A model generated the notes under the pieces. That model had not been told where the DNA came from. It did not search any database and was given only the letters and a program-made list of their open reading frames with translations. Positions 1 through 64,000 of a stretch of 64,000 nt of DNA are shown piece after piece; position 1 is the stretch's first letter, and the number at the start of each line of letters is the position of its first letter. The position numbers and the translations under genes are program-made. The stretch comes from Syntrophorhabdaceae bacterium (GTDB taxonomy: Bacteria > Desulfobacterota > Syntrophorhabdia > Syntrophorhabdales > Syntrophorhabdaceae): positions 2,912,001 to 2,976,000 of the forward strand of contig OY762209.1 in NCBI GenBank assembly GCA_963665295.1, given 5' to 3'.

Positions 1-534
1 CTTCACCACAGAACGCCCGCAACGGCTACAGTATGCTTCCTTATGCACATACCGTCTCACCACCGTGCGGGGTCTTATGACAATGTCTTCCTGCACATGC
101 TCACGGATCCCTTCCCCGGGGACAAGAGGGCCTGACCCGCAATGGGGGCATCGATCGGGAGCGGGCACGTGAACCGTCGCATCCACGCGGGCAGGCTCGG
201 GCCTGAACCACCCGGGGTGTCCGACCGGAGCGCCGCGCTTCCTCCCTGCCAAAGAGACCGCATGCTCCGGTTTTTTGTTCGCCTTGAACTGTCTTCGATG
301 CAATGCGGTATTCTTCGCCTTCAGTTCCTCGTTCTCCTTCTCTAAAAGACGGATACGCTTCATGGTGTCATCCAGCCTGTCCCGGAACACATCGATAATC
401 CGAAGATGCTCTTCGTACACCTCATGGGCCCGCTCATATTCTCCAAAGACCCATAGGGTGGAGAGAAAGTTAAGATGGGGGCAATTGTCCTTATAAAGAC
501 AATCGTAGCCGTATGGAGGATAGACCCTCTTCAC
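1..534 (-). CDS. IS66-family transposase, N-terminal part (absent from ORF track, open to window edge)
   Basis: Manual translation from GTG at 534, which overlaps the upstream TGA: MKRVYPPYGYDC...coiled coil RIRLLEKENEELK...RKRGAPVGHPGW...CPHCG...CSRCG, the IS66 linker and zinc-finger signature. Confidence 0.85.
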   Translation of the reverse strand, partial: MKRVYPPYGYDCLYKDNCPHLNFLSTLWVFGEYERAHEVYEEHLRIIDVFRDRLDDTMKRIRLLEKENEELKAKNTALHRRQFKANKKPEHAVSLAGRKRGAPVGHPGWFRPEPARVDATVHVPAPDRCPHCGSGPLVPGEGIREHVQEDIVIRPRTVVRRYVHKEAYCSRCGRSVVK

Positions 535-821
535 TCGCTCTCCTGTTTCAGTATCTCCCAGTTGATCTTAGAAAGCTTCTGTATGAGAAGCCACATCATC
601 TTGTACCGCTTCGTCATCTCCTTCGCCTTCTCGGCAATCTGTTTTCTCACATACACGGTTACGGTCTTCCCCTTCACTTTTGTGGTAAGGGAGTGGCCCG
701 TCATGGAAGGGGACTTGGCCACCGTCCCGATAAGGAAGAAATCCAGCTGTGCGACAATGTCCTCCTTAAGTCTCTCCCGCTGCCTTTTAAGAAGATCGAT
801 TTGTTCCATTGAACCCTCCAC
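531..821 (-). CDS. IS66 accessory protein (DUF6788-like)
   Basis: 96 aa basic ORF (LTTKVKGKTVTVYV), coupled to the transposase by a GTGA overlap. Confidence 0.65.
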   Translation of the reverse strand: MEGSMEQIDLLKRQRERLKEDIVAQLDFFLIGTVAKSPSMTGHSLTTKVKGKTVTVYVRKQIAEKAKEMTKRYKMMWLLIQKLSKINWEILKQESE

Positions 822-1347
822 ATGAGTAGTAGTACTTCTATTATAATACCATCATGGAACAAGGAAATCAAAGGTTTTGTGGAAATTAGACATAATATTT
901 TGCTGGAAAAAGTTCCGGGGGGACTAAACTGTTACGCGTCTGTTTCGGAGTCAAAGGGGGACGACCGTAAATAAGTAAATAACTCTCGACGTTCTTTGTA
1001 GAGTTTCATTGTCGAACAGGCCCGGTCTCTGCATATGTTCCTGCTTTCTTGCGGCAATAGCGAATGCGCTTAAAAAGCCTCGGTGTAGAGCAGCAGGTGC
1101 AGGTGTTACGTATAGGCGAGTGAAACGGTAATACCGACGTTTCAATCCCGGTTATGGGGGCGGTTGGGGAGGGTTTCTCCGGATGACGACGATTAAGACG
1201 AAATGTAGGGTTCCCTGCCGATTCTATCCACCGGTGGTGCGTTTTTAGCGCCATCTCAGGTTGTGGGGTTTGCTTATCGACCGGCTTCGGAGTGTTGGTA
1301 TTCCTTATTCTATCGGACGATTTGAAAGGGAATTCTCCGACAGGCTC

Positions 1348-2358
1348 CTAGCTCCATCCTCTCCTTGCTCTCCGCAGGATTACCGCAAAGAAAGGTATGC
1401 CGATAAGGGAGGTGGTTATCCCTATGGGGATTTCCGCAGTGAGAACCATGCGGGAGACGTCATCGACCACGACAAGGTATATGGCCCCAATGAGGGCCGA
1501 GGCAGGGATGAGGACCTTGTTGTCCGGCCCCACGATCATCCTCGCGATGTGAGGGATGATAAGTCCCACCCAGCCTATCATGCCGGCGATAGCTACCGTC
1601 ATAGCGCTCATGAAGGTGGCCAGAAAGATGAGAATGAAGCGCACCCACTCCACGCGTACCCCGAGCGAACGTGCTTCCTCATCGCCCATGGATAGCGCGT
1701 TGAGGTAGCCGGAGAGCAGCGCGACCAGGCATATGGTTATCACTTGAGGTATGGCGGTAATGAACAAAATCTTCCTGTCTACGAAGGAGAGGCCGCCCAT
1801 GAGCCACCGGACGATGTCGGGAAGCTGGCTATAGGGGTCTGCCACATACTTTACGACGGAAAGGAGGGAAGTGAAAAGGGCGCTGCTTATGATCCCACCC
1901 AGTACAAGGAGGAGGAGCGTGTTCCCCTTGTGCATCTTTGCAATCCCTACCGACACCATGACCGCAACAAATCCGAATACAAAAGCGCTTGCCTGTACGA
2001 CTGCCCATTCTTTCGAAAATACCATACCGAGGGCTGCCCCAAAGGATGCCCCCGCAAGCACCCCCAGGAGTCCCGGCGACACGAGGGGGTTCAGGAACAT
2101 GGCCTGAAAGGTTGTTCCCGATACGGAAAGGCAGGCTCCGATAAGTAGGGCCGCCAGTATCCTGGGAAGGCGAACGTACATGAGCAGGTTGCCGATCACT
2201 TCGTGGCGCGCATCGTGCCCGCTCCCATGGAATATTTCCGCGAGGAAAAAACCCAGCACGTCCTTCAGAGGGACGTGGTACTTGCCCATGGTAAGGGATA
2301 CTGCCACAGCAAGAATGAGAAGCGCGGTCAGAAGAGGGAATATGCCGTACCGCTTCAT
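1348..2358 (-). CDS. FecCD/BtuC-family (MolB-like) ABC transporter permease
   Basis: RLPRILAALLIGACLSVSG, NPLVSPGLLGV, GDEEARSLG, GMIGWVGLIIPHIAR, EIPIGI motifs. Confidence 0.93.
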   Translation of the reverse strand: MKRYGIFPLLTALLILAVAVSLTMGKYHVPLKDVLGFFLAEIFHGSGHDARHEVIGNLLMYVRLPRILAALLIGACLSVSGTTFQAMFLNPLVSPGLLGVLAGASFGAALGMVFSKEWAVVQASAFVFGFVAVMVSVGIAKMHKGNTLLLLVLGGIISSALFTSLLSVVKYVADPYSQLPDIVRWLMGGLSFVDRKILFITAIPQVITICLVALLSGYLNALSMGDEEARSLGVRVEWVRFILIFLATFMSAMTVAIAGMIGWVGLIIPHIARMIVGPDNKVLIPASALIGAIYLVVVDDVSRMVLTAEIPIGITTSLIGIPFFAVILRRARRGWS

Positions 2359-2496
2359 GGCTGGAATGTCTTTCTCATCTTGCTCTTAAAGCTCCCTTAC
2401 TGTTTCCATCTTTTGCAATAGCCGTGAATGGGGTAGTCAGCCGTCCATGACAATATATCGGTGTCACTCGAAAGCCTCCGACTGATCTCCGAAGTT

Positions 2497-2555
2497 CGAT
2501 GTTCTGTAGATGACATAACGACCGTTATATATAACGGGAGTTATCCCCTCGTCAA
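2497..2555 (-). promoter_or_regulatory. Leftward promoter (-35 TTGACG) with two tandem ModE-type boxes
   Basis: Plus strand 2497-2520 CGATGTT-N10-CATAACG and 2523-2546 CGTTATA-N10-GTTATCC; CGTCAA at 2550-2555. Confidence 0.65.
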
Positions 2556-2644
2556 CACATTATTTTATCCCGCCCATGATTGCGATGAATCGATTTTGTT
2601 CAACGGGTAGACGCGTCTTCTATAAATGAACCTGCAAAAAGTGC

Positions 2645-2704
2645 TTGACACCTCGTTATAGTTTGTGCGATATAACGTACGGATATATACCTTAGAACAT
2701 AACG
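2645..2704 (+). promoter_or_regulatory. Rightward promoter (-35 TTGACA) with two tandem ModE-type boxes
   Basis: TTGACA 2645-2650; perfect inverted repeat CGTTATA-N10-TATAACG 2654-2677; GGATATA-N10-CATAACG 2681-2704. Confidence 0.75.
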
Positions 2705-2875
2705 TTCCGGGGGAATTCAACCAAACTGCAAAGCCAGTCGGCATGTTATCCGTCCATTCTCCTTTGCCCCTATATACAAGGCGCATGAGAGTAAGATGAC
2801 TGCACCTTGAGTATAGAAAAGCATTGGCTTATTTGGCCTTCTGTCATGCAAGGGCCGAATCGATGAGGAGAACCT

Positions 2876-3694
2876 ATGATCATCAAATCTCATGAACGGC
2901 AGCCGGGCGCAATGAGCCGCTTGTTTTGGGAGGATAAGGCCGCCGGGTACACCCTTCCTTTTGAGACAAGAACATTTTCACGGACATCGCGTATCCTCGA
3001 CTATATTGCCGATAACGGCATCCTCATCACCGGGGCAAGGCTCCTTGATGTAGGCTGCGGAACCGGTGCCTTTGCTCTTCCCTTTGCTCAGCGAGGGGCT
3101 TCGGTTACGGCCCTTGATATCTCAGCCAATATGTTGGAACGCCTTGCTGCAGAGGCTGAGCGTCTGCACGTTGGTCCGGTGAGGCCCATACGTATTTCAT
3201 GGAAAGCAATCGACACGAGGGAGACCGGTCTGGAGGAGGCCTTTGACATTGTGGTTTCGGCGTTCTCGGCAGCAGTAAACACGGAGGAAGATCTATTGGC
3301 AATGGAGCGATGCTCGACGAAATGGTGTGTCTCCATTGCTTCAGGCAAAATACGCCGCACCGCCCTCTGCGAGAAGATATTAGCCGATTGCGGCGCACCG
3401 TCCGACCCGAACCCCGACACGCGCAAAATCAGGAGAAAGCTGACAAAGATGGGGAGAACCTTCCGTTTCTGGTCCTTCACCGAAACAGTAGACGAGGAGA
3501 GAAATCCGAAACAGATTGCCGAGCAGGTCGTCAACCGCCTGGAAGCGGCAGGAAAAGAGTTCGACCGGGATTCAATCATCGCCAGGGTACTGGAACTGTG
3601 TGCGATTTATGGAGGAGAACGAAAGACCATCGAGTGTCATGGGAGCATTGCTGTCGGCGTACTCATGTGGAGGGTTGATGGAAGGCAAGCCTAG
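2876..3694 (+). CDS. Class I SAM-dependent methyltransferase
   Basis: LLDVGCGTG motif I, VTALDISANML, FDIVVS; RBS GAGGAG. Confidence 0.9.
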   Translation: MIIKSHERQPGAMSRLFWEDKAAGYTLPFETRTFSRTSRILDYIADNGILITGARLLDVGCGTGAFALPFAQRGASVTALDISANMLERLAAEAERLHVGPVRPIRISWKAIDTRETGLEEAFDIVVSAFSAAVNTEEDLLAMERCSTKWCVSIASGKIRRTALCEKILADCGAPSDPNPDTRKIRRKLTKMGRTFRFWSFTETVDEERNPKQIAEQVVNRLEAAGKEFDRDSIIARVLELCAIYGGERKTIECHGSIAVGVLMWRVDGRQA

Positions 3695-4760
3695 AATGGG
3701 GATGGCGCAAAGAAGGTCCGGGGCCCGTCCCCTTCTCATCATCATTCTCGCAATCACCTTCGCCGTCGCGTGGGCTCTTGTTTCCGAATCCCGGGAAATC
3801 ACGGACATGGCGGGCCGTAAAGTCATTGTGCCGGAAAAGATCAACAAGGTCTGCACGGATTGGCCTCCAGCGATGTACCTGGTCTATGTCATGGATCACT
3901 CTCTTCTGGCCGGGGTTAATGCCCGTTTTACAGACGCGCAGAGGGATTATGTGTCTGCCCATGCCCGCTCGCTTCCCGTGGTGGGCGGATTTTTCGGGCA
4001 GGGACAGACTACCAACATTGAAGCGCTTTTAGGAGTGAAACCAGACATAGTCATCGCCGAGATGTGGGGAGACAGAGCCGTGAATTCGAGGTCCGAGGAC
4101 CTTCTCGGGAGGTTCGGCATTCCGGTTGCCTATGTAAATATCGATAGGACACACGATTACCCCAATGCAATACTTTTTCTGGGAAGACTACTCGGGAGAG
4201 AGGCTCGGGCCCGCACTCTGAGCGACTACGCCAGAGGAGTGCTGGAGGAAGTCGGCCGCGCCGTCCGTTCCGTGCCCGTCGGCAAGCGTCCACGGGTCTA
4301 TTATGCGGAAGGCTCAACAGGGCTCTTCACCGAGTGTGATACGTCTGCTCATATCGAACTCATTGCCCTGGCGGGCGGCACGAATGTCCATCACCGTGAA
4401 AACGGAAAGTTCAAGGTAAAAGGCAGGGAACCTATCAGCATTGAACAGGTGCTGCGGTATGATCCTGAAGTGATTTTAGCGGCTGAACCCTCCTTTTATC
4501 AGAGCGTCTTTAAGGATGTGAAATGGCAAAACATCAAGGCAGTCAAAACCGGTCGAATCTATCTGACCCCCCGGCTCCTTTTTAACTGGTTCGACCGACC
4601 TCCTTCCGTCATGCGCCTCCTCGGCATACAATGGGTCGCCTGGCGCCTCCACCCCGAAGTCTATCGCATAAATATGGAAAAGGAAGCAAGGCGGTTCTAC
4701 CGTCTTTTCCTTGGACTCGATATACCGTCCGCCACAATGAGGGGAGTCATCGGACCGTGA
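3678..4760 (+). CDS. Class III (helical-backbone) ABC substrate-binding protein, BtuF/MolA-like
   Basis: N-terminal hydrophobic segment, ITDMAGRKV, NIEALLGVKPD, SIEQVLRYDPEVI, WQNIKAVKTGRIY, WFDRPPS; start moved to ATG 3678. Confidence 0.88.
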   Translation: MEGKPRMGMAQRRSGARPLLIIILAITFAVAWALVSESREITDMAGRKVIVPEKINKVCTDWPPAMYLVYVMDHSLLAGVNARFTDAQRDYVSAHARSLPVVGGFFGQGQTTNIEALLGVKPDIVIAEMWGDRAVNSRSEDLLGRFGIPVAYVNIDRTHDYPNAILFLGRLLGREARARTLSDYARGVLEEVGRAVRSVPVGKRPRVYYAEGSTGLFTECDTSAHIELIALAGGTNVHHRENGKFKVKGREPISIEQVLRYDPEVILAAEPSFYQSVFKDVKWQNIKAVKTGRIYLTPRLLFNWFDRPPSVMRLLGIQWVAWRLHPEVYRINMEKEARRFYRLFLGLDIPSATMRGVIGP

Positions 4761-4880
4761 AGACGGGCTCGGCACTGAAAGGTTTCTTGTCTCCTATGCA
4801 TGAAAAAAGGGTTCGCCCTTCTGTGCGAGCCCCGAAAAGTTTTCTTCCCGGCACACACATTTTCTTAAGGAGGTCGTTTC

Positions 4881-7034
4881 ATGTTGAATCTTTTTTATCT
4901 CTTCCTGACAATCGCGCTGCTCATATTTCCCGTCTCCGCATTGGCGGACGGAGAGAGGCAACCAAATAAGGTGCCCGGCTCCGGACAGACTGACCCTTCA
5001 GCCGGAGCTAATGCACAGAAGCCTTCGCTCACGTTGTCCGAAATATTCGTGACCGCAACGAAAACCGACGTTCCGTCCCAATATGCCCCTTTCACGACTT
5101 ATACGGTGGACAGAGAAAACATCGAAGCACAGCCTGATTACTTCAAGTCAAACTTTGGTTCACTCATTCAGGATCTACCCGGGGTATATGTGGGCCAGGC
5201 GCCGGACAAGAATGCGGCATGGGTAAACCTCAGAGGGACGGGAGATCCCAGCGCGAGGGTTGTCTATCTCGTGGACGGCGTGCCGGTGGGCTCCTCGATA
5301 CCGCTTACCTACTCAGTCTCCAACAATGATATAGAAAAGATCGACGTGCTCATGGGACCCTCTTCGGCCCTCTACGGCGCAAATGCATCGGGTGGCGTGG
5401 TAAACATCATTACACGGCAAGGCACAAAAGGCATGGGATCCACCATGTCATTGGGTTATGGAAGCAACAGTACCTATCGCCCTCACGCAAGCGTAGGAAA
5501 CGAGGTGTTGCGCGGCGACAATCGTTTCCACTATTACCTCTCCTACTCCGGCGACCATACTGACGGTACTCGCAACATTCCCATTGACAATTCACTAAGA
5601 ATATATTCAAAAAGTCCTTCCACGCTGAACACGTCGACAGTCAATAGTGCAGACCACGACTACAATTATCTTGCCGGGAAGGTGGGATGGAAGGGGTCAA
5701 ACGGGGAGAGTCTCACCCTTGCCTATAATTGGGCGAACATAACGATTAACGGAGGCCAGCCCAATCTCATTCCCGTTGACGACGGGAAACAGGGTGTCGG
5801 AAGTCTCAGGTTTCAGTTCCCGATTAAAGACATTATGAAAGTGACTCTCACAGGAGGACACCAGTACTGGAATAGGCCGGCAAAAACGGATTTTGGTATT
5901 TCCCTCAATAAACAGAATAATCTCGTCTTCAACTGGACCAAGCGCTACTCGCAGGAATCGAAAGTCCGGAGGATACCACTGGAACTTCAGAACGACTTCT
6001 ATCTGGGGAAGAACAACGTACTCACTGCAGGTGCTTTCTATAGCACTGAAGAGATCGATTCTGCGACGAACAATTGGGTGAATGCGAAATCCGTTTCCAA
6101 AACGAATTACAGTACAGACCAGCGAGCCGTCTACGCGCAGGACCAGGCTTTCTTCTTTGACAAGAAACTTTCCCTATTAGGGGGAATTCGCTATGACGAG
6201 TGGAAATACCACGGTATATACGACAGTGCTTCTACCCCCAAGAACCGGAGCGGCACTTCCAGTGACACCTTCACCTATCGGGGAGGCGCGAAGTACCGGA
6301 TCAACGATAATCTTGCCGTAAAGTCATCTGCCGGGACGGCATTCTACCCCGGTCTGCCGACATGGTATTTTCAAAACACCACTACCGGGACCACATGGCG
6401 TGTTGCGAACCCCGACCTCAAGCCGGAGGAAACCTGGATGGTCGATCTTGGACTGGAAGGACAATACAAGAAGACGGGCACGTCCTTCAGCACGACTGCC
6501 TATTACGGGAAAATTACTAACATGTTTTCGGGCGTCTACAGCACTCACCCTACTATCAAGGGCATTTCGCTACTCAAAATCGAAAACGTCGGCAAGGCCG
6601 AAATCTATGGCCTTGAAACCCGAGTTGAGCAACGCATCCTGGAGCGTCTTTCCGCCTCCATAAATGTCACTTTGAATCAGTCACGCATCGTCGAGGATCC
6701 CAATAATTCCGGAAATCGCGTGGCCAATACGCCCAATGTAATGGGAAACGTAACTCTAAAATACGTAAATCCGAGCCTCATCAATGGAACCCTCATATTC
6801 CGCTATGTGGCCAATCAGTTCTATGATAACGAAAACACCGGCCTTCCCTTTTACCACATGAGCCCCTATGAGACGGTGGACATGAAGATATGGCGCGACT
6901 GGAAACTGACGAACAGGAGCATATTGAGGACGGCGCTTACAATTGAGAACATCCTGGACAAGAAATTTGCCCAGGAATATGTCTACATGAATCCTGGTCG
7001 CGTCATAATGGGCGTGGCGAGTATCAATTTCTAA
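4881..7034 (+). CDS. TonB-dependent outer-membrane receptor
   Basis: Signal peptide, TonB box EIFVTAT, plug motifs (LVDGVP, IEKIDVLMGPSSALYGANASGGVVNIIT), NPDLKPEE, C-terminal Phe. Confidence 0.95.
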   Translation: MLNLFYLFLTIALLIFPVSALADGERQPNKVPGSGQTDPSAGANAQKPSLTLSEIFVTATKTDVPSQYAPFTTYTVDRENIEAQPDYFKSNFGSLIQDLPGVYVGQAPDKNAAWVNLRGTGDPSARVVYLVDGVPVGSSIPLTYSVSNNDIEKIDVLMGPSSALYGANASGGVVNIITRQGTKGMGSTMSLGYGSNSTYRPHASVGNEVLRGDNRFHYYLSYSGDHTDGTRNIPIDNSLRIYSKSPSTLNTSTVNSADHDYNYLAGKVGWKGSNGESLTLAYNWANITINGGQPNLIPVDDGKQGVGSLRFQFPIKDIMKVTLTGGHQYWNRPAKTDFGISLNKQNNLVFNWTKRYSQESKVRRIPLELQNDFYLGKNNVLTAGAFYSTEEIDSATNNWVNAKSVSKTNYSTDQRAVYAQDQAFFFDKKLSLLGGIRYDEWKYHGIYDSASTPKNRSGTSSDTFTYRGGAKYRINDNLAVKSSAGTAFYPGLPTWYFQNTTTGTTWRVANPDLKPEETWMVDLGLEGQYKKTGTSFSTTAYYGKITNMFSGVYSTHPTIKGISLLKIENVGKAEIYGLETRVEQRILERLSASINVTLNQSRIVEDPNNSGNRVANTPNVMGNVTLKYVNPSLINGTLIFRYVANQFYDNENTGLPFYHMSPYETVDMKIWRDWKLTNRSILRTALTIENILDKKFAQEYVYMNPGRVIMGVASINF

Positions 7035-7055
7035 TCTTCTTCCGGGTGAGGCGCC

Positions 7056-8243
7056 ATGAAAAAGAATGTTCTCATAAGCGTTGATCAAGCACTTGAATCT
7101 TTTCTGGATGTCGTGGACCCTCTGGAGAGAACAGTGATCATTTCTCTGGAAGATGCCGACGACAGGGTCCTGTCCAGGGACATTACCGCGCCCATGGATT
7201 ACCCCCATTACGACCAGTGTATTCTGGACGGATACGGGGTGCAGGCCGCTGATACGGTTGGTTGCGGGGAGGACTCGGGGAGAGCCCTCGCTCTCGCCGC
7301 AGGTGGCCATGTCACGAGCGGTTTCTTTAAGAGGGCCCACACGGGAGACATGTTGCCTTCCGGCGCCGACGCGCTTCTTCCTCTTGAAGTTGCGGTAGAA
7401 AAGGCCGGAGGCATTATTGCCTTCAAGGAGTTGAAAATAGGTGAATGGGTCTGGCCGAAGGGAGGCGGGATAGGCGAGGGCGATGTGGTGTACAGGAAGG
7501 GAATGCGGTTAAAGCCCACCGACATCGCCATGCTTGCCAAGCTCGGAATTTCCCACGTGGAGGCATATGACATGCCCCGCGCGCTTATAGTGCCCACCGG
7601 CGACGAGTGCATCAGGAGAGGTGAGAAGATCGAGCCGGGATTCGTCTTTGAAACAAATGGGCTTATGTGCTGCCTTCTCGTGAAGCGGTATGGCGGCCAT
7701 CCTACGCTCCACGACATAGTGGGCGACGAGGAGGAGAAATTGAAAAATGTCCTGACTGAGGGGAGCGGTTATGATCTGGTGGTCACCATCGGGGGGAGCT
7801 CCGCGAGTGCGAGGGACCTCATGGAGCGGACGGTAGCATCAATGGGGGAAGTGCTTTTTCACGGAGTTGCCTTACACCCCGGAAACCACATGGGCGCGGG
7901 TTTCATAGGAAACGGCGAAAAGAGAACGCCTGTTATTTTTCTGCCTGGTTACACCGAATCATGTGCGGTCGCTGCCTTCACCTTTGTCGATAAGGCGGTC
8001 ACGAGGCTTGGCCATTATCCCTCGTCGCGCCGGGTAGGTTCAGCGGCCGAACTCACAGGGAAAGTGACCACATCTCTCGGAGTGCGGGCGGTAAGGAAAG
8101 TCAATGTGTGCAATGGGAAGGCCCGCCCGATCAAGATGCTGGGTGAGTCGGCCCTTGAGGGAGAATTCGGGTACCTCGTGGTTCCGGAAGATCGATCCGG
8201 TTTTGAGGCAGGCGATTTTGTGGAGGTGACCTACCTGGAGTAG
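7056..8243 (+). CDS. moeA: Molybdopterin molybdotransferase MoeA-like protein (divergent)
   Basis: ISVDQAL, RVLSRDITAPMDYP, DGYGV, TGDMLPSGADA, PTGDE, TIGGSS; several conserved motifs altered. Confidence 0.8.
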   Translation: MKKNVLISVDQALESFLDVVDPLERTVIISLEDADDRVLSRDITAPMDYPHYDQCILDGYGVQAADTVGCGEDSGRALALAAGGHVTSGFFKRAHTGDMLPSGADALLPLEVAVEKAGGIIAFKELKIGEWVWPKGGGIGEGDVVYRKGMRLKPTDIAMLAKLGISHVEAYDMPRALIVPTGDECIRRGEKIEPGFVFETNGLMCCLLVKRYGGHPTLHDIVGDEEEKLKNVLTEGSGYDLVVTIGGSSASARDLMERTVASMGEVLFHGVALHPGNHMGAGFIGNGEKRTPVIFLPGYTESCAVAAFTFVDKAVTRLGHYPSSRRVGSAAELTGKVTTSLGVRAVRKVNVCNGKARPIKMLGESALEGEFGYLVVPEDRSGFEAGDFVEVTYLE

Positions 8244-8352
8244 CGGGAGTTCTACGCAAAGTGTTCCGGGTGTCGTGAGGACGATGGGAGCGGTTCCGAT
8301 ACGAGGCGGCGCATCCGGGTGAACTATTCTCAGGAGATGGAAGGAATCGGAC

Positions 8353-8922
8353 ATGGTGGACAATCTCAACAGAGTGGTTGTGGTGTATGGGACGAAGTAC
8401 GGAAGCACACAACGCTACGCGGAGTGGATTGCAGAAAGGACTCGTGCCGAAATTTTCGATGTGTCCGTATTTGACCAGTCCCGGTTCAATGAGTATGACA
8501 TGGTTTTGTTCGGGTCTCCTGTCTATATGGGACGAATAAAATATGCTCCTTTCATAAGACGCAACTGGAAGATCCTGAAAACGAAGCGAGTAGTCATCTT
8601 CAGTGTGACAGGAGTACCGCCTGACGATCTCCGCCAGGAAAAAGTGTTCCGCGCCAGCCTCCCCATTGAAATACGGCAAAAGGTTCTATATTACCCGCTT
8701 CGCGGAGCATTCAACTACAGGAACCTGACTTTTGTGGATAGGCTGCTTATGAGCGGCCCGCGAGTGAGACTGCAGGCCCTGTGCTGGATAGCGAGAGATA
8801 GAAGCGCGAGAGAATCGTTGGCCCGTTTCTACAGTCCCCTGGACTGGACGAGCGAAGCCGCGATAGAGCCGATAGTGGCACTAGTGACCTCGGGAAGGGC
8901 ACAGGCTCCGCTGGAACACTGA
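8353..8922 (+). CDS. Flavodoxin-domain protein (HemG/Flavodoxin_5-like)
   Basis: VVYGTKYGSTQRYAEWIA FMN-binding loop, GSPVYMG, LRGAFNY, DWT. Confidence 0.85.
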   Translation: MVDNLNRVVVVYGTKYGSTQRYAEWIAERTRAEIFDVSVFDQSRFNEYDMVLFGSPVYMGRIKYAPFIRRNWKILKTKRVVIFSVTGVPPDDLRQEKVFRASLPIEIRQKVLYYPLRGAFNYRNLTFVDRLLMSGPRVRLQALCWIARDRSARESLARFYSPLDWTSEAAIEPIVALVTSGRAQAPLEH

Positions 8923-8936
8923 CGTACGTCCATGCA

Positions 8937-9130
8937 ATGGAGGTCGAGGAGAAGCCCCTCCTCAAAGCCATGGGCCGGGTGTCGGCGGAGGATGCCCACG
9001 CCGGTATCGACCCGCCCCCGTCCGCCATTTCCGGTCCCCATGGGTATACGGTGAGGTCAACCGACATCAAAGGGGCGGGCCGGGCCACACCCGTGACTCT
9101 CACCATAGTCGAGACGGTGAGGGGGCAAAT
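8937..9130 (+). pseudogene. Truncated second MoeA (N-terminal fragment)
   Basis: EEKPLLKAMGRVSAED...IDPPPSAISGPHGYTVRSTDIKGA...PVTLTIVETV resembles MoeA domain I; similarity stops at the IS remnant. Confidence 0.7.
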
Positions 9131-9134
9131 CTTT

Positions 9135-9455
9135 ACGGCCTCTCGCCCAAACCCCCGGTCCCTCGTTAAACTATTCCGTTTGAATTGTTCTTGATTGTAT
9201 ACGATTAGCTGGCCTTTTAAGGAGCTTAGTGATACAATTACTCATCATGAATACAAGGATATACCTACCATGATGGGTCATCATGAGCCTCCCAGGGAAC
9301 ATCTGTTTATGTACGTAATAAGTCTTGAGAACCGGGTCCGCAAGGACCATCCGTTGAGAAAAGTCAGGGGACTCATCGACTTCGACTGCATGTATAAGGA
9401 AGTGGAAGATACCTATGGAGACAATGGCAATGTTTCCATGCCTCCCCCGGTTCCC
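9135..9455 (+). mobile_element. IS1182/IS5-like element remnant (left end plus transposase N-terminus from ATG 9270)
   Basis: MMG...LFMYVISLENRVRKDHPLRKVRGLIDF...YGDNGNVSMPP is a DUF772-type transposase N-terminus, truncated; boundaries approximate. Confidence 0.7.
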
Positions 9456-9617
9456 GATCACCGCGATTTTTTGCCTTGTGGAGGATTCGGTGATGGACTG
9501 CGCGTTTTTTGGTGTAAAATGGGATAGGAGTTATTTGCTCCCGGGTGACGGAGACGGCTTTGCCCGACGGTGCTTTTGAGCGATCCGGGGCGGACAGGGT
9601 AACATTGGAGGGGCGGG

Positions 9618-10124
9618 ATGAAGAGACGGGAAGTCGTGGTGCGCGATCTTATGCAAGGGTATTACGTGTATTATCTTACCGAGGCCGTGGGCGAGAATTT
9701 TCATCCGGACTTCAGACCGGAGCTTACGCCCAAGGAGATGCTGTCCATGGGGGTGTTCGGGGGGAAATATATGACGGATTGCAGGGAGGAGTTTCCTGAC
9801 GACTGGTTTGTTAATGCGAGGCTTTGTCATGAGTTCCATGACCCTTCGCTCAATTTCTTCAGGGTGAACGCTTCCCAGCCCTTATCGGTGTGGCGGGAAA
9901 AGTGGTGGATCTACCATGAGGACCCGAGGGGATGGTTTCAGTGGTATTGCCGGTACTATATGGGGAGAAGGTGCGTGGACGATGCGCGGCAGATCAGGAG
10001 ATGGAAAGCGATGACCAGGCATGTGGCGCAGGTCAGGAAGCATTGTCGCGAAGGGGACCTTGCGTGCAGGCCGCGGCAGAGACAAGCCCTGCTGAACTGG
10101 GCCTACGACAGTCGAAACATATAG
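9618..10124 (+). CDS. Conserved hypothetical protein
   Basis: FRPELTPKEMLSMGVFGGKY, DPRGWFQWYCRYYMGRR, RQRQALLNWAYD recalled as a conserved uncharacterised family; RBS GGAGGG. Confidence 0.75.
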   Translation: MKRREVVVRDLMQGYYVYYLTEAVGENFHPDFRPELTPKEMLSMGVFGGKYMTDCREEFPDDWFVNARLCHEFHDPSLNFFRVNASQPLSVWREKWWIYHEDPRGWFQWYCRYYMGRRCVDDARQIRRWKAMTRHVAQVRKHCREGDLACRPRQRQALLNWAYDSRNI

Positions 10125-10168
10125 GGAAGACGTAAGGGTTGCCGGAATTACGTCAGCCTCAAACTTCT

Positions 10169-11830
10169 TCATCGCCCGGCAGCCTTTTCAAAGAGTGTGG
10201 CAGCTTGTTTGGGGAGATAGACCTTGTCTGTTTTCGGCGCGAGCACCGCGATACCTTCCATGGTGTATTCCGTGCCCGAAGATTTTATACGCATGATGTT
10301 CTTGCCGAGGGGGAGTTCCGCCCGGGTGCCTCCTCTCTCCACGATCAGGGAAGGGTTCGCGGGGTTTGTTTTGTCGATGGAGACGTGGGTCCCCGTATTT
10401 GCGAAGACTTTGTCGGCGGGGGCGAACAACCGGCCGTCAACGGTGGCGAGATCAAAACCGAGGGCACGGGCGACCATGTGGGCAATGCCCGTGTTCTCCA
10501 TCATGGGCAAGGATTTGTTATATCCGTAATGATAGAGGAAAACATCCTCCCCCGTGTGGCCGGACGTTGTCCACCCGATACCTACCCGCTTGCTCATCAT
10601 TCTTCCGAGGATAGGGCCCACCTTTTTTGATCCCCCCAGGGCCTTGATTTCGTCGGAACTGAGGTCTTTGATGGCATAATACTCCGCCACCACAGTTTTG
10701 ATCTTTTCCTCGGAAGGGTCCGGGCCCAGCATTCCTTCCACTCCCTCGCCGGTGAGAATGGCCTTTTTCAAAGGTCCAAACATGGCTTCGTAGGAAAGTT
10801 TCGAGTATGTCCTGTCCGTCTCCTGGCTGCCCACAGACATGCCGCCGTTGCCATGGTCGGTAAAGGCAAGCACGAGGGTCCGGTCGTCCTTTTTCGCAAA
10901 ATCAAGGGCAACGCCCACCGCGTCGTCGAAGGCGAGAACTTCACTGACGACGCCCACGGGGTCATGGGCGTGGGAGGCCCAATCCACCTTGCTCCCTTCC
11001 ACGAGGAGAAGAAAGCCTTTGGGGTTCTTCGAGAGGATTTCTATGGCCTTTTGGGTCATTTCAGCCAGCGAGGGCTCTTGGGGCCTTGCCTTCGCCCGGT
11101 CGAAATCAAAGGCCATATAGTCATCGGCGAATATGCCCCATACCTTCGTTCCCTTGACCTTCGCCATGGCCCCCTTCGTTTCCGCAAAGGCATAGCCCTT
11201 TGATCTCAGGACCTCGATGAGGTCTTCGCCGTCCGTGCGCGTTCCCCCCTTCTCTTTGGGGAGGAGGTATTTTTTTCCACCTCCGAAGACGACATCAACT
11301 CCGAGAAAGACCTGCTGCTTCGCTATTTCGTTGTAATCGGAGCGATCAGGCCAGTGGGCCGAAAAGGCGGCCGGCGTGGCGTGCTGCATGTTGACGGTGA
11401 CCACCATGCCCACCGATTTTCCCGTGAGTTTCGCGCCTTCGAGCACAGTGGCAACAGGTTTGTATTTGAGGTCTTCCGTGATGGCGGGCGCGCCCGGAAT
11501 TGTGGACGGGCCGGGCAGGACGCCGATGAATTTGTCGGATGATTTGTGGCCCGTGGCAAAAGCAGTCGCTGCGGGGGCCGAATCGGTGATGAGCGAATTG
11601 GCGCAATATGTCCTCACGCCGCCCAGGGCCATACGGTCGAGGGCGAGGGGCGAACCCTTGTACCAGCGGGAGATGGTGGTATGGGCGGAACTGCAACCGT
11701 CGGGCACCATGACGATCACATTCCTGAATTTCTTTTCCGCCGCGTATCCGGGCTCGATGAGCGAGACGGATATGAAGAGCAGTAGTATATACCATCCCGT
11801 AATGTATGCAATTCTTCCGGCTCTTGTCAT
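10169..11830 (-). CDS. Alkaline phosphatase (PhoA family), exported
   Basis: NVIVMVPDG, TDSAPAATA (catalytic Ser), HATPA, VEGSKVDWASHAHD, TDHGNGG, HTGEDV. Confidence 0.93.
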   Translation of the reverse strand: MTRAGRIAYITGWYILLLFISVSLIEPGYAAEKKFRNVIVMVPDGCSSAHTTISRWYKGSPLALDRMALGGVRTYCANSLITDSAPAATAFATGHKSSDKFIGVLPGPSTIPGAPAITEDLKYKPVATVLEGAKLTGKSVGMVVTVNMQHATPAAFSAHWPDRSDYNEIAKQQVFLGVDVVFGGGKKYLLPKEKGGTRTDGEDLIEVLRSKGYAFAETKGAMAKVKGTKVWGIFADDYMAFDFDRAKARPQEPSLAEMTQKAIEILSKNPKGFLLLVEGSKVDWASHAHDPVGVVSEVLAFDDAVGVALDFAKKDDRTLVLAFTDHGNGGMSVGSQETDRTYSKLSYEAMFGPLKKAILTGEGVEGMLGPDPSEEKIKTVVAEYYAIKDLSSDEIKALGGSKKVGPILGRMMSKRVGIGWTTSGHTGEDVFLYHYGYNKSLPMMENTGIAHMVARALGFDLATVDGRLFAPADKVFANTGTHVSIDKTNPANPSLIVERGGTRAELPLGKNIMRIKSSGTEYTMEGIAVLAPKTDKVYLPKQAATLFEKAAGR

Positions 11831-12234
11831 AACGATTTCTCCTCCCGGCCTTTTGCCGTGCAACGCAGCGCGACTAATTCTAAATCAAACAAAGCAGAAT
11901 GTGTCAAAAAAAACGACTGCCGCCTTGATTTCTCCATAACTCCCGCAGCCTCCGCCTGACCATATTTTTTTCGGGAAATGTGATCTACATCACAGACTTA
12001 TCCGGGATGAAAACGTATACGTGTAAAATACTTCCGCAAATATCATCCGTCTCGCGGAGGCCGCCTCGTACCCGAATATACGGACGGGGACGCGGCTGCG
12101 CGTGTCGTCGTGCCGTGCGGCGATTGTCGATCGGGAGGCGGCCCACGGAGTGGATGCTCATAGGGGATGACTGTTCAGGAGGCGCGGCGTCGAGCGCCTG
12201 AAATGTCTGTCCGGAATCCGAAAGGAGAGGAAGC

Positions 12235-12753
12235 ATGAAGAATTTCAAAAAGCCGCTGATCATGTCAGGGGTATTTGTCGTTGGTTTCCTGTTGGGTTGC
12301 ATGCTGATGGGGGTTATGGCGATGAATGCCGGCAGGACGTTCCTGAGGATGGAGAGCGCCAATTACAGGCAGGAGCAGGAACTGCTCGGCGATCAATGCC
12401 TGAGACACGGCAATTTGACCAGGGCCTGGCTCCATTATGACAACGTTGTGCAGATCCTGTCCGCCGGGGACGCAAGAGCATTCAATCTCCGCCCGACGGT
12501 GTGGCCCCTGAGTTTCCCCGTCACCGCACTTATTTTGAATAAGATGGAATGCAGGACGGATTCAAGCGGGCGCGGCCGGGCGTTGGAGGAAGGGATAAGC
12601 AGGGGCAAACTGGCCCTGGCCCTGGAAAAGCAGGGCAGGAGCGGAGAAGCGCGCCTGGAATATCTGAGGGCCGCAAGGGCTATGGGGATGGGCGACAACG
12701 AGATCGGAAGAGTCAAGCAACTGGTGGAAGAGGTCTTGAGCGCCCGGGGGTAA
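12235..12753 (+). CDS. Hypothetical membrane-anchored helical protein
   Basis: RBS GAGG, N-terminal TM segment, TPR-like C-terminus. Confidence 0.6.
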   Translation: MKNFKKPLIMSGVFVVGFLLGCMLMGVMAMNAGRTFLRMESANYRQEQELLGDQCLRHGNLTRAWLHYDNVVQILSAGDARAFNLRPTVWPLSFPVTALILNKMECRTDSSGRGRALEEGISRGKLALALEKQGRSGEARLEYLRAARAMGMGDNEIGRVKQLVEEVLSARG

Positions 12754-12782
12754 AAGAAGCGGGGTTCCCGTCCGAGGGGAAT

Positions 12783-14645
12783 CTATGTGTGCCCCGTATC
12801 GAGCACGGCGCGGATAGCCCGGGCTGCCTCGTTCCTTACCAGGGGCTTCATGAGAAAGCCCTTGATACCTGTGAGCTTTGCGGTCTGGGCGGAGACGGAA
12901 TCGCTGTGACCCGTGCAGAGGATGATCGGGATGTCGGGTCGTATTTTAAGGAGTTCCTCGGCAAGTTCAAGACCTGTAATCTCGGGCATGGTATGGTCGG
13001 TGAATACCAGGTCGAACCGCGACGGGTTTTTGGAGAAAGATTTCAGTGCCTCCACGCTGTCGGTCACCGCAGTTACCTTGTAGCCGAGTTTTCCGAGCAT
13101 GGTCCTGCCTAATTCCGCCAGGGTTTCTTCGTCATCCACAAAGAGAATGCGTTCTGTGCCCCGAGGGGGTTCTGCGACATCCGGGCCCGTGGAAAGGGTG
13201 TTCGCCCCGACCCTGGGGAGGAACACGCGGAACGTGGAGCCTATTCCAGGCGTGCTTTCAACGGTGATGTCCCCGTTGAGGCTCTTCACGATCCCGTACA
13301 CTACCGCAAGCCCCATGCCCGTGCCCTGGCCGAACCCCTTCGTGGTGAAGAAGGGCTCGAATATTCTTTTCATTACTTCGCCGTCTATGCCGGTGCCCGT
13401 GTCTTTTACGGTGAGCTGCACATAGGCGTCGGGGGCGAGTTGCTGGGTGAGGCTCAATGCGGGAACGGAATCCACATAAGCGAGGGCGACGCTCAAGGTC
13501 CCGCCTCCCTCATGCATGGCGTGAGCCGCGTTGGTGCAGAGGTTCATCAATATCTGTTGGACTTCGGCGGAATTTGCGAGGATCACGGCATCCTTTGCCT
13601 TAATGTCCGCGGATATCTCAATGGTGACCGGCAGAGAGGCCCTGAGCAGTTTTAACGTCTCCGTAATAAGGGTGGACAGGATGGTAGGTTTCCGCTCCCG
13701 TCCGGTCTTTCGGCTGAACGTGAGGATCTGCTGCACCAGTTCCCGCCCTCTTACCGCACTTTTGAGCACAAGCTTCAACCTGCGGTGGGCCGGACTGTCG
13801 GGCGGAGTGTCATCGAGAACAATTTCCGTAAAGCCTATTATGCCCGCGAGAATGTTGTTGAAGTCATGGGCTATCCCTCCGGCCAGGGTGCCTATGGCCT
13901 CCATCTTCTGGGATTGGCGGAGATGGGCCTCTGCCCGTTCGTGAGCGGTCAGGTCGAGACCATCTTCCATGATGCGAAATGGCGCGCCGTCTTCTCTCTG
14001 TGCGGAGTCGCCTGTAAAGTCAGGAAGACCGGCGTGCCCTGTGATTCTCGCGGTCTGCCCGTGCATCCGCTGTTCCAGTTCATCCCGCGCCTTTTGCATC
14101 TCCTCTTTTAGCCGTTCGTGCTCCGATATGTCTGTAAGAACCGCATGGATTACAGGATATCCTCCTTCCCGAGCGGCGATGCTGTCAAGTCTTACCCTTG
14201 CCGCGGCCCCTACCCGGTCTTCCAGGACGAGTTCGCAGGTCTGTTTCAGGGCACACCCCATGGTTTCCTGAACATGGCGATGGAAAATGTTCCGGAACTC
14301 CGGGAGGACGAAAGCCGAAAAGGGTTTGTCCAGGAGGGAACCTTTTTCAAAACCCATTAAGCCCGCGGCAGTGAGGTTGAGATCGTTGATGAACCCTTCA
14401 TTGTCGAAGGTGAGGAATCCTACGGGAGCAAGATCATAAAAAGCGGCATATTTCTGCGGGGCATCTTCGGCCTCGCGCTTCCGGCCCGGACTTTCGGAGC
14501 GTCCCGGTCCCGGGTCCCCGGGTCTCTCCGGGAGAGACTGTTCCGCCTCTTTTGGAGGCGTAAGATCATGCTTTGAACCTGGTCCGCTTTCGGGTATGAC
14601 CACGCCTCCGACCTCCAGCGCAAGTTTGTTGGAGCACACAACCAC
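12783..14645 (-). CDS. PAS-domain hybrid histidine kinase/response regulator
   Basis: AHDFNN H-box, NLCTNA, DTGTG, PFFTTK, GTGMGL, C-terminal receiver (FVDDE, DHTMP, KP); start uncertain. Confidence 0.92.
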   Translation of the reverse strand: MVVCSNKLALEVGGVVIPESGPGSKHDLTPPKEAEQSLPERPGDPGPGRSESPGRKREAEDAPQKYAAFYDLAPVGFLTFDNEGFINDLNLTAAGLMGFEKGSLLDKPFSAFVLPEFRNIFHRHVQETMGCALKQTCELVLEDRVGAAARVRLDSIAAREGGYPVIHAVLTDISEHERLKEEMQKARDELEQRMHGQTARITGHAGLPDFTGDSAQREDGAPFRIMEDGLDLTAHERAEAHLRQSQKMEAIGTLAGGIAHDFNNILAGIIGFTEIVLDDTPPDSPAHRRLKLVLKSAVRGRELVQQILTFSRKTGRERKPTILSTLITETLKLLRASLPVTIEISADIKAKDAVILANSAEVQQILMNLCTNAAHAMHEGGGTLSVALAYVDSVPALSLTQQLAPDAYVQLTVKDTGTGIDGEVMKRIFEPFFTTKGFGQGTGMGLAVVYGIVKSLNGDITVESTPGIGSTFRVFLPRVGANTLSTGPDVAEPPRGTERILFVDDEETLAELGRTMLGKLGYKVTAVTDSVEALKSFSKNPSRFDLVFTDHTMPEITGLELAEELLKIRPDIPIILCTGHSDSVSAQTAKLTGIKGFLMKPLVRNEAARAIRAVLDTGHT

Positions 14646-14817
14646 TACAATCTAGGCCGGGTAGACCCGTTTGTCAAGAACCATGTGAAGTTAGTGAAAT
14701 GACCCTTGACATCCTGTAAATCGGTTTTAACATTCGTAATATGGTCTTGCGGTTCAGGGGCGCCAGGGGAGGGTATTATGTTCTTAACGCACCACAATCC
14801 TAATCAGGAGGTGTAGT

Positions 14818-15033
14818 ATGCCCGGAAGTATTTACAAGATAGTAGAGTTGGTGGGTACGAGCACTACTTCATGGGAGGATGCTGCCCGCAACGCGGTTGA
14901 AACTGCATCGAAGACCCTGAAGGATCTGAGGGTTGCTGAGATTTCAAAACTGGACATGACCACGGAAGACGGCAAGGTTACAAGTTTTCGCGCCCGGGTG
15001 AACATTTCTTTCAAATACCACGGGGAAGAATAG
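14818..15033 (+). CDS. Dodecin-family flavin-binding protein
   Basis: YKIVELVGTSTTSWEDAARNAV...FRARVNISFK; RBS AGGAGG. Confidence 0.9.
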   Translation: MPGSIYKIVELVGTSTTSWEDAARNAVETASKTLKDLRVAEISKLDMTTEDGKVTSFRARVNISFKYHGEE

Positions 15034-15218
15034 CACCTAGACAGGAGGTTGCAGGGAGCGGGTTTTTTCGCCCCTACGCCTTCCGCACACTCGATTATCC
15101 GTCCCGGACTGTGGCGCCCCTTGCCACCCAACTGAATAGTCCCCGCGCTTAAGGTCAGGCGCGGGGACGGATATCTTGACAATTTGCCTTAAACAGGCGT
15201 AACTCTTAATACAATCCC

Positions 15219-15965
15219 ATGGCGGCATCATTCATCAAAAAAGGGTGCTCAGGCGAAGAAACAGTCGCGACCCGCAAGGTTAAGACGGCAAGGGCCATGA
15301 ACGGCCCTAGGGGCGCCTTTATCATGCTGGGCGTGATTCACAGGGACGAATCAGGTCCCGGGCTTCTCGACCGGTGGCTCGGGGCTGTCAAACCGGACGT
15401 CGTTACCGTCGAGTTCTCGAATTACGGCATGACATTCAGAAAGAAATGGGGACCCCTGTACAGGCAGCGCATAGAGGAAGTCTGTAATAGGTTGAAAAGA
15501 GACAACGCCCCGTGTTATGACAATGCGATATCCATGGCGTTCTCCTACGTGGAGATGCCCTATGAGTTCGAAAGCGCTTCGCGGTATGGGCAGGAGTACG
15601 ATGTCCCGGTCATCCTGGTGGACATGGATTTTTTTTCTTACCTCAGACTGAGGGAGATAGAGGGACTTCTTTCCTCGGAAAACCTGGAGAAGCTCCTGTC
15701 TGAAGGCGGAGGCAGGGAGGCCGGGTATGAGCGCGTTCTCGCCCGCCTCTTTTTCGAGAACGGGGTGAGAACCGTGGCCTACACGGAAGAGATGAGAATA
15801 AGGGACCGGTATATGAGCAGCAAGATAGAGGCCGTTTCGGCGCGTTATAGAGGGAAAAGGCTCCTTCATATCTGCGGGTGGCAGCACCTCCAGGACCCCC
15901 ATGACCTTTACGGACCCCTGAATCCTATAAAGGTGTTTATTTATGATAAAACTTTTCGTGTTTGA
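15219..15965 (+). CDS. Hypothetical protein (possible TraB/GumN-like fold)
   Basis: LGVIH, KPDVVTVE, RDRYM, HICGWQH; true start may be near 15298. Confidence 0.55.
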   Translation: MAASFIKKGCSGEETVATRKVKTARAMNGPRGAFIMLGVIHRDESGPGLLDRWLGAVKPDVVTVEFSNYGMTFRKKWGPLYRQRIEEVCNRLKRDNAPCYDNAISMAFSYVEMPYEFESASRYGQEYDVPVILVDMDFFSYLRLREIEGLLSSENLEKLLSEGGGREAGYERVLARLFFENGVRTVAYTEEMRIRDRYMSSKIEAVSARYRGKRLLHICGWQHLQDPHDLYGPLNPIKVFIYDKTFRV

Positions 15966-16560
15966 CCTCGGCAACGTGATTGTGCCTTACGAGCAAAGGC
16001 AGATCGTGGTGAAACTGCTCAGAAAGGCCAGGGGAAAGATAGTCCCCTCCCCTCACGAGTTTTCTTCCTTCCTTTTTGATATGAAGAAGGGGTTCATAAA
16101 CCCCTATGAGGAAGGGCTCATGACTTCCGAGGAGTTCTTTACCACCATACGGGACCGTTACGGGCTGGACCTCGACTTCGAGGAATTCAAGTCCATCTGG
16201 AACCTCATCTTCCGGAGCAATCCTGATGTGGACGAGATCATACACTACCTGAAGCGAAAGGGGTTCCCCATATTTCTTCTCAGCAACACCAACGAGCTTC
16301 ATTTCTCTCACATCTTGGAGCATCACCCCATCGTCCACTCCCTCGATGAATGGATACTCTCCTTCGAGGTGGGCGCCAAGAAACCCAAGAAGAGGATTTT
16401 CGACGTGGTTTTCGAGAAGATGGACATCGAATCCCAGGAGGTATTCTATATAGACGACATCCGCGAATACGTGGATGCCGCGAGGGGTTACGGGTTCCAG
16501 GGGATGGTCTTCCGTGACGCCGCCGGATTATGGGACACCTTCAAGAGAAACGGGATATGA
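15943..16560 (+). CDS. HAD-family phosphatase (YihX-like)
   Basis: FDLGNV, LSNTN, KKP, YIDD motifs. Confidence 0.9.
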   Translation: MIKLFVFDLGNVIVPYEQRQIVVKLLRKARGKIVPSPHEFSSFLFDMKKGFINPYEEGLMTSEEFFTTIRDRYGLDLDFEEFKSIWNLIFRSNPDVDEIIHYLKRKGFPIFLLSNTNELHFSHILEHHPIVHSLDEWILSFEVGAKKPKKRIFDVVFEKMDIESQEVFYIDDIREYVDAARGYGFQGMVFRDAAGLWDTFKRNGI

Positions 16561-16634
16561 ACACGGCCCGAGGGCGCCGGACATGGACCGGCGCAGGAAA
16601 GTGACAACATGACGCAAGAAAAGGATTGACCCAC

Positions 16635-17423
16635 ATGATCGCATACCCCAGGATAGACCCGGTAATTCTCAAAATAGGGCCCTTGTCGCTCAGATGGTAC
16701 GGCCTTATGTATGTTGTCGGTTTTGTTTCTTCCTACCTCCTTGTGATCTATCAGATAAAGAAGGGGAAGACAAAGATAAGCCGGGCCGAGATCGATGACC
16801 TGTTCTTCTACCTGATCCTGGGCCTTATCGTGGGAGCGAGGCTCGGATACGTACTTTTTTACAACCTGAGTTTCTACCTCGAGAACCCGTCCGAGGCGCT
16901 CGTCCTGTGGCATGGCGGCATGTCGTTTCATGGCGGATTCCTGGGCGCGTTTATCGCAGGCTACATCGTGATAAAGAGAAAGCACCTCAATTTCTTCGGG
17001 ACCGCCGACCTTTTTATACCCACGTGTCCTATCGGGCTCGGATTCGGAAGGCTGGGCAACTTCATTAACGGCGAGCTTTTCGGGAAGCCGTCGGACGTGC
17101 CATGGGCAATGATATTCCCCCAGGGAGGGGCGATGCCGAGGCACCCGTCGCAACTCTACGAAGCGTTCCTGGAGGGTCTGGTAATGTTTGTCGTCCTCTG
17201 GATATACAAGGATAAAAAGAAGAGGGAGGGCGATGTCCTTGCCCTCTTCCTCGTTCTCTATGGCTGTTTCAGGGTATTCTGCGAGATGTTCAGGGAGCCC
17301 GACGTTCAGTTAGGCTATATCTTCGGCATCCTGTCAATGGGCCAGATATTGAGCATAATCATGATCCTTATCGGTCTCGGCCTGAAGTTCATATACCTTC
17401 CGCGAAGGGCGAAAGTCTCGTAA
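16635..17423 (+). CDS. lgt: Prolipoprotein diacylglyceryl transferase
   Basis: RWYGLMY, GARLGYVLFY, GGMSFHGG, GRLGNFINGELFG, RHPSQLYEA. Confidence 0.97.
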   Translation: MIAYPRIDPVILKIGPLSLRWYGLMYVVGFVSSYLLVIYQIKKGKTKISRAEIDDLFFYLILGLIVGARLGYVLFYNLSFYLENPSEALVLWHGGMSFHGGFLGAFIAGYIVIKRKHLNFFGTADLFIPTCPIGLGFGRLGNFINGELFGKPSDVPWAMIFPQGGAMPRHPSQLYEAFLEGLVMFVVLWIYKDKKKREGDVLALFLVLYGCFRVFCEMFREPDVQLGYIFGILSMGQILSIIMILIGLGLKFIYLPRRAKVS

Positions 17424-17447
17424 TGAGCGCCCGTGCATACGAAGAGG

Positions 17448-18032
17448 TCAGATGAAATCGACTCTACCGCTTTCTATATCGTAGTATGCGCCCAGGATCT
17501 TCACTTTCCCCCCGTCCACCATGGGCAGGAGAATCGGTTTCGATGACGCGATCTGTTCCACCACGAGCTTGACGTTAGCTCTGATTGTATTGTCCGTGAG
17601 GTCGCCTTCGAGATTTTTCGCCTTTTCCAGGGCGGGCGTGATGGCGCGCACGATGCTGCCGATATGGCCGTGAGCCTCGCCTCCCTGTACGGTGGCCCCC
17701 ACGGCGCCGCATTTTCCGTGCCCGAGTACGACCACTACCGTGACCCCGAGGTGGTCAACCGCATATTCGATGCTCCCCATACCTATGTCGTCCAGTATAT
17801 TCCCTGCCACCCGGATTACGAACAGATCACCGAGTCCCTGATCAAATATGATTTCAGGGGGGATGCGCGAATCGGAGCAGCCGACTATTACGGCGATGGG
17901 GTGCTGCCCTTTCGAGACTTCTTTTATGCGGTTTGCGTCCTGGTTCGGATGGGTCGGTTTAGACGAAACGTACCGCGAGTTTCCCTCCGACAATACCTGT
18001 AATATCCTGTCACTATTCGAGTTATCGGACAT
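17448..18032 (-). CDS. Beta-class carbonic anhydrase
   Basis: CSDSR, GDLFVIRVAGN, HGKCGA zinc ligands; start set at ATG 18032 because the longer ORF overlaps the tRNA. Confidence 0.95.
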   Translation of the reverse strand: MSDNSNSDRILQVLSEGNSRYVSSKPTHPNQDANRIKEVSKGQHPIAVIVGCSDSRIPPEIIFDQGLGDLFVIRVAGNILDDIGMGSIEYAVDHLGVTVVVVLGHGKCGAVGATVQGGEAHGHIGSIVRAITPALEKAKNLEGDLTDNTIRANVKLVVEQIASSKPILLPMVDGGKVKILGAYYDIESGRVDFI

Positions 18033-18151
18033 GTGGCCCCCAATGAGTTGTTTTTTGACTATATTAAAGAATTGCGCATAAATCATCAAGGTTTTTCTCA
18101 TTGCCAAATCTTCTGGACTTTTCGGTAAATATTCTATAGAATGTTTGTCAT

Positions 18152-18225
18152 CGGGGCGTAGCGCAGTTTGGTAGCGCACTTGTATGGGGTGCAAGTGGCC
18201 GCTGGTTCAAATCCAGTCGCCCCGA
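18152..18225 (+). tRNA. tRNA-Pro(GGG), CCA not encoded
   Basis: Acceptor CGGGGCG/CGCCCCG, D-arm TAGCGCAGTTTGGTAGCGC, anticodon arm CTTGT-ATGGGGT-GCAAG, T-loop GGTTCAAATCC. Confidence 0.95.
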
Positions 18226-18296
18226 TTTATGATGCCTTGCATTGACTATTACATATCCTTTTCTCCTTCAACCATCGAATTTTCAACAGGTGATTC

Positions 18297-19046
18297 ATGC
18301 TGATCCTCCTATCGAATGACGACGGCGTCCTTTCCGGGGGGCTTGCGGCGCTCCGGGAAACCCTCAGCAGAAACCATACGGTCTATGTGATTGCTCCGGA
18401 AAGGGAGCGGACCTGTGTTGCCCATGCGATTACCCTTCATAAGCCGCTCAGGGTGAGACAAATGGGGGAAAATATATTCTCCACCAGCGGGACCCCGGCG
18501 GACTGTGTATATCTCGGCGTCAAGGCGCTTCTCCCGAGGGAGCCCGATTTTATTGTTTCGGGGATAAACACGGGACCCAATATGGGCCAGGATGTGAACT
18601 ACTCGGGGACGGTGGCGGCGGCGAAAGAGGGCGCCTTTCTGGGAATTCCTTCCCTGTCGGTCTCCATAAGCGCGAGAAGCGACTTCTTCTTCAAAGATGC
18701 GGCGGGAATTACGGAAGAAATCATCGATATCGTCTCAGGTGAGACCCTCTCCCGGGCCACGTTTTTGAACGTCAACATACCTAATCTGCCCCGGGACCAA
18801 ATAAAGGGTTTTATGGTGACAAGGCTCGGAAAAAGGATATATAATGATATGGTAACGGAGAGAATTGATCCGAGGGGAGCGAAGTATTACTGGATAGGGG
18901 GAAACGGAGAACGATACGAACCGATCGACGGGACTGATTTTCGCGCCATAGAACAGGGTTGTGTTTCCATTACGCCTCTGAGCCTGGACAATACGAGCGA
19001 AAGCTCTATTGGGATATACGAAAAATACTTCAGGAGGGGCTCATGA
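18297..19046 (+). CDS. surE: 5'/3'-nucleotidase SurE
   Basis: LLSNDDG, GTPADCV, SGINTGPNMG, YSGTVAAA, DPRG.YYWI. Confidence 0.96.
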   Translation: MLILLSNDDGVLSGGLAALRETLSRNHTVYVIAPERERTCVAHAITLHKPLRVRQMGENIFSTSGTPADCVYLGVKALLPREPDFIVSGINTGPNMGQDVNYSGTVAAAKEGAFLGIPSLSVSISARSDFFFKDAAGITEEIIDIVSGETLSRATFLNVNIPNLPRDQIKGFMVTRLGKRIYNDMVTERIDPRGAKYYWIGGNGERYEPIDGTDFRAIEQGCVSITPLSLDNTSESSIGIYEKYFRRGS

Positions 19047-19397
19047 AGATCACCTTATCTGTCATTAAGGCTGATATCGGTAGCATCGGCGGTCACATCA
19101 GACCGAGCGCGAGACTGCTCAAGCGGGTATCGGAGTATATCGGAGACGAGGGCAGGGAGTTGGTCCATGACTTCTTCCCATGCATTCTGCGTCCATAAGG
19201 GCAAACTGACCGAACCGGCGGATGCATTTGACCACCCGTATCGGGATTACATAAGGAACATCGTGTCGAGAAAGTCGACCGGGATAAGACAGCAGGGATT
19301 TTCGGGCGCCGCAATGCTGCCTTACTCCGAACCGGAGTATGGCGGGATCGTCAAGAAAATGGAGAGACTCGAGCCCAAATTTAAGATAAAGGGCTGA
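19043..19397 (+). pseudogene. Class V fructose-1,6-bisphosphate aldolase/phosphatase, internally deleted and frameshifted
   Basis: N-terminus MKITLSVIKADIGSIGGH (~45 aa) joined out of frame near 19180 to C-terminus GKLTEPADAFD...RQQGFSGAAMLPYSEPEYGG. Confidence 0.85.
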
Positions 19398-19474
19398 CGC
19401 GAAAAAGATTAAAGAGACGGTAAGTGGTGAGGTGGTGATTTCCCTCACCACTTGTTACTTCGGGGACAGGGTAC

Positions 19475-20800
19475 ATGAAATTCTATATAGAAACCTTCGG
19501 ATGCCAGATGAACGAGCATGACACGGAGAAGATGGCGTCCCTCCTGACGGATGACGGGTACGAGCGACTGCCGAGCGCCGACGGCGCGGACGTGGTGATC
19601 GTGAACACCTGCGCGGTGCGGGAAAAAGCGGAGCAGAAATTTTACAGCTTCATGGGCAGATTGAGGATTATAAAGAAGAGGAGGAAGCTACTCCTCGGTG
19701 TCACCGGCTGCATAGCTCAGATGGAGAAGGACCAGATTAAGGAGCGGCTGCCCTTCATCGATTTTTCCTTAGGACCTTCGAGTATCAGCAGGATCGGTGA
19801 GGCTATAGAGCACGCATCGAAGAAACATAGTTTTCTCGACTTTTCCGACAACGGGTGCAACGGTCCCTTTTTTGTGAAATCAGGAGATACAAACGGCGGC
19901 CTGAAGTCATATATTACTATCATGAAAGGCTGCAATAATTTCTGCAGTTATTGCATCGTGCCTTATGTGCGGGGGCGCGAAACAAGCAGGAAAAGCGGTG
20001 ATGTCCTGGAGGAGATAGAGGGTCTGGCCCAAAAAGGCGTCAAGGAGGTCACTCTCCTGGGGCAGAATGTGAACTCCTACAATAAAGGAGCGGACGACCT
20101 TTCATTTCCGGACCTTCTCACAGCGATAAACAGGATAGATGGTATCCAAAGGATCAGGTTTATCACATCCCATCCCAAGGACCTGTCCCCGGAGCTTATA
20201 GGCCGTTTCGGAGAACTCGAAAAACTCTGCGAGCATATCCATCTCCCCTTCCAGTCGGGTTCCGATAGGATACTTCGCCTGATGAACCGGGGATACACGG
20301 CGGCGGAATATACGGATAAGATCGGACTCCTCAGGGAGAAATGCCCGGGCATCGCCTTGACCGCCGACTGCATCGTCGGTTTTCCTGGGGAAGATGAATC
20401 CGCCTTTGCCGACACCATGGAGCTTGTTCGGAACGTGAAATTTGACGGAATATTCTCCTTTGTCTATTCCCCGAGGAAATTGACCGCCGCGGCGGACCTT
20501 ATGGGCCTTGTGCCGAGAGAAGTAGGGCTCGAACGGCTTGCGGCCTTGCAGGACCTCCAGAAGACGATCACCATCGACAGGAATAAGGCCATGGAAGGGA
20601 AAAAGGTGGAAGTCCTCGCGGAAGACATGAGCAAGAACTCCGGCGAAGAGATCATGGGGAGAACGAGAACCAACAAGATCGTCAATTTCAAAGGTGACAG
20701 GGACATGATTGGAGAACTGGTCGTGGTGGGCATAGTGAAAGGCTATGCAAATTCGCTCAAGGGTGAGATATCATCCGAAATTGAAGGAGGTACAACATGA
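19475..20800 (+). CDS. miaB: tRNA-2-methylthio-N6-dimethylallyladenosine synthase
   Basis: TFGCQMNEHD, NTCAVREKAE, CNNFCSYC radical-SAM motif, LLGQNVNSY, TRAM domain. Confidence 0.96.
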   Translation: MKFYIETFGCQMNEHDTEKMASLLTDDGYERLPSADGADVVIVNTCAVREKAEQKFYSFMGRLRIIKKRRKLLLGVTGCIAQMEKDQIKERLPFIDFSLGPSSISRIGEAIEHASKKHSFLDFSDNGCNGPFFVKSGDTNGGLKSYITIMKGCNNFCSYCIVPYVRGRETSRKSGDVLEEIEGLAQKGVKEVTLLGQNVNSYNKGADDLSFPDLLTAINRIDGIQRIRFITSHPKDLSPELIGRFGELEKLCEHIHLPFQSGSDRILRLMNRGYTAAEYTDKIGLLREKCPGIALTADCIVGFPGEDESAFADTMELVRNVKFDGIFSFVYSPRKLTAAADLMGLVPREVGLERLAALQDLQKTITIDRNKAMEGKKVEVLAEDMSKNSGEEIMGRTRTNKIVNFKGDRDMIGELVVVGIVKGYANSLKGEISSEIEGGTT

Positions 20801-21294
20801 TGAAAGAGATGAGAGTTGCGGGCATTACCGTGGATCCTTTCACTAATACACCGATCGTAATTTTGAAGGACCTTGAGGACGAGGAGGCGCTTCCGATCTG
20901 GATCGGCCTCCTCGAAGCATCGAGTATTGCCACCGCGATTGAAAATATTCAGACCCCGAGGCCCATGACCCACGACCTGCTGAAGAATATTCTTGACAGG
21001 CTCCACGCAGAGGTCATCAAGATAGAGGTAAACGACCTTAAGGAGAACACCTTCTACGCGCTCCTTCACGTGAGGGTAGGGAACGAAACGTTCACTATCG
21101 ACTCGAGACCGAGTGACGCTATCGCCATTGCCCTTCGGACCGGCGCGTCCATATTCGTGGAAGAAGGCGTGATAAAGAGGGCGGCCAAGGTAGAGGCCAC
21201 CCAGAAAGGCGACAAGGTGGTTACCGATACGACGGAATGGGAAGAACTGCTGGAAGGTCTTTCCCAGGAAGATTTCGGCAAATACAAGATGTAG
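20797..21294 (+). CDS. Bifunctional nuclease family (DUF151)
   Basis: LPIWIG, PRPMTHDLL, DSRPSDAIAIALR. Confidence 0.93.
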   Translation: MMKEMRVAGITVDPFTNTPIVILKDLEDEEALPIWIGLLEASSIATAIENIQTPRPMTHDLLKNILDRLHAEVIKIEVNDLKENTFYALLHVRVGNETFTIDSRPSDAIAIALRTGASIFVEEGVIKRAAKVEATQKGDKVVTDTTEWEELLEGLSQEDFGKYKM

Positions 21295-21296
21295 CC

Positions 21297-21956
21297 ATGA
21301 TAGACCTTCATACCCATTCATTACTGAGCGACGGCGAGCTTCTGCCCTCCGAGTTGATACGGAGGGCGAAGGTAAGAGGATACAGGATGATCGGTATCTC
21401 GGACCATGTGGACATTTCCAACATTGAAAGAGTTGCCTCTTCAGTCCTGAAGTTGAGTGAGAAGATCGAGCATTACGAGGATATTACCATTCTGCCGGGG
21501 GTCGAGATCACCCATGTGCCGAAAAGGCTTGTGAAAGAGACAATAGCCCTGGCACGGAGGCTTGGCATTTTCTACGTGGTGGTCCACGGGGAGACCATCG
21601 CCGAGCCGGTGGAAGAAGGGACGAACAGACAGGCCATAGAGGGCGGGGCGGATATACTTGCCCATCCCGGTATCATATCGGAGGAAGATGTGCTCCTTGC
21701 AAAGGAGCGCAACGTTCTCCTCGAAATAAGCGGACGGAAAGGCCATTCCCTGTCGAACGGTCATGTGGCGAAGCTTGCCGGCAGGATTGGCGCGAAACTG
21801 GTATTCAACACCGATGCCCACAGTCCTTCCGACCTGGTTACGGAGCAGCAGGCGAGGAGGGTGGTTATGGGGGCCGGACTTACAGCGGAGGATTTTTACG
21901 TGATGCAGGAGAATGCGGTTGCGTTGGTAAAAAAGGCGATAGGGAAAAAGTCATGA
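21297..21956 (+). CDS. PHP-domain protein (putative histidinol-phosphate phosphatase)
   Basis: DLHTHS..SDG, DH, VVHGET, ILAHPG, NTDAH; adjacent to hisC. Confidence 0.85.
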   Translation: MIDLHTHSLLSDGELLPSELIRRAKVRGYRMIGISDHVDISNIERVASSVLKLSEKIEHYEDITILPGVEITHVPKRLVKETIALARRLGIFYVVVHGETIAEPVEEGTNRQAIEGGADILAHPGIISEEDVLLAKERNVLLEISGRKGHSLSNGHVAKLAGRIGAKLVFNTDAHSPSDLVTEQQARRVVMGAGLTAEDFYVMQENAVALVKKAIGKKS

Positions 21957-23029
21957 GTCTCACCATAGATGAGAGTGTAAAGAAAATCCCTTATTACCCG
22001 AGAGCAATGATGTACGGACTTGAAGAAGGATGGGTAAGGCTTGCGTCGAACGAGAACCCTTACCCCCCGTCGGCGAAGGTCCTGTCATCCATCATGGATG
22101 TGCTTTTGGACATGAACAGGTATCCGGGTGGAGAAGGTGATCTGAAAGACGCTATTGCGGACCTTTACGGAATCAAATCCGACCAGATCGTCCTGGGCGA
22201 CGGCTCGGACGAGTTGATAGAGATGATATTGAGGGCCATGAAACTCGAAGGGCGGAACGAAGTGATCGTGGCCGAGCCCTCATTCCCCTTCTATACGATC
22301 GCGGCAGCGATTTATGGGTATGAAGTCCGGAAAGTGCCCATTGTCGATATGAAAGTGGATCTGGCGTCCATAAAGAACGCCATAGACGAACGCACGAGGG
22401 TCGTCTTTCTCAACAACCCCCTCAATCCGACAGGAACCTTCTTTAACGACGAATCCTTTCGTTCCTTTCTCGCAGACCTGCCATCGGACGTGCTTCTGGT
22501 GGTCGATGAAGCCTATGCGGAATTTGCGGAAGACAAGAGGTTTCCCGACACGTTCCCCTGGGTGAACAGCCACCCGGTCATCGTGCTCAGGACCTTTTCA
22601 AAGGCTTACGCCCTTGCGGGCCTTCGCATCGGGTACGGGGTGGCGGAAGCATCCCTGATCTCCTACCTCGACAGGGCCAAACAACCTTTCAGCGTAAACG
22701 TGCTCGCCCTGACAGGGGCGCGCGCGGCCGTGGCCGACAGGCCCTACCTTGCAAGAATCCTGGAGAATAACCGAAAAGGGAAGGAGTTCCTTTACGCCGG
22801 ACTGAAGAGGCTTTCCCTTGAATACGTTCCCACAGAGGCGAACTTCATACTCTTCAGGCTCGGCGAACAGGCGGAGGCCGCAGTAAAGAGACTTTTCGAG
22901 GAGAAGATTCTCGTGAGGTGGATGGGAGCCTACAAGCTTCCCGAATATATCAGGGTATCGGTGGGCACGCCCGATGAGAACACCCGGTTTATCGAGGCCT
23001 TGGGCCGGATAGTAGAAGAAGGAAGATAA
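21953..23029 (+). CDS. hisC: Histidinol-phosphate aminotransferase
   Basis: LASNENP, GSDELI, NPLNPTG, DEAY, RTFSKAYALAGLRIGY. Confidence 0.93.
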   Translation: MSLTIDESVKKIPYYPRAMMYGLEEGWVRLASNENPYPPSAKVLSSIMDVLLDMNRYPGGEGDLKDAIADLYGIKSDQIVLGDGSDELIEMILRAMKLEGRNEVIVAEPSFPFYTIAAAIYGYEVRKVPIVDMKVDLASIKNAIDERTRVVFLNNPLNPTGTFFNDESFRSFLADLPSDVLLVVDEAYAEFAEDKRFPDTFPWVNSHPVIVLRTFSKAYALAGLRIGYGVAEASLISYLDRAKQPFSVNVLALTGARAAVADRPYLARILENNRKGKEFLYAGLKRLSLEYVPTEANFILFRLGEQAEAAVKRLFEEKILVRWMGAYKLPEYIRVSVGTPDENTRFIEALGRIVEEGR

Positions 23030-23091
23030 GAAAAAGTACGCGTAAAGGAAGGCCGGTGTCCGAGTGAACATGACCCGGCAAGGGGGTACTA

Positions 23092-23769
23092 GTGTCCGAA
23101 ACCACAACCAAAGGCCTCATCGTCACCATAGACGGGCCAAGCGGCGCCGGGAAAAGCACGGTAGCCAGAATGCTTGCGAAGGCCCTCCACTATACTTATA
23201 TTGACACGGGAGCAATGTACAGGGGCGTGGCGGTTGCCTACGCCAAGGCGGGAAAACCCGGAGACCTGGAGGGTTTTCTCAAGGAACTCGATATCGAATT
23301 CGACTTCAGGGGCGACACGTCGGTTACGCTTCACGGAGAAGACATAAGCGGCAGAATCAGGGAGCCTGAAATTTCGCTTCTTGCGTCGAACCTCTCGCAG
23401 AACAGGGTCGTGAGGGAATATCTCTGGGCGATCCAAAGGGAAATGGGCAAAAAAGGCGGGATAGTACTGGAGGGAAGGGATACGGGCAGCGTGGTATTCC
23501 CTGACGCAGAGGTGAAATTCTACCTTGACGCAGATCTCTCCGAGCGGGCGAGAAGGAGACACCTTGAACTCGCGTCGAAGGGCGCGGCCCCGGATTCCGT
23601 CACCGTGGAGACGGAGATGGCCGAGAGGGACAGGAACGATTCCGGTCGGGATATTGCGCCGCTGGTGATCCCTGAAGGGGCGGTACGCGTGGATACCTCG
23701 GGGATCGATGCAAAGCAGGTCACCGATATCATGCTCCGTCATATTTCCGGGAAGGGCAGAAAGGGATGA
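23092..23769 (+). CDS. cmk: Cytidylate kinase
   Basis: IDGPSGAGKST, DTGAMYR, EGRDTGSVVFPDA. Confidence 0.97.
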   Translation: MSETTTKGLIVTIDGPSGAGKSTVARMLAKALHYTYIDTGAMYRGVAVAYAKAGKPGDLEGFLKELDIEFDFRGDTSVTLHGEDISGRIREPEISLLASNLSQNRVVREYLWAIQREMGKKGGIVLEGRDTGSVVFPDAEVKFYLDADLSERARRRHLELASKGAAPDSVTVETEMAERDRNDSGRDIAPLVIPEGAVRVDTSGIDAKQVTDIMLRHISGKGRKG

Positions 23770-24587
23770 AAGTAATCAAGTCCAAACACTCGGGGTTTTG
23801 CTTCGGAGTCAAACGGGCCATCGGAATTGTGGAGAAGGAACTCCGGCAGGGCGCACGCAAGCTCTATACCATAGGCCCCATAATTCATAACCCCCAGATG
23901 GTAAAAATGCTCGAGGAGAGGGGCGTGGTCCCCCTTCATGACATCCGTGAGGCTGACGAGGGAGTGGTCGTATTCAGAACTCACGGTATAAGGAAAGAAG
24001 AAGAGGAATACATTGGAATGCGGAACCTGAGGGCTGTCGATGCCGTGTGCCCTTTTGTGAAGAAGGTAAGGAAGTACGCGCTCTATCTTGAGAAAAACGG
24101 CTATACTGTCGTAATCGTTGGAGATAAAAACCACCCGGAAGTGAAAAGTGTATTGAGTTATTTGAACAATGATGGTATTGTATTGCAAAAACCGGCTCCT
24201 GTCCGCGCAAAGAAGATCGGGGTCGTGAGTCAGACTACGCTTGACAACGACACTTTTACGGGCGTAGTCAACGGGCTTATAGAAGGGGCGGAGGAAATAA
24301 GGGTTTACAATACGATCTGCGAGAGCACGCAAGTCAGGCAAAAGGAAGCGGCAGATCTCTCCTCCGAGGTAGACGTCATGCTGATCGTGGGTGGCAGGAA
24401 CAGCTCGAATACAACGAAACTTTACAACATAGTAAAGAAGATACAGCCCCGCACCTATCACATAGAGACAGAAGCTGATTTGCAGCCTGAATGGTTTGCC
24501 GGGGCAGAAAGAGTGGGGATAACAGGGGGTGCTTCAACTCCTGATCTCATAATAGATTTAGTGGAGAGGCGCGTAAAAAACTTTTAG
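23766..24587 (+). CDS. ispH: 4-hydroxy-3-methylbut-2-enyl diphosphate reductase
   Basis: GFCFGVKRA, IIHN, CPFV, HPEV, SQTT, TIC, SSNT, GASTP. Confidence 0.97.
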   Translation: MKVIKSKHSGFCFGVKRAIGIVEKELRQGARKLYTIGPIIHNPQMVKMLEERGVVPLHDIREADEGVVVFRTHGIRKEEEEYIGMRNLRAVDAVCPFVKKVRKYALYLEKNGYTVVIVGDKNHPEVKSVLSYLNNDGIVLQKPAPVRAKKIGVVSQTTLDNDTFTGVVNGLIEGAEEIRVYNTICESTQVRQKEAADLSSEVDVMLIVGGRNSSNTTKLYNIVKKIQPRTYHIETEADLQPEWFAGAERVGITGGASTPDLIIDLVERRVKNF

Positions 24588-24595
24588 GGGGTCAC

Positions 24596-26317
24596 ATGGT
24601 AGAGACTGTTGACACATCTGCACAAAAAGAGAATACCGTAGAGGAGATGAAGGAGCTCTATGAGACTTCCCTGAGGAGTCTGCAAGACGGTAATATTTTG
24701 AAGGGAAAAATCATCGATATCAACGGCGACGCGGTCATCGTGGACGTGGGCCTGAAGTCTGAAGGTAAGGTTTCCCTCTCCGAGTTCGGCGGTACGGAAG
24801 TAAAAGTGGGAGATGAAGTCGAGGTCATGGTCGTAGGCAGGGAAAGGGAATTCGGCCTCCTGCTCCTTTCCAAGCAAAAAGTTGACGGTATCAGGGTCTG
24901 GACCAACCTCGAAAAAGCGAGTGAAGACGGTACCCCTGTGGATGGAGATATTATATCGGAAGTAAAGAGCGGTTTCATGGTGGACCTGGGTGGAGTACAC
25001 GCCTTCCTTCCCATATCGCAGGTGGACGTGAAGCCCGTGAAGAACCCCGCATCCTTTGTGGGCAGGCATCTGAAGTTCAAAGTGCTCAAGGTAAACAAAC
25101 GGAAAGGCAACGTAATAGTTTCGAGAAGAATCCTGATGGAGGAAGAGCGGGAAAAGAAGAAACAGGAATTCTGGAAGAATATCAAAGACGGGCAGGTCGT
25201 GTACGGGTTCATCAGGAATATTACCGACTACGGTGCGTTTGTGGACCTTGGCGGCGTTGACGGCCTCCTCTATCTTAACGACATTACGTGGGGCAGGATA
25301 ACCCACCCCAAGGAATACCTGAGGGTCGGCGATGAGGTTAAAGTAAAGGTACTCGCCATCGATTACGAAAAAGAACGGATCTCGGTAGGCATAAAGCAGT
25401 TGAAGGCCGATCCGTGGCTCAAGATAGAAGAGAAATATCCCGAAGCGGCAAAGGTAAAAGGCAAGGTAGTCGGGATCGTGGATTACGGCGTTTTTGTGGA
25501 GCTCGAGCAAGGCGTGGAGGGGCTGCTCCATATAAGCGAAATGAGTTGGGACAGGAAGCTCAAGAACCCGGGCAAGCTCGTAAACAAGGGAGACTGGCTG
25601 GAACTCGTAATTCTCGGATTCGACAAGGAGAAAAAGAGGATATCCCTCGGCATGAAGCAGTTGCTGCCCGACCCATGGGAAGAACTGACGGGTGAGTACC
25701 CTCCCGGCTCGGTGGTAAAGGGTAAGGTCAAGAATTTCACCGAATTCGGCATGTTCGTGGGCATCGGGAACGGTATAGACGGATTGATCCATATTTCCGA
25801 GATATCATGGTCGAGAAGAAAAAAGATCGTATCCGAGACCTATAAGAAGGGCATGCCCGTGGAAGCGCTCGTCCTGAACGTGGACAAGGATGCCAAGAAG
25901 TTTTCCCTGAGCATAAAGAGACTGAAAGATGACCCCTGGAAGGGACTCGTTACCCGCTATCATTCGGGTGACACGGTGGAAGGGTATGTTACGAGTATTA
26001 CCGACTTCGGCGTGTTTGTGGAGATAGAGGAAGGCGTGGAAGGCCTTATACATCTCTCCGAGATAGAGGACCTGCAGGGCAAGAATCTCGGAGACCTCTT
26101 TACCCTGGACGATACGGTAAAGGCGGCCATCCTGAGCATAGATGAGAAGAACAAGAGAATAGGCCTCAGTGTCAAGGCGCTGAGAAAGGCTGAAGACAAG
26201 AGGTCGGGCGACTCGTTCGTCATCAATATCAACAAGGACGAGGGGGCCTTTTCCACTCTTGGGGACGCGTTTGAGCGCGCCATGAACAGAGATAACAACC
26301 ACGATACTTCCGCGTGA
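24596..26317 (+). CDS. rpsA: 30S ribosomal protein S1
   Basis: Six S1 repeats (YGAFVDLGGVDGLL, FGVFVEIEEGVEGLIH); canonical cmk-ispH-rpsA order. Confidence 0.97.
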   Translation: MVETVDTSAQKENTVEEMKELYETSLRSLQDGNILKGKIIDINGDAVIVDVGLKSEGKVSLSEFGGTEVKVGDEVEVMVVGREREFGLLLLSKQKVDGIRVWTNLEKASEDGTPVDGDIISEVKSGFMVDLGGVHAFLPISQVDVKPVKNPASFVGRHLKFKVLKVNKRKGNVIVSRRILMEEEREKKKQEFWKNIKDGQVVYGFIRNITDYGAFVDLGGVDGLLYLNDITWGRITHPKEYLRVGDEVKVKVLAIDYEKERISVGIKQLKADPWLKIEEKYPEAAKVKGKVVGIVDYGVFVELEQGVEGLLHISEMSWDRKLKNPGKLVNKGDWLELVILGFDKEKKRISLGMKQLLPDPWEELTGEYPPGSVVKGKVKNFTEFGMFVGIGNGIDGLIHISEISWSRRKKIVSETYKKGMPVEALVLNVDKDAKKFSLSIKRLKDDPWKGLVTRYHSGDTVEGYVTSITDFGVFVEIEEGVEGLIHLSEIEDLQGKNLGDLFTLDDTVKAAILSIDEKNKRIGLSVKALRKAEDKRSGDSFVININKDEGAFSTLGDAFERAMNRDNNHDTSA

Positions 26318-26334
26318 TGCGGGGAGGCGGGTGC

Positions 26335-26511
26335 ATGCCTATAAGTAAAGAGTTACTTGACATACTTTGCTGCCCGAAGTGCAAGGGCGACATACGGCTC
26401 AATGAATCGAAAGATGGGCTTATCTGCGATTCATGCAAGCTTTTGTATCCCATAAAGGACGATATACCCGTCATGCTCATTGACGAGGCATTACCGATTG
26501 ATCCGAAGTAG
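26335..26511 (+). CDS. Trm112/YcaR-family protein
   Basis: LLDILCCPKCKG...YPIKDDIPVML. Confidence 0.92.
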   Translation: MPISKELLDILCCPKCKGDIRLNESKDGLICDSCKLLYPIKDDIPVMLIDEALPIDPK

Positions 26512-26517
26512 CCGCAT

Positions 26518-27399
26518 GTGATTGTAGATTTTATCCTGATTTTTATCATCAAGTCGTTTCAGCAGTTCCTGAGGCTTTTGCCCGAACACGTTCAACAACG
26601 AGTCGGGCTCGCCTTGGGGAGAGGGATGCACCTCGTATTGGGGAAGAGACGGCGTGTTGCGGTCTCGAACCTCAAAAAGGCTTTCCCTCACCTCGATGAC
26701 AAGGCCGCTTCAACCATTGCAAAGAAGTGTTTTGAGAACCTCGGAATAAACTTCGTGGAATCCATGGTCCTTCCTTTCATCCCGAAGGATGAGTTTCCCA
26801 CCCGTTTCACCATGGTGAACAGGCATTTCGCCGACGAGGCCCTGGATAGAAACAAGGGCATGATGGCCCTCGTTTTCCACTATGCGAACTGGGAGATCAT
26901 GGGTGTCGCATCCCATTTCCTGGAGCGGGACATCATAGTCCTTGCGCGGCCGCTGAAAAGGCACCAACGGATCAACGCCTATCTGAACCAACTCAGGGGA
27001 CAGACGGGGCTTACGGTCATACCCAATGCCAACACGGGCAAGGATGTGATCAGGTACCTCAAAGAGAATAAGATCGTGGCAATCCTCGGAGACCAGAGGG
27101 AGAAACGGTCAAAGGGCGTTTATGTGGAGTTTTTCGGCGACAAGGCGCCCACCTCCAAAGGTATCGCCATGATCGGCATGAAAACGGGGGCTCCCGTGGT
27201 TCCTTTCTATTACAGGAGGGAGGGGTTTCTGCGATACGCCATAGTCTGTTCCCCCGCTCTCGAGATGGAGAGGAAAGGCAACATTGAGGAGCTTATCTAC
27301 CGCAACACGAGAAAGATAAACGCCTTTCTCGAGGACATCATAAGGGAGCGTCCGGAGGAATGGTTCTGGGTGCACAGACGATGGGCGAGGAAGAGTTAG
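26518..27399 (+). CDS. Lipid A late acyltransferase (LpxL/HtrB family)
   Basis: HYANWE, GDQ, VEFFG, PEEWFWVHRRW. Confidence 0.9.
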   Translation: MIVDFILIFIIKSFQQFLRLLPEHVQQRVGLALGRGMHLVLGKRRRVAVSNLKKAFPHLDDKAASTIAKKCFENLGINFVESMVLPFIPKDEFPTRFTMVNRHFADEALDRNKGMMALVFHYANWEIMGVASHFLERDIIVLARPLKRHQRINAYLNQLRGQTGLTVIPNANTGKDVIRYLKENKIVAILGDQREKRSKGVYVEFFGDKAPTSKGIAMIGMKTGAPVVPFYYRREGFLRYAIVCSPALEMERKGNIEELIYRNTRKINAFLEDIIRERPEEWFWVHRRWARKS

Positions 27400-27406
27400 G
27401 CCCGGG

Positions 27407-28204
27407 CTACTTGCCGGGGCCATAGAAAAGCCGTTCCACAAACCAGCCCGCCTTATTGAGGAGTCTCTTTCTCCCGGCCTTCTGCTCCATGACGGAGACG
27501 ATATTATACCCGGAAAGCCTCCGGTAGGTCCTGAGAAAAAGGACTCTTTCCCTCAAACTGAAGGCGGCGACACCCTTTCTCTCCATCTTCTCGGCGAACC
27601 TGTTCAGCCTCCAGAACATGCGGATCATGAGGTCTTTTGTCGATCCATCTCTCACGCTTTTATCAAAGTCGAGGAATATCATCCCCTGTTTCGCGGTAAC
27701 GAGGACATTGTTGAGATGGAGATCCGGGTGATAGACGCCCAATCCCTCGAGACGGTAGAGGTGCGTTGCAAGCCGCCTTATGGCCCTCATCCGCGCCATT
27801 CTTCCCGACAGGGAGAGATATTCCAGTAAATCCACGGCCTTTTCCACAAACCGTGTGAGGAAGTAGAGGCGTCTCAAGAGAAAACGTTTTTCCACGATGA
27901 CTGCAAAGGGCTCCACCACAGGGAACCCGTTGTCTCTCAGATAGCGGGTGACTTCCATCTCCCTTATTGCCCTTCGGCTCGAAAGGAATATGTCCCTTGT
28001 GAAGGCCCTGAACAGCCCGCCATGAACATATTCCCTGCAGGCGAGTGTCGTGGGGCCTACTCGTACCAGACTGATGCCCCCACGGCCCTTGCCGTGTATC
28101 GTGGGCGCTTTCGCGAGTGCGTCTATCAGGAGAGAAGGCTCAACGGTTTCTTCCGCGAAGTAAACGGAATACCGTCCGTGGGTTATCTCTGTAAGGGGCG
28201 TCAT
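27407..28204 (-). CDS. Kdo kinase-like / LPS kinase (KdkA-InaA family)
   Basis: GRGG, YVHGG, RE, HPDLHLNNVL, LDFDK. Confidence 0.82.
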   Translation of the reverse strand: MTPLTEITHGRYSVYFAEETVEPSLLIDALAKAPTIHGKGRGGISLVRVGPTTLACREYVHGGLFRAFTRDIFLSSRRAIREMEVTRYLRDNGFPVVEPFAVIVEKRFLLRRLYFLTRFVEKAVDLLEYLSLSGRMARMRAIRRLATHLYRLEGLGVYHPDLHLNNVLVTAKQGMIFLDFDKSVRDGSTKDLMIRMFWRLNRFAEKMERKGVAAFSLRERVLFLRTYRRLSGYNIVSVMEQKAGRKRLLNKAGWFVERLFYGPGK

Positions 28205-28259
28205 GTCGAATGCCTATGAGTTTAAACGATAAACGCGGATTTTCCAACACTTCTTTTAA

Positions 28260-30608
28260 CTACCCGTTGCCTACCACCCTGGAAAGTGTCTCGCTCAGTT
28301 CCTGCATGGAGTAGGGTTTGGTCAGGACGCCCTTGAACCCGTGTTCTTCGGATGCCGCGATAATGGGGTCATTCGAATAGCCGCTCAATACCACGGCCCT
28401 TACATGAGGTTCAATCTCCCGGAGTTTCTTCAGTACGTCCGCGCCTCCCATGCCTCCCGGAATAGTGAGGTCCAGAAGTACCGCGTCAAAGGGCTTGCCG
28501 CTTTCCATGGCTTTCCTGTAAAGCCCGAGGGCTTCCTCTCCGTTCGCGGCAAGGCCCGCCTTATAGCCGAGTGTCTCCAGCATCTCTCCCGTAATGTCGC
28601 GGACCATGTCTTCGTCGTCCATGATCAGGATGGTGCCGCGCCCTTTGGCGGTTTTTCCCATTGCGTCAATGCGGGGCAAGGCGGATTCCGGGGAAGCAGG
28701 CAGGTATATGGTGAAAGTGGCACCTTTCCCCGGGGCCGATTCCGCGGTAATGTACCCGTCATGGTTCTTGACTATGGAATGTGCCATGGCCAGTCCAAGG
28801 CCGCTCCCCCTTTTCTTTGTGGTGAAATAAGGGTCAAAAATCCTGCTGAGATGTTCCGATGGGATTCCCGGTCCCTGGTCGCTTACCGATATTTTCACAT
28901 AACGGCCCGCAATCAAGGGGAATCCGGGAGAAACGTCCTCTTCCGTCATGGTTATATTCTCCGCCCGGATCACAATAGCCCCACCCCCGGGCATGGCCTG
29001 GTCGGCGTTGATCACAAGGTTGCTTATGACCTGGCTCATCTGGCCCTGATCGATCTCCACCGGGCTTACGCCGTTCACGAAATCGAAATCGCAAAGGGTG
29101 TTGGCTCCCGCGAGGGCGAAACGAGCCGATTCCTCCAATATATCCGTTATGGACGAAGTTTTCTTCACAGGGGCACCCCCTTTTGAGAAGGTGAGGAGTT
29201 GCTCGGTGAGACCTTTTGCCCGGATTACCGCGTTTTCCGCATCCCGGCATTTGGACAAAGTTCTTTCATCGTCTCTTCCGATGTAGGTTCGGGCAAGAGA
29301 GATGTTACCCAGCACAATGGAAAGAATGTTGTTGAAATCATGGGCTATGCCGCCCGCCAGGACGCCCACCGACTCAAGTCTGGTGATTCTTGAGAGATCT
29401 TCTTCGGCTTTGCGTTTTTCCGTAGTGTCACGGAATACGAGCACTACCCCGATTACCCCGCCGTCCGAGGTCATGATGGGGGCACCGCTGTCAGCGATCA
29501 CAAGCTCCCTCCCGTCCTTTGAAATGAGGAGGGTATGGTTTGCGAGACCCACCACGTTCCCGGTTCTCAGCACTTTCACCACAGGGTTATCGCAGACCTG
29601 GCGTGTTTTCTCGTTGATTATCCGGAATACAGTCTCAAGGGGCTGGTTTATGGCCTCTTCGCGGGACCACCCCGTCAACTGCTCGGCTACCGCGTTGATG
29701 AGGGTTATGCGTCCCGACTTGTCGGTGGCGATGACGCCGTCTCCGATAGAACTCAGGGTGACGGAGAGGCGCTCTTTTTCGGTATAGAGGGCTTCTTCAG
29801 CCCGCTTGCGCTCGGTGATGTCCCGGACAAAGAAGAGGACGTACTGCCGGCCACGGAACTGCACGTAATTTGCCGTAACCTCCACGGGAAAGGTCCTGCC
29901 CTCTTTTGCGCGGAACTGAGACTCGAAAGTCGATGATCCCCGCTCCCTGATGATGTTCCAGAGACGGTCGCCATCCTCCGGAGTATAATCGACATCTATG
30001 TGGAAGACGGACATGGAGAGCAATTCACCTGATGAATACCCGAGCATCCGGCATGACGCCTCATTGACATAGGAGAAACGGGAATCCGGCTTGATCCAGA
30101 AGATGCTGTCGCACGCATGATCTATGGAGAATTGGGTGAGGAGCAGAGTTTCCTCTCTCTTCCGCTCTTCCGTGATATCCTCGCAATTGAGTATGGAGTC
30201 ACCTGTTTCCAGCAGCACGGTGACAAGGGAAAGCATCTTTACCGTCCCGTCCTTGCACGACACCGAGAAAACTCTCTTTTCCCGCTCTCCCGGCACCTTG
30301 TTCCGCATATCGATGATCCAGGTTGAGATTACCCCTTGCCTGTATTCGGGATCGGGATAAGCCTTTTCGAACCAGTGCCGCCCCGAGGGGATATCGGCGA
30401 GGGCATAGCCCGTGATTTCCGTGAATTTTTGATTCAGGTATTTATATACGCCTTCCCGGGAGATAAGAGCTACCCCGTTCGGGAAGTTTTTCAGAATCGT
30501 CAGGAAGGTTTCCCTCTCCTGACGCAGTGTTTCCGCTGTACGATCACCGTTATCGGTCGTTTTTTTCGCGGCTTTCCGTCCGATTCCCACAGTCCGTTGT
30601 CCTTTCAA
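28260..30608 (-). CDS. Multi-PAS hybrid histidine kinase/response regulator
   Basis: Three PAS/PAC units, AHDFNN, NLVINA, GSGLGL, receiver (MDDE, DLTIP, KP). Confidence 0.94.
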   Translation of the reverse strand: MKGQRTVGIGRKAAKKTTDNGDRTAETLRQERETFLTILKNFPNGVALISREGVYKYLNQKFTEITGYALADIPSGRHWFEKAYPDPEYRQGVISTWIIDMRNKVPGEREKRVFSVSCKDGTVKMLSLVTVLLETGDSILNCEDITEERKREETLLLTQFSIDHACDSIFWIKPDSRFSYVNEASCRMLGYSSGELLSMSVFHIDVDYTPEDGDRLWNIIRERGSSTFESQFRAKEGRTFPVEVTANYVQFRGRQYVLFFVRDITERKRAEEALYTEKERLSVTLSSIGDGVIATDKSGRITLINAVAEQLTGWSREEAINQPLETVFRIINEKTRQVCDNPVVKVLRTGNVVGLANHTLLISKDGRELVIADSGAPIMTSDGGVIGVVLVFRDTTEKRKAEEDLSRITRLESVGVLAGGIAHDFNNILSIVLGNISLARTYIGRDDERTLSKCRDAENAVIRAKGLTEQLLTFSKGGAPVKKTSSITDILEESARFALAGANTLCDFDFVNGVSPVEIDQGQMSQVISNLVINADQAMPGGGAIVIRAENITMTEEDVSPGFPLIAGRYVKISVSDQGPGIPSEHLSRIFDPYFTTKKRGSGLGLAMAHSIVKNHDGYITAESAPGKGATFTIYLPASPESALPRIDAMGKTAKGRGTILIMDDEDMVRDITGEMLETLGYKAGLAANGEEALGLYRKAMESGKPFDAVLLDLTIPGGMGGADVLKKLREIEPHVRAVVLSGYSNDPIIAASEEHGFKGVLTKPYSMQELSETLSRVVGNG

Positions 30609-30719
30609 AGCTATCGCTCTATTAACCGACCCGTCTCGTATGAAGCGGCCCTATTTGCGTGCGCGGGCTTAAGCGCCCTTCCTCGGAATGTACCTGACTT
30701 TATTATCGGCACAAGGTCT

Positions 30720-31682
30720 TTATACTTTAGGGTTTGGTCGCATTTGCTCTATTGAGGAATAGACACGTTCCGTTACCGGGGTCGGTATTCCCAGTGATCC
30801 GCCCAGCTTCAGGATGGTCCCGCCGAACAGATCGCCCTCATTTCCCGCACCTTTTGTCTCCATGTCCCTCTGATACGAAGTCCTCGTTTCAAAAGGGAAA
30901 TTTGAGGCTTTCCCCAGGGACGCTTCGATAATATCGTCTTTAAGGGCGATATGTTTCGCGTAGGCGATATTCTTTATCTCCCCCATTATTTCTTCCACGA
31001 GTTTTCGTAATATCTGATCCCGGGCTACTTCGCCCAGTGTCTTGTGGGTGCAGGCGGTGACTAATCCAAAAGCCGCGATAAACATGTATTTCTCCCAGAT
31101 AGCCGGGTAGGGGTCGTCATTCCAGGAGAATTTTATCCCCGCGTCACGAAACAGGGCGATCAGTTTGCCCGGATCAAATCCGGTCACCCCCGGGTCCTTC
31201 CCGGAAAGGATAATCCCGTCACCGCCTTTCTGGGTTACGGTGCCGGGTGCATCGATATGGGTACCCACGTAGACGCAGGACGGCAAAACTGTGCCCGTCT
31301 TGAGGACCTCCCTTGTCCGCTCATAGATGTCCACCCCATTGAGAAGGGGCAATACAACGGTTCCCGGTTTCATGTTCCCGGCGAGCCGGGCTACTGCATC
31401 CGGCAGATCGTAGCTCTTGACGCAGAGAAAACACAGGTCCGGAGCGGGAATATCCTCGATGCGGTCGGTGGCGAGATCGGGCGTCGCGACCAGGCGGCCC
31501 AGGAGGGAAGTGTTGAGGATAAGACCGAAGCTCCTTATCGCCTTTAAGTGCTCACCCCGGGCTATGAAGAATATCTTCGGCCCTTTACCGGCCGGCTTCA
31601 GAAGGCCGTGACACAACATGCCTCCGAAATAGCCACCCACTCCGCCCACTCCGTAAACGCAGATGTTCTCTATGTTCTCCAC
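30720..31682 (-). CDS. panE: Ketopantoate reductase family protein
   Basis: GVGGVGG, ARG.H, CVKSY, LLNG, WEK, TSYQRD; start set at GTG 31682. Confidence 0.85.
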   Translation of the reverse strand: MENIENICVYGVGGVGGYFGGMLCHGLLKPAGKGPKIFFIARGEHLKAIRSFGLILNTSLLGRLVATPDLATDRIEDIPAPDLCFLCVKSYDLPDAVARLAGNMKPGTVVLPLLNGVDIYERTREVLKTGTVLPSCVYVGTHIDAPGTVTQKGGDGIILSGKDPGVTGFDPGKLIALFRDAGIKFSWNDDPYPAIWEKYMFIAAFGLVTACTHKTLGEVARDQILRKLVEEIMGEIKNIAYAKHIALKDDIIEASLGKASNFPFETRTSYQRDMETKGAGNEGDLFGGTILKLGGSLGIPTPVTERVYSSIEQMRPNPKV

Positions 31683-31755
31683 ACCTTCTCCCGTATTATT
31701 CTTATCTTTATTGCAAACCGTTGTCAAGGAAGGGAGAATGTGGTAAAGGTAAGGC

Positions 31756-32688
31756 GTGAGCCGAATCGGTTACTATAAGGTGGTGGAACCCGTGGTGAAC
31801 CTTCGACGGGAGCCTTCCGCTGCCGCGCCTTCGTACTCCCATGACGACCTTCTGGAAACCCAACTCCTGTTCAATGAACGGGTCACCCTGAGGGACGAGG
31901 AGGGAGGATGGTGCTTTGTTGAGGCTGTGGAGCAGGAAGTCTTCAGAAAACACGACCGGTGGCAAGGGTACCCCGGGTGGGTCTCCATGGGGTCCCTCAG
32001 GCCCGCGGGACCGGGGCCGGAGGCAAGGGACGCCACAGTGGGGTCGTCGAGGGCGCCCGTCTTTAAGGATGGTCCCGGGTCCGGGGACGTGCGGTACGTC
32101 CTCTCCCTGGGGACGAGGCTTGCCATCCATGACATGGGCCGCGGGAGAGAGGGGTTCTCGGCTATCGACCTTGGGGATGGTGAATACGGATGGATCGAGG
32201 ACGCGAGGTTGAGACGGACACAGGGAACCACCCTTGATAACAAGAGGAAAAGAGAGGATATCCTCGCGACGGCGGGGCTTTTTCTCGGAACACCATACCT
32301 GTGGGGAGGGAGGAGCATGTATATGTCCCGCCTCCATGGCATCGCCACCGGCGTGGACTGCTCGGGCCTTGTCAATCTCGCATTTCGGGTACAGGGGATC
32401 GATATTCCGAGGGATGCCCATGAGCAGTGGATGAAGGCGGAACATATAGGTTCAGAGATGCTTGAGCCGGCGGATCTCATTTTTGTCTGCCGCGAAACAG
32501 GCGTAGTAAGTCATGTCATGCTCTTTGCCGGTGGTGAGAGTTTCATCGAGGCTGCAGAAACAGGGGGGAAGGTAAGGATATCTACCTTCAGGGAGAAATT
32601 CGGGGAAGATCTTGCGACCCTGTCACGCCTCGGGGGGCTCGGCACCGGAGAAGAAATCCTTTTCGGGAGGGCGCCGCTATCACTGTAG
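31756..32688 (+). CDS. SH3 + NlpC/P60 gamma-D-glutamyl-diamino acid endopeptidase (YkfC-like)
   Basis: ETQLLFNE, YPGWV, PYLWGG, DCSG, PRDA, HV; no signal peptide. Confidence 0.88.
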   Translation: MSRIGYYKVVEPVVNLRREPSAAAPSYSHDDLLETQLLFNERVTLRDEEGGWCFVEAVEQEVFRKHDRWQGYPGWVSMGSLRPAGPGPEARDATVGSSRAPVFKDGPGSGDVRYVLSLGTRLAIHDMGRGREGFSAIDLGDGEYGWIEDARLRRTQGTTLDNKRKREDILATAGLFLGTPYLWGGRSMYMSRLHGIATGVDCSGLVNLAFRVQGIDIPRDAHEQWMKAEHIGSEMLEPADLIFVCRETGVVSHVMLFAGGESFIEAAETGGKVRISTFREKFGEDLATLSRLGGLGTGEEILFGRAPLSL

Positions 32689-33776
32689 CCCGTGTCAGGT
32701 CCATCCATGTCCATGAGGTTGTCCGCCCCTTGCGGGTCCGGTTCGCCACTTCTCTGGGGGGAAAAGATACCATGAGGAGCCTCATTGTGAAGGTCGCTCT
32801 CGAGGACGGCTCCTTGGGCCTGGGTGAGTGTCCGACTAGCGTTGCCTTCAGAAACGAGACCGTTCCCGTGGTGAGGGGGCTCATCGCCGGGTGGTCCCGG
32901 GGTTTGAAAGGGATGTCCATCGAAGACTGGGGTGCGGCGGTCGCGACCCTGCGAAAGGTGGAAGAGGGTTACCCGATGGCGGTTTCAGGGCTCGAAACAG
33001 CCCTTTTCAGGGCATTCCTCGCGACGAAGGGGCTTGATGAGCATCTGTACTGGGGAGGACGGTTGAGGCAGATCGAGACCGATATCACCATACCTTTTAT
33101 CCCCGGCAATGAGATGCTCCCGGGCTGGGTTGATTACGCGGTGAGAAAGGGGTTCAGGATATTCAAGGTGAAAGTGAGCGGCCATGTGACCGAAGACATG
33201 AAATTCCTGTCAGGCCTCTGCCGTGCGGTAACCGACCGGGTTCCCGGTTTTACCATCCGATTGGATGGTAACCAGGGCTATTCGCCCGGGACGTTTCTGC
33301 AAATGGCGGATTACATCGAAAAGGCCGGTTATGCGGTGGAGTTGTTTGAACAGCCCCTGCCCAAAGACGACTACAAGGGACTCAAAGAGATCAGGGGACG
33401 CTCTTCCGTGCCCGTCATTCTCGATGAAACCGTGGTCACAGCCGAACAGGCCAAAAGGGTGGTGGATGAAGACCTTTGCGACGGAGTGAACATCAAGACC
33501 GCAAAGAGCGGCATTCGGGAGTCCCTCAATATTATGACCCTTGTAAAGGGGTCGGGCCTTAAACTGATGATCGGATGCATGACCGAGACCATGGTGGGCC
33601 TGTCCGCGGGAATCCACCTCGCAGCCGGTTCGGGCAATTTCGACTACATAGACCTTGACGGGATATATTTCCTGCACCACAGGGGCAGGTACGGGAGTAT
33701 AGAGATCAGCGCCCCGTGGTTCTTCGTGGGTGAGCAGGACATGTTTTCTAAGGGTTTCCCGGTTTCCCGCCCATAA
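32679..33776 (+). CDS. L-Ala-D/L-Glu dipeptide epimerase (enolase superfamily, YkfB-like)
   Basis: FKVKV, RLDGNQ, EQP, LDE, NIK, MIGCMTE, DLD; start uncertain (ATC 32679 or TTG 32730). Confidence 0.88.
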   Translation: MTVARVRSIHVHEVVRPLRVRFATSLGGKDTMRSLIVKVALEDGSLGLGECPTSVAFRNETVPVVRGLIAGWSRGLKGMSIEDWGAAVATLRKVEEGYPMAVSGLETALFRAFLATKGLDEHLYWGGRLRQIETDITIPFIPGNEMLPGWVDYAVRKGFRIFKVKVSGHVTEDMKFLSGLCRAVTDRVPGFTIRLDGNQGYSPGTFLQMADYIEKAGYAVELFEQPLPKDDYKGLKEIRGRSSVPVILDETVVTAEQAKRVVDEDLCDGVNIKTAKSGIRESLNIMTLVKGSGLKLMIGCMTETMVGLSAGIHLAAGSGNFDYIDLDGIYFLHHRGRYGSIEISAPWFFVGEQDMFSKGFPVSRP

Positions 33777-34701
33777 TCGACGATTTGTAGGTGGCGTCTT
33801 TTTCCGCTGCCGATCCCGACCGTCCCGGTTTCGCGGCCCTGTAGACTCCACCTTCCTCGGTTATGGTGCCTGTCATAATGGTATCCGACATGGTGGCTGT
33901 GGACATGGCGGCCCGGAACAGGTTCGCGTTTGTCAGATTCGCCCGCGTCAGGTCTGTATGATAGAGGTCGGCGCCCGTCAGGTTGGCGCCCGAGAGATCG
34001 GAACTCGAGAGATCGACCCTGCTCAGGTCGGCGCTCGTCATGTCCGCCCCGTGAAGAACGGCGTTTCTGATTTGGGCGAGGTGAAGGTCGGCGCTGAAAA
34101 GATTCGCCTTCGCCAGGTTCGCCCCCCGCAGGTCTGCCCGGACCAGATCGGCGCCTGTCAGGTTTGTGCCTGCCAGGGTCGCACTGTACATGTTTGAATC
34201 CGACAGGATCGCTCGCGCCGCATTGGCGCCCGAGAGTATCGCCCCCAAAAGGTTTGCGCGGCTGAGGTTTGCGCGGCTGAGGTTTGCGCGGGAAAGATGG
34301 GCCGATTCAAGGTTCGCCCCCGTAAGGTTCGCCCCCGTAAGGTTCGCGGTGTAGAGGTTGGCCCGGAAAAGGTTCGCCCCGGAGAGGTTCGCCCCGGAGA
34401 GGTCCGCCCCCGTGAGGTTCGCGCCGCTCAAGTTGGCGACATCGAGGGTTACCCCCGGCATGGATGCGAAATAGAGATCTGTCTCCGCCATATCGATATC
34501 GTGGAGGTTCGCCCCCGTGAGGTTCGCGTTTGTCAGATTCGCCCTGGAAAGGTCTATCCGCGTGAGGTCGCAGCCCAGGCACTCATTCGTGGTCATCAAC
34601 CTGTAATAGTCTTTCTTGCTGAAGGCGTGGCCGGCGTCCGCGAAAAGGAGGCACAAGGCGGCTACTATAACGACAGGCACGAAAGCGTTTCTCTTTAACA
34701 T
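33748..34701 (-). CDS. Exported pentapeptide-repeat protein
   Basis: Signal peptide, C..CDL cap, dozens of A(N/D)Lxx repeats. Confidence 0.93.
34250..34425 (-). repeat. 15-bp coding tandem repeats (pentapeptide units)
   Basis: Plus-strand units such as GGTTTGCGCGGCTGA and GGTTCGCCCCCGTAA recur every 15 bp. Confidence 0.85.
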
Positions 34702-34823
34702 CTGGAACCCCCTTTTTCTCTTACTCGGTCCGACTTCGGTGACGTTTGCGTGCCGACGCACGAAGATAGTGCCCACATATGCACTGATAATATAATGATC
34801 CGGTACAAAATGCCAACATTTTC

Positions 34824-35330
34824 TCACTGATAGATGAAACACGTGGACGTCCCGTGGGCGTAAAGCTTGCCTTCCCGGTCCATTACCGTTGCCCCGGCCG
34901 TCGCGGTGCGAGCGCCCTCATGGACTACGCGGCCTTCGCATCTCATTCGCCCTGACTCAATGGTGATGGGACGCACGAAATTGACCTTGATCTCGAGGGT
35001 GGTGAAGCCTGTTCCTGCAGGGAGAGTGGAATGGACCGCGCAGGCCGTGGCCGAATCGATCATGGCGGAGGCGATGCCGCCGTGGGTCGAGCCGAAAGGA
35101 TTGAAGTGGTATTCCTCGGGGGTGAACTCGAATATGACGTGTCCCTCATCGGCCCCGGTGAGCTGGTAGTTGATAAGGGCGGCAATGGGAGGAAGGGGTA
35201 TTTCCCCCCTTACCATGGCACGCAGGTACTCCAGGCCGCTCAAGGCTGCGATGGTGCCCCTGAAAGGGGCCGGGTCCTGCCAGACTATGGTCCGGGTCCG
35301 TTCTCCCGGGACATGTTTTTCTTCCGACAT
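34824..35330 (-). CDS. PaaI-family thioesterase
   Basis: NPFGSTHGG, DSATACA, TTLEIKVNFVRP. Confidence 0.92.
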   Translation of the reverse strand: MSEEKHVPGERTRTIVWQDPAPFRGTIAALSGLEYLRAMVRGEIPLPPIAALINYQLTGADEGHVIFEFTPEEYHFNPFGSTHGGIASAMIDSATACAVHSTLPAGTGFTTLEIKVNFVRPITIESGRMRCEGRVVHEGARTATAGATVMDREGKLYAHGTSTCFIYQ

Positions 35331-35475
35331 AACCTCTCCTTGGTTTTTTCTTGACCGCCCCTCATCTGCGTCGGTCATTGTATGTGATAAGACCGCTGAC
35401 CCGGTAGACAGATCGGCATGGGTCCGGCTTCTTGTCATGTCTCGTGCCCTTTACCTCGCGCGGCCCACGAAGGGA

Positions 35476-35892
35476 TCATCTGCACTGGTAATTGCCTTCG
35501 GCAAACCTCATCCAAAAGGCCAGGGATTCCTTTTTTGCGTACTTCGGGCTATAGCCGCCCCTGACAGAGGTGGACCCGTCCGCCGTCTCGGTTATTCTGA
35601 ACCGTCCCAATACCCTGTCCGCCCTCGGGCCGAAAATCTGAGTATGGTAGATCACACACTGCACGTCTCTGGAATCAAAGTTTGCGGCGCACTCCGGAAA
35701 CCCGATAGGGTCCGGTATGAAAATGCTTTCCGACGCGCACATCTCAAAACCGCTGAGAAAATTTTTGTAGACCAACTGGTAATTCTTCTTCAGGGTTTTT
35801 TCTTCAAACACGAGTTCGCCTTCCTTCACCTGGCCGGGCGGGGTGGCGCATGCGGTAAGCAGCAGAACGATCAGGACTATGGCTGGTTTCAC
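35476..35892 (-). CDS. Hypothetical lipoprotein
   Basis: Lipobox LLTAC; RBS GGGAG. Confidence 0.65.
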   Translation of the reverse strand: MKPAIVLIVLLLTACATPPGQVKEGELVFEEKTLKKNYQLVYKNFLSGFEMCASESIFIPDPIGFPECAANFDSRDVQCVIYHTQIFGPRADRVLGRFRITETADGSTSVRGGYSPKYAKKESLAFWMRFAEGNYQCR

Positions 35893-35962
35893 TATGTTTC
35901 TCCCTATTGTACCGTATTTGAAGTCTACGAAAAACCCGGAGTTCTGTCAACGGACTGAACTC

Positions 35963-36844
35963 TCACGTTGCCAGGAACCTACCCGGGTTTGCGGATAACG
36001 AACCTAGGACCGTGTCCGGGTCAAAGCCTTCGTCGATCAATCTCACGGCCGCTTCCCACACTGTTACGGCCCCGCCCTTAAGAATTCCGGCGGCATCCGT
36101 CAGCGCCCCTTCCGGAACAGACACTGCCCCTCCGGGCGCTGCGCAATGGGTCTCCTTGACGGAATCGGAGATGATCATGATCCTTGTAGGGTCTTTCACC
36201 CGAAAAACCAACTCCAGTGTCCTATGATGGAGATGAAAGGGGTCGGCAACCAGTTCCACATAAATATCCGGGTTGAGGAGACCGAAGCCGGCGATCCCCG
36301 GTTCCCTGTGATGGTAACCCGCCATGGCATTGAAAAGGTGGGTAATTCCCCGCGCCCCATGCCGGAAGCCTGCCTCCGCCTCGCTAAACGTGGCATTTGA
36401 ATGTCCCATGCTTACTGCAATTCCCGCTTCCCTGAAGGCCCTTATCAACGGGAGTGCGCCGTCCAGTTCGGGCGATATGGTGATTATCTTGACGATATCT
36501 TCGAATCCCTCTGTAAGCGCCCTGTAGTCATAGTCCCGTGGCTTGAGAAAGGCCCATGAGTCGAGGGCCCCCGCGCAAAGGGGGTTGAGAAAAGGCCCCT
36601 CCAAATGGACGCCCAGTATGGACGCCCCCGGTCCGGCGCCGGTCCGGCGTTGAGCCTCCATCGCCCTTCGGATCGCATCCATATGGAGCCGCATCTTTTC
36701 TACGGGCCCGGGGTATACGGCAAGAAGCAATTCCGAGACGCCATAGGACCCGTGAATCTCCGCAACCTTGAGTACGTCTTCCGGCGCGGTCGTACGCGTG
36801 TCGTACCCGCCTATGCCGTGGGTATGTACGTCGATTACCTTCAC
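35963..36844 (-). CDS. nagA: N-acetylglucosamine-6-phosphate deacetylase (compact form)
   Basis: DVHTHG, HLEGPF, GHS.A, THLFNAM, HHREPG, SD; lacks the N-terminal beta domain. Confidence 0.88.
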   Translation of the reverse strand: MKVIDVHTHGIGGYDTRTTAPEDVLKVAEIHGSYGVSELLLAVYPGPVEKMRLHMDAIRRAMEAQRRTGAGPGASILGVHLEGPFLNPLCAGALDSWAFLKPRDYDYRALTEGFEDIVKIITISPELDGALPLIRAFREAGIAVSMGHSNATFSEAEAGFRHGARGITHLFNAMAGYHHREPGIAGFGLLNPDIYVELVADPFHLHHRTLELVFRVKDPTRIMIISDSVKETHCAAPGGAVSVPEGALTDAAGILKGGAVTVWEAAVRLIDEGFDPDTVLGSLSANPGRFLAT

Positions 36845-36954
36845 TTTCAGAGAATCATAGCAGAAAACCTGTCAAGAAAAAAGAGAGAAAAGGCCCGGGG
36901 AGAAAAAGTGAGGTTGGAAGAGGACCGGCCATGATAATTGTGTTCCGGTTTCGG

Positions 36955-37878
36955 TCAATCTTTCCGGCCTGATCTGATGAGGTCCGCCGCCGCCTGTGCG
37001 AAAGCGGGGAACTCGAAAGGGAAACCTTTTTCCTTGAGGACGCCGGGAACGGCTCTTTGTCCTTCCAGAAAGACGTTTGAGAACTCTCCGAGGGCGCCTC
37101 TGAGGGTCCACCCCGGTATCGTGGTTATGAGAGGTTTTTTGCCCAGAGACTTATTCAGAGTATCCGCCATTTCGCGGTTCGTTACAGGTTCGGGTGAGGT
37201 AAGGTTAACAGGGCCGCTCACACTTTCATTACCAAGGAGGAAAGAAAATATCCGAGCCACATCTCTTTCGTGAATCCAGGAAAACCACTGGCGGCCGCTG
37301 CCCCATTGCGCGCCGAGGCGAAGCCGGGCGAGGGCAAGCATCTTCGGAAATGCCCCTCCCTCCCGACCGAGCACGATACCGAATCGGCACAGAACGACTC
37401 TTGCCCCCATTTTTCTCGCACCTGAAGCGGTTGCCTCCCATAGTCGGGCAAGTTCTGCAAGGAACGTGTCTCCCCCCGGTTCTTTCTCGTCAACCACGAC
37501 ATCTTTGCGGTAACCGTAGTACCCCACGCCGGATGCATTGAAAAGGCAGGGTTTGCCTCCCTGCGCGTTCTTCATGGCTTCGACGATATTTTCTGTGGAG
37601 CGTATCCTGCTCTCAAAGATTTCTTTACGCGCGGCTCTCGTCCACGGACGGAAAATGGAGGCGCCGGCGAGGTTGATCACCGCCTCATGACGGGCGCATT
37701 GCTCCTGCCAATCCCCCCTCACGGACGGGTCGCCCCTGACAATACGGACATTATGTCCAGCCGGTCCGGCGGAGCCGGCGGACCGCACAAGCAGGGTCAC
37801 CTCATGCCCTCGCCGTGTCAATGCTTCGCACAGGTACCTTCCGAGAAATCCCGTACCGCCTGCGAAAAATATCCTCAT
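36955..37878 (-). CDS. TIGR01777-family oxidoreductase/epimerase
   Basis: GGTGFLG, INLAGA, SRI.ST, WE, GSGRQWFSWIH, GQRAVP. Confidence 0.93.
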   Translation of the reverse strand: MRIFFAGGTGFLGRYLCEALTRRGHEVTLLVRSAGSAGPAGHNVRIVRGDPSVRGDWQEQCARHEAVINLAGASIFRPWTRAARKEIFESRIRSTENIVEAMKNAQGGKPCLFNASGVGYYGYRKDVVVDEKEPGGDTFLAELARLWEATASGARKMGARVVLCRFGIVLGREGGAFPKMLALARLRLGAQWGSGRQWFSWIHERDVARIFSFLLGNESVSGPVNLTSPEPVTNREMADTLNKSLGKKPLITTIPGWTLRGALGEFSNVFLEGQRAVPGVLKEKGFPFEFPAFAQAAADLIRSGRKD

Positions 37879-37938
37879 CCCGCACCATGCAAAGGATTCT
37901 CACGGGTGAGCCGGTGAAGAAAAAAGGCAGCCTTTCCC

Positions 37939-38751
37939 GTGGCGCAATACCATTCCATCTCAGGAATCATTATAATTATAACAGATTCTATGGGACTGAT
38001 CCCCTCATTTACGGTGTGGATGGACATTTGCGATGTCCTCTACCTGTCATACCTGATACCGGAGAAGAGGCTGCGGCCGGCAATCCCCGAGGAACTGAGT
38101 TTTGCCGTAACCTGTCAGGGCAAAACGATCATCTCCCTTGTAATTTTTCACAGCAGGAATGTGAGGGCATCGTTTTTCCCGTTTCTTCGTTTCGATTATG
38201 ACCAGGCGAACATACGCACCTATGTCCTGGACCCCGTAACCGGGGGGAATGCAGTCTTCTTCCTGAAAAGCGGTATTACTTCTCCCCTTATTTCCGGGGT
38301 TACGCGGATCCTGGGAATTCCCTGGCAATCCATTTCCATGCGTCTTGATGCGCACAATAACCCGTCACATCAATATACGGTGGAAGGCTCATGGGAAGGC
38401 GACTACAAAATCCGCTTAAACGAAGACCAGGACCTGTCCGCAGTTCTGGAGCCCTTTCAAACCCCCGGGGAAGCAACCCATTTTCTCACAGGCCCCTCCG
38501 TAGGTTTCTATGGTTCGTCGGAAGGTATTGTGAGGTTCGAGGTCCGGCATTCGGCCATAACGCCTTCGATGGGTAAGATATCGGCAATTATCTTTCCTCT
38601 GCTCGTGCGGTCAGGGCTTCTCACAGATGACGAATTATGGTCTCCCCACAGTGCTCTTATGGCTCCCCACGGCCTTTTCAGCGTTTCAATGCCACCGGCA
38701 AAGATTCGTCTGCGACGGGGGAAGGAGGATCTATGCATGCGATGTTGGTAG
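37939..38751 (+). CDS. DUF2071 (YqjF-like) protein
   Basis: LSYLIP...LRPAIP, QANIRTYV, AVFFL; start may be ATG 37990. Confidence 0.7.
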   Translation: MAQYHSISGIIIIITDSMGLIPSFTVWMDICDVLYLSYLIPEKRLRPAIPEELSFAVTCQGKTIISLVIFHSRNVRASFFPFLRFDYDQANIRTYVLDPVTGGNAVFFLKSGITSPLISGVTRILGIPWQSISMRLDAHNNPSHQYTVEGSWEGDYKIRLNEDQDLSAVLEPFQTPGEATHFLTGPSVGFYGSSEGIVRFEVRHSAITPSMGKISAIIFPLLVRSGLLTDDELWSPHSALMAPHGLFSVSMPPAKIRLRRGKEDLCMRCW

Positions 38752-39188
38752 GTTTTATCTCAGGCGCCCTTTCAGGTATTGTCATGGGCCTGATCTCGCA
38801 CATACTTTTCCGGTACGGGATAAACAAGAGGAGCCTCATCATTATCGACGGCTCGTTCCTACTCAGGACCCTCAAGAGTCGGGGAGGCCCGCAACTCGTT
38901 GCCGGTGCGGGTCTTTGCGTTCATCTCGTGACGAGCGGGATTTTTGGAGCGCTCTATTTCGTGGCGACACCGCTACTGGGATTCGACGCCGAGCATGCTG
39001 CCGGCTCGTTTCTCATGATAAGCCTTTATGTCGGCATCTTGTGGCTATCCATGCTCTTTATTGCTCTTCCCATTGCAGGAGAGGGCTTTTTGGGCGCAAG
39101 ATCAGGTTCCGGCTCGTGGCTTGAACAACTCGTCCTCCACGGAGTGTTCTGCGTCCTCTATGCCGTGTTGGTGAAGGTATTGCTGTAA
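38733..39188 (+). CDS. Hypothetical 4-TM membrane protein
   Basis: RBS AAGGAGG; four hydrophobic helices, two with His (VHL, LHG). Confidence 0.75.
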   Translation: MHAMLVGFISGALSGIVMGLISHILFRYGINKRSLIIIDGSFLLRTLKSRGGPQLVAGAGLCVHLVTSGIFGALYFVATPLLGFDAEHAAGSFLMISLYVGILWLSMLFIALPIAGEGFLGARSGSGSWLEQLVLHGVFCVLYAVLVKVLL

Positions 39189-39208
39189 TTCCCACGGGGC
39201 GCCGACAC

Positions 39209-39712
39209 TCAGGCCTCTTTCCTCCACACGGAAACATGCTGAAACTGTGTCACATGAACCGCCCCTTCGATAGTCATCTCGATGAGGGCCGTGTCGGGTT
39301 TGTTGATGAAGTCGGCTAACTGGGGGTGCTTGGTGATGAAAATACCGGAATATTCTTTCCGCCGGATAGCGCTCCTCACGGGCTTGGCAGTGCCGGTCAG
39401 GGTGACGGCTTCAGCCCGGCTCAGGTCTTCCGGTGTTTGGGAGCGGTTATCGACAAGGATCGATACTGATGGCCGGCCCTTTATGTTATGGTATTTGCGC
39501 GTAGCCCTCGGAGTGGCAAAGATAAGGGTTCTCCGATCGGCGGCAAAGGCAAAGGCGATGAGAGAGGTGTATGGTCCCTCCTCCCCGGAGGTGGCGAGAA
39601 CCGCAAACCGAAGGTCATCGAAGGGTGCAACCATCCGCCGGAGCGCCTCCTCGTTTCCCTGAAGGACTGTGGGATATTGTCTTTTCATTTTCAGCTCCCC
39701 TGTTTCAGACAT
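39209..39712 (-). CDS. Pyridoxamine 5'-phosphate oxidase-family protein
   Basis: FAVLAT, PYTSLIAF, FATPRATRKY.N, VSILVDNR. Confidence 0.88.
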   Translation of the reverse strand: MSETGELKMKRQYPTVLQGNEEALRRMVAPFDDLRFAVLATSGEEGPYTSLIAFAFAADRRTLIFATPRATRKYHNIKGRPSVSILVDNRSQTPEDLSRAEAVTLTGTAKPVRSAIRRKEYSGIFITKHPQLADFINKPDTALIEMTIEGAVHVTQFQHVSVWRKEA

Positions 39713-40054
39713 GTCGCCGGCAGGTAGGGACTCTATCTCTCGGGCGGTCCGTTAGTATTGCCTCCGATCACCACCTGTCTTATGCCGGGAACCGGCTCTC
39801 CGGTCCGGCGTGCGATCCGCCGCAATTATCGACTCATAGTATTCTAGCAGAATAGTAGTCAAAATAAAGGGGAAAACTTAAACCTGAAACCGGCTTGTCG
39901 AACCGGGCCTGCCGGGGAAGGGGAGTTTGATCCCGCAATGTGGAGCGGGAAGGGCCCGGTGGCCCGTGGGGGCCATTGACGGGGGGGTCCCGGGCTTGCA
40001 TCCTCCGTGGGATTAGGTGATATAATTAAGGCTACGCGACGAAGGAGAAGTTTT

Positions 40055-40807
40055 ATGTCAGACAAGGAGATCATACGGCTCGGTAGGTGGTCCGAGGGAG
40101 ATCTGGACCGTTTTATCCGGGAGGCTGCCCTGATATCTGATGCAGGCCTCAGGATCGCGCATATCTCGCGGGAATTCCTGGGAATCCCCTATCAGGGTTT
40201 CACCCTTGTAGGGGATTGCGCGACTGCTGAACGCCTTGTCATCAATCTGGAAGGCGTTGACTGTTTCACTTTCATCGACTACGTGGAGGCCATGCGCCTT
40301 GCCCGTACCTTTGCCGCCTTCAGAGAAAATCTCCTTCCCGTACGCTATCGTAAAGGCCGAATCGCTTTCGAAGAGAGACACCATTTTTTTTCGGACTGGA
40401 TAAAGTCGAGAAGTGCCTTTGTCCATGACATCACGGCAACGGTAGCGGGGGGAGGGTCGGAGGTCGCCGAAAAGACCCTTAACGTGAAGGAAGACGGTTC
40501 CCTCTACCTTCCCGGTCTTGCGGGGACAACCAGGGAGATTCGCTACGTTCCGGGCGGACAGATCGATGCGCGGGTGAGGGAGAGATTGAGAACAGGAGAT
40601 TACGTGGGGATCTACACCGACCTTGCGGGACTGGACGTTTCCCACGTGGGCATATTCATCCGTGAAAGGGATAAAGAGTGGTTCAGGCACGCTTCCTCTG
40701 CCGAGGCGGTGAAGAGGGTGGTTGACCAGGACTTCGAGGGCTATGTGGCTACAAAACCGGGTATTGTGGTGCTCCGGCCCATAGAACCCGCCGGGACTCT
40801 CCCCTGA
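40055..40807 (+). CDS. DUF1460 N-acetylmuramoyl-L-alanine amidase-like protein
   Basis: FLGIPY, VDCFTFIDYV, RHHFFSDW, GLDVSHVG, HASS. Confidence 0.88.
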   Translation: MSDKEIIRLGRWSEGDLDRFIREAALISDAGLRIAHISREFLGIPYQGFTLVGDCATAERLVINLEGVDCFTFIDYVEAMRLARTFAAFRENLLPVRYRKGRIAFEERHHFFSDWIKSRSAFVHDITATVAGGGSEVAEKTLNVKEDGSLYLPGLAGTTREIRYVPGGQIDARVRERLRTGDYVGIYTDLAGLDVSHVGIFIRERDKEWFRHASSAEAVKRVVDQDFEGYVATKPGIVVLRPIEPAGTLP

Positions 40808-40840
40808 GGAACAGGGGCTGACCCTCGGAAACAGGCTCCG

Positions 40841-43063
40841 TCATTCCCGTCCGTCCATCTCCGGGAGGTAGCGGCAGTACTTGTTCTTGCCGTTTCTCTT
40901 GGCATGGTACATGGCGATGTCGGCCCTTCTCACCAGTTCGTCCGCGCTGCCTCCATCCTCGGGATAGATGGTTACCCCGATACTCACGGTAACGAAGAAG
41001 TGACGGGACTCGATCACGAAGGACTTCCGGAACGCCTGCACAATCTTTTCCATCACTATTTCCACATCCCTGATGTCGGCCACCTCGTTCAAGATGAGGA
41101 GGAACTCGTCTCCCCCCATCCGGGCGACGGTATCGCTCTTCCGTAACGCGCCGGAGAGGCGGTTCGCTGATGTCCTGAGCACAAAATCACCCATCTTGTG
41201 ACCCAGAAGATCGTTCACCTTTTTGAACTTGTCCAGGTCGAGGACGGCCACGGCCACCCTTTCCCGGCTTCGTGATGCCTGGGCCATAGCCACCGAGAGG
41301 CGATCACCGAAGAGGATGCGGTTCGGCAAACCTGTGAGCGCGTCGTGATACGCCATGTGCCTGATGGTTTCCTCCGCCTTTTTGAAGGCGGTAATGTCAC
41401 GGACGATCCCCTGGTATCCGGCCACGGCTCCGTCCTGCCCCTTCTTTTCAGAGATGGTGAGAAGGCACGTCATTACGGCACCGTCCTTCTTCAGCAGCTT
41501 AACCTCGTGATCCCTGACCGCGCCCTTCTGTTTCACGCTTTCCATGAGGGCCGGCCGGTCTTCTTTGTTCGCATAGGCGTCCCTGGCGTTAACCTTGAGA
41601 GCCTCTTCCATGGTGTATCCGAAAAGGTTGAGGAAAGACCTGTTACAATCCTCGAACCGGCCGTTCTTTGCGGCAATGTAGATGGCGTCCTTCGATTCCT
41701 CGAAGAGGGTCCGGAATTTTTCCTCACTTCCGCGCAACGCCTCTACCGCCTTCTTTCTCTCCGTAATGTCATATAAGGTAATGATGATCCTGTCGTTGTC
41801 GAGAAAGGCCTTTCTGAATTCTATCTCCTTGAGGCCGCCGTCTCTGCAGATGGCGCTGAATACCCTGTCCACATATTTTCCCGCGAAATATTCCTTCCGG
41901 AACTGGGTGACCTCTTTTCTGAGTTGCGGGTCGGGATATGCTTTTTTCAGCCAACTGTGGTCCCGGAGGACCTCTTCAAGGGTGTAGCCCGTTATGTGGG
42001 TATATTCAGGATTCACGTAGAGATACTCGCCACGGCCGTTCATGAGCACGACGCCGTAGGGCGCCCGCTGAAGGATATCCTTGAACATTTCCCTCTCGCG
42101 GTAAAGCATCTCCTCCATATTCTTGCGCGCCGTAATATCTTCATGAGTGCCTTCATAATACAGGGTATTCCCGTTTTTGTCACGCACCGCCCGGGCGTTT
42201 ACAGAGACCCAGAACACGCTCCCGTCCTTCTTTATCCGCCGGGTCTCGAAACCTTCGACGCGGCCCTTTCTTTCAATAAGGGACAGAAATTCTTCCCTTT
42301 CCGCCGGGTCGGCGTAGACCTGCGTCCTTATGTCGGTCACCTTTTCAAGCATCTCCCCAACGGAACCATAGCCGCTCATACGGGCCATGGCGGGATTGAT
42401 GCTCAGGAAGCGTCCGTCACGGGTGCTCTGGAAAATGCCTTCCGTCGCATTTTCGAAGATGTTCCTGTACTTCTCCTCACTCGCCTTCACTGCCGCGGCG
42501 GCCTTCTTCCGGGCGAGGGCGTTCACCAGGATCTCGCCCACAATCTTCAGGAGGGAGACTATCTCTTCATCCCATGTCCTTTTGTACTTCACGTTGTCGA
42601 GTCCGAGAAACCCCGCAAGGTAATCACCGTATATCATGGGCGCCACAAGGAGAGACTGAACGTCAACGCCCAGAATTTGCGATTTCTCGGCCCGAGCTTT
42701 CGAGGGGAGCAGATCTGTGTCCGGAACGCGGATGATCCCAAGTCCCTTGACTCTTTCGACCAGCCAGGGCATCTCCTCTTCGGCCAGGTTTCTGAGTCTT
42801 CCGAGCCGCGAAGGGACGCCGCGGGAGCACCATTCATGGGTGTTACTCACCCGTTTGCCGTCTTCGCTGAATTGGAACAAGTAACAACGGTCCACGGACG
42901 CATAATTGCCTACCGCGCCCAGGACATCGCGGATTCCATCGTCTATTTCACTGGCGGGAAGGACAATGAAATTTGTGGAGAGGGCAAGGATCATCCTCAG
43001 CAGTTCCTCTGCTCTTCCGTTCTCCGTGCCCGTGAGTGCGGGTTCTATCTCGCTATGAAACAT
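40841..43063 (-). CDS. GAF/PAS diguanylate cyclase
   Basis: GAF, three PAS, YHDALTGLPNR, DLDKFK.VND, RMGGDEF. Confidence 0.94.
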   Translation of the reverse strand: MFHSEIEPALTGTENGRAEELLRMILALSTNFIVLPASEIDDGIRDVLGAVGNYASVDRCYLFQFSEDGKRVSNTHEWCSRGVPSRLGRLRNLAEEEMPWLVERVKGLGIIRVPDTDLLPSKARAEKSQILGVDVQSLLVAPMIYGDYLAGFLGLDNVKYKRTWDEEIVSLLKIVGEILVNALARKKAAAAVKASEEKYRNIFENATEGIFQSTRDGRFLSINPAMARMSGYGSVGEMLEKVTDIRTQVYADPAEREEFLSLIERKGRVEGFETRRIKKDGSVFWVSVNARAVRDKNGNTLYYEGTHEDITARKNMEEMLYREREMFKDILQRAPYGVVLMNGRGEYLYVNPEYTHITGYTLEEVLRDHSWLKKAYPDPQLRKEVTQFRKEYFAGKYVDRVFSAICRDGGLKEIEFRKAFLDNDRIIITLYDITERKKAVEALRGSEEKFRTLFEESKDAIYIAAKNGRFEDCNRSFLNLFGYTMEEALKVNARDAYANKEDRPALMESVKQKGAVRDHEVKLLKKDGAVMTCLLTISEKKGQDGAVAGYQGIVRDITAFKKAEETIRHMAYHDALTGLPNRILFGDRLSVAMAQASRSRERVAVAVLDLDKFKKVNDLLGHKMGDFVLRTSANRLSGALRKSDTVARMGGDEFLLILNEVADIRDVEIVMEKIVQAFRKSFVIESRHFFVTVSIGVTIYPEDGGSADELVRRADIAMYHAKRNGKNKYCRYLPEMDGRE

Positions 43064-43294
43064 GGTTGTCTTTCCCGTCCCGGTGTGCAGTGGTAGGTCC
43101 CCTTTCCTCGTTCAACATGGTTATCGGCAGGCGGCCTAATTTCTTTAAATCCTTACGCGACTTGGGCCCGTTTCTTCGATTCTATGCCCTTCTTAAGTAA
43201 AATACAACCATGCCGATAAACCTGACAGCCCCGATGAACCGTACGGGGGGCCCCGGACATGGGTCCGGAGGATAAACTCACCGTGGGGGAGGAG

Positions 43295-44254
43295 ATGGGG
43301 ACAAGCCAGTCAAATATACTTCTTGAATCAGGCACCAACGAAGTTGAAATTCTGGAACTATTCATTGAGGAAGAAGGGTACAAGGGCTACTACGGGGTAA
43401 ACGTGGCAAAAGTCCTTGAAATAATACCTTTGCCTTCCAAGATTATGAGGCCCCCACATCTCAAGGGGTCCTTTGCATACGGAATGTTCAACCACCGGGA
43501 CAAGATCATTGCCCTTTTCGACCTCGGCACATGGCTGGGAAGGACCAGGATAGAAAATGCGCCGCCCAAGGTGTTGATCACGGAATTCAACAATGTGACG
43601 AACGCCTTCCTTGTCTCAGGGGTTACGAGAATCCACCGGGTCACCTGGGGCGATATTAAGCCGCTGGACGGCTACATGGACGGTCTCAGCGATACCATCA
43701 CGAGTGTCATAGAATTGGAGGATAAACTTGTCTTCCTTCTTGACCTCGAAAAGGCAGTGGCCGACCTGAACCCTGATCTCGCTATCTCGGCGCCTCTTCA
43801 GACCGTCGCACAGTCGGAGATCTTTCGTGACGCGCCTATCAGGATTCTACATGCCGACGACTCCTCGGTGATCCGCATTACGGTGAAGAGGAAATTGGAA
43901 GAAAACAAGATATTTTCGGTCAGGTCCGCAGGAAACGGTGACGAAGCCTGGGAATTCCTCGTTGATGCGAAGAATAAGGCCCGCGAAAACGGGACGAAGC
44001 TTACCGAAGCAGTTGAGGTGGTTCTGAGCGACATCGAAATGCCCGGCATGGACGGGTACCATCTCTGCAAACGGATCAAAGAGGACCCGGAATTAAAGTC
44101 GATTCCCGTGGTGCTATTCTCCTCGCTCATCACGGAAAAGTTGTTCCATAAAGGAGAGGCAGTAGGCGCCGACGGCCAGTTCGCGAAGCCCGACATGCAA
44201 TTGATGCTGTTTATTCAAGAGTTTGTGGAAAGAAGAAGGCAGGCCGGCTCATAG
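43295..44254 (+). CDS. cheV: Chemotaxis protein CheV (CheW + receiver)
   Basis: ILLESGTNEVEILE, YGVNVAKV, SDIEMPGMDG, FSSLI. Confidence 0.92.
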   Translation: MGTSQSNILLESGTNEVEILELFIEEEGYKGYYGVNVAKVLEIIPLPSKIMRPPHLKGSFAYGMFNHRDKIIALFDLGTWLGRTRIENAPPKVLITEFNNVTNAFLVSGVTRIHRVTWGDIKPLDGYMDGLSDTITSVIELEDKLVFLLDLEKAVADLNPDLAISAPLQTVAQSEIFRDAPIRILHADDSSVIRITVKRKLEENKIFSVRSAGNGDEAWEFLVDAKNKARENGTKLTEAVEVVLSDIEMPGMDGYHLCKRIKEDPELKSIPVVLFSSLITEKLFHKGEAVGADGQFAKPDMQLMLFIQEFVERRRQAGS

Positions 44255-44353
44255 AGACCGGCCACGGCCGTTAAGGTTTGAAATCAAATACCCGCACAGG
44301 TAATCCCCGTGCGGGTATTTGATTTCCCCTCTCAGGAAATGACGGCGGACGGG

Positions 44354-44812
44354 CTATTTCCAGAAACCGCAGCCGATGAACACGTTTTCCCCTTCCACTC
44401 GCTGCACCCAGGCCATCTTCTGCTGCACTTTTTTGGTGGCAGGGTTGGTCCACATATAACTGACCCAACCGCTCCCCTTGGTCTTAGCCACTTCCATTTG
44501 TTCCTTTACGAAGAATTTTCCCGAGGCATCTTTTATGTCCAGGAAGTTCATACCCACAATCTTGGTGTTTCCTCCGTTTGCGATCAGGATTCCGTTGAAG
44601 TCGTGGGCGTGAATGTACAAGTCGCCCTTTACGAACTGGCCCTTGGGGTTATTGAATTCCGCGATGGCCTTGTCCTTTCCGTTCGCCTTCCAGAAGACCA
44701 CCGCCTTTTCCACCATGGCCTTTGCGTCGCCCTCGGTCGCTGCCTGAGCAACCAGCACCATACCTGCCATCACCATCAGCGCCACTACCATCCCACATAC
44801 GAATCGTCTCAT
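44354..44812 (-). CDS. Stand-alone exported single-Cache (sCache_2) protein
   Basis: Signal peptide, GDLYI, GSGWVSYMWTNP, IGCG. Confidence 0.85.
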   Translation of the reverse strand: MRRFVCGMVVALMVMAGMVLVAQAATEGDAKAMVEKAVVFWKANGKDKAIAEFNNPKGQFVKGDLYIHAHDFNGILIANGGNTKIVGMNFLDIKDASGKFFVKEQMEVAKTKGSGWVSYMWTNPATKKVQQKMAWVQRVEGENVFIGCGFWK

Positions 44813-45025
44813 GCAAACCTCCCTTTCATTGCGGGTTGCCCCGAAAATAGTTGTACCTATAACTGTCGGGTGATGCGGTCTGTTTCTTAAGCCTCGTGCA
44901 TCTTTTTCCTGAAACTGCGAGAAAGGGTTTGACAAACCCGCCGCGAGGAAGAACAATATATACCACAAGCGTCTGCCGCAGGGGGAACTGCGGAACGCAG
45001 CAACTGTTACCAAGGAGGTGATGGG

Positions 45026-45412
45026 TTGAAGGCCGTAGTCAAAACACTTTTGGTATCCCTGTGTCTCTGGCTTTCGCTTTCCGCATGTCATACCGTCGTG
45101 CAGAAGCTCTCTTATACCCAGGGGGACCGTGGATGTGAGGTTGAGGTGTTTGAAAAAGGAGCGGAAGGGAATTGCCTCACGAAAGACCGGGCTCCGGTCT
45201 CATTTTCCCTATGGTCCACGCGCATACCCAATTACTCGATCATATTTCAAGGACTGAACAGTAATGACCCGGATTTCACCCCTATGTACGGGTTCGTCGT
45301 CAACGATGTGGAGCAGGAGCCCAGCGATGATCTCTGGAAAAGGCTGTTACAGGACCCCCAAATGCTGTGCAACCGGGCATGCGGACCTGCCGACTGGCTT
45401 CTCGTGAGATAG
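45026..45412 (+). CDS. Hypothetical lipoprotein
   Basis: RBS AAGGAGG, TTG start, lipobox LSAC. Confidence 0.6.
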   Translation: MKAVVKTLLVSLCLWLSLSACHTVVQKLSYTQGDRGCEVEVFEKGAEGNCLTKDRAPVSFSLWSTRIPNYSIIFQGLNSNDPDFTPMYGFVVNDVEQEPSDDLWKRLLQDPQMLCNRACGPADWLLVR

Positions 45413-45424
45413 CCATCGCATGCG

Positions 45425-45579
45425 GTTCCGGTTCATGCCCCGTGCGGGAGCGGCTTCTTTCTTCGTGTCTCTCGTGTTCCCGTTGACGTTTCAACCCACG
45501 CCCCCGCAGGGCAGCAAAAACTTACGCTCAATATTAGTAGATTATCAGGAGTTTCAACCCACGCCCCTTTGAGGGCGGC
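45425..45579 (-). CRISPR. Degenerate type I-C mini-array: 3 repeats, 2 spacers
   Basis: Minus-strand repeats GCCGCCCTCAAAGGGGCGTGGGTTGAAAC (45579-45551), GCTGCCCTGCGGGGGCGTGGGTTGAAAC (45515-45488), GCCGCTCCCGCACGGGGCATGAACCGGAAC (45454-45425); 3' ends exactly 63 bp apart; spacers 35 and 33 nt. Confidence 0.85.
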
Positions 45580-46497
45580 ACCATCATTTATTGCTTACGG
45601 AAACCAGGCCCGAAGGCCGGTTCCGATCGGTTCCTCCGTCGGTCTTTCTCCGGCGCTCAGATCTTTTCCTCCATGGTCACTCCATTCGGCAGCCTGTCCG
45701 TATCGACTGCAATCACGTAGTCGGTGAAGGCGCGGGCAGGTTCGGAATCGTCCCTGCGACGACCCACACGAACAAGGTCAAACAGCTTATGGGCGGGAGC
45801 GTTGCCCAAAGCGGAATCATGCTTGAATACCATGAGCCTTCGGGCATTCATCTTTCCTCTTGAGGCGGAATGATCATGGTCGAACATATTTACCAGGGAG
45901 TCCCAGAATAACTGGAGGTCTTCCCCAGAGAAACCTGTCTGCTGAGCGAGATGAGCGGATACGTAGCCTTCGGCGCGATAGAGCGCGTAGGGAACGATGT
46001 GTTTCCTGCCCATGGTGCGGTTATCACCGCCCTGCTGCTCCGCTTCCTTCTCGGTAGCCACGGCCATCCTTGTAATGCTTACCTCCGTGGGAACAATGGC
46101 CTCGATGCTGCGGGCAAAACAGAGTTGCACGGGACCCCGGACCTGCCCACAGTTTATTTCGAGGGCCATGACCGCCCCAAAGGTGCGCACGTCGTAGAAA
46201 TTGGCGCACATCCAGGCCCGGGCCTTCTCCACTTCATCCGCCGTGCCTTTGCGTCCTTTTCCGCTCACCCTGTCTTCGACTCCCACGGCTTGATGGGCGC
46301 GCCTGTGGGTCTGGTTGAGAATGGCCTTTTCCCGTACATAGATTTCATAGGGAGACTGATTGCTCTTCGCGATTTCAACGAAGTTCCGGACCTTCCTCTT
46401 GAGGCAGACGTCGGTTACCAGGCCGAAACTTGTCTCCGGGTCGATGCGGGGCATGTTTCCCGCATCGGGGTCTCCGTTGGGGTTTCCGTTTTCCACA

Positions 46498-48941
<2,444 letters not shown>

Positions 48942-49114
48942 TCACCAAAATTAGTCTGCCCCATGCGAGTAAAAAGCCAACCCACAGTCACGTAACCGGG
49001 AGGATGAGCCGCCGTATTGTAATTGTTGGCGCGTTAAGCTTTAGAGCAACATGGCGGGTCTCGAGCGGAGCTTCCACGCGGGTTCGTTTTTCACCGTTGG
49101 TGATTTGCACACAA

Positions 49115-49143
49115 ATTTTAAGGCATGGATGAAGAAAAATCAA
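49115..49143 (-). promoter_or_regulatory. Putative sigma70 promoter of the cas5c-8c-7c operon
   Basis: TTGATT-N17-TAAAAT on the minus strand in an AT-rich intergenic tract. Confidence 0.55.
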
Positions 49144-49399
49144 GCCCTATGATTATTAAAACGGTAAATACGGCATTATAAGGAATTCTTTAATACCATA
49201 ATAGCACTAAAAAGAGTATTACGGTAGAGAAATGGCATGGATATGGAGCACAGGACATCAACACGGTCAACCTCGCAGATGCAACAAAATATTATCATTC
49301 GTGATTTTCAGTAAGGACCGTGGTACCGCGAGGGCGGACCCGGTGCCGCGGGGGGAAGACGATGCCGGGAATAGGGGACGGAGACTGCCTCAGGGTGGG

Positions 49400-49960
49400 T
49401 TAAAGGCCCAATTGTCCGCCTATTTCAGTCATGGCCTTCAAAGAGATGGACAGGAATTCCTCAAGAGGAATGCCGATTGATTCACACTCCCTGATAATGT
49501 CGCGGTTAACGGAAGCGGCAAAGGCCTTTTCTTTCATCCGCTTGGTCAGTGACTTTACCTTTACGCTCGCGAGTTTTTTGTCGGGATAGACCATGGCGGT
49601 AGCCGTTATGAGTCCCGTCACGGTTTCGCCCGCGGCGAGGGCATGCTGCAGTTCCGTTTCTCTCTTCTTGTTTCGGACTACTTCGTTGTGCATCACTATG
49701 GCTTCGACGATTTCGGGGTCGAGGTCGGTTTCCTTGAGAATACGCTCCGTCTCAAGCCCATGGACCGCGAGATCGCCTTCCACGATCTCTATATCGAGGT
49801 CGTGAAGAAGGCCGGCCATGGCCCATTTATCCTCATCGGCCCCCAACCTTCGGGCCAGGGCTTTCATTACCGCTTCGGCGGCATAACAATGATTGAGCAT
49901 CCTCTCGTTTTTGACATGGGCGTCCAGTAACCGGACCGCCTGCTCTCTTGTAAAGGACAT
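49400..49960 (-). CDS. HDIG/HD-domain metal-dependent hydrolase
   Basis: NH, GLLHDLD, HG, HN, KEKAFAASVNR. Confidence 0.88.
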   Translation of the reverse strand: MSFTREQAVRLLDAHVKNERMLNHCYAAEAVMKALARRLGADEDKWAMAGLLHDLDIEIVEGDLAVHGLETERILKETDLDPEIVEAIVMHNEVVRNKKRETELQHALAAGETVTGLITATAMVYPDKKLASVKVKSLTKRMKEKAFAASVNRDIIRECESIGIPLEEFLSISLKAMTEIGGQLGL

Positions 49961-49989
49961 GGTAAATCCTCCTTATAGGGCAAACATAA

Positions 49990-50526
49990 TCACCAGGACA
50001 TGCCTCTTGACCTTAGAATATTCTGGGACTCGGTGTGGCCCAGGCGGGCCGCAATCCTGTAGCTTTCGAAGGCTTGCCCGGTCTTGCCCAGGTTCATATA
50101 GGCATTGCCCTTGTTGAAATAGGCATTTCCGTTGGTGGGGTCCAATTGGGCGGCCGCGGTGTAATCCTCGAGGGCGAGCTTGTAATTGCCCAGAATCTCG
50201 TGAACGAGTCCCCGGTCGAGACGGGCCCCCGAGTCCTTGGGGATGATGGCGACGGCTGCATTGAAGTCATCCAGGGCTTTGTCGAAATGGCCCAGTTCTT
50301 CATAGGCCGTGGCCCTTCCAAGATATGCCATTGCGTCCCCGGAGTTGAGATTGATGGCATGAGTGTAGGAATCGATGGCCTTATAGTAGTCGCCCGACAT
50401 GAGGTAATATTCGCCGTTTCGGGTCATGTTGACCACCGGGTCACAGGACCAGACGGTTACGAGCAGGAACATGGCGGGCGCAAAGAACAGAACAGCTTTC
50501 AGAAGTCTTTTTTTATCGGTTGCCAC
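49990..50526 (-). CDS. TPR-repeat (lipo)protein
   Basis: Hydrophobic signal ending in WSC, four TPR motifs; start GTG 50526 after GGAGG. Confidence 0.85.
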   Translation of the reverse strand: MATDKKRLLKAVLFFAPAMFLLVTVWSCDPVVNMTRNGEYYLMSGDYYKAIDSYTHAINLNSGDAMAYLGRATAYEELGHFDKALDDFNAAVAIIPKDSGARLDRGLVHEILGNYKLALEDYTAAAQLDPTNGNAYFNKGNAYMNLGKTGQAFESYRIAARLGHTESQNILRSRGMSW

Positions 50527-50671
50527 GAGGCCTCCCCTGATGGTTAGTTGCATTGATGATACCACATTGCGCCGCCGTTTCCTAGAATTTTGACTGGAGC
50601 CTTCCCGGTCCCGGCGGCCCGTGTCCGGGGGTGCGTGACAGAGCGGAAAGAGACCTCGTCAGGCGTCGCGG

Positions 50672-52801
50672 TCATGCTTCCTCTATGAGACATTCATAGT
50701 ACTTTCGCACATACTCTTTCACCATCCGTCTCGTGGAAAACTTCGGCGCGTTGCTTTTGATGGATTCCTTCATGACTTTCACCCACCCGTGGGGTATTCC
50801 GTCTTCAGCCACCTCGTAATAAAGTGGGATGATCTCGTTTTCGATGATCCCGTACAGGTCCTCTGCGTCGGCCTGATCTCTCGCGCCGTCGATCTCCTTC
50901 GACCCGAATGCCCAGCCGTTCTTCCCGTTATATCCCTCGATCCACCAGCCGTCAAGGATGCTCAAGTGGGGCACACCGTTCAGGGCTGCTTTCATGCCGC
51001 TTGTCCCGCTGGCTTCCATGGGAGGGACCGGGTTGTTGAGCCAGACATCCACTCCGTGCACCATATATTGGGCCAATTGTTCCCCGTAGTCCACGACAAA
51101 GGCGATCCTCCCGCCGAATTCCGGGTTTGTGGCTGCCTTGAACACCTTCTGTAATACCCGTTTTCCCGGGTCATCCGCGGGGTGGGCTTTTCCCGCAAAG
51201 ATGATCTGAATGGGCCTCCACCTGTCGTTGAGAAGGCGCTTCAGTCTCTCCAGGTCATAGAGGATGAGGTCAGCCCTTTTGTAGGTGGCAAACCTACGGG
51301 CAAAACCGATGGTGAGTATGGAGGGGTCAAGGAGGGTGCCTCCTGCCAGGGCCGTGGTCGGGTTCACATGTTCCTTTGCCCAGAGCTGCTGCGCCTGTTG
51401 CCTGATATCGTCGATGAGTTTCACCTTCAGCCAATAGTGAGTCCTCCAGAGCTCCTCATCGGGGATGTTGTCCACTCCCTGCCATATGGACGGGTTATCG
51501 TGCTCCTTGAGCCAGTCCGATCCCACATACTTATTGAAGATAAGCTCGATCTTGGGCTCTACCCACGTGGGCACGTGTATCCCGTTCGTGACACTGCCGA
51601 TGGGCGTTCTGTCTTCAGGGAGGTCAGGCCAGAGATCTCCCCACAGCCGCCGGGCAACCTCGCCATGCCTCTTGCTTACCCCATACCGGTATTCGCACAG
51701 CCTGAGAGCGAGAACGGTCATATTGAAACCTGTGTGGGGCGCCTTCGGGTCGATACCCATCTGGAGGAACGTGTCGTGATCCATGTTGAGGGAGTCCCAG
51801 TAATTGGAGAAATACTTTTCCATAAGAGGGAAGGGGTAGATGTCGTTGCCCGCGGGGACAGGGGTGTGGGTGGTGAAGATGGAGGTGGCCTTCACCCGGT
51901 CCCGCGCCTCCTGGGGAGTGAAGCCTCTCTGGATGTGGCTCCTTATCCTCTCAAGCAAGGCGAAGGCCGCATGGCCCTCGTTCAGATGGAGGATGGAGTG
52001 CCTGATGCCGAGGGTATTGAGCATTGCCGAGCCTCCGATACCGAGGACGATCTCCTGCCGTAACCGTTGTTCCATATCTCCGATGTAGAGATGCTGACTT
52101 ATCGTTCTGTTCCAGGGGTCGTTCGCGTCTATATCGGTGTCCATAAGGTAGAGGGTAGCTCGCCCTACATTGACTCTCCAGACCGAAACATAGATGGGAG
52201 GTTCGATGAAGGGGACCCGCACCACGATCTGTTTCATCCGGTCATCGGTGACCTTTGAGATCGAAGCAGCCTCCCTGTCCAGCACTTCGTTGGCGCTGTC
52301 CTGCCAACCGTCTTCGCGCATACGCTGTCGCACGTATCCCTCGGGATACATGAACCCCGCCCCCACCACGGGCACTCCGAGGTCGCTGCATTCCTTGACG
52401 AAATCACCGGCGAGAAAGCCGAGCCCGCCGGCATAGAAGGGGAGAGAGTGGTGGAGTCCGTATTCAGCCGAGAAATAAGCGATTACCGTCTTTTCAGCAT
52501 TCGGGACATTGCGAAAGAACCAGGTATCCCCCGTGGTGAGATCTTCTTGAAATCCGGCGAAGACCTCGTCGTAGTACTTGAGATAGGTCGGGTTTTGTGC
52601 GGCCCTCTCCAGGAACTCCCGGGGAAGGTCTCCAAGCATCTTGAACGGGTTGTGACCGCTCTCCTTCCACGACTCCCTGTTTAGCATCTTGAAAAGCATT
52701 CGTGCCGCGGGATGCCAACTCCACCAGAGGTTGTCGGCAATCTCCCCGAGACCTGATATCCGCGCCGGCAGACCGGGGAATGACCCTTGTTGCCCTTTCA
52801 T
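50672..52801 (-). CDS. glgP: Alpha-glucan (glycogen) phosphorylase
   Basis: YFSAEYG, GGLG, HLNEGH, FARRFATYKRA, EASGTSGMKA. Confidence 0.96.
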   Translation of the reverse strand: MKGQQGSFPGLPARISGLGEIADNLWWSWHPAARMLFKMLNRESWKESGHNPFKMLGDLPREFLERAAQNPTYLKYYDEVFAGFQEDLTTGDTWFFRNVPNAEKTVIAYFSAEYGLHHSLPFYAGGLGFLAGDFVKECSDLGVPVVGAGFMYPEGYVRQRMREDGWQDSANEVLDREAASISKVTDDRMKQIVVRVPFIEPPIYVSVWRVNVGRATLYLMDTDIDANDPWNRTISQHLYIGDMEQRLRQEIVLGIGGSAMLNTLGIRHSILHLNEGHAAFALLERIRSHIQRGFTPQEARDRVKATSIFTTHTPVPAGNDIYPFPLMEKYFSNYWDSLNMDHDTFLQMGIDPKAPHTGFNMTVLALRLCEYRYGVSKRHGEVARRLWGDLWPDLPEDRTPIGSVTNGIHVPTWVEPKIELIFNKYVGSDWLKEHDNPSIWQGVDNIPDEELWRTHYWLKVKLIDDIRQQAQQLWAKEHVNPTTALAGGTLLDPSILTIGFARRFATYKRADLILYDLERLKRLLNDRWRPIQIIFAGKAHPADDPGKRVLQKVFKAATNPEFGGRIAFVVDYGEQLAQYMVHGVDVWLNNPVPPMEASGTSGMKAALNGVPHLSILDGWWIEGYNGKNGWAFGSKEIDGARDQADAEDLYGIIENEIIPLYYEVAEDGIPHGWVKVMKESIKSNAPKFSTRRMVKEYVRKYYECLIEEA

Positions 52802-52960
52802 GAATACCTCCTTACCGTGAGCAGCTCCGCATCGAGTGAGGAGACATTACCACCGCGTTTTTGCGTCGGGAATGTCTCCGGGTGTGGCCCCTCCCCGGAG
52901 GAGGCACACCCGTTAACGCTAGACCGGCAAGGGACGGCGGACGTAAGGCCCGTGACCGTG

Positions 52961-53884
52961 CTATTTGCCGTTATAGATAGCGAGGGCCTCGGCCACGTCT
53001 GCGTCCTCGATGGTAACCGCATAGACCGCATTGCACATGCGGACCGCTTCCGCCAATGATTTTTGGTGGATGTTCCTTCCTGTGGCGTTTCCCGCGGCAC
53101 CGCTTATATGTATCTGGTCGTGGAGCTGCTGGAGGAATTTATCCACCGATTCGCTCCCTCCGCCCGCACAGACCACCTTGGTGCGTCCCGCGGCGAGGAT
53201 GGCCTCTTTAAAAACTTCACTCGACTGGGCGCCTTCCTTTTTGGGGTAGTTCACCTTCGCGAAGTCGGTGCCGATACATGCGGCGGTCCCTGCCGCGCCC
53301 GCTATCAGGTGAGGGTCCTTCTCGTTTTTTACGGCCTTGCCGCGGGGATACATCCAGAGTACCGTCACGAGACCGTTAAGATGAGCGTTATACACAAGCT
53401 GTGCAGCCTGAAGGAGAAGGTCGGTTTCGTACTCGCTTCCCAGGTATACGGTAAAACCTACGCCGAGAATATTGAGACCGCTGTTTTCCTTAAAATCCAT
53501 TATTTGCTCCATGTCGAACCATTGGAGGCTTACCGGGTCGTCCTGGGCTGTGGGTACAAGGTCTGTCTTTGAATTTACCTTGATAAGGTAGGGCACATTG
53601 GGGTAATCCATGCCGTACCGCGCTATGAGCCCCAACTGAGAGGCGAATACCCCGATCTTCGACTGGTCTGCAATCTTGAAAAGGTGCTCGGGACTATTAT
53701 CGTCGGGATGGATTCCTTCGCCGTAAAAGTCATTGTTCAAATGCTCGAGCTTCTGATCCCCTGCGAAAAGCATCAGTCTCCCGCTTGACCTTGTGATCGC
53801 CATGTAGTTGTCGATATACGTCTCGCGCATTACCCTCGGCACATCCAGCGGAACGACCACATCATCTCTGGTAATAGTCGGCAT
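52961..53884 (-). CDS. Class I (DhnA-type) fructose-bisphosphate aldolase
   Basis: LFAGDQK.EH, LWMYPRG, DFAKV, AGG, ATGRNIHQ. Confidence 0.88.
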   Translation of the reverse strand: MPTITRDDVVVPLDVPRVMRETYIDNYMAITRSSGRLMLFAGDQKLEHLNNDFYGEGIHPDDNSPEHLFKIADQSKIGVFASQLGLIARYGMDYPNVPYLIKVNSKTDLVPTAQDDPVSLQWFDMEQIMDFKENSGLNILGVGFTVYLGSEYETDLLLQAAQLVYNAHLNGLVTVLWMYPRGKAVKNEKDPHLIAGAAGTAACIGTDFAKVNYPKKEGAQSSEVFKEAILAAGRTKVVCAGGGSESVDKFLQQLHDQIHISGAAGNATGRNIHQKSLAEAVRMCNAVYAVTIEDADVAEALAIYNGK

Positions 53885-54007
53885 AGCGTTTTCCTCCCTT
53901 TCCGGTTTTTAGATACCAAATTCTACGGCATGGGGAGCACATATGCAAGAACTCTGTGTACGATCCTTTGTGTTTCCCCGGGAATTGCCCGTAGGCGAGG
54001 AATCCTG

Positions 54008-54925
54008 TCACTGCCGTACGATCCTCTGCAAATAGCGGTGGGCCTGAAGGGCGGCTTTGGCCCCCTCGCCCGCGGCAATGACGATCTGTTTTTCCGGAAC
54101 GTTTGTCACGTCTCCCGCCGCGTAAAGCCCGGGAACCACTGTTTCGTTGGCGCAGTTGACTTCGACCTCACCCAGTCCGTTAAGGGGGATCAGCCCCTTT
54201 GTGATCTCTGAGTTGGGAGAAAGCCCTATCTCCACGAAGACGCCCTCCACAGCGAGGTTCGTCTCCTCGCCTGATCTCAAGTCCCTGAGAGTGACGCCGG
54301 TCACCAGTTCTTCGCCGGTCACGGCGAGGACCTCGTGCTCCGTGAGAATAACGGCCCTGGATGATCTCCGCACTTTGTCGATGAGGACATGGTCAGCAGT
54401 GAGCGGGGTGAGGGATACAAGGTAAATCCGTCTCGCCACGTTAAGCAGGTCGAGGGCTGCCTCCAACGCGGAATTACCGCCCCCGATCACGGCAACGTTC
54501 ATTCCATCGAAGAGCGGTCCATCGCAGGTCGCACAGTAGCTCACGCCACGGCCTATCAGTTTCTTTTCGCCGGGCACATTGAGGGAGCGCGGGCTTTTGC
54601 CCGTCGATATTATCACCGCCAGGCCCTGAAACGTCTCTCCGTTCCCGGTCCGTACCTCGAATCCTCCGTTCATGGGGACGATGCTTTCCGCATTGTCGCC
54701 CACAATGGTGTTGATGGGGAACTGCCGGACCTGCTCCTCGAATCTTTTCATCAACTCGGGCCCCTCGATAAACTGGTAGCCCATGTAGTTTTCCACGCCG
54801 AGGGTCCAGTTCAACTGGCCCCCTATATCCTTGCTCACGAGGAGTGTGTTGAGCTTCTTCCTTGCACAGTATACAGCCGCAGTGAGCCCTGAGGGGCCCG
54901 CCCCGACTATGATGATATCGTACAT
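54008..54925 (-). CDS. Thioredoxin reductase (TrxB/AhpF-like)
   Basis: GAGPSG, CATCDG, GGGNSA, AAGD. Confidence 0.92.
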   Translation of the reverse strand: MYDIIIVGAGPSGLTAAVYCARKKLNTLLVSKDIGGQLNWTLGVENYMGYQFIEGPELMKRFEEQVRQFPINTIVGDNAESIVPMNGGFEVRTGNGETFQGLAVIISTGKSPRSLNVPGEKKLIGRGVSYCATCDGPLFDGMNVAVIGGGNSALEAALDLLNVARRIYLVSLTPLTADHVLIDKVRRSSRAVILTEHEVLAVTGEELVTGVTLRDLRSGEETNLAVEGVFVEIGLSPNSEITKGLIPLNGLGEVEVNCANETVVPGLYAAGDVTNVPEKQIVIAAGEGAKAALQAHRYLQRIVRQ

Positions 54926-55168
54926 GAACCCTCCGCGATCCTTTTGCCGGTTTCCATAGTTGTGCTTTGTCCTTCGGCCCGGAATTCAGGTTACCGATGC
55001 GCAACCTGAATTTAATTATTATCATCCAGGTTATTCCTGTCAATTGCAGGTCCGCCATACTCAAATTTCCAGTAGAAGGTATGTTTATTATAGGGTATTA
55101 TAGGCGAAGAGGGGCTACATGCCAGGCGGCGGGCCGCTCACAAAAACTGCTGAGGAAAAGGGGGAAAC

Positions 55169-56044
55169 ATGAATCCGGCAATATGGAAAAAGATCAGGAC
55201 AACGACTCTTGTATTGGTGACATGTGCATTTATCCTGGGCGCGGGCAGCGCCGGCATGGCGGGAACGGGGGCCGAACTCGCCGACCGGTTCATGAAGAAA
55301 GCGCCTGTTACGCGGTTCGACCCCATGACATTGGGCGAGGCGGCGAAGGCGCAGGAAGAGCTTATTACCATCATCGGCAAGGACTATGGTGAACCCGTCG
55401 GCTACAAGGCGGGACTCACGAATCCGAACGTGCAGAAGGCCTTCGGCGTGTCCGAGCCCGTGCGCGGCACCCTCCTTAAGAAGATGCTCCTTCCGAACGG
55501 CGCGGTGGTGCCGGCGAATTTCGGGGCTGTCCCCGTGAGCGAAGGCGACCTGATCGTTCGGGTGGGAGACGAGGCGATCAACCAGGCGAAAACCCCGGCG
55601 GAGACCTTGAAATCCCTTGACGCCGTGATCCCGTTTATAGAACTTCCCGACATGGTCTTCGACAAAGGCGTGAAACCGACCGGAGCGGCCATCCTGGCTA
55701 TCAACGTGGGGGCGCGGCTCGGTGTCATGGGCGAGCCTATACCGCTCACAGCGACACCGGAATGGCAGGACCGGCTGAAGAACTTCACTCTTCAAATCCT
55801 CGATGAAAAGGGTGTCGTTGTGACGGAGGGGAAGGGCAGCGCCCTTCTGGGTGACCCCCTGAACGCGACACTGTGGATCAAGAATTCCCTTGCCGCCGAG
55901 GGAAAGAAGCTCAAGAAGGGCGACCTGCTCTCTCTGGGGTCGGTTACGAGGCCCCTTCCCGCAAAGGCGGGCTCAGTTGTCCGTGCCAGATACATCGGCC
56001 TTGATCCGAAGGGGCCGGTCGAGATATCGGTAAGCTTCAAGTAA
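55169..56044 (+). CDS. FAH-superfamily 2-keto-4-pentenoate hydratase-like protein with signal peptide
   Basis: GYKAGLT, EPVRG, IELPD, LGDP, LKKGD..SLGS; N-terminal Sec-type signal. Confidence 0.8.
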   Translation: MNPAIWKKIRTTTLVLVTCAFILGAGSAGMAGTGAELADRFMKKAPVTRFDPMTLGEAAKAQEELITIIGKDYGEPVGYKAGLTNPNVQKAFGVSEPVRGTLLKKMLLPNGAVVPANFGAVPVSEGDLIVRVGDEAINQAKTPAETLKSLDAVIPFIELPDMVFDKGVKPTGAAILAINVGARLGVMGEPIPLTATPEWQDRLKNFTLQILDEKGVVVTEGKGSALLGDPLNATLWIKNSLAAEGKKLKKGDLLSLGSVTRPLPAKAGSVVRARYIGLDPKGPVEISVSFK

Positions 56045-56057
56045 AAACATGATGGCC

Positions 56058-56101
56058 CTTCAGAAGGCGCGGCAGCCGGGCGCCTTCTGAAGCCTCTCTT
56101 T
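56058..56101 (+). terminator. Putative intrinsic terminator
   Basis: 13-bp perfect stem CTTCAGAAGGCGC/GCGCCTTCTGAAG followed by a pyrimidine tract. Confidence 0.65.
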
Positions 56102-56197
56102 CTGCATCCCCTCTTTGCTTCCCGGGATCAAGAATTATTGCGCCCCGTCCTTCCGCCGACATCTACCCAAAAAATAGTGAAAAGTGCAAAGTGCCAC

Positions 56198-56226
56198 TTG
56201 ACACAATATGGTTTATGAGCTATAGT
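56198..56226 (+). promoter_or_regulatory. Sigma70 promoter of the DUF2141-MerR operon
   Basis: TTGACA-N17-TATAGT. Confidence 0.7.
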
Positions 56227-56292
56227 CTTTTATGCAGTGAATCACCCCGCAAAAACCGGTGAAGCCGGCTACGGGAGAAAGAGGAGGATTAT

Positions 56293-56748
56293 ATGAAGAA
56301 GAAGGGGATGGTGTGGCTTGCGTTGTTCCTTGTTTTTCTTGCGGGAAACGCAATCGCTCTCGATGCTTCCGAAGGGAAGGCGGAGACGGGAGTTCTGAAG
56401 GTGGCAATCAGCGGATTCAGAAATGACAAGGGAGACGCAAAAATTGCCGTCTTCAACGCAAAAGAAGACTTTGGCGGGAACGGAAAGGCGTTCAAGACCG
56501 CTGCCCTGCCCATAAGAAACGGGAAGGCGGAGTGGGTACTCGGCGACCTTTCTTTCGGAGTCTACGCGATCAAGGTTTTTCACGACGAGAACGGCAACGG
56601 AAAACTTGACAAGAACACGTTTGGACAGCCGAAGGAAGAGTATGGATTTTCAAATAACGCGCGGGGCGCCTTCGGGCCTCCGGACTACGAGGAAGCGAAG
56701 TTCGTTTTCAATAAACCCGCCACCGCCATCGCAATAACCGTCGAGTGA
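56293..56748 (+). CDS. DUF2141-family exported protein
   Basis: YAIKVFHDENGNGKLD...PKEEYGFSNN...GPP. Confidence 0.9.
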   Translation: MKKKGMVWLALFLVFLAGNAIALDASEGKAETGVLKVAISGFRNDKGDAKIAVFNAKEDFGGNGKAFKTAALPIRNGKAEWVLGDLSFGVYAIKVFHDENGNGKLDKNTFGQPKEEYGFSNNARGAFGPPDYEEAKFVFNKPATAIAITVE

Positions 56749-56794
56749 GGAGGAGCGGCATGGCAGGATCTAAAGCGAGAGAAGGGGAAACACA

Positions 56795-57520
56795 ATGACC
56801 CGGGGAAAGGGAGACAGAGAAGAAAGGCCGGGAACACGGGCGCTCGGGCTTCGCATGAAGGAGCTGACCGCGGCCACCGGGCTCGCCAAGTCCGCCATCC
56901 TTCATTACGTGGCGCTGGGGTTGCTCCCGGAACCGGAAAAGACAAGCAAAAATATGGCATATTACCAGCCCGGGTGCGTCGAACGGGTAAAGTTTATCAA
57001 GTCTCTACAGGAAAGATACGCTCTTCCCCTCTCCAAGATAAAGCAACTCCTTACCTTGAGGGACGAGGGCAAAGATGTCACTCCTTTTATCGAACTCAAT
57101 GAAGCCATATTCGGCGGACACGAGGAACCTACCCTGGACCACGGCGCGTTTCGCGAGGCCACCGGTCTCGGCTCCCCCGAGATAAAAGAGTTACGGGAGG
57201 CGGGGCTCTTGCTTCCCCTTGACGACGGGCACTTCAATGCCTCGGACGTGGCTGTGGGCAGGGTCTATGCCAGGGCCTTTGCCCTCGGGCTAAGGGCGTC
57301 CGACCTTGCGTTCTACGCCGAGTCGGCGAAGAGGATTGTGGATGAGGAAATGGCGCTCAGGAACAAACTTACCGGGCGTTTGCCGGAGGACCAGGACGCA
57401 AGGATGACCACCCAATTGGTGCAGGGGGCGAGGGCTGTGAGAAACTACGTTGTCGACCGTACTTTCCTTCAACGGGTCGTCTCGCTGAAGGGTTTCAAGG
57501 AGGAGGGCCCCAAATCATGA
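56795..57520 (+). CDS. MerR-family transcriptional regulator (tandem HTH type)
   Basis: LRMKEL..ATG...SAILHYVALGLLP...NMAYY; second HTH-like unit (GLLLP). Confidence 0.88.
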   Translation: MTRGKGDREERPGTRALGLRMKELTAATGLAKSAILHYVALGLLPEPEKTSKNMAYYQPGCVERVKFIKSLQERYALPLSKIKQLLTLRDEGKDVTPFIELNEAIFGGHEEPTLDHGAFREATGLGSPEIKELREAGLLLPLDDGHFNASDVAVGRVYARAFALGLRASDLAFYAESAKRIVDEEMALRNKLTGRLPEDQDARMTTQLVQGARAVRNYVVDRTFLQRVVSLKGFKEEGPKS

Positions 57521-59361
57521 AACGCGCGCTGGGGGCGGCAGCCCCGATCATCCTTACGGTATACATAACCATAGGAAACATGGTGGTCTTTCGTCCCGCA
57601 ATCATGCGGCCTCTTACCCTTCTCGCCTTTGTTCTTATGGCCCTTGTCCTCTATGTCCGGATGAAAACCGAAGGCCTGTCGGACATAGAGAAGGGTTTCC
57701 TTCTTTACATGGCCCTGTGCGCCATCGCCTTCTGGGGTCTCCCGGGAAGCGTGACGGAGATTATCGCCGACTTTCCCACGGGGGTCCTCTATGCTACCCT
57801 CCTCGCGGTCACGGGCCTTCCCGCACTACTGGGAAGACATTATTTCACCGAGCACTATGCGAAAAAGAGGACACCCGACGCGGTTCGCGAGACGGACATC
57901 TATAAGACGATAAACAGGAATATGACGTGGTTCTGGGTTGCCATATTCGCCCTGTGTACTTTTGCGACCGTCATACCCTGCCTTTTTGCCCTCCCGGGAT
58001 CGCTCTTCATGGGGCTTTTCTTTCAGGTCGGCCTTCCCGGTATCCTGCTCCTCGGAATAGGGCATCCCCTCAACAAGAAATATCCCCTGTATTTTCAGCA
58101 TAGGATGGGTATCGACCCGGCCCCCTCCGCGGAGCCGGGGCAGGCCCGGGCGGCCGGTCTGGATATTCCGGCGGTCACGGCGAAGACAAAGGAGGAAGAT
58201 ATGGATAACCGGCCCGTAATAGTGGCGCTTAACGGCTCACCTCACGAGACCATAGGTAACACGAGCCAGATGATCGGGATGATTGCATCCGCCCTTGCAG
58301 GGGAAGGCTTCCGGCTGGAAGAGATCAGTCTTGCAGGTAAGGGTATCGGGTACTGCATAGGCTGCGCCGTGTGTCTGGAAAAGGGCAGGTGCTGGCAGAG
58401 CGATGGACACCGGGAGATTGTGGACAAAATGCTGGCTGCCGACGGCATAATACTTGCGTCGCCGGTATATTTCGGCCAGGTGACGGCGCAGATGAAGACC
58501 TTCATTGATCGCTCCCTCGGCCTTGGACATAAGCCCCGCACTGCCCGGAAGCCGGGGCTCGCGGTGAGCGTGTCCGCCGGAAAGGGTGAAACCGACACGG
58601 CCCGTTATCTCGGCCGTTGGCTCCACATCTACGGGGCCTTTCCCGTGGGGTCCCTTACCGCCATAGCAACGAACCCGGGGGGTTTTCTCGGCAAAGAATT
58701 GGTGGAAGAGAGGGCGGGAGATGTCGCCCGCGACCTGGCTCGGGCCATAAGGGAGAAGAGGCAATACCCGGCTACCGACGAAGACCTCTCCTTCTATCTC
58801 TTCATGAGGGACCTTGTGAGCCGCGAAAAGGATTTTATGACCGATGATTACCGCCACTGGCAGGAAACAGGTCTTCTCGAAGGTTTTTTGTCTTATGTCC
58901 AACAACGCTTTTCCGACAGTTCCTTCGATCCTGAGGTGAGGAAAGAATGGCTGAAGGAACTCATGAAGGAGGCGAAGGCGGGACAACACGCCACGGAGGC
59001 CCCCCGGGTCACTCCACCCGCACAGCCGGGTCCGCCGTCGGTCCGGAGTTGTCACGAGCTTCTCGAGATCATGCCCCTCGGTTTCAGGAGCGATGCCGCA
59101 GGAGACCTGTCGGCCACATATCAGTTCGAGATCGGGGGACCGGAGGAATTTATCGCCCGTTTGAGCATATCCGGCGGACAATGCGTGTTCCAGGACGGGC
59201 CTCACCCGCACCCCGATGTGGTTATAAGAGCCCCGGCGGACGTGTGGCTCGCCATATCGAGGGGAGAACTGGACGGCCAGGCCGCGTTCATGGCAGGCAA
59301 GTACAAGGTGGAAGGCAATATGGCCCTCATCTCCAAACTCAAAACCATGTTCGGGGGATAG
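57517..59361 (+). CDS. Fusion: membrane domain + Fe-S flavoprotein/FMN reductase + SCP2 lipid-binding domain
   Basis: About six TM helices; NGSP..GNT, CIGCAVC....C, ASPVY; C-terminal ATYQF...PDVVI...AFMAGKYKVEGNM. Confidence 0.85.
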   Translation: MKRALGAAAPIILTVYITIGNMVVFRPAIMRPLTLLAFVLMALVLYVRMKTEGLSDIEKGFLLYMALCAIAFWGLPGSVTEIIADFPTGVLYATLLAVTGLPALLGRHYFTEHYAKKRTPDAVRETDIYKTINRNMTWFWVAIFALCTFATVIPCLFALPGSLFMGLFFQVGLPGILLLGIGHPLNKKYPLYFQHRMGIDPAPSAEPGQARAAGLDIPAVTAKTKEEDMDNRPVIVALNGSPHETIGNTSQMIGMIASALAGEGFRLEEISLAGKGIGYCIGCAVCLEKGRCWQSDGHREIVDKMLAADGIILASPVYFGQVTAQMKTFIDRSLGLGHKPRTARKPGLAVSVSAGKGETDTARYLGRWLHIYGAFPVGSLTAIATNPGGFLGKELVEERAGDVARDLARAIREKRQYPATDEDLSFYLFMRDLVSREKDFMTDDYRHWQETGLLEGFLSYVQQRFSDSSFDPEVRKEWLKELMKEAKAGQHATEAPRVTPPAQPGPPSVRSCHELLEIMPLGFRSDAAGDLSATYQFEIGGPEEFIARLSISGGQCVFQDGPHPHPDVVIRAPADVWLAISRGELDGQAAFMAGKYKVEGNMALISKLKTMFGG

Positions 59362-59528
59362 CGGGCCGGCAAAGAGGTTGCCTCTCCGGAGTCGCGGCAG
59401 CGCCCCACAGATGGTATCGACCTTGACATGAGCCGCACCATACCCTTATCCTATAGCGCGTCTGACGGGTAGTCGCCGGTGATTCTTTCACCGGCGTGGG
59501 CCGGATAGACCGCGAAGGGAGAGGAAGG

Positions 59529-60479
59529 GTGACGGAAAGAGAGATACTGGAAGCGAGACACGAACTCAATATGGCCATAAGGGAGTTTTTTTACAGGAGG
59601 GACTATCTTGAGGTGGAAACCCCTGCCCTTATGAAGATATCGCCGCCAGACCCTCATATCGACCCGCTCAAGGTGCATGTGGGGGAGAAAGGGCCGTTTT
59701 ACCTCCACACGTCGCCCGAGATGCATATGAAAAAGCTTCTTCGATTCGGCAGGGACCGTATCTTCCAAATGTGCAAGGTCTTCAGGGTCGAGGAATTGGA
59801 GGAGATTCACAACACCGAGTTTACCATGCTCGAATGGTACAGGGAGGGCACCTACCTGGACGCCATGGGCGAGGTAGAGGATCTGACGGGTTTTGTCGCG
59901 GAGAGGCTCGAAGCGCCCCGGGCGAGCCGTTTCAAGACCCCTTATGCCGTGTATGAGCTTGACCGCCTCTTCCTTGAAAAGACGGGCATCGATCCCTTCA
60001 CGCTCGACAGGGACGGTCTTCATGCCGCTCTGGAGCGCAGAGACTTCAAGGGCATTGATGGAAGGGACGGGTGGAACGACCTTTTCTTCAAGCTCCTGAT
60101 TCAGGAGGTGGAGACCTCCGTAAAAGGAGAAGAACCCTTCTTTATGATAGACTGGCCCCGGTCCATATCTACCATGGCAAAAGGAAAGGGTCGGAACAAG
60201 GTGGAGAGGTTCGAGTTTTATATGGACGGGGTCGAGATCGCAAACGGATACACGGAACTTCTCGACCACGAGGAACAGAGAAAAAGGTTTTTGGACGATA
60301 ACGCTGAACGGCTAAGGTTGGGGAAAGAGACCTTCCCTGTGGATGAGTCCTTTCTTGAGGCTCTGTCGGGCCTTCGGGGTCCCTATACGGGAGTCGCCCT
60401 CGGGGTGGACAGGCTTCTCATGAAGATCCTCGACTTGAGCAGGATCGACGAGGTAACCATAGACAGACTCAGAGTCTGA
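59529..60479 (+). CDS. epmA: EF-P lysine aminoacylase
   Basis: EVETP, YLHTSPEMHMKKLL, HNTEFTMLEWYR, ERFE, EIANGYTEL, GVALGVDRL; no anticodon-binding domain. Confidence 0.92.
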   Translation: MTEREILEARHELNMAIREFFYRRDYLEVETPALMKISPPDPHIDPLKVHVGEKGPFYLHTSPEMHMKKLLRFGRDRIFQMCKVFRVEELEEIHNTEFTMLEWYREGTYLDAMGEVEDLTGFVAERLEAPRASRFKTPYAVYELDRLFLEKTGIDPFTLDRDGLHAALERRDFKGIDGRDGWNDLFFKLLIQEVETSVKGEEPFFMIDWPRSISTMAKGKGRNKVERFEFYMDGVEIANGYTELLDHEEQRKRFLDDNAERLRLGKETFPVDESFLEALSGLRGPYTGVALGVDRLLMKILDLSRIDEVTIDRLRV

Positions 60480-61224
60480 TCTTGTAGAAAAGAATCCCCA
60501 TGTATTCTCTCAAGGCATTCCCCGCATTGAGGATGCTCGCGGCGTTGGGCAGATAGTACATCGCGTCCCTTGGTGAAGTATCGACCTTGAACCCGGTAGG
60601 AAAAGGCGTTACCGGACCGAGCCATTTCCCGAAGAGCATGACCGACCTTTTCATATGGTAGGCGCTCGTGATGAGGAGCACCCGCTTGAAATGCTCCTTT
60701 TCGCAGATTTCCGCCGTGTAGCGGGCATTGTCGTAGGTGTCCCTGCTCCTTGTTTCCGCAATCAAGTACTTCTCTTTTACACCGAGCCCCAGAAGATAAT
60801 CCTTCATGATCTCCGCCTCGGGCCGGGAGCCGGGACGCGCCCCGCCTGAAAGGATTATCGGCTTGGGAGAAATGAGATACAGCCGGTATGCGGTTGTTAC
60901 CCTTGCCAATGCGTCCGAATCGGGCGAACCCCTCCCGTCGATGGTGGGGGCTGTTTCATTGACTCCGCCGCCCAGGACGACATACACGTCGCACGCCTTG
61001 ACCTCGCTGACGGAGGGAACCTTGTACGCGTTTTCAAGAGGCGCGAGGAGGGCTGTGGCAGTGGGATTGATGGACACCGCATAGATGAAGGCCGCGAGAA
61101 GGATGATCATGGGCTTCACCCTCTTTCTTGCAAAGAGGACTATGAGGATACAGCACAGGATGAGGATGCCGGGCGGCATAAGGGCACATGCGATGACTTT
61201 TTTGAGGGCGAAGGCAAAGGTCAT
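60469..61224 (-). CDS. YdcF/ElyC (DUF218) envelope protein
   Basis: VVLGGG, LSGG, E..SRDTYDNA, ITSAYHMKRS, REY. Confidence 0.92.
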   Translation of the reverse strand: MTFAFALKKVIACALMPPGILILCCILIVLFARKRVKPMIILLAAFIYAVSINPTATALLAPLENAYKVPSVSEVKACDVYVVLGGGVNETAPTIDGRGSPDSDALARVTTAYRLYLISPKPIILSGGARPGSRPEAEIMKDYLLGLGVKEKYLIAETRSRDTYDNARYTAEICEKEHFKRVLLITSAYHMKRSVMLFGKWLGPVTPFPTGFKVDTSPRDAMYYLPNAASILNAGNALREYMGILFYKIRL

Positions 61225-61227
61225 GGA

Positions 61228-62121
61228 TTATGGCGCCGGATACCGTGACATGGCCTCCCTTATTTTCGGGAGCGCCTTTCTCGCTGCCTTCATACCTTCC
61301 TCTATCAAAAGCTTCTTCTGCGAGAAATCGAACATGGAGACGCCCTTGGCGTCGGGTTCTATCACCACATCCGCGTATTGAAGTTTCGCTTTGCTGCTCT
61401 CGTGCATCATGATGCTCGCGGACTGACCTATGATGTCGATGAGAGAGCTCAGGTTGTAGTCTTTAATGTCCTTCGAAAGGTTTACGGCGATGACGATGTC
61501 CGCCCCTTTGTTCTTTGCGATGTCACAGGGGATATTGTCTGTGACCCCTCCGTCCACGAGGAGTCGGCTCCCGAAGTTGACGGGGACGAATATTCCCGGT
61601 ATTGCGGAAGATGCCCTTATGGCCTTTGCGAGGGAGCCCTTTTCGAGGGTAACCGTCTCCCCTGTATTGATGTCCGTGGCAACCGGGTAGAAGGGGATCT
61701 TTGTATCCTCCACCTTTCTCGCCTTGACTGTCTGTTCCACGAACGCCTCGAGTCTGGCCCCCTGTACAGGCCCCCATTTCGAGTTTACCAGGGAGAGGTC
61801 AAGTATGTCGTTTCGCTCTATCTTGGATGCCGTCCATTCGAGTTGGAAGCTTTCCGGGTTGGCGGCATAGATCCCCCCGATGAGACTTCCCACACTGGTC
61901 CCCACAATCATGTGGATCGGAATCTTCTCCTGCTCCAGGACGCGAATCACCCCCACGTGGGCGAAACCCTTGGCTGCTCCTCCACCAAGAACCAGCGCGA
62001 TTCTGGGAGCGCCTGTCCTTGCTTTCCCGGGAAGGGACTGACAGGCGCAAAGGAGTGACGTTGATATCAGTAAAAGAAGGAGATGGGTGAAATATTTAGC
62101 GAGGCGCCCTGAGTCCCACAT
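61228..62121 (-). CDS. Patatin-like phospholipase (lipoprotein)
   Basis: LGGGAAKG, GTSVG, DGG; lipobox LCAC. Confidence 0.93.
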   Translation of the reverse strand: MWDSGRLAKYFTHLLLLLISTSLLCACQSLPGKARTGAPRIALVLGGGAAKGFAHVGVIRVLEQEKIPIHMIVGTSVGSLIGGIYAANPESFQLEWTASKIERNDILDLSLVNSKWGPVQGARLEAFVEQTVKARKVEDTKIPFYPVATDINTGETVTLEKGSLAKAIRASSAIPGIFVPVNFGSRLLVDGGVTDNIPCDIAKNKGADIVIAVNLSKDIKDYNLSSLIDIIGQSASIMMHESSKAKLQYADVVIEPDAKGVSMFDFSQKKLLIEEGMKAARKALPKIREAMSRYPAP

Positions 62122-62740
62122 ATGGATTATAGGCCTTTTCTCTCCCTATGGTGCTTTTGGGGGTTTCGCCATAATTATGTCCCGACGCAACCACGGTGTC
62201 GTCAGGCAGGGTGAAGAGCTTGCTATGGACGGATCTCACGAGGGTTTCCCACGATCCTCCCGCAAGGTCGGTCCGTCCCACGCCGCCCACAAAAAGGGTG
62301 TCGCCGGTGAAAACAATACCGTTATGATAAAGGGAGATACTGCCCGGGGAATGACCCGGTGTATGGAGCACCTTGAGAGATGTCTCGCCTATGACGATGT
62401 CATCGCCTTCCTTCACGGTCTGGTCCGCGGGTGGAGACGGCTCCGCACCGAAGGAGTTCATGAGGGAAAGGGACTGCTGGACGAGACTCTGAGCCTCGAT
62501 TTCATGGATGATGATCTTCGCGTTCGTAAGGTCCTTCATCTTCTTGTTTCCCATTATATGGTCAACGTGGGAATGGGTGTTCACAATATACTTGATCGTG
62601 TAACCTCTGGTCTGGGCTTCTTTCAGAATCCGGTCGCCATCCGAGGCAGGATCTATTACAAGGGCCTCATTTGTTTTCTTACAGGCCACGATATATGCGA
62701 AGACTGCAAACCCACCGACTTCAATCTGTTTTACAAACAT
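62096..62740 (-). CDS. Metallo-beta-lactamase-fold hydrolase (glyoxalase II-like)
   Basis: THSHVDH, TPGHSPG, GDTLF, GRTD, GH. Confidence 0.92.
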   Translation of the reverse strand: MFVKQIEVGGFAVFAYIVACKKTNEALVIDPASDGDRILKEAQTRGYTIKYIVNTHSHVDHIMGNKKMKDLTNAKIIIHEIEAQSLVQQSLSLMNSFGAEPSPPADQTVKEGDDIVIGETSLKVLHTPGHSPGSISLYHNGIVFTGDTLFVGGVGRTDLAGGSWETLVRSVHSKLFTLPDDTVVASGHNYGETPKSTIGREKAYNPYVGLRAPR

Positions 62741-62956
62741 AGAAACCTCCTGAGTTGATTGATAATCATAATATTTTTCCCCATGGTTTTCAAATCATTT
62801 GATGAACGGGTGCGACCCCGGGGGGTGATTGTCCCTGACCATCCCTGGTGTTTTTGTTTTGCAAGATACCTGCGAGTATGCCAGAATATGGGAGAGACCG
62901 AGCCCGGTAAAGGCCGGACGGGAGGCTTAAGACCAATAAGACAGGCGGGAGACCAT

Positions 62957-63616
62957 ATGTATATTGAAGGGACGACGATAGACGACACATGGAGAAGCAT
63001 GATGGCAGCCTGTGTGCAGCATGGGATTGACTACATGGTGACAAAAGGGAGTTACGAGGGACAGCTCAGGAAGCAGTTCTCGAACGTAATGATCAAGATA
63101 AAGACCCCGTGGGTACGGCCCCTGGCGCCCATACTCCCACCCCACCTTCCGGGCCCCACCACGGACGAGGCGATACAGGAGTACTTCGTGGAATACCTCA
63201 TGGGCGACATAGTGAAACCTAACGAGGACTACACATACGGGAGCTTTATCGTGCCCCAGATAGACGCCGCCATCGGCATTCTGAACGCATCCCGGGGAGG
63301 TACCAACCAGGCATGTATTACGGTAGGAGACAGGCAATCCATCACCTTGGCCGACCCTCCCTGCCTCAAAGTAATTGCCTTCGACGTGATCAAGGGCAGA
63401 CTGGTCATGTCCGTTTTTTTTCGAAGCTGGGACGCGATGGCGGGTTTTCCTCAAAATATCGGGGGGCTCCAACTCCTTAAGGAATTCGTCAGGGAGCAAC
63501 TGACCTTCGACTGCGCGGATGGGGAGATATACTGTTACAGTAGCGGGCTTCATCTCTACGAGCAGTATTGGGACCTGGTGGATCAGCTATGCTACGGGGC
63601 GCGGTGCAAACCCTGA
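62957..63616 (+). CDS. Short archaeal-type thymidylate synthase-family protein
   Basis: YTYG, TNQA, DPPCL (catalytic Cys), FRSWD, GFPQN, GLHLY; start set at ATG 62957. Confidence 0.85.
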   Translation: MYIEGTTIDDTWRSMMAACVQHGIDYMVTKGSYEGQLRKQFSNVMIKIKTPWVRPLAPILPPHLPGPTTDEAIQEYFVEYLMGDIVKPNEDYTYGSFIVPQIDAAIGILNASRGGTNQACITVGDRQSITLADPPCLKVIAFDVIKGRLVMSVFFRSWDAMAGFPQNIGGLQLLKEFVREQLTFDCADGEIYCYSSGLHLYEQYWDLVDQLCYGARCKP

Positions 63617-63629
63617 TCAGGACGCGGTT

Positions 63630-64000
63630 TCAGACCTGACGGGCTTGGGCTGAGAGCTTCTGATAAGTCTCTTTGACCTTCGCCTGGATAGCTTCCAGGT
63701 TGCAGCCCTGAGTTATGGTTTCAGTCTCATAGGCGTCCGTCGCGGGGTTCACCGAGGTGAAATAGAGTTCGTCCCCCAACGTAGGTATAAGCTCGAAAAA
63801 CACCTTTCGCTGATAGAGAAAGAAGATGCCGTAATAGGTGGAGCCTATGTGGCAATCTTTGCAGTGGTAGGCGGCAAAATTCATGATTTCATTTATGATG
63901 TTCCTGAGCGCAGGTGACGGAACCCTCTTGATATGCTCCCTCACGTGAGGAGAATCAATTCTTGCGCTGATCTCCACTTCAAGAGACTGGGGGCGCTCCA
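63630..64000 (-). CDS. Hypothetical protein (frame open to window edge)
   Basis: ORF 63630-63977 continues without a stop to the edge of the window. Confidence 0.55.
   Translation of the reverse strand, partial: ERPQSLEVEISARIDSPHVREHIKRVPSPALRNIINEIMNFAAYHCKDCHIGSTYYGIFFLYQRKVFFELIPTLGDELYFTSVNPATDAYETETITQGCNLEAIQAKVKETYQKLSAQARQV

Follow-up and report, generated by a model that had tools for sequence, protein, structure and literature searches.

Why should the parts of a TonB-dependent uptake system be encoded together with a paralog of MoeA? The question is raised by a divergent cluster at positions 1348-9194 of the window (the whole 64-kb stretch of Syntrophorhabdaceae DNA analysed here). 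The most likely answer is that the cluster lets this Syntrophorhabdus-family anaerobe import scarce molybdenum or tungsten (Mo/W) across both membranes and onward to its own copy of a cofactor-loading enzyme. TonB-dependent import delivering to a dedicated MoeA would be a route so far undescribed for Mo/W.

A FecCD-type (type II ABC) permease on the minus strand (1348..2358; Pfam FecCD, 3.5e-79) faces a plus-strand operon that begins with a class I SAM-dependent methyltransferase fold (MT) with a C-terminal lid (2876..3694; Methyltransf_25, 4.6e-14). There follow a class III (cluster A) periplasmic binding protein (BP) with an N-terminal signal/anchor (3696..4760; Peripla_BP_2, 7.8e-19), a TonB-dependent outer-membrane receptor (TBDR) of 717 aa (4881..7034; Plug, 8.4e-20; TonB_dep_Rec barrel, 3.2e-40), a MoeA-family paralog of 395 aa (7056..8243; MoeA_N, 9.7e-30; MoCF_biosynth, 3e-21), a Flavodoxin_5 protein (Fld) of HemG-like flavodoxin fold (8353..8922; PF12724, 1e-23) and an 85-aa N-terminal MoeA piece (8937..9194). 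The sequence-only reading had named all these genes, including the receptor, binding protein and permease of a TonB-dependent import module, and profile matches for each ORF confirm them. Its “second moeA fragment” is indeed present but is a dead remnant: it matches MoeA_N at profile positions 19-71 only (30.8 bits), shares 30% of 50 aligned residues with the intact paralog (E 0.015), and ends beside an IS1182-family transposase fragment (9195..9527, plus strand; NF033551, 3e-05, profile positions 5-55 of 488) that bounds the locus. The other boundary consists of an IS66-family transposase fragment and a DUF6788 ORF (1..821, minus strand; NF033517, 9.1e-05; DUF6788, 1.6e-06). No ATPase gene lies behind the permease, and 822-1347 holds no long ORF.

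The methyltransferase (AF2 model, pLDDT 89.9) has small-molecule methyltransferases as its best Foldseek matches, with the dithiol S-methyltransferases TmtA/GtmA on top at a TM of 0.56-0.63, a ranking that does not discriminate. For the receptor, all specific NCBIfam models fall far under cut-off, and matches to solved structures are confined to the plug. The binding-protein ORF opens at 3516 or 3696, of which the ATG at 3696, directly after the methyltransferase stop, is the likely start; the protein is far closer to PDB 4PAG (1.1e-78) than to MolA (HI_1472, 3PSA/3PSH; 1.1e-14, in two stretches of which only the C-terminal lobe is strong) or BtuF (about 1e-4). We take MolA, which binds the free oxyanion, to be its nearest characterised relative. 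The MolBC-A system of Haemophilus influenzae (HI1470/HI1471/HI1472) pairs a FecCD-type permease with a class III binding protein, as does the window locus, and carries molybdate/tungstate according to the available text of PMC4245157 and PMC4031551. However, MolBC-A lacks an outer-membrane receptor, MoeA, methyltransferase and flavodoxin, all four of which the window locus has, whereas the latter lacks an ATPase of its own.

The control over the cluster points to Mo/W. The 517-bp region shared by the divergent units (2359..2875) carries, as had been proposed, ModE-type operators. At 2654-2677, the box CGTTATAGTTTGTGCGATATAACG agrees at every defined position with CGNTATA-N10-TATANCG, which forms the core of the ModE consensus of E. 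coli in the available text of PMC545781. It is the sole match at one mismatch or fewer in the window, against 0.03 expected from shuffles. A second palindrome, CCGTTATATATAACGG at 2522-2537, is made of two abutting half-sites, the same as those of the box; the genome has seven clusters of half-site pairs within 40 bp, where about 1.2 would be expected, and this region contains two of them. TTGACA at 2645-2650 overlaps the region of the box; we infer only that it may be a -35 element, and a promoter scan of the control region returned no sigma-70 consensus. Neither a Moco riboswitch nor a cobalamin riboswitch (E <= 1) was found in the region, nor was a Fur box at three mismatches or fewer.

Genome-wide, there are 13 such boxes at one mismatch or fewer, against about 2.6 expected by our own scaling of the window shuffles to the genome. 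Five operons have six of these boxes between them, each at most about 200 bp ahead: modA-modB-modC (28 bp upstream, with no mismatch), exbB-exbD (which has two), the receptors at C1:169856 and C1:2560613, and the window operon. A seventh is located inside a Mo island, and the other six adjoin unrelated genes. The genome encodes eight Plug-domain receptors, three of whose operons sit behind a box, and the Mo/W-type control suggested earlier is upheld by this company of modABC, exbBD and receptors. The Mo island (C1:168-188 kb) has the order TBDR-TonB-FmdE-MT-BP-FecCD-ATPase ... Mop-modABC-(boxes)-exbBD-radical SAM, and also encodes a TP_methylase fused to an Oxidored_molyb-like domain. It lies 2.7 Mb from the window locus and encodes an ATPase, the energising TonB/ExbBD and a paralogous second module: its FecCD gene (C1:176347-177357), which the ATPase follows, is 73% identical to the window permease, and its binding protein is 45% identical. 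The window permease, without an ATPase gene, would have to borrow that of the island. The distant island, the missing ATPase, the IS flanks and the remnant state of the second moeA had not figured in the sequence-only reading.

The ModE-type repressor appears to be split in this genome into an HTH-only ModE (C1:197683-198021) and a separate Mop/TOBE protein encoded beside modA. Since this sole ModE homolog has no Mop domains and scores 73.3 bits against a cut-off of 98.5, we only infer the box-binding regulator and the signal that it senses. HTH-only ModE regulators occur in Desulfovibrio, and an operator core CGnTATATA-N6-TATATAnCG in the ModE regulon of E. coli and Geobacter sulfurreducens, both according to the available text of PMC545781. 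In the window genome the motif precedes modABC, and the regulon reaches beyond these ModE-modABC regulons to TonB/ExbBD and three receptors.

A similar combination is found in the accessory ymgE-treA operon of E. coli (TBDR, ModD, SAM methyltransferase, ATPase, FecCD, BP), which is uncharacterised and annotated as iron transport. In E. coli O157:H7, an exact ModE-type box lies 25 bp upstream of its first gene, so that this one operon, like that of the window, joins a ModE-type box and a TonB receptor to a type II ABC set and a class I SAM methyltransferase. The Mo-island operon resembles it in four proteins (MT 32%, 2e-34; BP 29%, 2e-37; FecCD and ATPase 40% each). In contrast, its receptor does not match the window receptor at E <= 1e-3, the methyltransferases match only locally (7e-05), and the window binding protein is 25% identical, so that the window module is no ortholog but a second, paralogous type. 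It is set apart by its dedicated MoeA, having MoeA and a flavodoxin where ymgE-treA has ModD.

The sequence-only reading had made conservation of the moeA linkage a test of itself, and the linkage is conserved. L018, L019 and L020, three of the five loci that the receptor identified in a set of 95 further genomes of the order, share the succession MT-BP-TBDR-MoeA-Fld at 45-68% identity. The metagenome contig L040 repeats it, with FecCD and ATPase genes in front, and has the most complete operon. Receptor orthologs in L018-L020 are 63-68% identical, Flavodoxin_5 follows the MoeA paralog in all four loci (51-63%), and methyltransferase orthologs (43-57%) hold the same operon position in these and in L034 and L042. 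L019 and L020 each have four boxes at two mismatches or fewer ahead of the methyltransferase gene, one of those in L020 being exact, and the L018 operon ends beside a box-controlled divergent modABC/exbBD; no box was found at two mismatches or fewer in L040, or at one or fewer in L035 and L046. The cluster is accessory rather than core in the order: it is present in 5 of 96 genomes, the window genome included, and missing from all three same-genus genomes searched (93-100% complete).

With 31 relatives at 46-71% identity and the next matches at 30-32%, the MoeA paralog falls into a small subfamily that is sharply set off from the rest. Where flanks are long enough, its members always lie beside FecCD/BP/MT, FmdE or modA genes, even in a Methanocella archaeon. 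Neighbours in L034, L041 and L042 include FecCD, BP, MT, FmdE, ExbD/TonB, XdhC and a further receptor, with a radical SAM enzyme fused to a Peripla_BP_2 domain in L041; the Methanocella contig (L035) has two FecCD, two FmdE and two DUF364 genes, a radical SAM enzyme, a methyltransferase, three Pfam-scored binding proteins and two binding-protein-like tblastn matches; L046 has modA, formate dehydrogenase and FmdE. A second MoeA also occurs among these neighbours outside the window. Of 71 control loci from metagenomes, whose MoeA homologs are no more than 39% identical, none had a BP, FecCD, MT, receptor or flavodoxin neighbour.

The window MoeA and that of Pyrococcus align over their full lengths (E about 1e-42). 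The window protein keeps the motifs DGY, (H)TG, PTGDE and GGxS...RD, but it has no MoeA_C (PF03454) match and falls under every NCBIfam MoeA cut-off. Compared with the molybdotransferases of known structure (E. coli 1G8L; Pyrococcus 1WU2, 1UZ5, 1XI8), it is changed at D142, KPGKP and PGNP, residues which we take to be functionally important in E. coli. D142 is replaced by Gly (the subfamily as a whole has small or varied residues there), KPGKP by HPGNH (likewise in 22 of 28 members) and PGNP by PGYT (PGY(T/A) in most members), while H51, C55, C91 and H95 are invariant or near-invariant gains of the subfamily. With its active-site motifs altered in this way, the insertase role may not apply, and the paralog may be a non-insertase. 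A counterpoint to a dedicated MoeA is that the organism already has four other full-length MoeA proteins and two moaA/moaC sets.

We judge it probable that the cluster is a Mo/W-starvation module of a ModE-type regulon, combining TonB-dependent uptake with a dedicated MoeA. Going by homology and context, a ModE-type repressor on 2522-2537 and 2654-2677 would keep both divergent units off when Mo/W is sufficient, and a shortage would derepress the operon along with modABC, exbBD and the two further receptor operons. The island's co-regulated TonB/ExbB/ExbD would then energise the receptor, which would capture a scarce Mo/W species on the outside of the cell, and the MolA-related binding protein would pass it to the permease, powered by the island ATPase. 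What follows in the cytoplasm is conjecture: the MoeA paralog might load the metal onto molybdopterin or strip it from a carrier, and the flavodoxin-like protein and SAM enzyme might act on the carrier or ligands of the metal.

What is the Mo/W species? It had been argued that a TonB receptor implies a larger substrate, and here the earlier reading, sustained in its operator control, TonB module and MoeA link, is not borne out as argued: TonB-dependent receptors are known to carry bare metal ions as well, and MolA binds a free oxyanion. The several paralogous binding proteins per locus, the SAM/radical-SAM enzymes and the three different box-controlled receptors hint at an organic ligand, which makes a metallophore or pterin substrate possible. 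In our own weighting, a chelated or thio-form leads at a little under an even chance, free trace molybdate/tungstate comes next, and a pterin cofactor is the least likely.

An explanation that differs in substrate only, and that we consider unlikely, is pterin salvage, in which the receptor and type II importer would bring in a ready-made cofactor from the environment (molybdopterin, Moco or tungsten cofactor). The MoeA paralog would bind it and remove or exchange its metal, the methyltransferase would cap the dithiolene and the flavodoxin would serve in redox. Cofactor-sized ligands are the usual cargo of type II ABC importers and of TonB receptors. The MoCF_biosynth domain binds molybdopterin (Pfam description), pterin/flavin-type ligands have been proposed for DUF364 from genome context (in the available text of PMC2954201), and the TP_methylase and radical SAM fusions noted above would also fit. 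The TmtA/GtmA likeness would too, but the Foldseek ranking is flat at a TM of about 0.6. Against salvage, the organism has its own cofactor synthesis (two moaA, two moaC, four other MoeA genes), MolA, to which the binding protein is closest among characterised proteins, takes a bare oxyanion, and we know of no bacterial Moco uptake.

Another possibility, which seems quite unlikely, is that IS elements moved the window copy out of the Mo island and left it without function in this genome, the island's own system doing the work. The missing ATPase and the IS fragments at both flanks suggest that it may be a decaying duplicate; the truncated second moeA, the absence from same-genus genomes and the contiguity of the corresponding genes in one operon beside modABC/exbBD in another genome (G047) agree with this. 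However, the permease and all five plus-strand genes (2876-8922) are full-length and stop-free, the operators are intact with the box exact, and the ATPase, TonB and ExbBD of the island can serve in trans. Moreover, this MoeA and Flavodoxin_5 occur nowhere else in the genome, which makes the locus non-redundant.

Ordinary iron-chelate, heme or corrinoid uptake, lying beside MoeA and the boxes by chance or under an unrelated regulator, is already disfavoured and very unlikely: automated naming does go to B12 and iron, as had been anticipated (BtuC, TonB-siderophore, TonB-hemin, IsdE and BtuF, all far under cut-off; corrinoid-protein-associated CpaM for the methyltransferase, 64.7 against 180 bits), but the control region lacks a cobalamin riboswitch and a Fur box, a matching box precedes modABC, gene order and boxes are conserved across genera, and the FmdE, XdhC, modA, formate dehydrogenase and second MoeA neighbours contrast with the 71 ordinary MoeA loci. 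Receptor homologs do occur in other contexts, at 50% identity with an Opp/Nik-type ABC system and at 43% inside a heme-type CobN/ChlI/ChlD locus (L022). The latter resembles hmu-type heme loci, in which a TonB receptor, binding protein and type II ABC importer accompany a cytoplasmic chelatase-family protein (CobN-like), a similar logic with another metal, another regulator and CobN in place of MoeA.

At the level of sequence, the locus is supported as a Mo/W-regulated, TonB-dependent acquisition module with a divergent MoeA, and the support comes from an operator shared with modABC, a conserved gene order and a clean negative control. The ORF list and profile scans recovered, between 1348 and 9194, all the genes that the sequence-only reading had listed. 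On the minus strand lies a FecCD permease (1348-2358; Pfam FecCD, 3.5e-79), which diverges from five tightly packed genes on the plus strand. These encode a protein of the class I SAM methyltransferase fold (2876-3694), a binding protein (Peripla_BP_2, 7.8e-19) whose ORF runs from TTG 3516 and whose signal-like N-terminus begins at ATG 3696, two bases past the methyltransferase stop, a TonB-dependent receptor (4881-7034; plug PF07715, 8.4e-20; barrel PF00593, 3.2e-40), a MoeA-family protein (7056-8243) and a Flavodoxin_5 protein (8353-8922). A second moeA fragment had also been claimed, and it is indeed present on the plus strand at 8937-9194; it is not a working gene, however, but the remnant of a different moeA, since its 85 residues match only positions 19-71 of MoeA_N and share 30% identity with the intact MoeA along a stretch of 50. 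The end of this ORF adjoins an IS1182 transposase fragment (9195-9527). Behind the permease, 822-1347 holds neither an ATPase gene nor a long ORF, and beyond it, at 1-821, are an IS66 transposase fragment and a DUF6788 ORF. With IS66 and IS1182 fragments on its two flanks, the locus is thus framed by insertion-sequence debris. This framing, together with the absence of the cluster from the three same-genus genomes searched (no receptor homolog in any of them at E <= 1e-30), suggests a recent relocation or acquisition. Further downstream, the minus strand carries genes for an alkaline phosphatase (10169-11863) and for a hybrid PAS histidine kinase/response regulator (12783-14645); these two recur beside none of the annotated related loci.

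The divergent genes are separated by 517 bases, and it is here that ModE-type operators had been proposed. The proposal holds: CGTTATAGTTTGTGCGATATAACG at 2654-2677 fits the pattern CGNTATA-N10-TATANCG exactly and is the only match in the 64 kb at up to one mismatch (0.03 expected from shuffles), and the same half-sites make up another palindrome, CCGTTATATATAACGG, at 2522-2537. The pattern is the core of the ModE consensus of E. coli and Geobacter, which is given as atCGnTATATA-N6-TATATAnCGat in PMC545781. Across the 5.5-Mb genome, half-site pairs no more than 40 bp apart fall into 7 clusters, where some 1.2 would be expected, and two of the seven are in this control region. TTGACA at 2645-2650 overlaps the box; a promoter at this position is only a suggestion, and the promoter scan called no sigma-70 site. 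Control by B12 or by iron was rejected, since the leader contains neither a cobalamin riboswitch (no Rfam match at E <= 1 in 2300-5000, and only a tRNA at gathering score in the whole window) nor a Fur box, the delta-proteobacterial pattern being absent from the control region at up to three mismatches. The sole match of the Fur pattern in the window, with three mismatches (0.02 expected), is at 17354-17372, about 800 bp upstream of the tRNA gene at 18152-18225.

The same box recurs in the genome (coordinates prefixed C1), as judged from this simple pattern plus the half-site pairs. There are 13 matches at up to one mismatch, two of them exact, compared with about 2.6 expected by our own scaling of the window shuffles. 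The second exact match is 28 bp upstream of a modA-modB-modC operon at C1:2675971 (SBP_bac_11/BPD_transp_1/ABC_tran+TOBE), which supports the Mo/W-type control claimed for the locus. Directly behind a second modABC set, exbB-exbD has two further matches in the 36-90 bp before it; a receptor gene followed by tonB (TonB_C at L002:8619-9770) has one at about 130 bp upstream, and a third receptor has one at about 100 bp, so that, with that of the window, three of the eight Plug-domain receptors in the genome are boxed. Since the box precedes modABC, exbBD and receptors, the motif marks a molybdate-transport regulon in this genome. The six matches that adjoin unrelated or unknown genes may be due to chance. 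The one-mismatch boxes at C1:1121790 and C1:1264097 (L004, L005) may be either extra regulon members or chance; one is upstream of a 522-aa RNA_pol_A_CTD + Sigma70_r4 protein and the other precedes several consecutive small ORFs that have no Pfam hit. As to the binder of the box, we infer both its identity and its ligand. The sole ModE homolog consists of the HTH alone, about 112-115 aa (TIGR00637, 73.3 bits against a cut-off of 98.5), a situation noted in PMC545781 for Desulfovibrio, and a separate TOBE/Mop ORF is found at C1:181522-181710, just ahead of modA.

Probable partner parts for the module are found in a Mo island at C1:168-188 kb. The first part of the island carries a box, a receptor, TonB, FmdE, a methyltransferase, a binding protein, FecCD and an ATPase; the middle carries a TP_methylase/Oxidored_molyb-like fusion, an amino-acid permease, Mop and modABC; and the end carries two boxes, exbB, exbD, a radical SAM gene and a 382-433-aa protein of no family. 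The window's FecCD and its MolA-related binding protein form a type II importer pair whose cognate ATPase is not in the locus, and the island ATPase (C1:177357-178130) is the only close one of this kind in the genome. Because the island and window versions are 73% identical for FecCD and 45% for the binding protein, and because there is only this one close ATPase, the window module is a second, paralogous module. From its gene content, it must borrow its ATPase, TonB and ExbBD, and the TonB/ExbB/ExbD that would energise the receptor are encoded in the genome by the boxed receptor-tonB and exbBD genes. In the source genome, the module is an IS-framed, ATPase-less second copy that probably works with Mo-island parts. 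The MoeA paralog and the flavodoxin are carried by the window module and not by the island. The island (C1:168000-188700; L002, L036, L003 and L037) also holds a CxxCxxCC protein, and its 586-aa fusion protein has the Oxidored_molyb-like part at the N-terminus, followed by the TP_methylase domain.

The receptor has homologs (E <= 1e-30) in 5 of the 95 other genomes of the order. Three of these loci (L018, L019 and L020; receptor identity 63-68%), from relatives named as Syntrophorhabdus MAGs in public records, keep the order methyltransferase-binding protein-receptor-MoeA-flavodoxin. Upstream of the methyltransferase, L019 and L020 have four boxes each at up to two mismatches, one of them exact in L020; L033 has the same matches and mirrored boxes as L020, and the two were taken as one contig. 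The L018 operon is longer, running from a second receptor and second methyltransferase through two binding proteins, FecCD, ATPase, methyltransferase, binding protein, receptor, MoeA and flavodoxin to a radical SAM gene, an unknown gene and CMD, and it ends next to exbBD and modABC, which are divergent from a pair of boxes. For the 382-aa protein encoded after the radical SAM gene (L018:5021-6169), a hidden binding-protein domain was considered and rejected: Pfam gives no hit at E <= 1, and the protein is not similar to the radical SAM/Peripla_BP_2 fusion of the metagenome contig L041.

A search of 5.8 billion proteins gave 31 relatives of the MoeA paralog at 46-71% identity and then a gap to ordinary MoeAs at 30-32%. 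The named relatives among the 31 are Syntrophorhabdaceae or Geobacteraceae, and none of the 31 has a hit to PF03454 (MoeA_C), which is present in ordinary MoeAs. In a phylum-wide sample, the subfamily occurs in 2 of 401 genomes, the source genome included (E <= 1e-70). Metagenomes searched with the subfamily alignment gave 80 loci, which fall into 9 with at least 44% identity and 71 with at most 39%. None of the latter 71 has a binding protein, FecCD, methyltransferase, receptor or flavodoxin as a neighbour, and 8 have a generic ABC ATPase hit alone. Five of the nine subfamily loci (L043, L044, L045, L047 and L102) are on short contigs that show little flanking sequence, and the query genes were not found there. 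In L040, a co-directional series of FecCD, ATPase, methyltransferase, binding protein, receptor, MoeA and flavodoxin has a TonB gene beyond it; L042 has a box, methyltransferase, FecCD, ATPase, FmdE, ExbD, TonB, a further methyltransferase, binding protein and MoeA; L041 has a binding protein, two methyltransferases, the fusion, MoeA, a second MoeA, a box and a Plug-domain receptor; and L046 has a modA-type transporter, an F420-type formate dehydrogenase, MoeA, an ECF-type transporter with an Oxidored_molyb protein, and FmdE. In Syntrophorhabdus Bin006 (L034), receptor-methyltransferase-MoeA-binding protein is followed by a weak box, receptor-binding protein-methyltransferase and XdhC. The claimed link between the receptor module and the divergent MoeA is thus conserved, with the five-gene order present in L018-L020 and L040 and in 0 of the 71 ordinary MoeA loci. 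The L041 fusion (L041:2792-4582; Peripla_BP_2 at 29.4 bits against a cut-off of 27.5) is apparently cytoplasmic, and its gene immediately precedes the subfamily MoeA and the second MoeA. It hints that ligands of this binding-protein family may be radical SAM substrates.

A Methanocella contig (L035) encodes a MoeA, 41% identical to that of the window, amid two FecCD, an ATPase, two FmdE, two DUF364, a radical SAM protein and methyltransferases, along with three Pfam-scored binding proteins and two further binding-protein-like tblastn matches. It has no ModE-type box at up to two mismatches. From this content, the inner-membrane part and MoeA cross the divide between bacteria and archaea, and the receptor is a diderm addition. 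The stretch 2790-19652 of the contig, in which the radical SAM gene is of the BATS kind, includes an O-methyltransferase-like protein and an Oxidored_q6/Fer4 pair. DUF364 is linked to Mo/W/V transport by genome context in PMC2954201; in Methanococcus, a DUF364 gene is described within a modABC operon and as cofit with nifH (bioRxiv 10.1101/2024.03.05.583561); and the sole characterised DUF364 enzyme cyclises a SAM derivative (PMC12930334).

What kind of MoeA is this? It aligns end to end with Pyrococcus MoeA structures (~1e-42) and E. coli MoeA (~4e-32); MoeA_N and MoCF_biosynth are detected and PF03454 is not, although the Pyrococcus alignment still reaches residue 392. Its scores are below the curated cut-offs (PRK14498, 261.6/534; PRK10680, 164.2/440; Glp, 194.3/475). 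The motifs DGY, TG, PTGDE and GGxS...RD are kept. Of the E. coli active-site residues, which we take from the mutant literature to be D59, T100, D142, E188, D228, K275, K279 and P298/P301, the equivalents of D59, T100, E188 and D228 are retained; D142 is changed to Gly, K275 to His, K279 to Asn, KPGKP to HPGNH and PGNP to PGYT. H51 is the same in all 28 subfamily members compared, and C55, C91 and H95 are present in 26-27 of them; E. coli MoeA has other residues at these four positions. HPGNH occurs in 22 members, and the other six, Methanocella among them, have (K/R)PG(R/K)P. A cleft so enriched in Cys and His would suggest a changed metal species or partner. Besides this gene, the genome encodes four full-length MoeAs, along with two moaA/moaC pairs; the window MoeA is therefore an extra, specialised copy, and the organism is not dependent on cofactor salvage.

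The sequence-only reading took the receptor to imply a large ligand; this was not established. The binding protein matches PDB 4PAG (1.1e-78), an entry titled only 'periplasmic binding protein', and, in two stretches, MolA of H. influenzae (1.1e-14), ahead of heme and B12 binders. For the receptor, no close solved relative was found, and no NCBIfam specificity class is above its cut-off (the best being TIGR01783 at 144.9/223.5 bits, with TonB-B12 at 122.3/599.7). The methyltransferase, modelled with confidence (pLDDT 89.9), matches small-molecule methyltransferases with a lid in Foldseek, the TmtA/GtmA dithiol S-methyltransferases coming first in a flat ranking; its ESM Atlas clusters are named only 'class I SAM-dependent methyltransferase', and tblastn against plasmids gave two generic hits in unrelated contexts. 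Its presence, often twice, in almost every related locus makes it a core part.

A related operon lies between ymgE and treA on one E. coli O157:H7 chromosome: receptor, modD, SAM methyltransferase, ATPase, FecCD and binding protein, preceded at 25 bp by an exact box. Compared with the Mo-island operon, identity is 29-40% for the methyltransferase, binding protein, permease and ATPase, whereas with the window module the methyltransferase gives only a local match, the binding protein is 25% identical and the receptor does not match. This operon would be a tractable test system.

The kinship with MolA and this modD-bearing relative lean towards the free oxyanion as substrate. The several binding-protein paralogs per locus, the three different boxed receptors and the SAM and radical SAM enzymes, one of them fused to a binding-protein domain, lean the other way, towards a complexed form of the metal. 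A more specific version of the latter, which we regard as rather unlikely, is that the system imports an organic Mo/W carrier (a molybdophore or tungstophore, a thiometalate complex or a foreign pterin cofactor), that the Cys/His-enriched MoeA would act as a trans-metallase from the carrier to the cell's own molybdopterin, and that the dithiol-methyltransferase-like SAM enzyme and the flavodoxin would dispose of or recycle the emptied carrier. If true, this would be the first metallophore-type pathway of Mo/W acquisition with a dedicated cytoplasmic hand-over enzyme, common to syntrophic bacteria and methanogenic archaea.

Porins are the assumed route of molybdate and tungstate across the outer membrane, and the literature searched yielded no description of a TonB-dependent receptor for Mo/W or of ModE-controlled receptor operons. 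The new element is a MoeA subfamily dedicated to such modules, which extends to methanogens; with new Cys/His residues that may lie in the active-site cleft, this subfamily poses the question of how the cell selects one metal, or one form of a metal, for the cofactor. Both Syntrophorhabdus-type syntrophs and the methanogens they partner with depend on W and Mo enzymes, such as formate dehydrogenases, aldehyde oxidoreductases and class II benzoyl-CoA reductase, and they inhabit sulfidic, metal-poor settings. In such settings, therefore, an energised, starvation-induced uptake with its own MoeA could limit the degradation of aromatic compounds and methanogenesis.

The two remaining receptor homologs in the order are found in other contexts, the one at 50% identity with an Opp/Nik-type ABC system and a related methyltransferase and the one at 43% with CobN/ChlI/ChlD genes, so below about 60% identity the receptor family serves other systems. 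In the former (L021:9715-17679, genome G022), the receptor heads an operon of SBP_bac_5, two permeases and two ATPases, the last gene of which is a methyltransferase 30-32% identical to that of the window; the pairing of receptor and methyltransferase thus recurs with a different class of importer.
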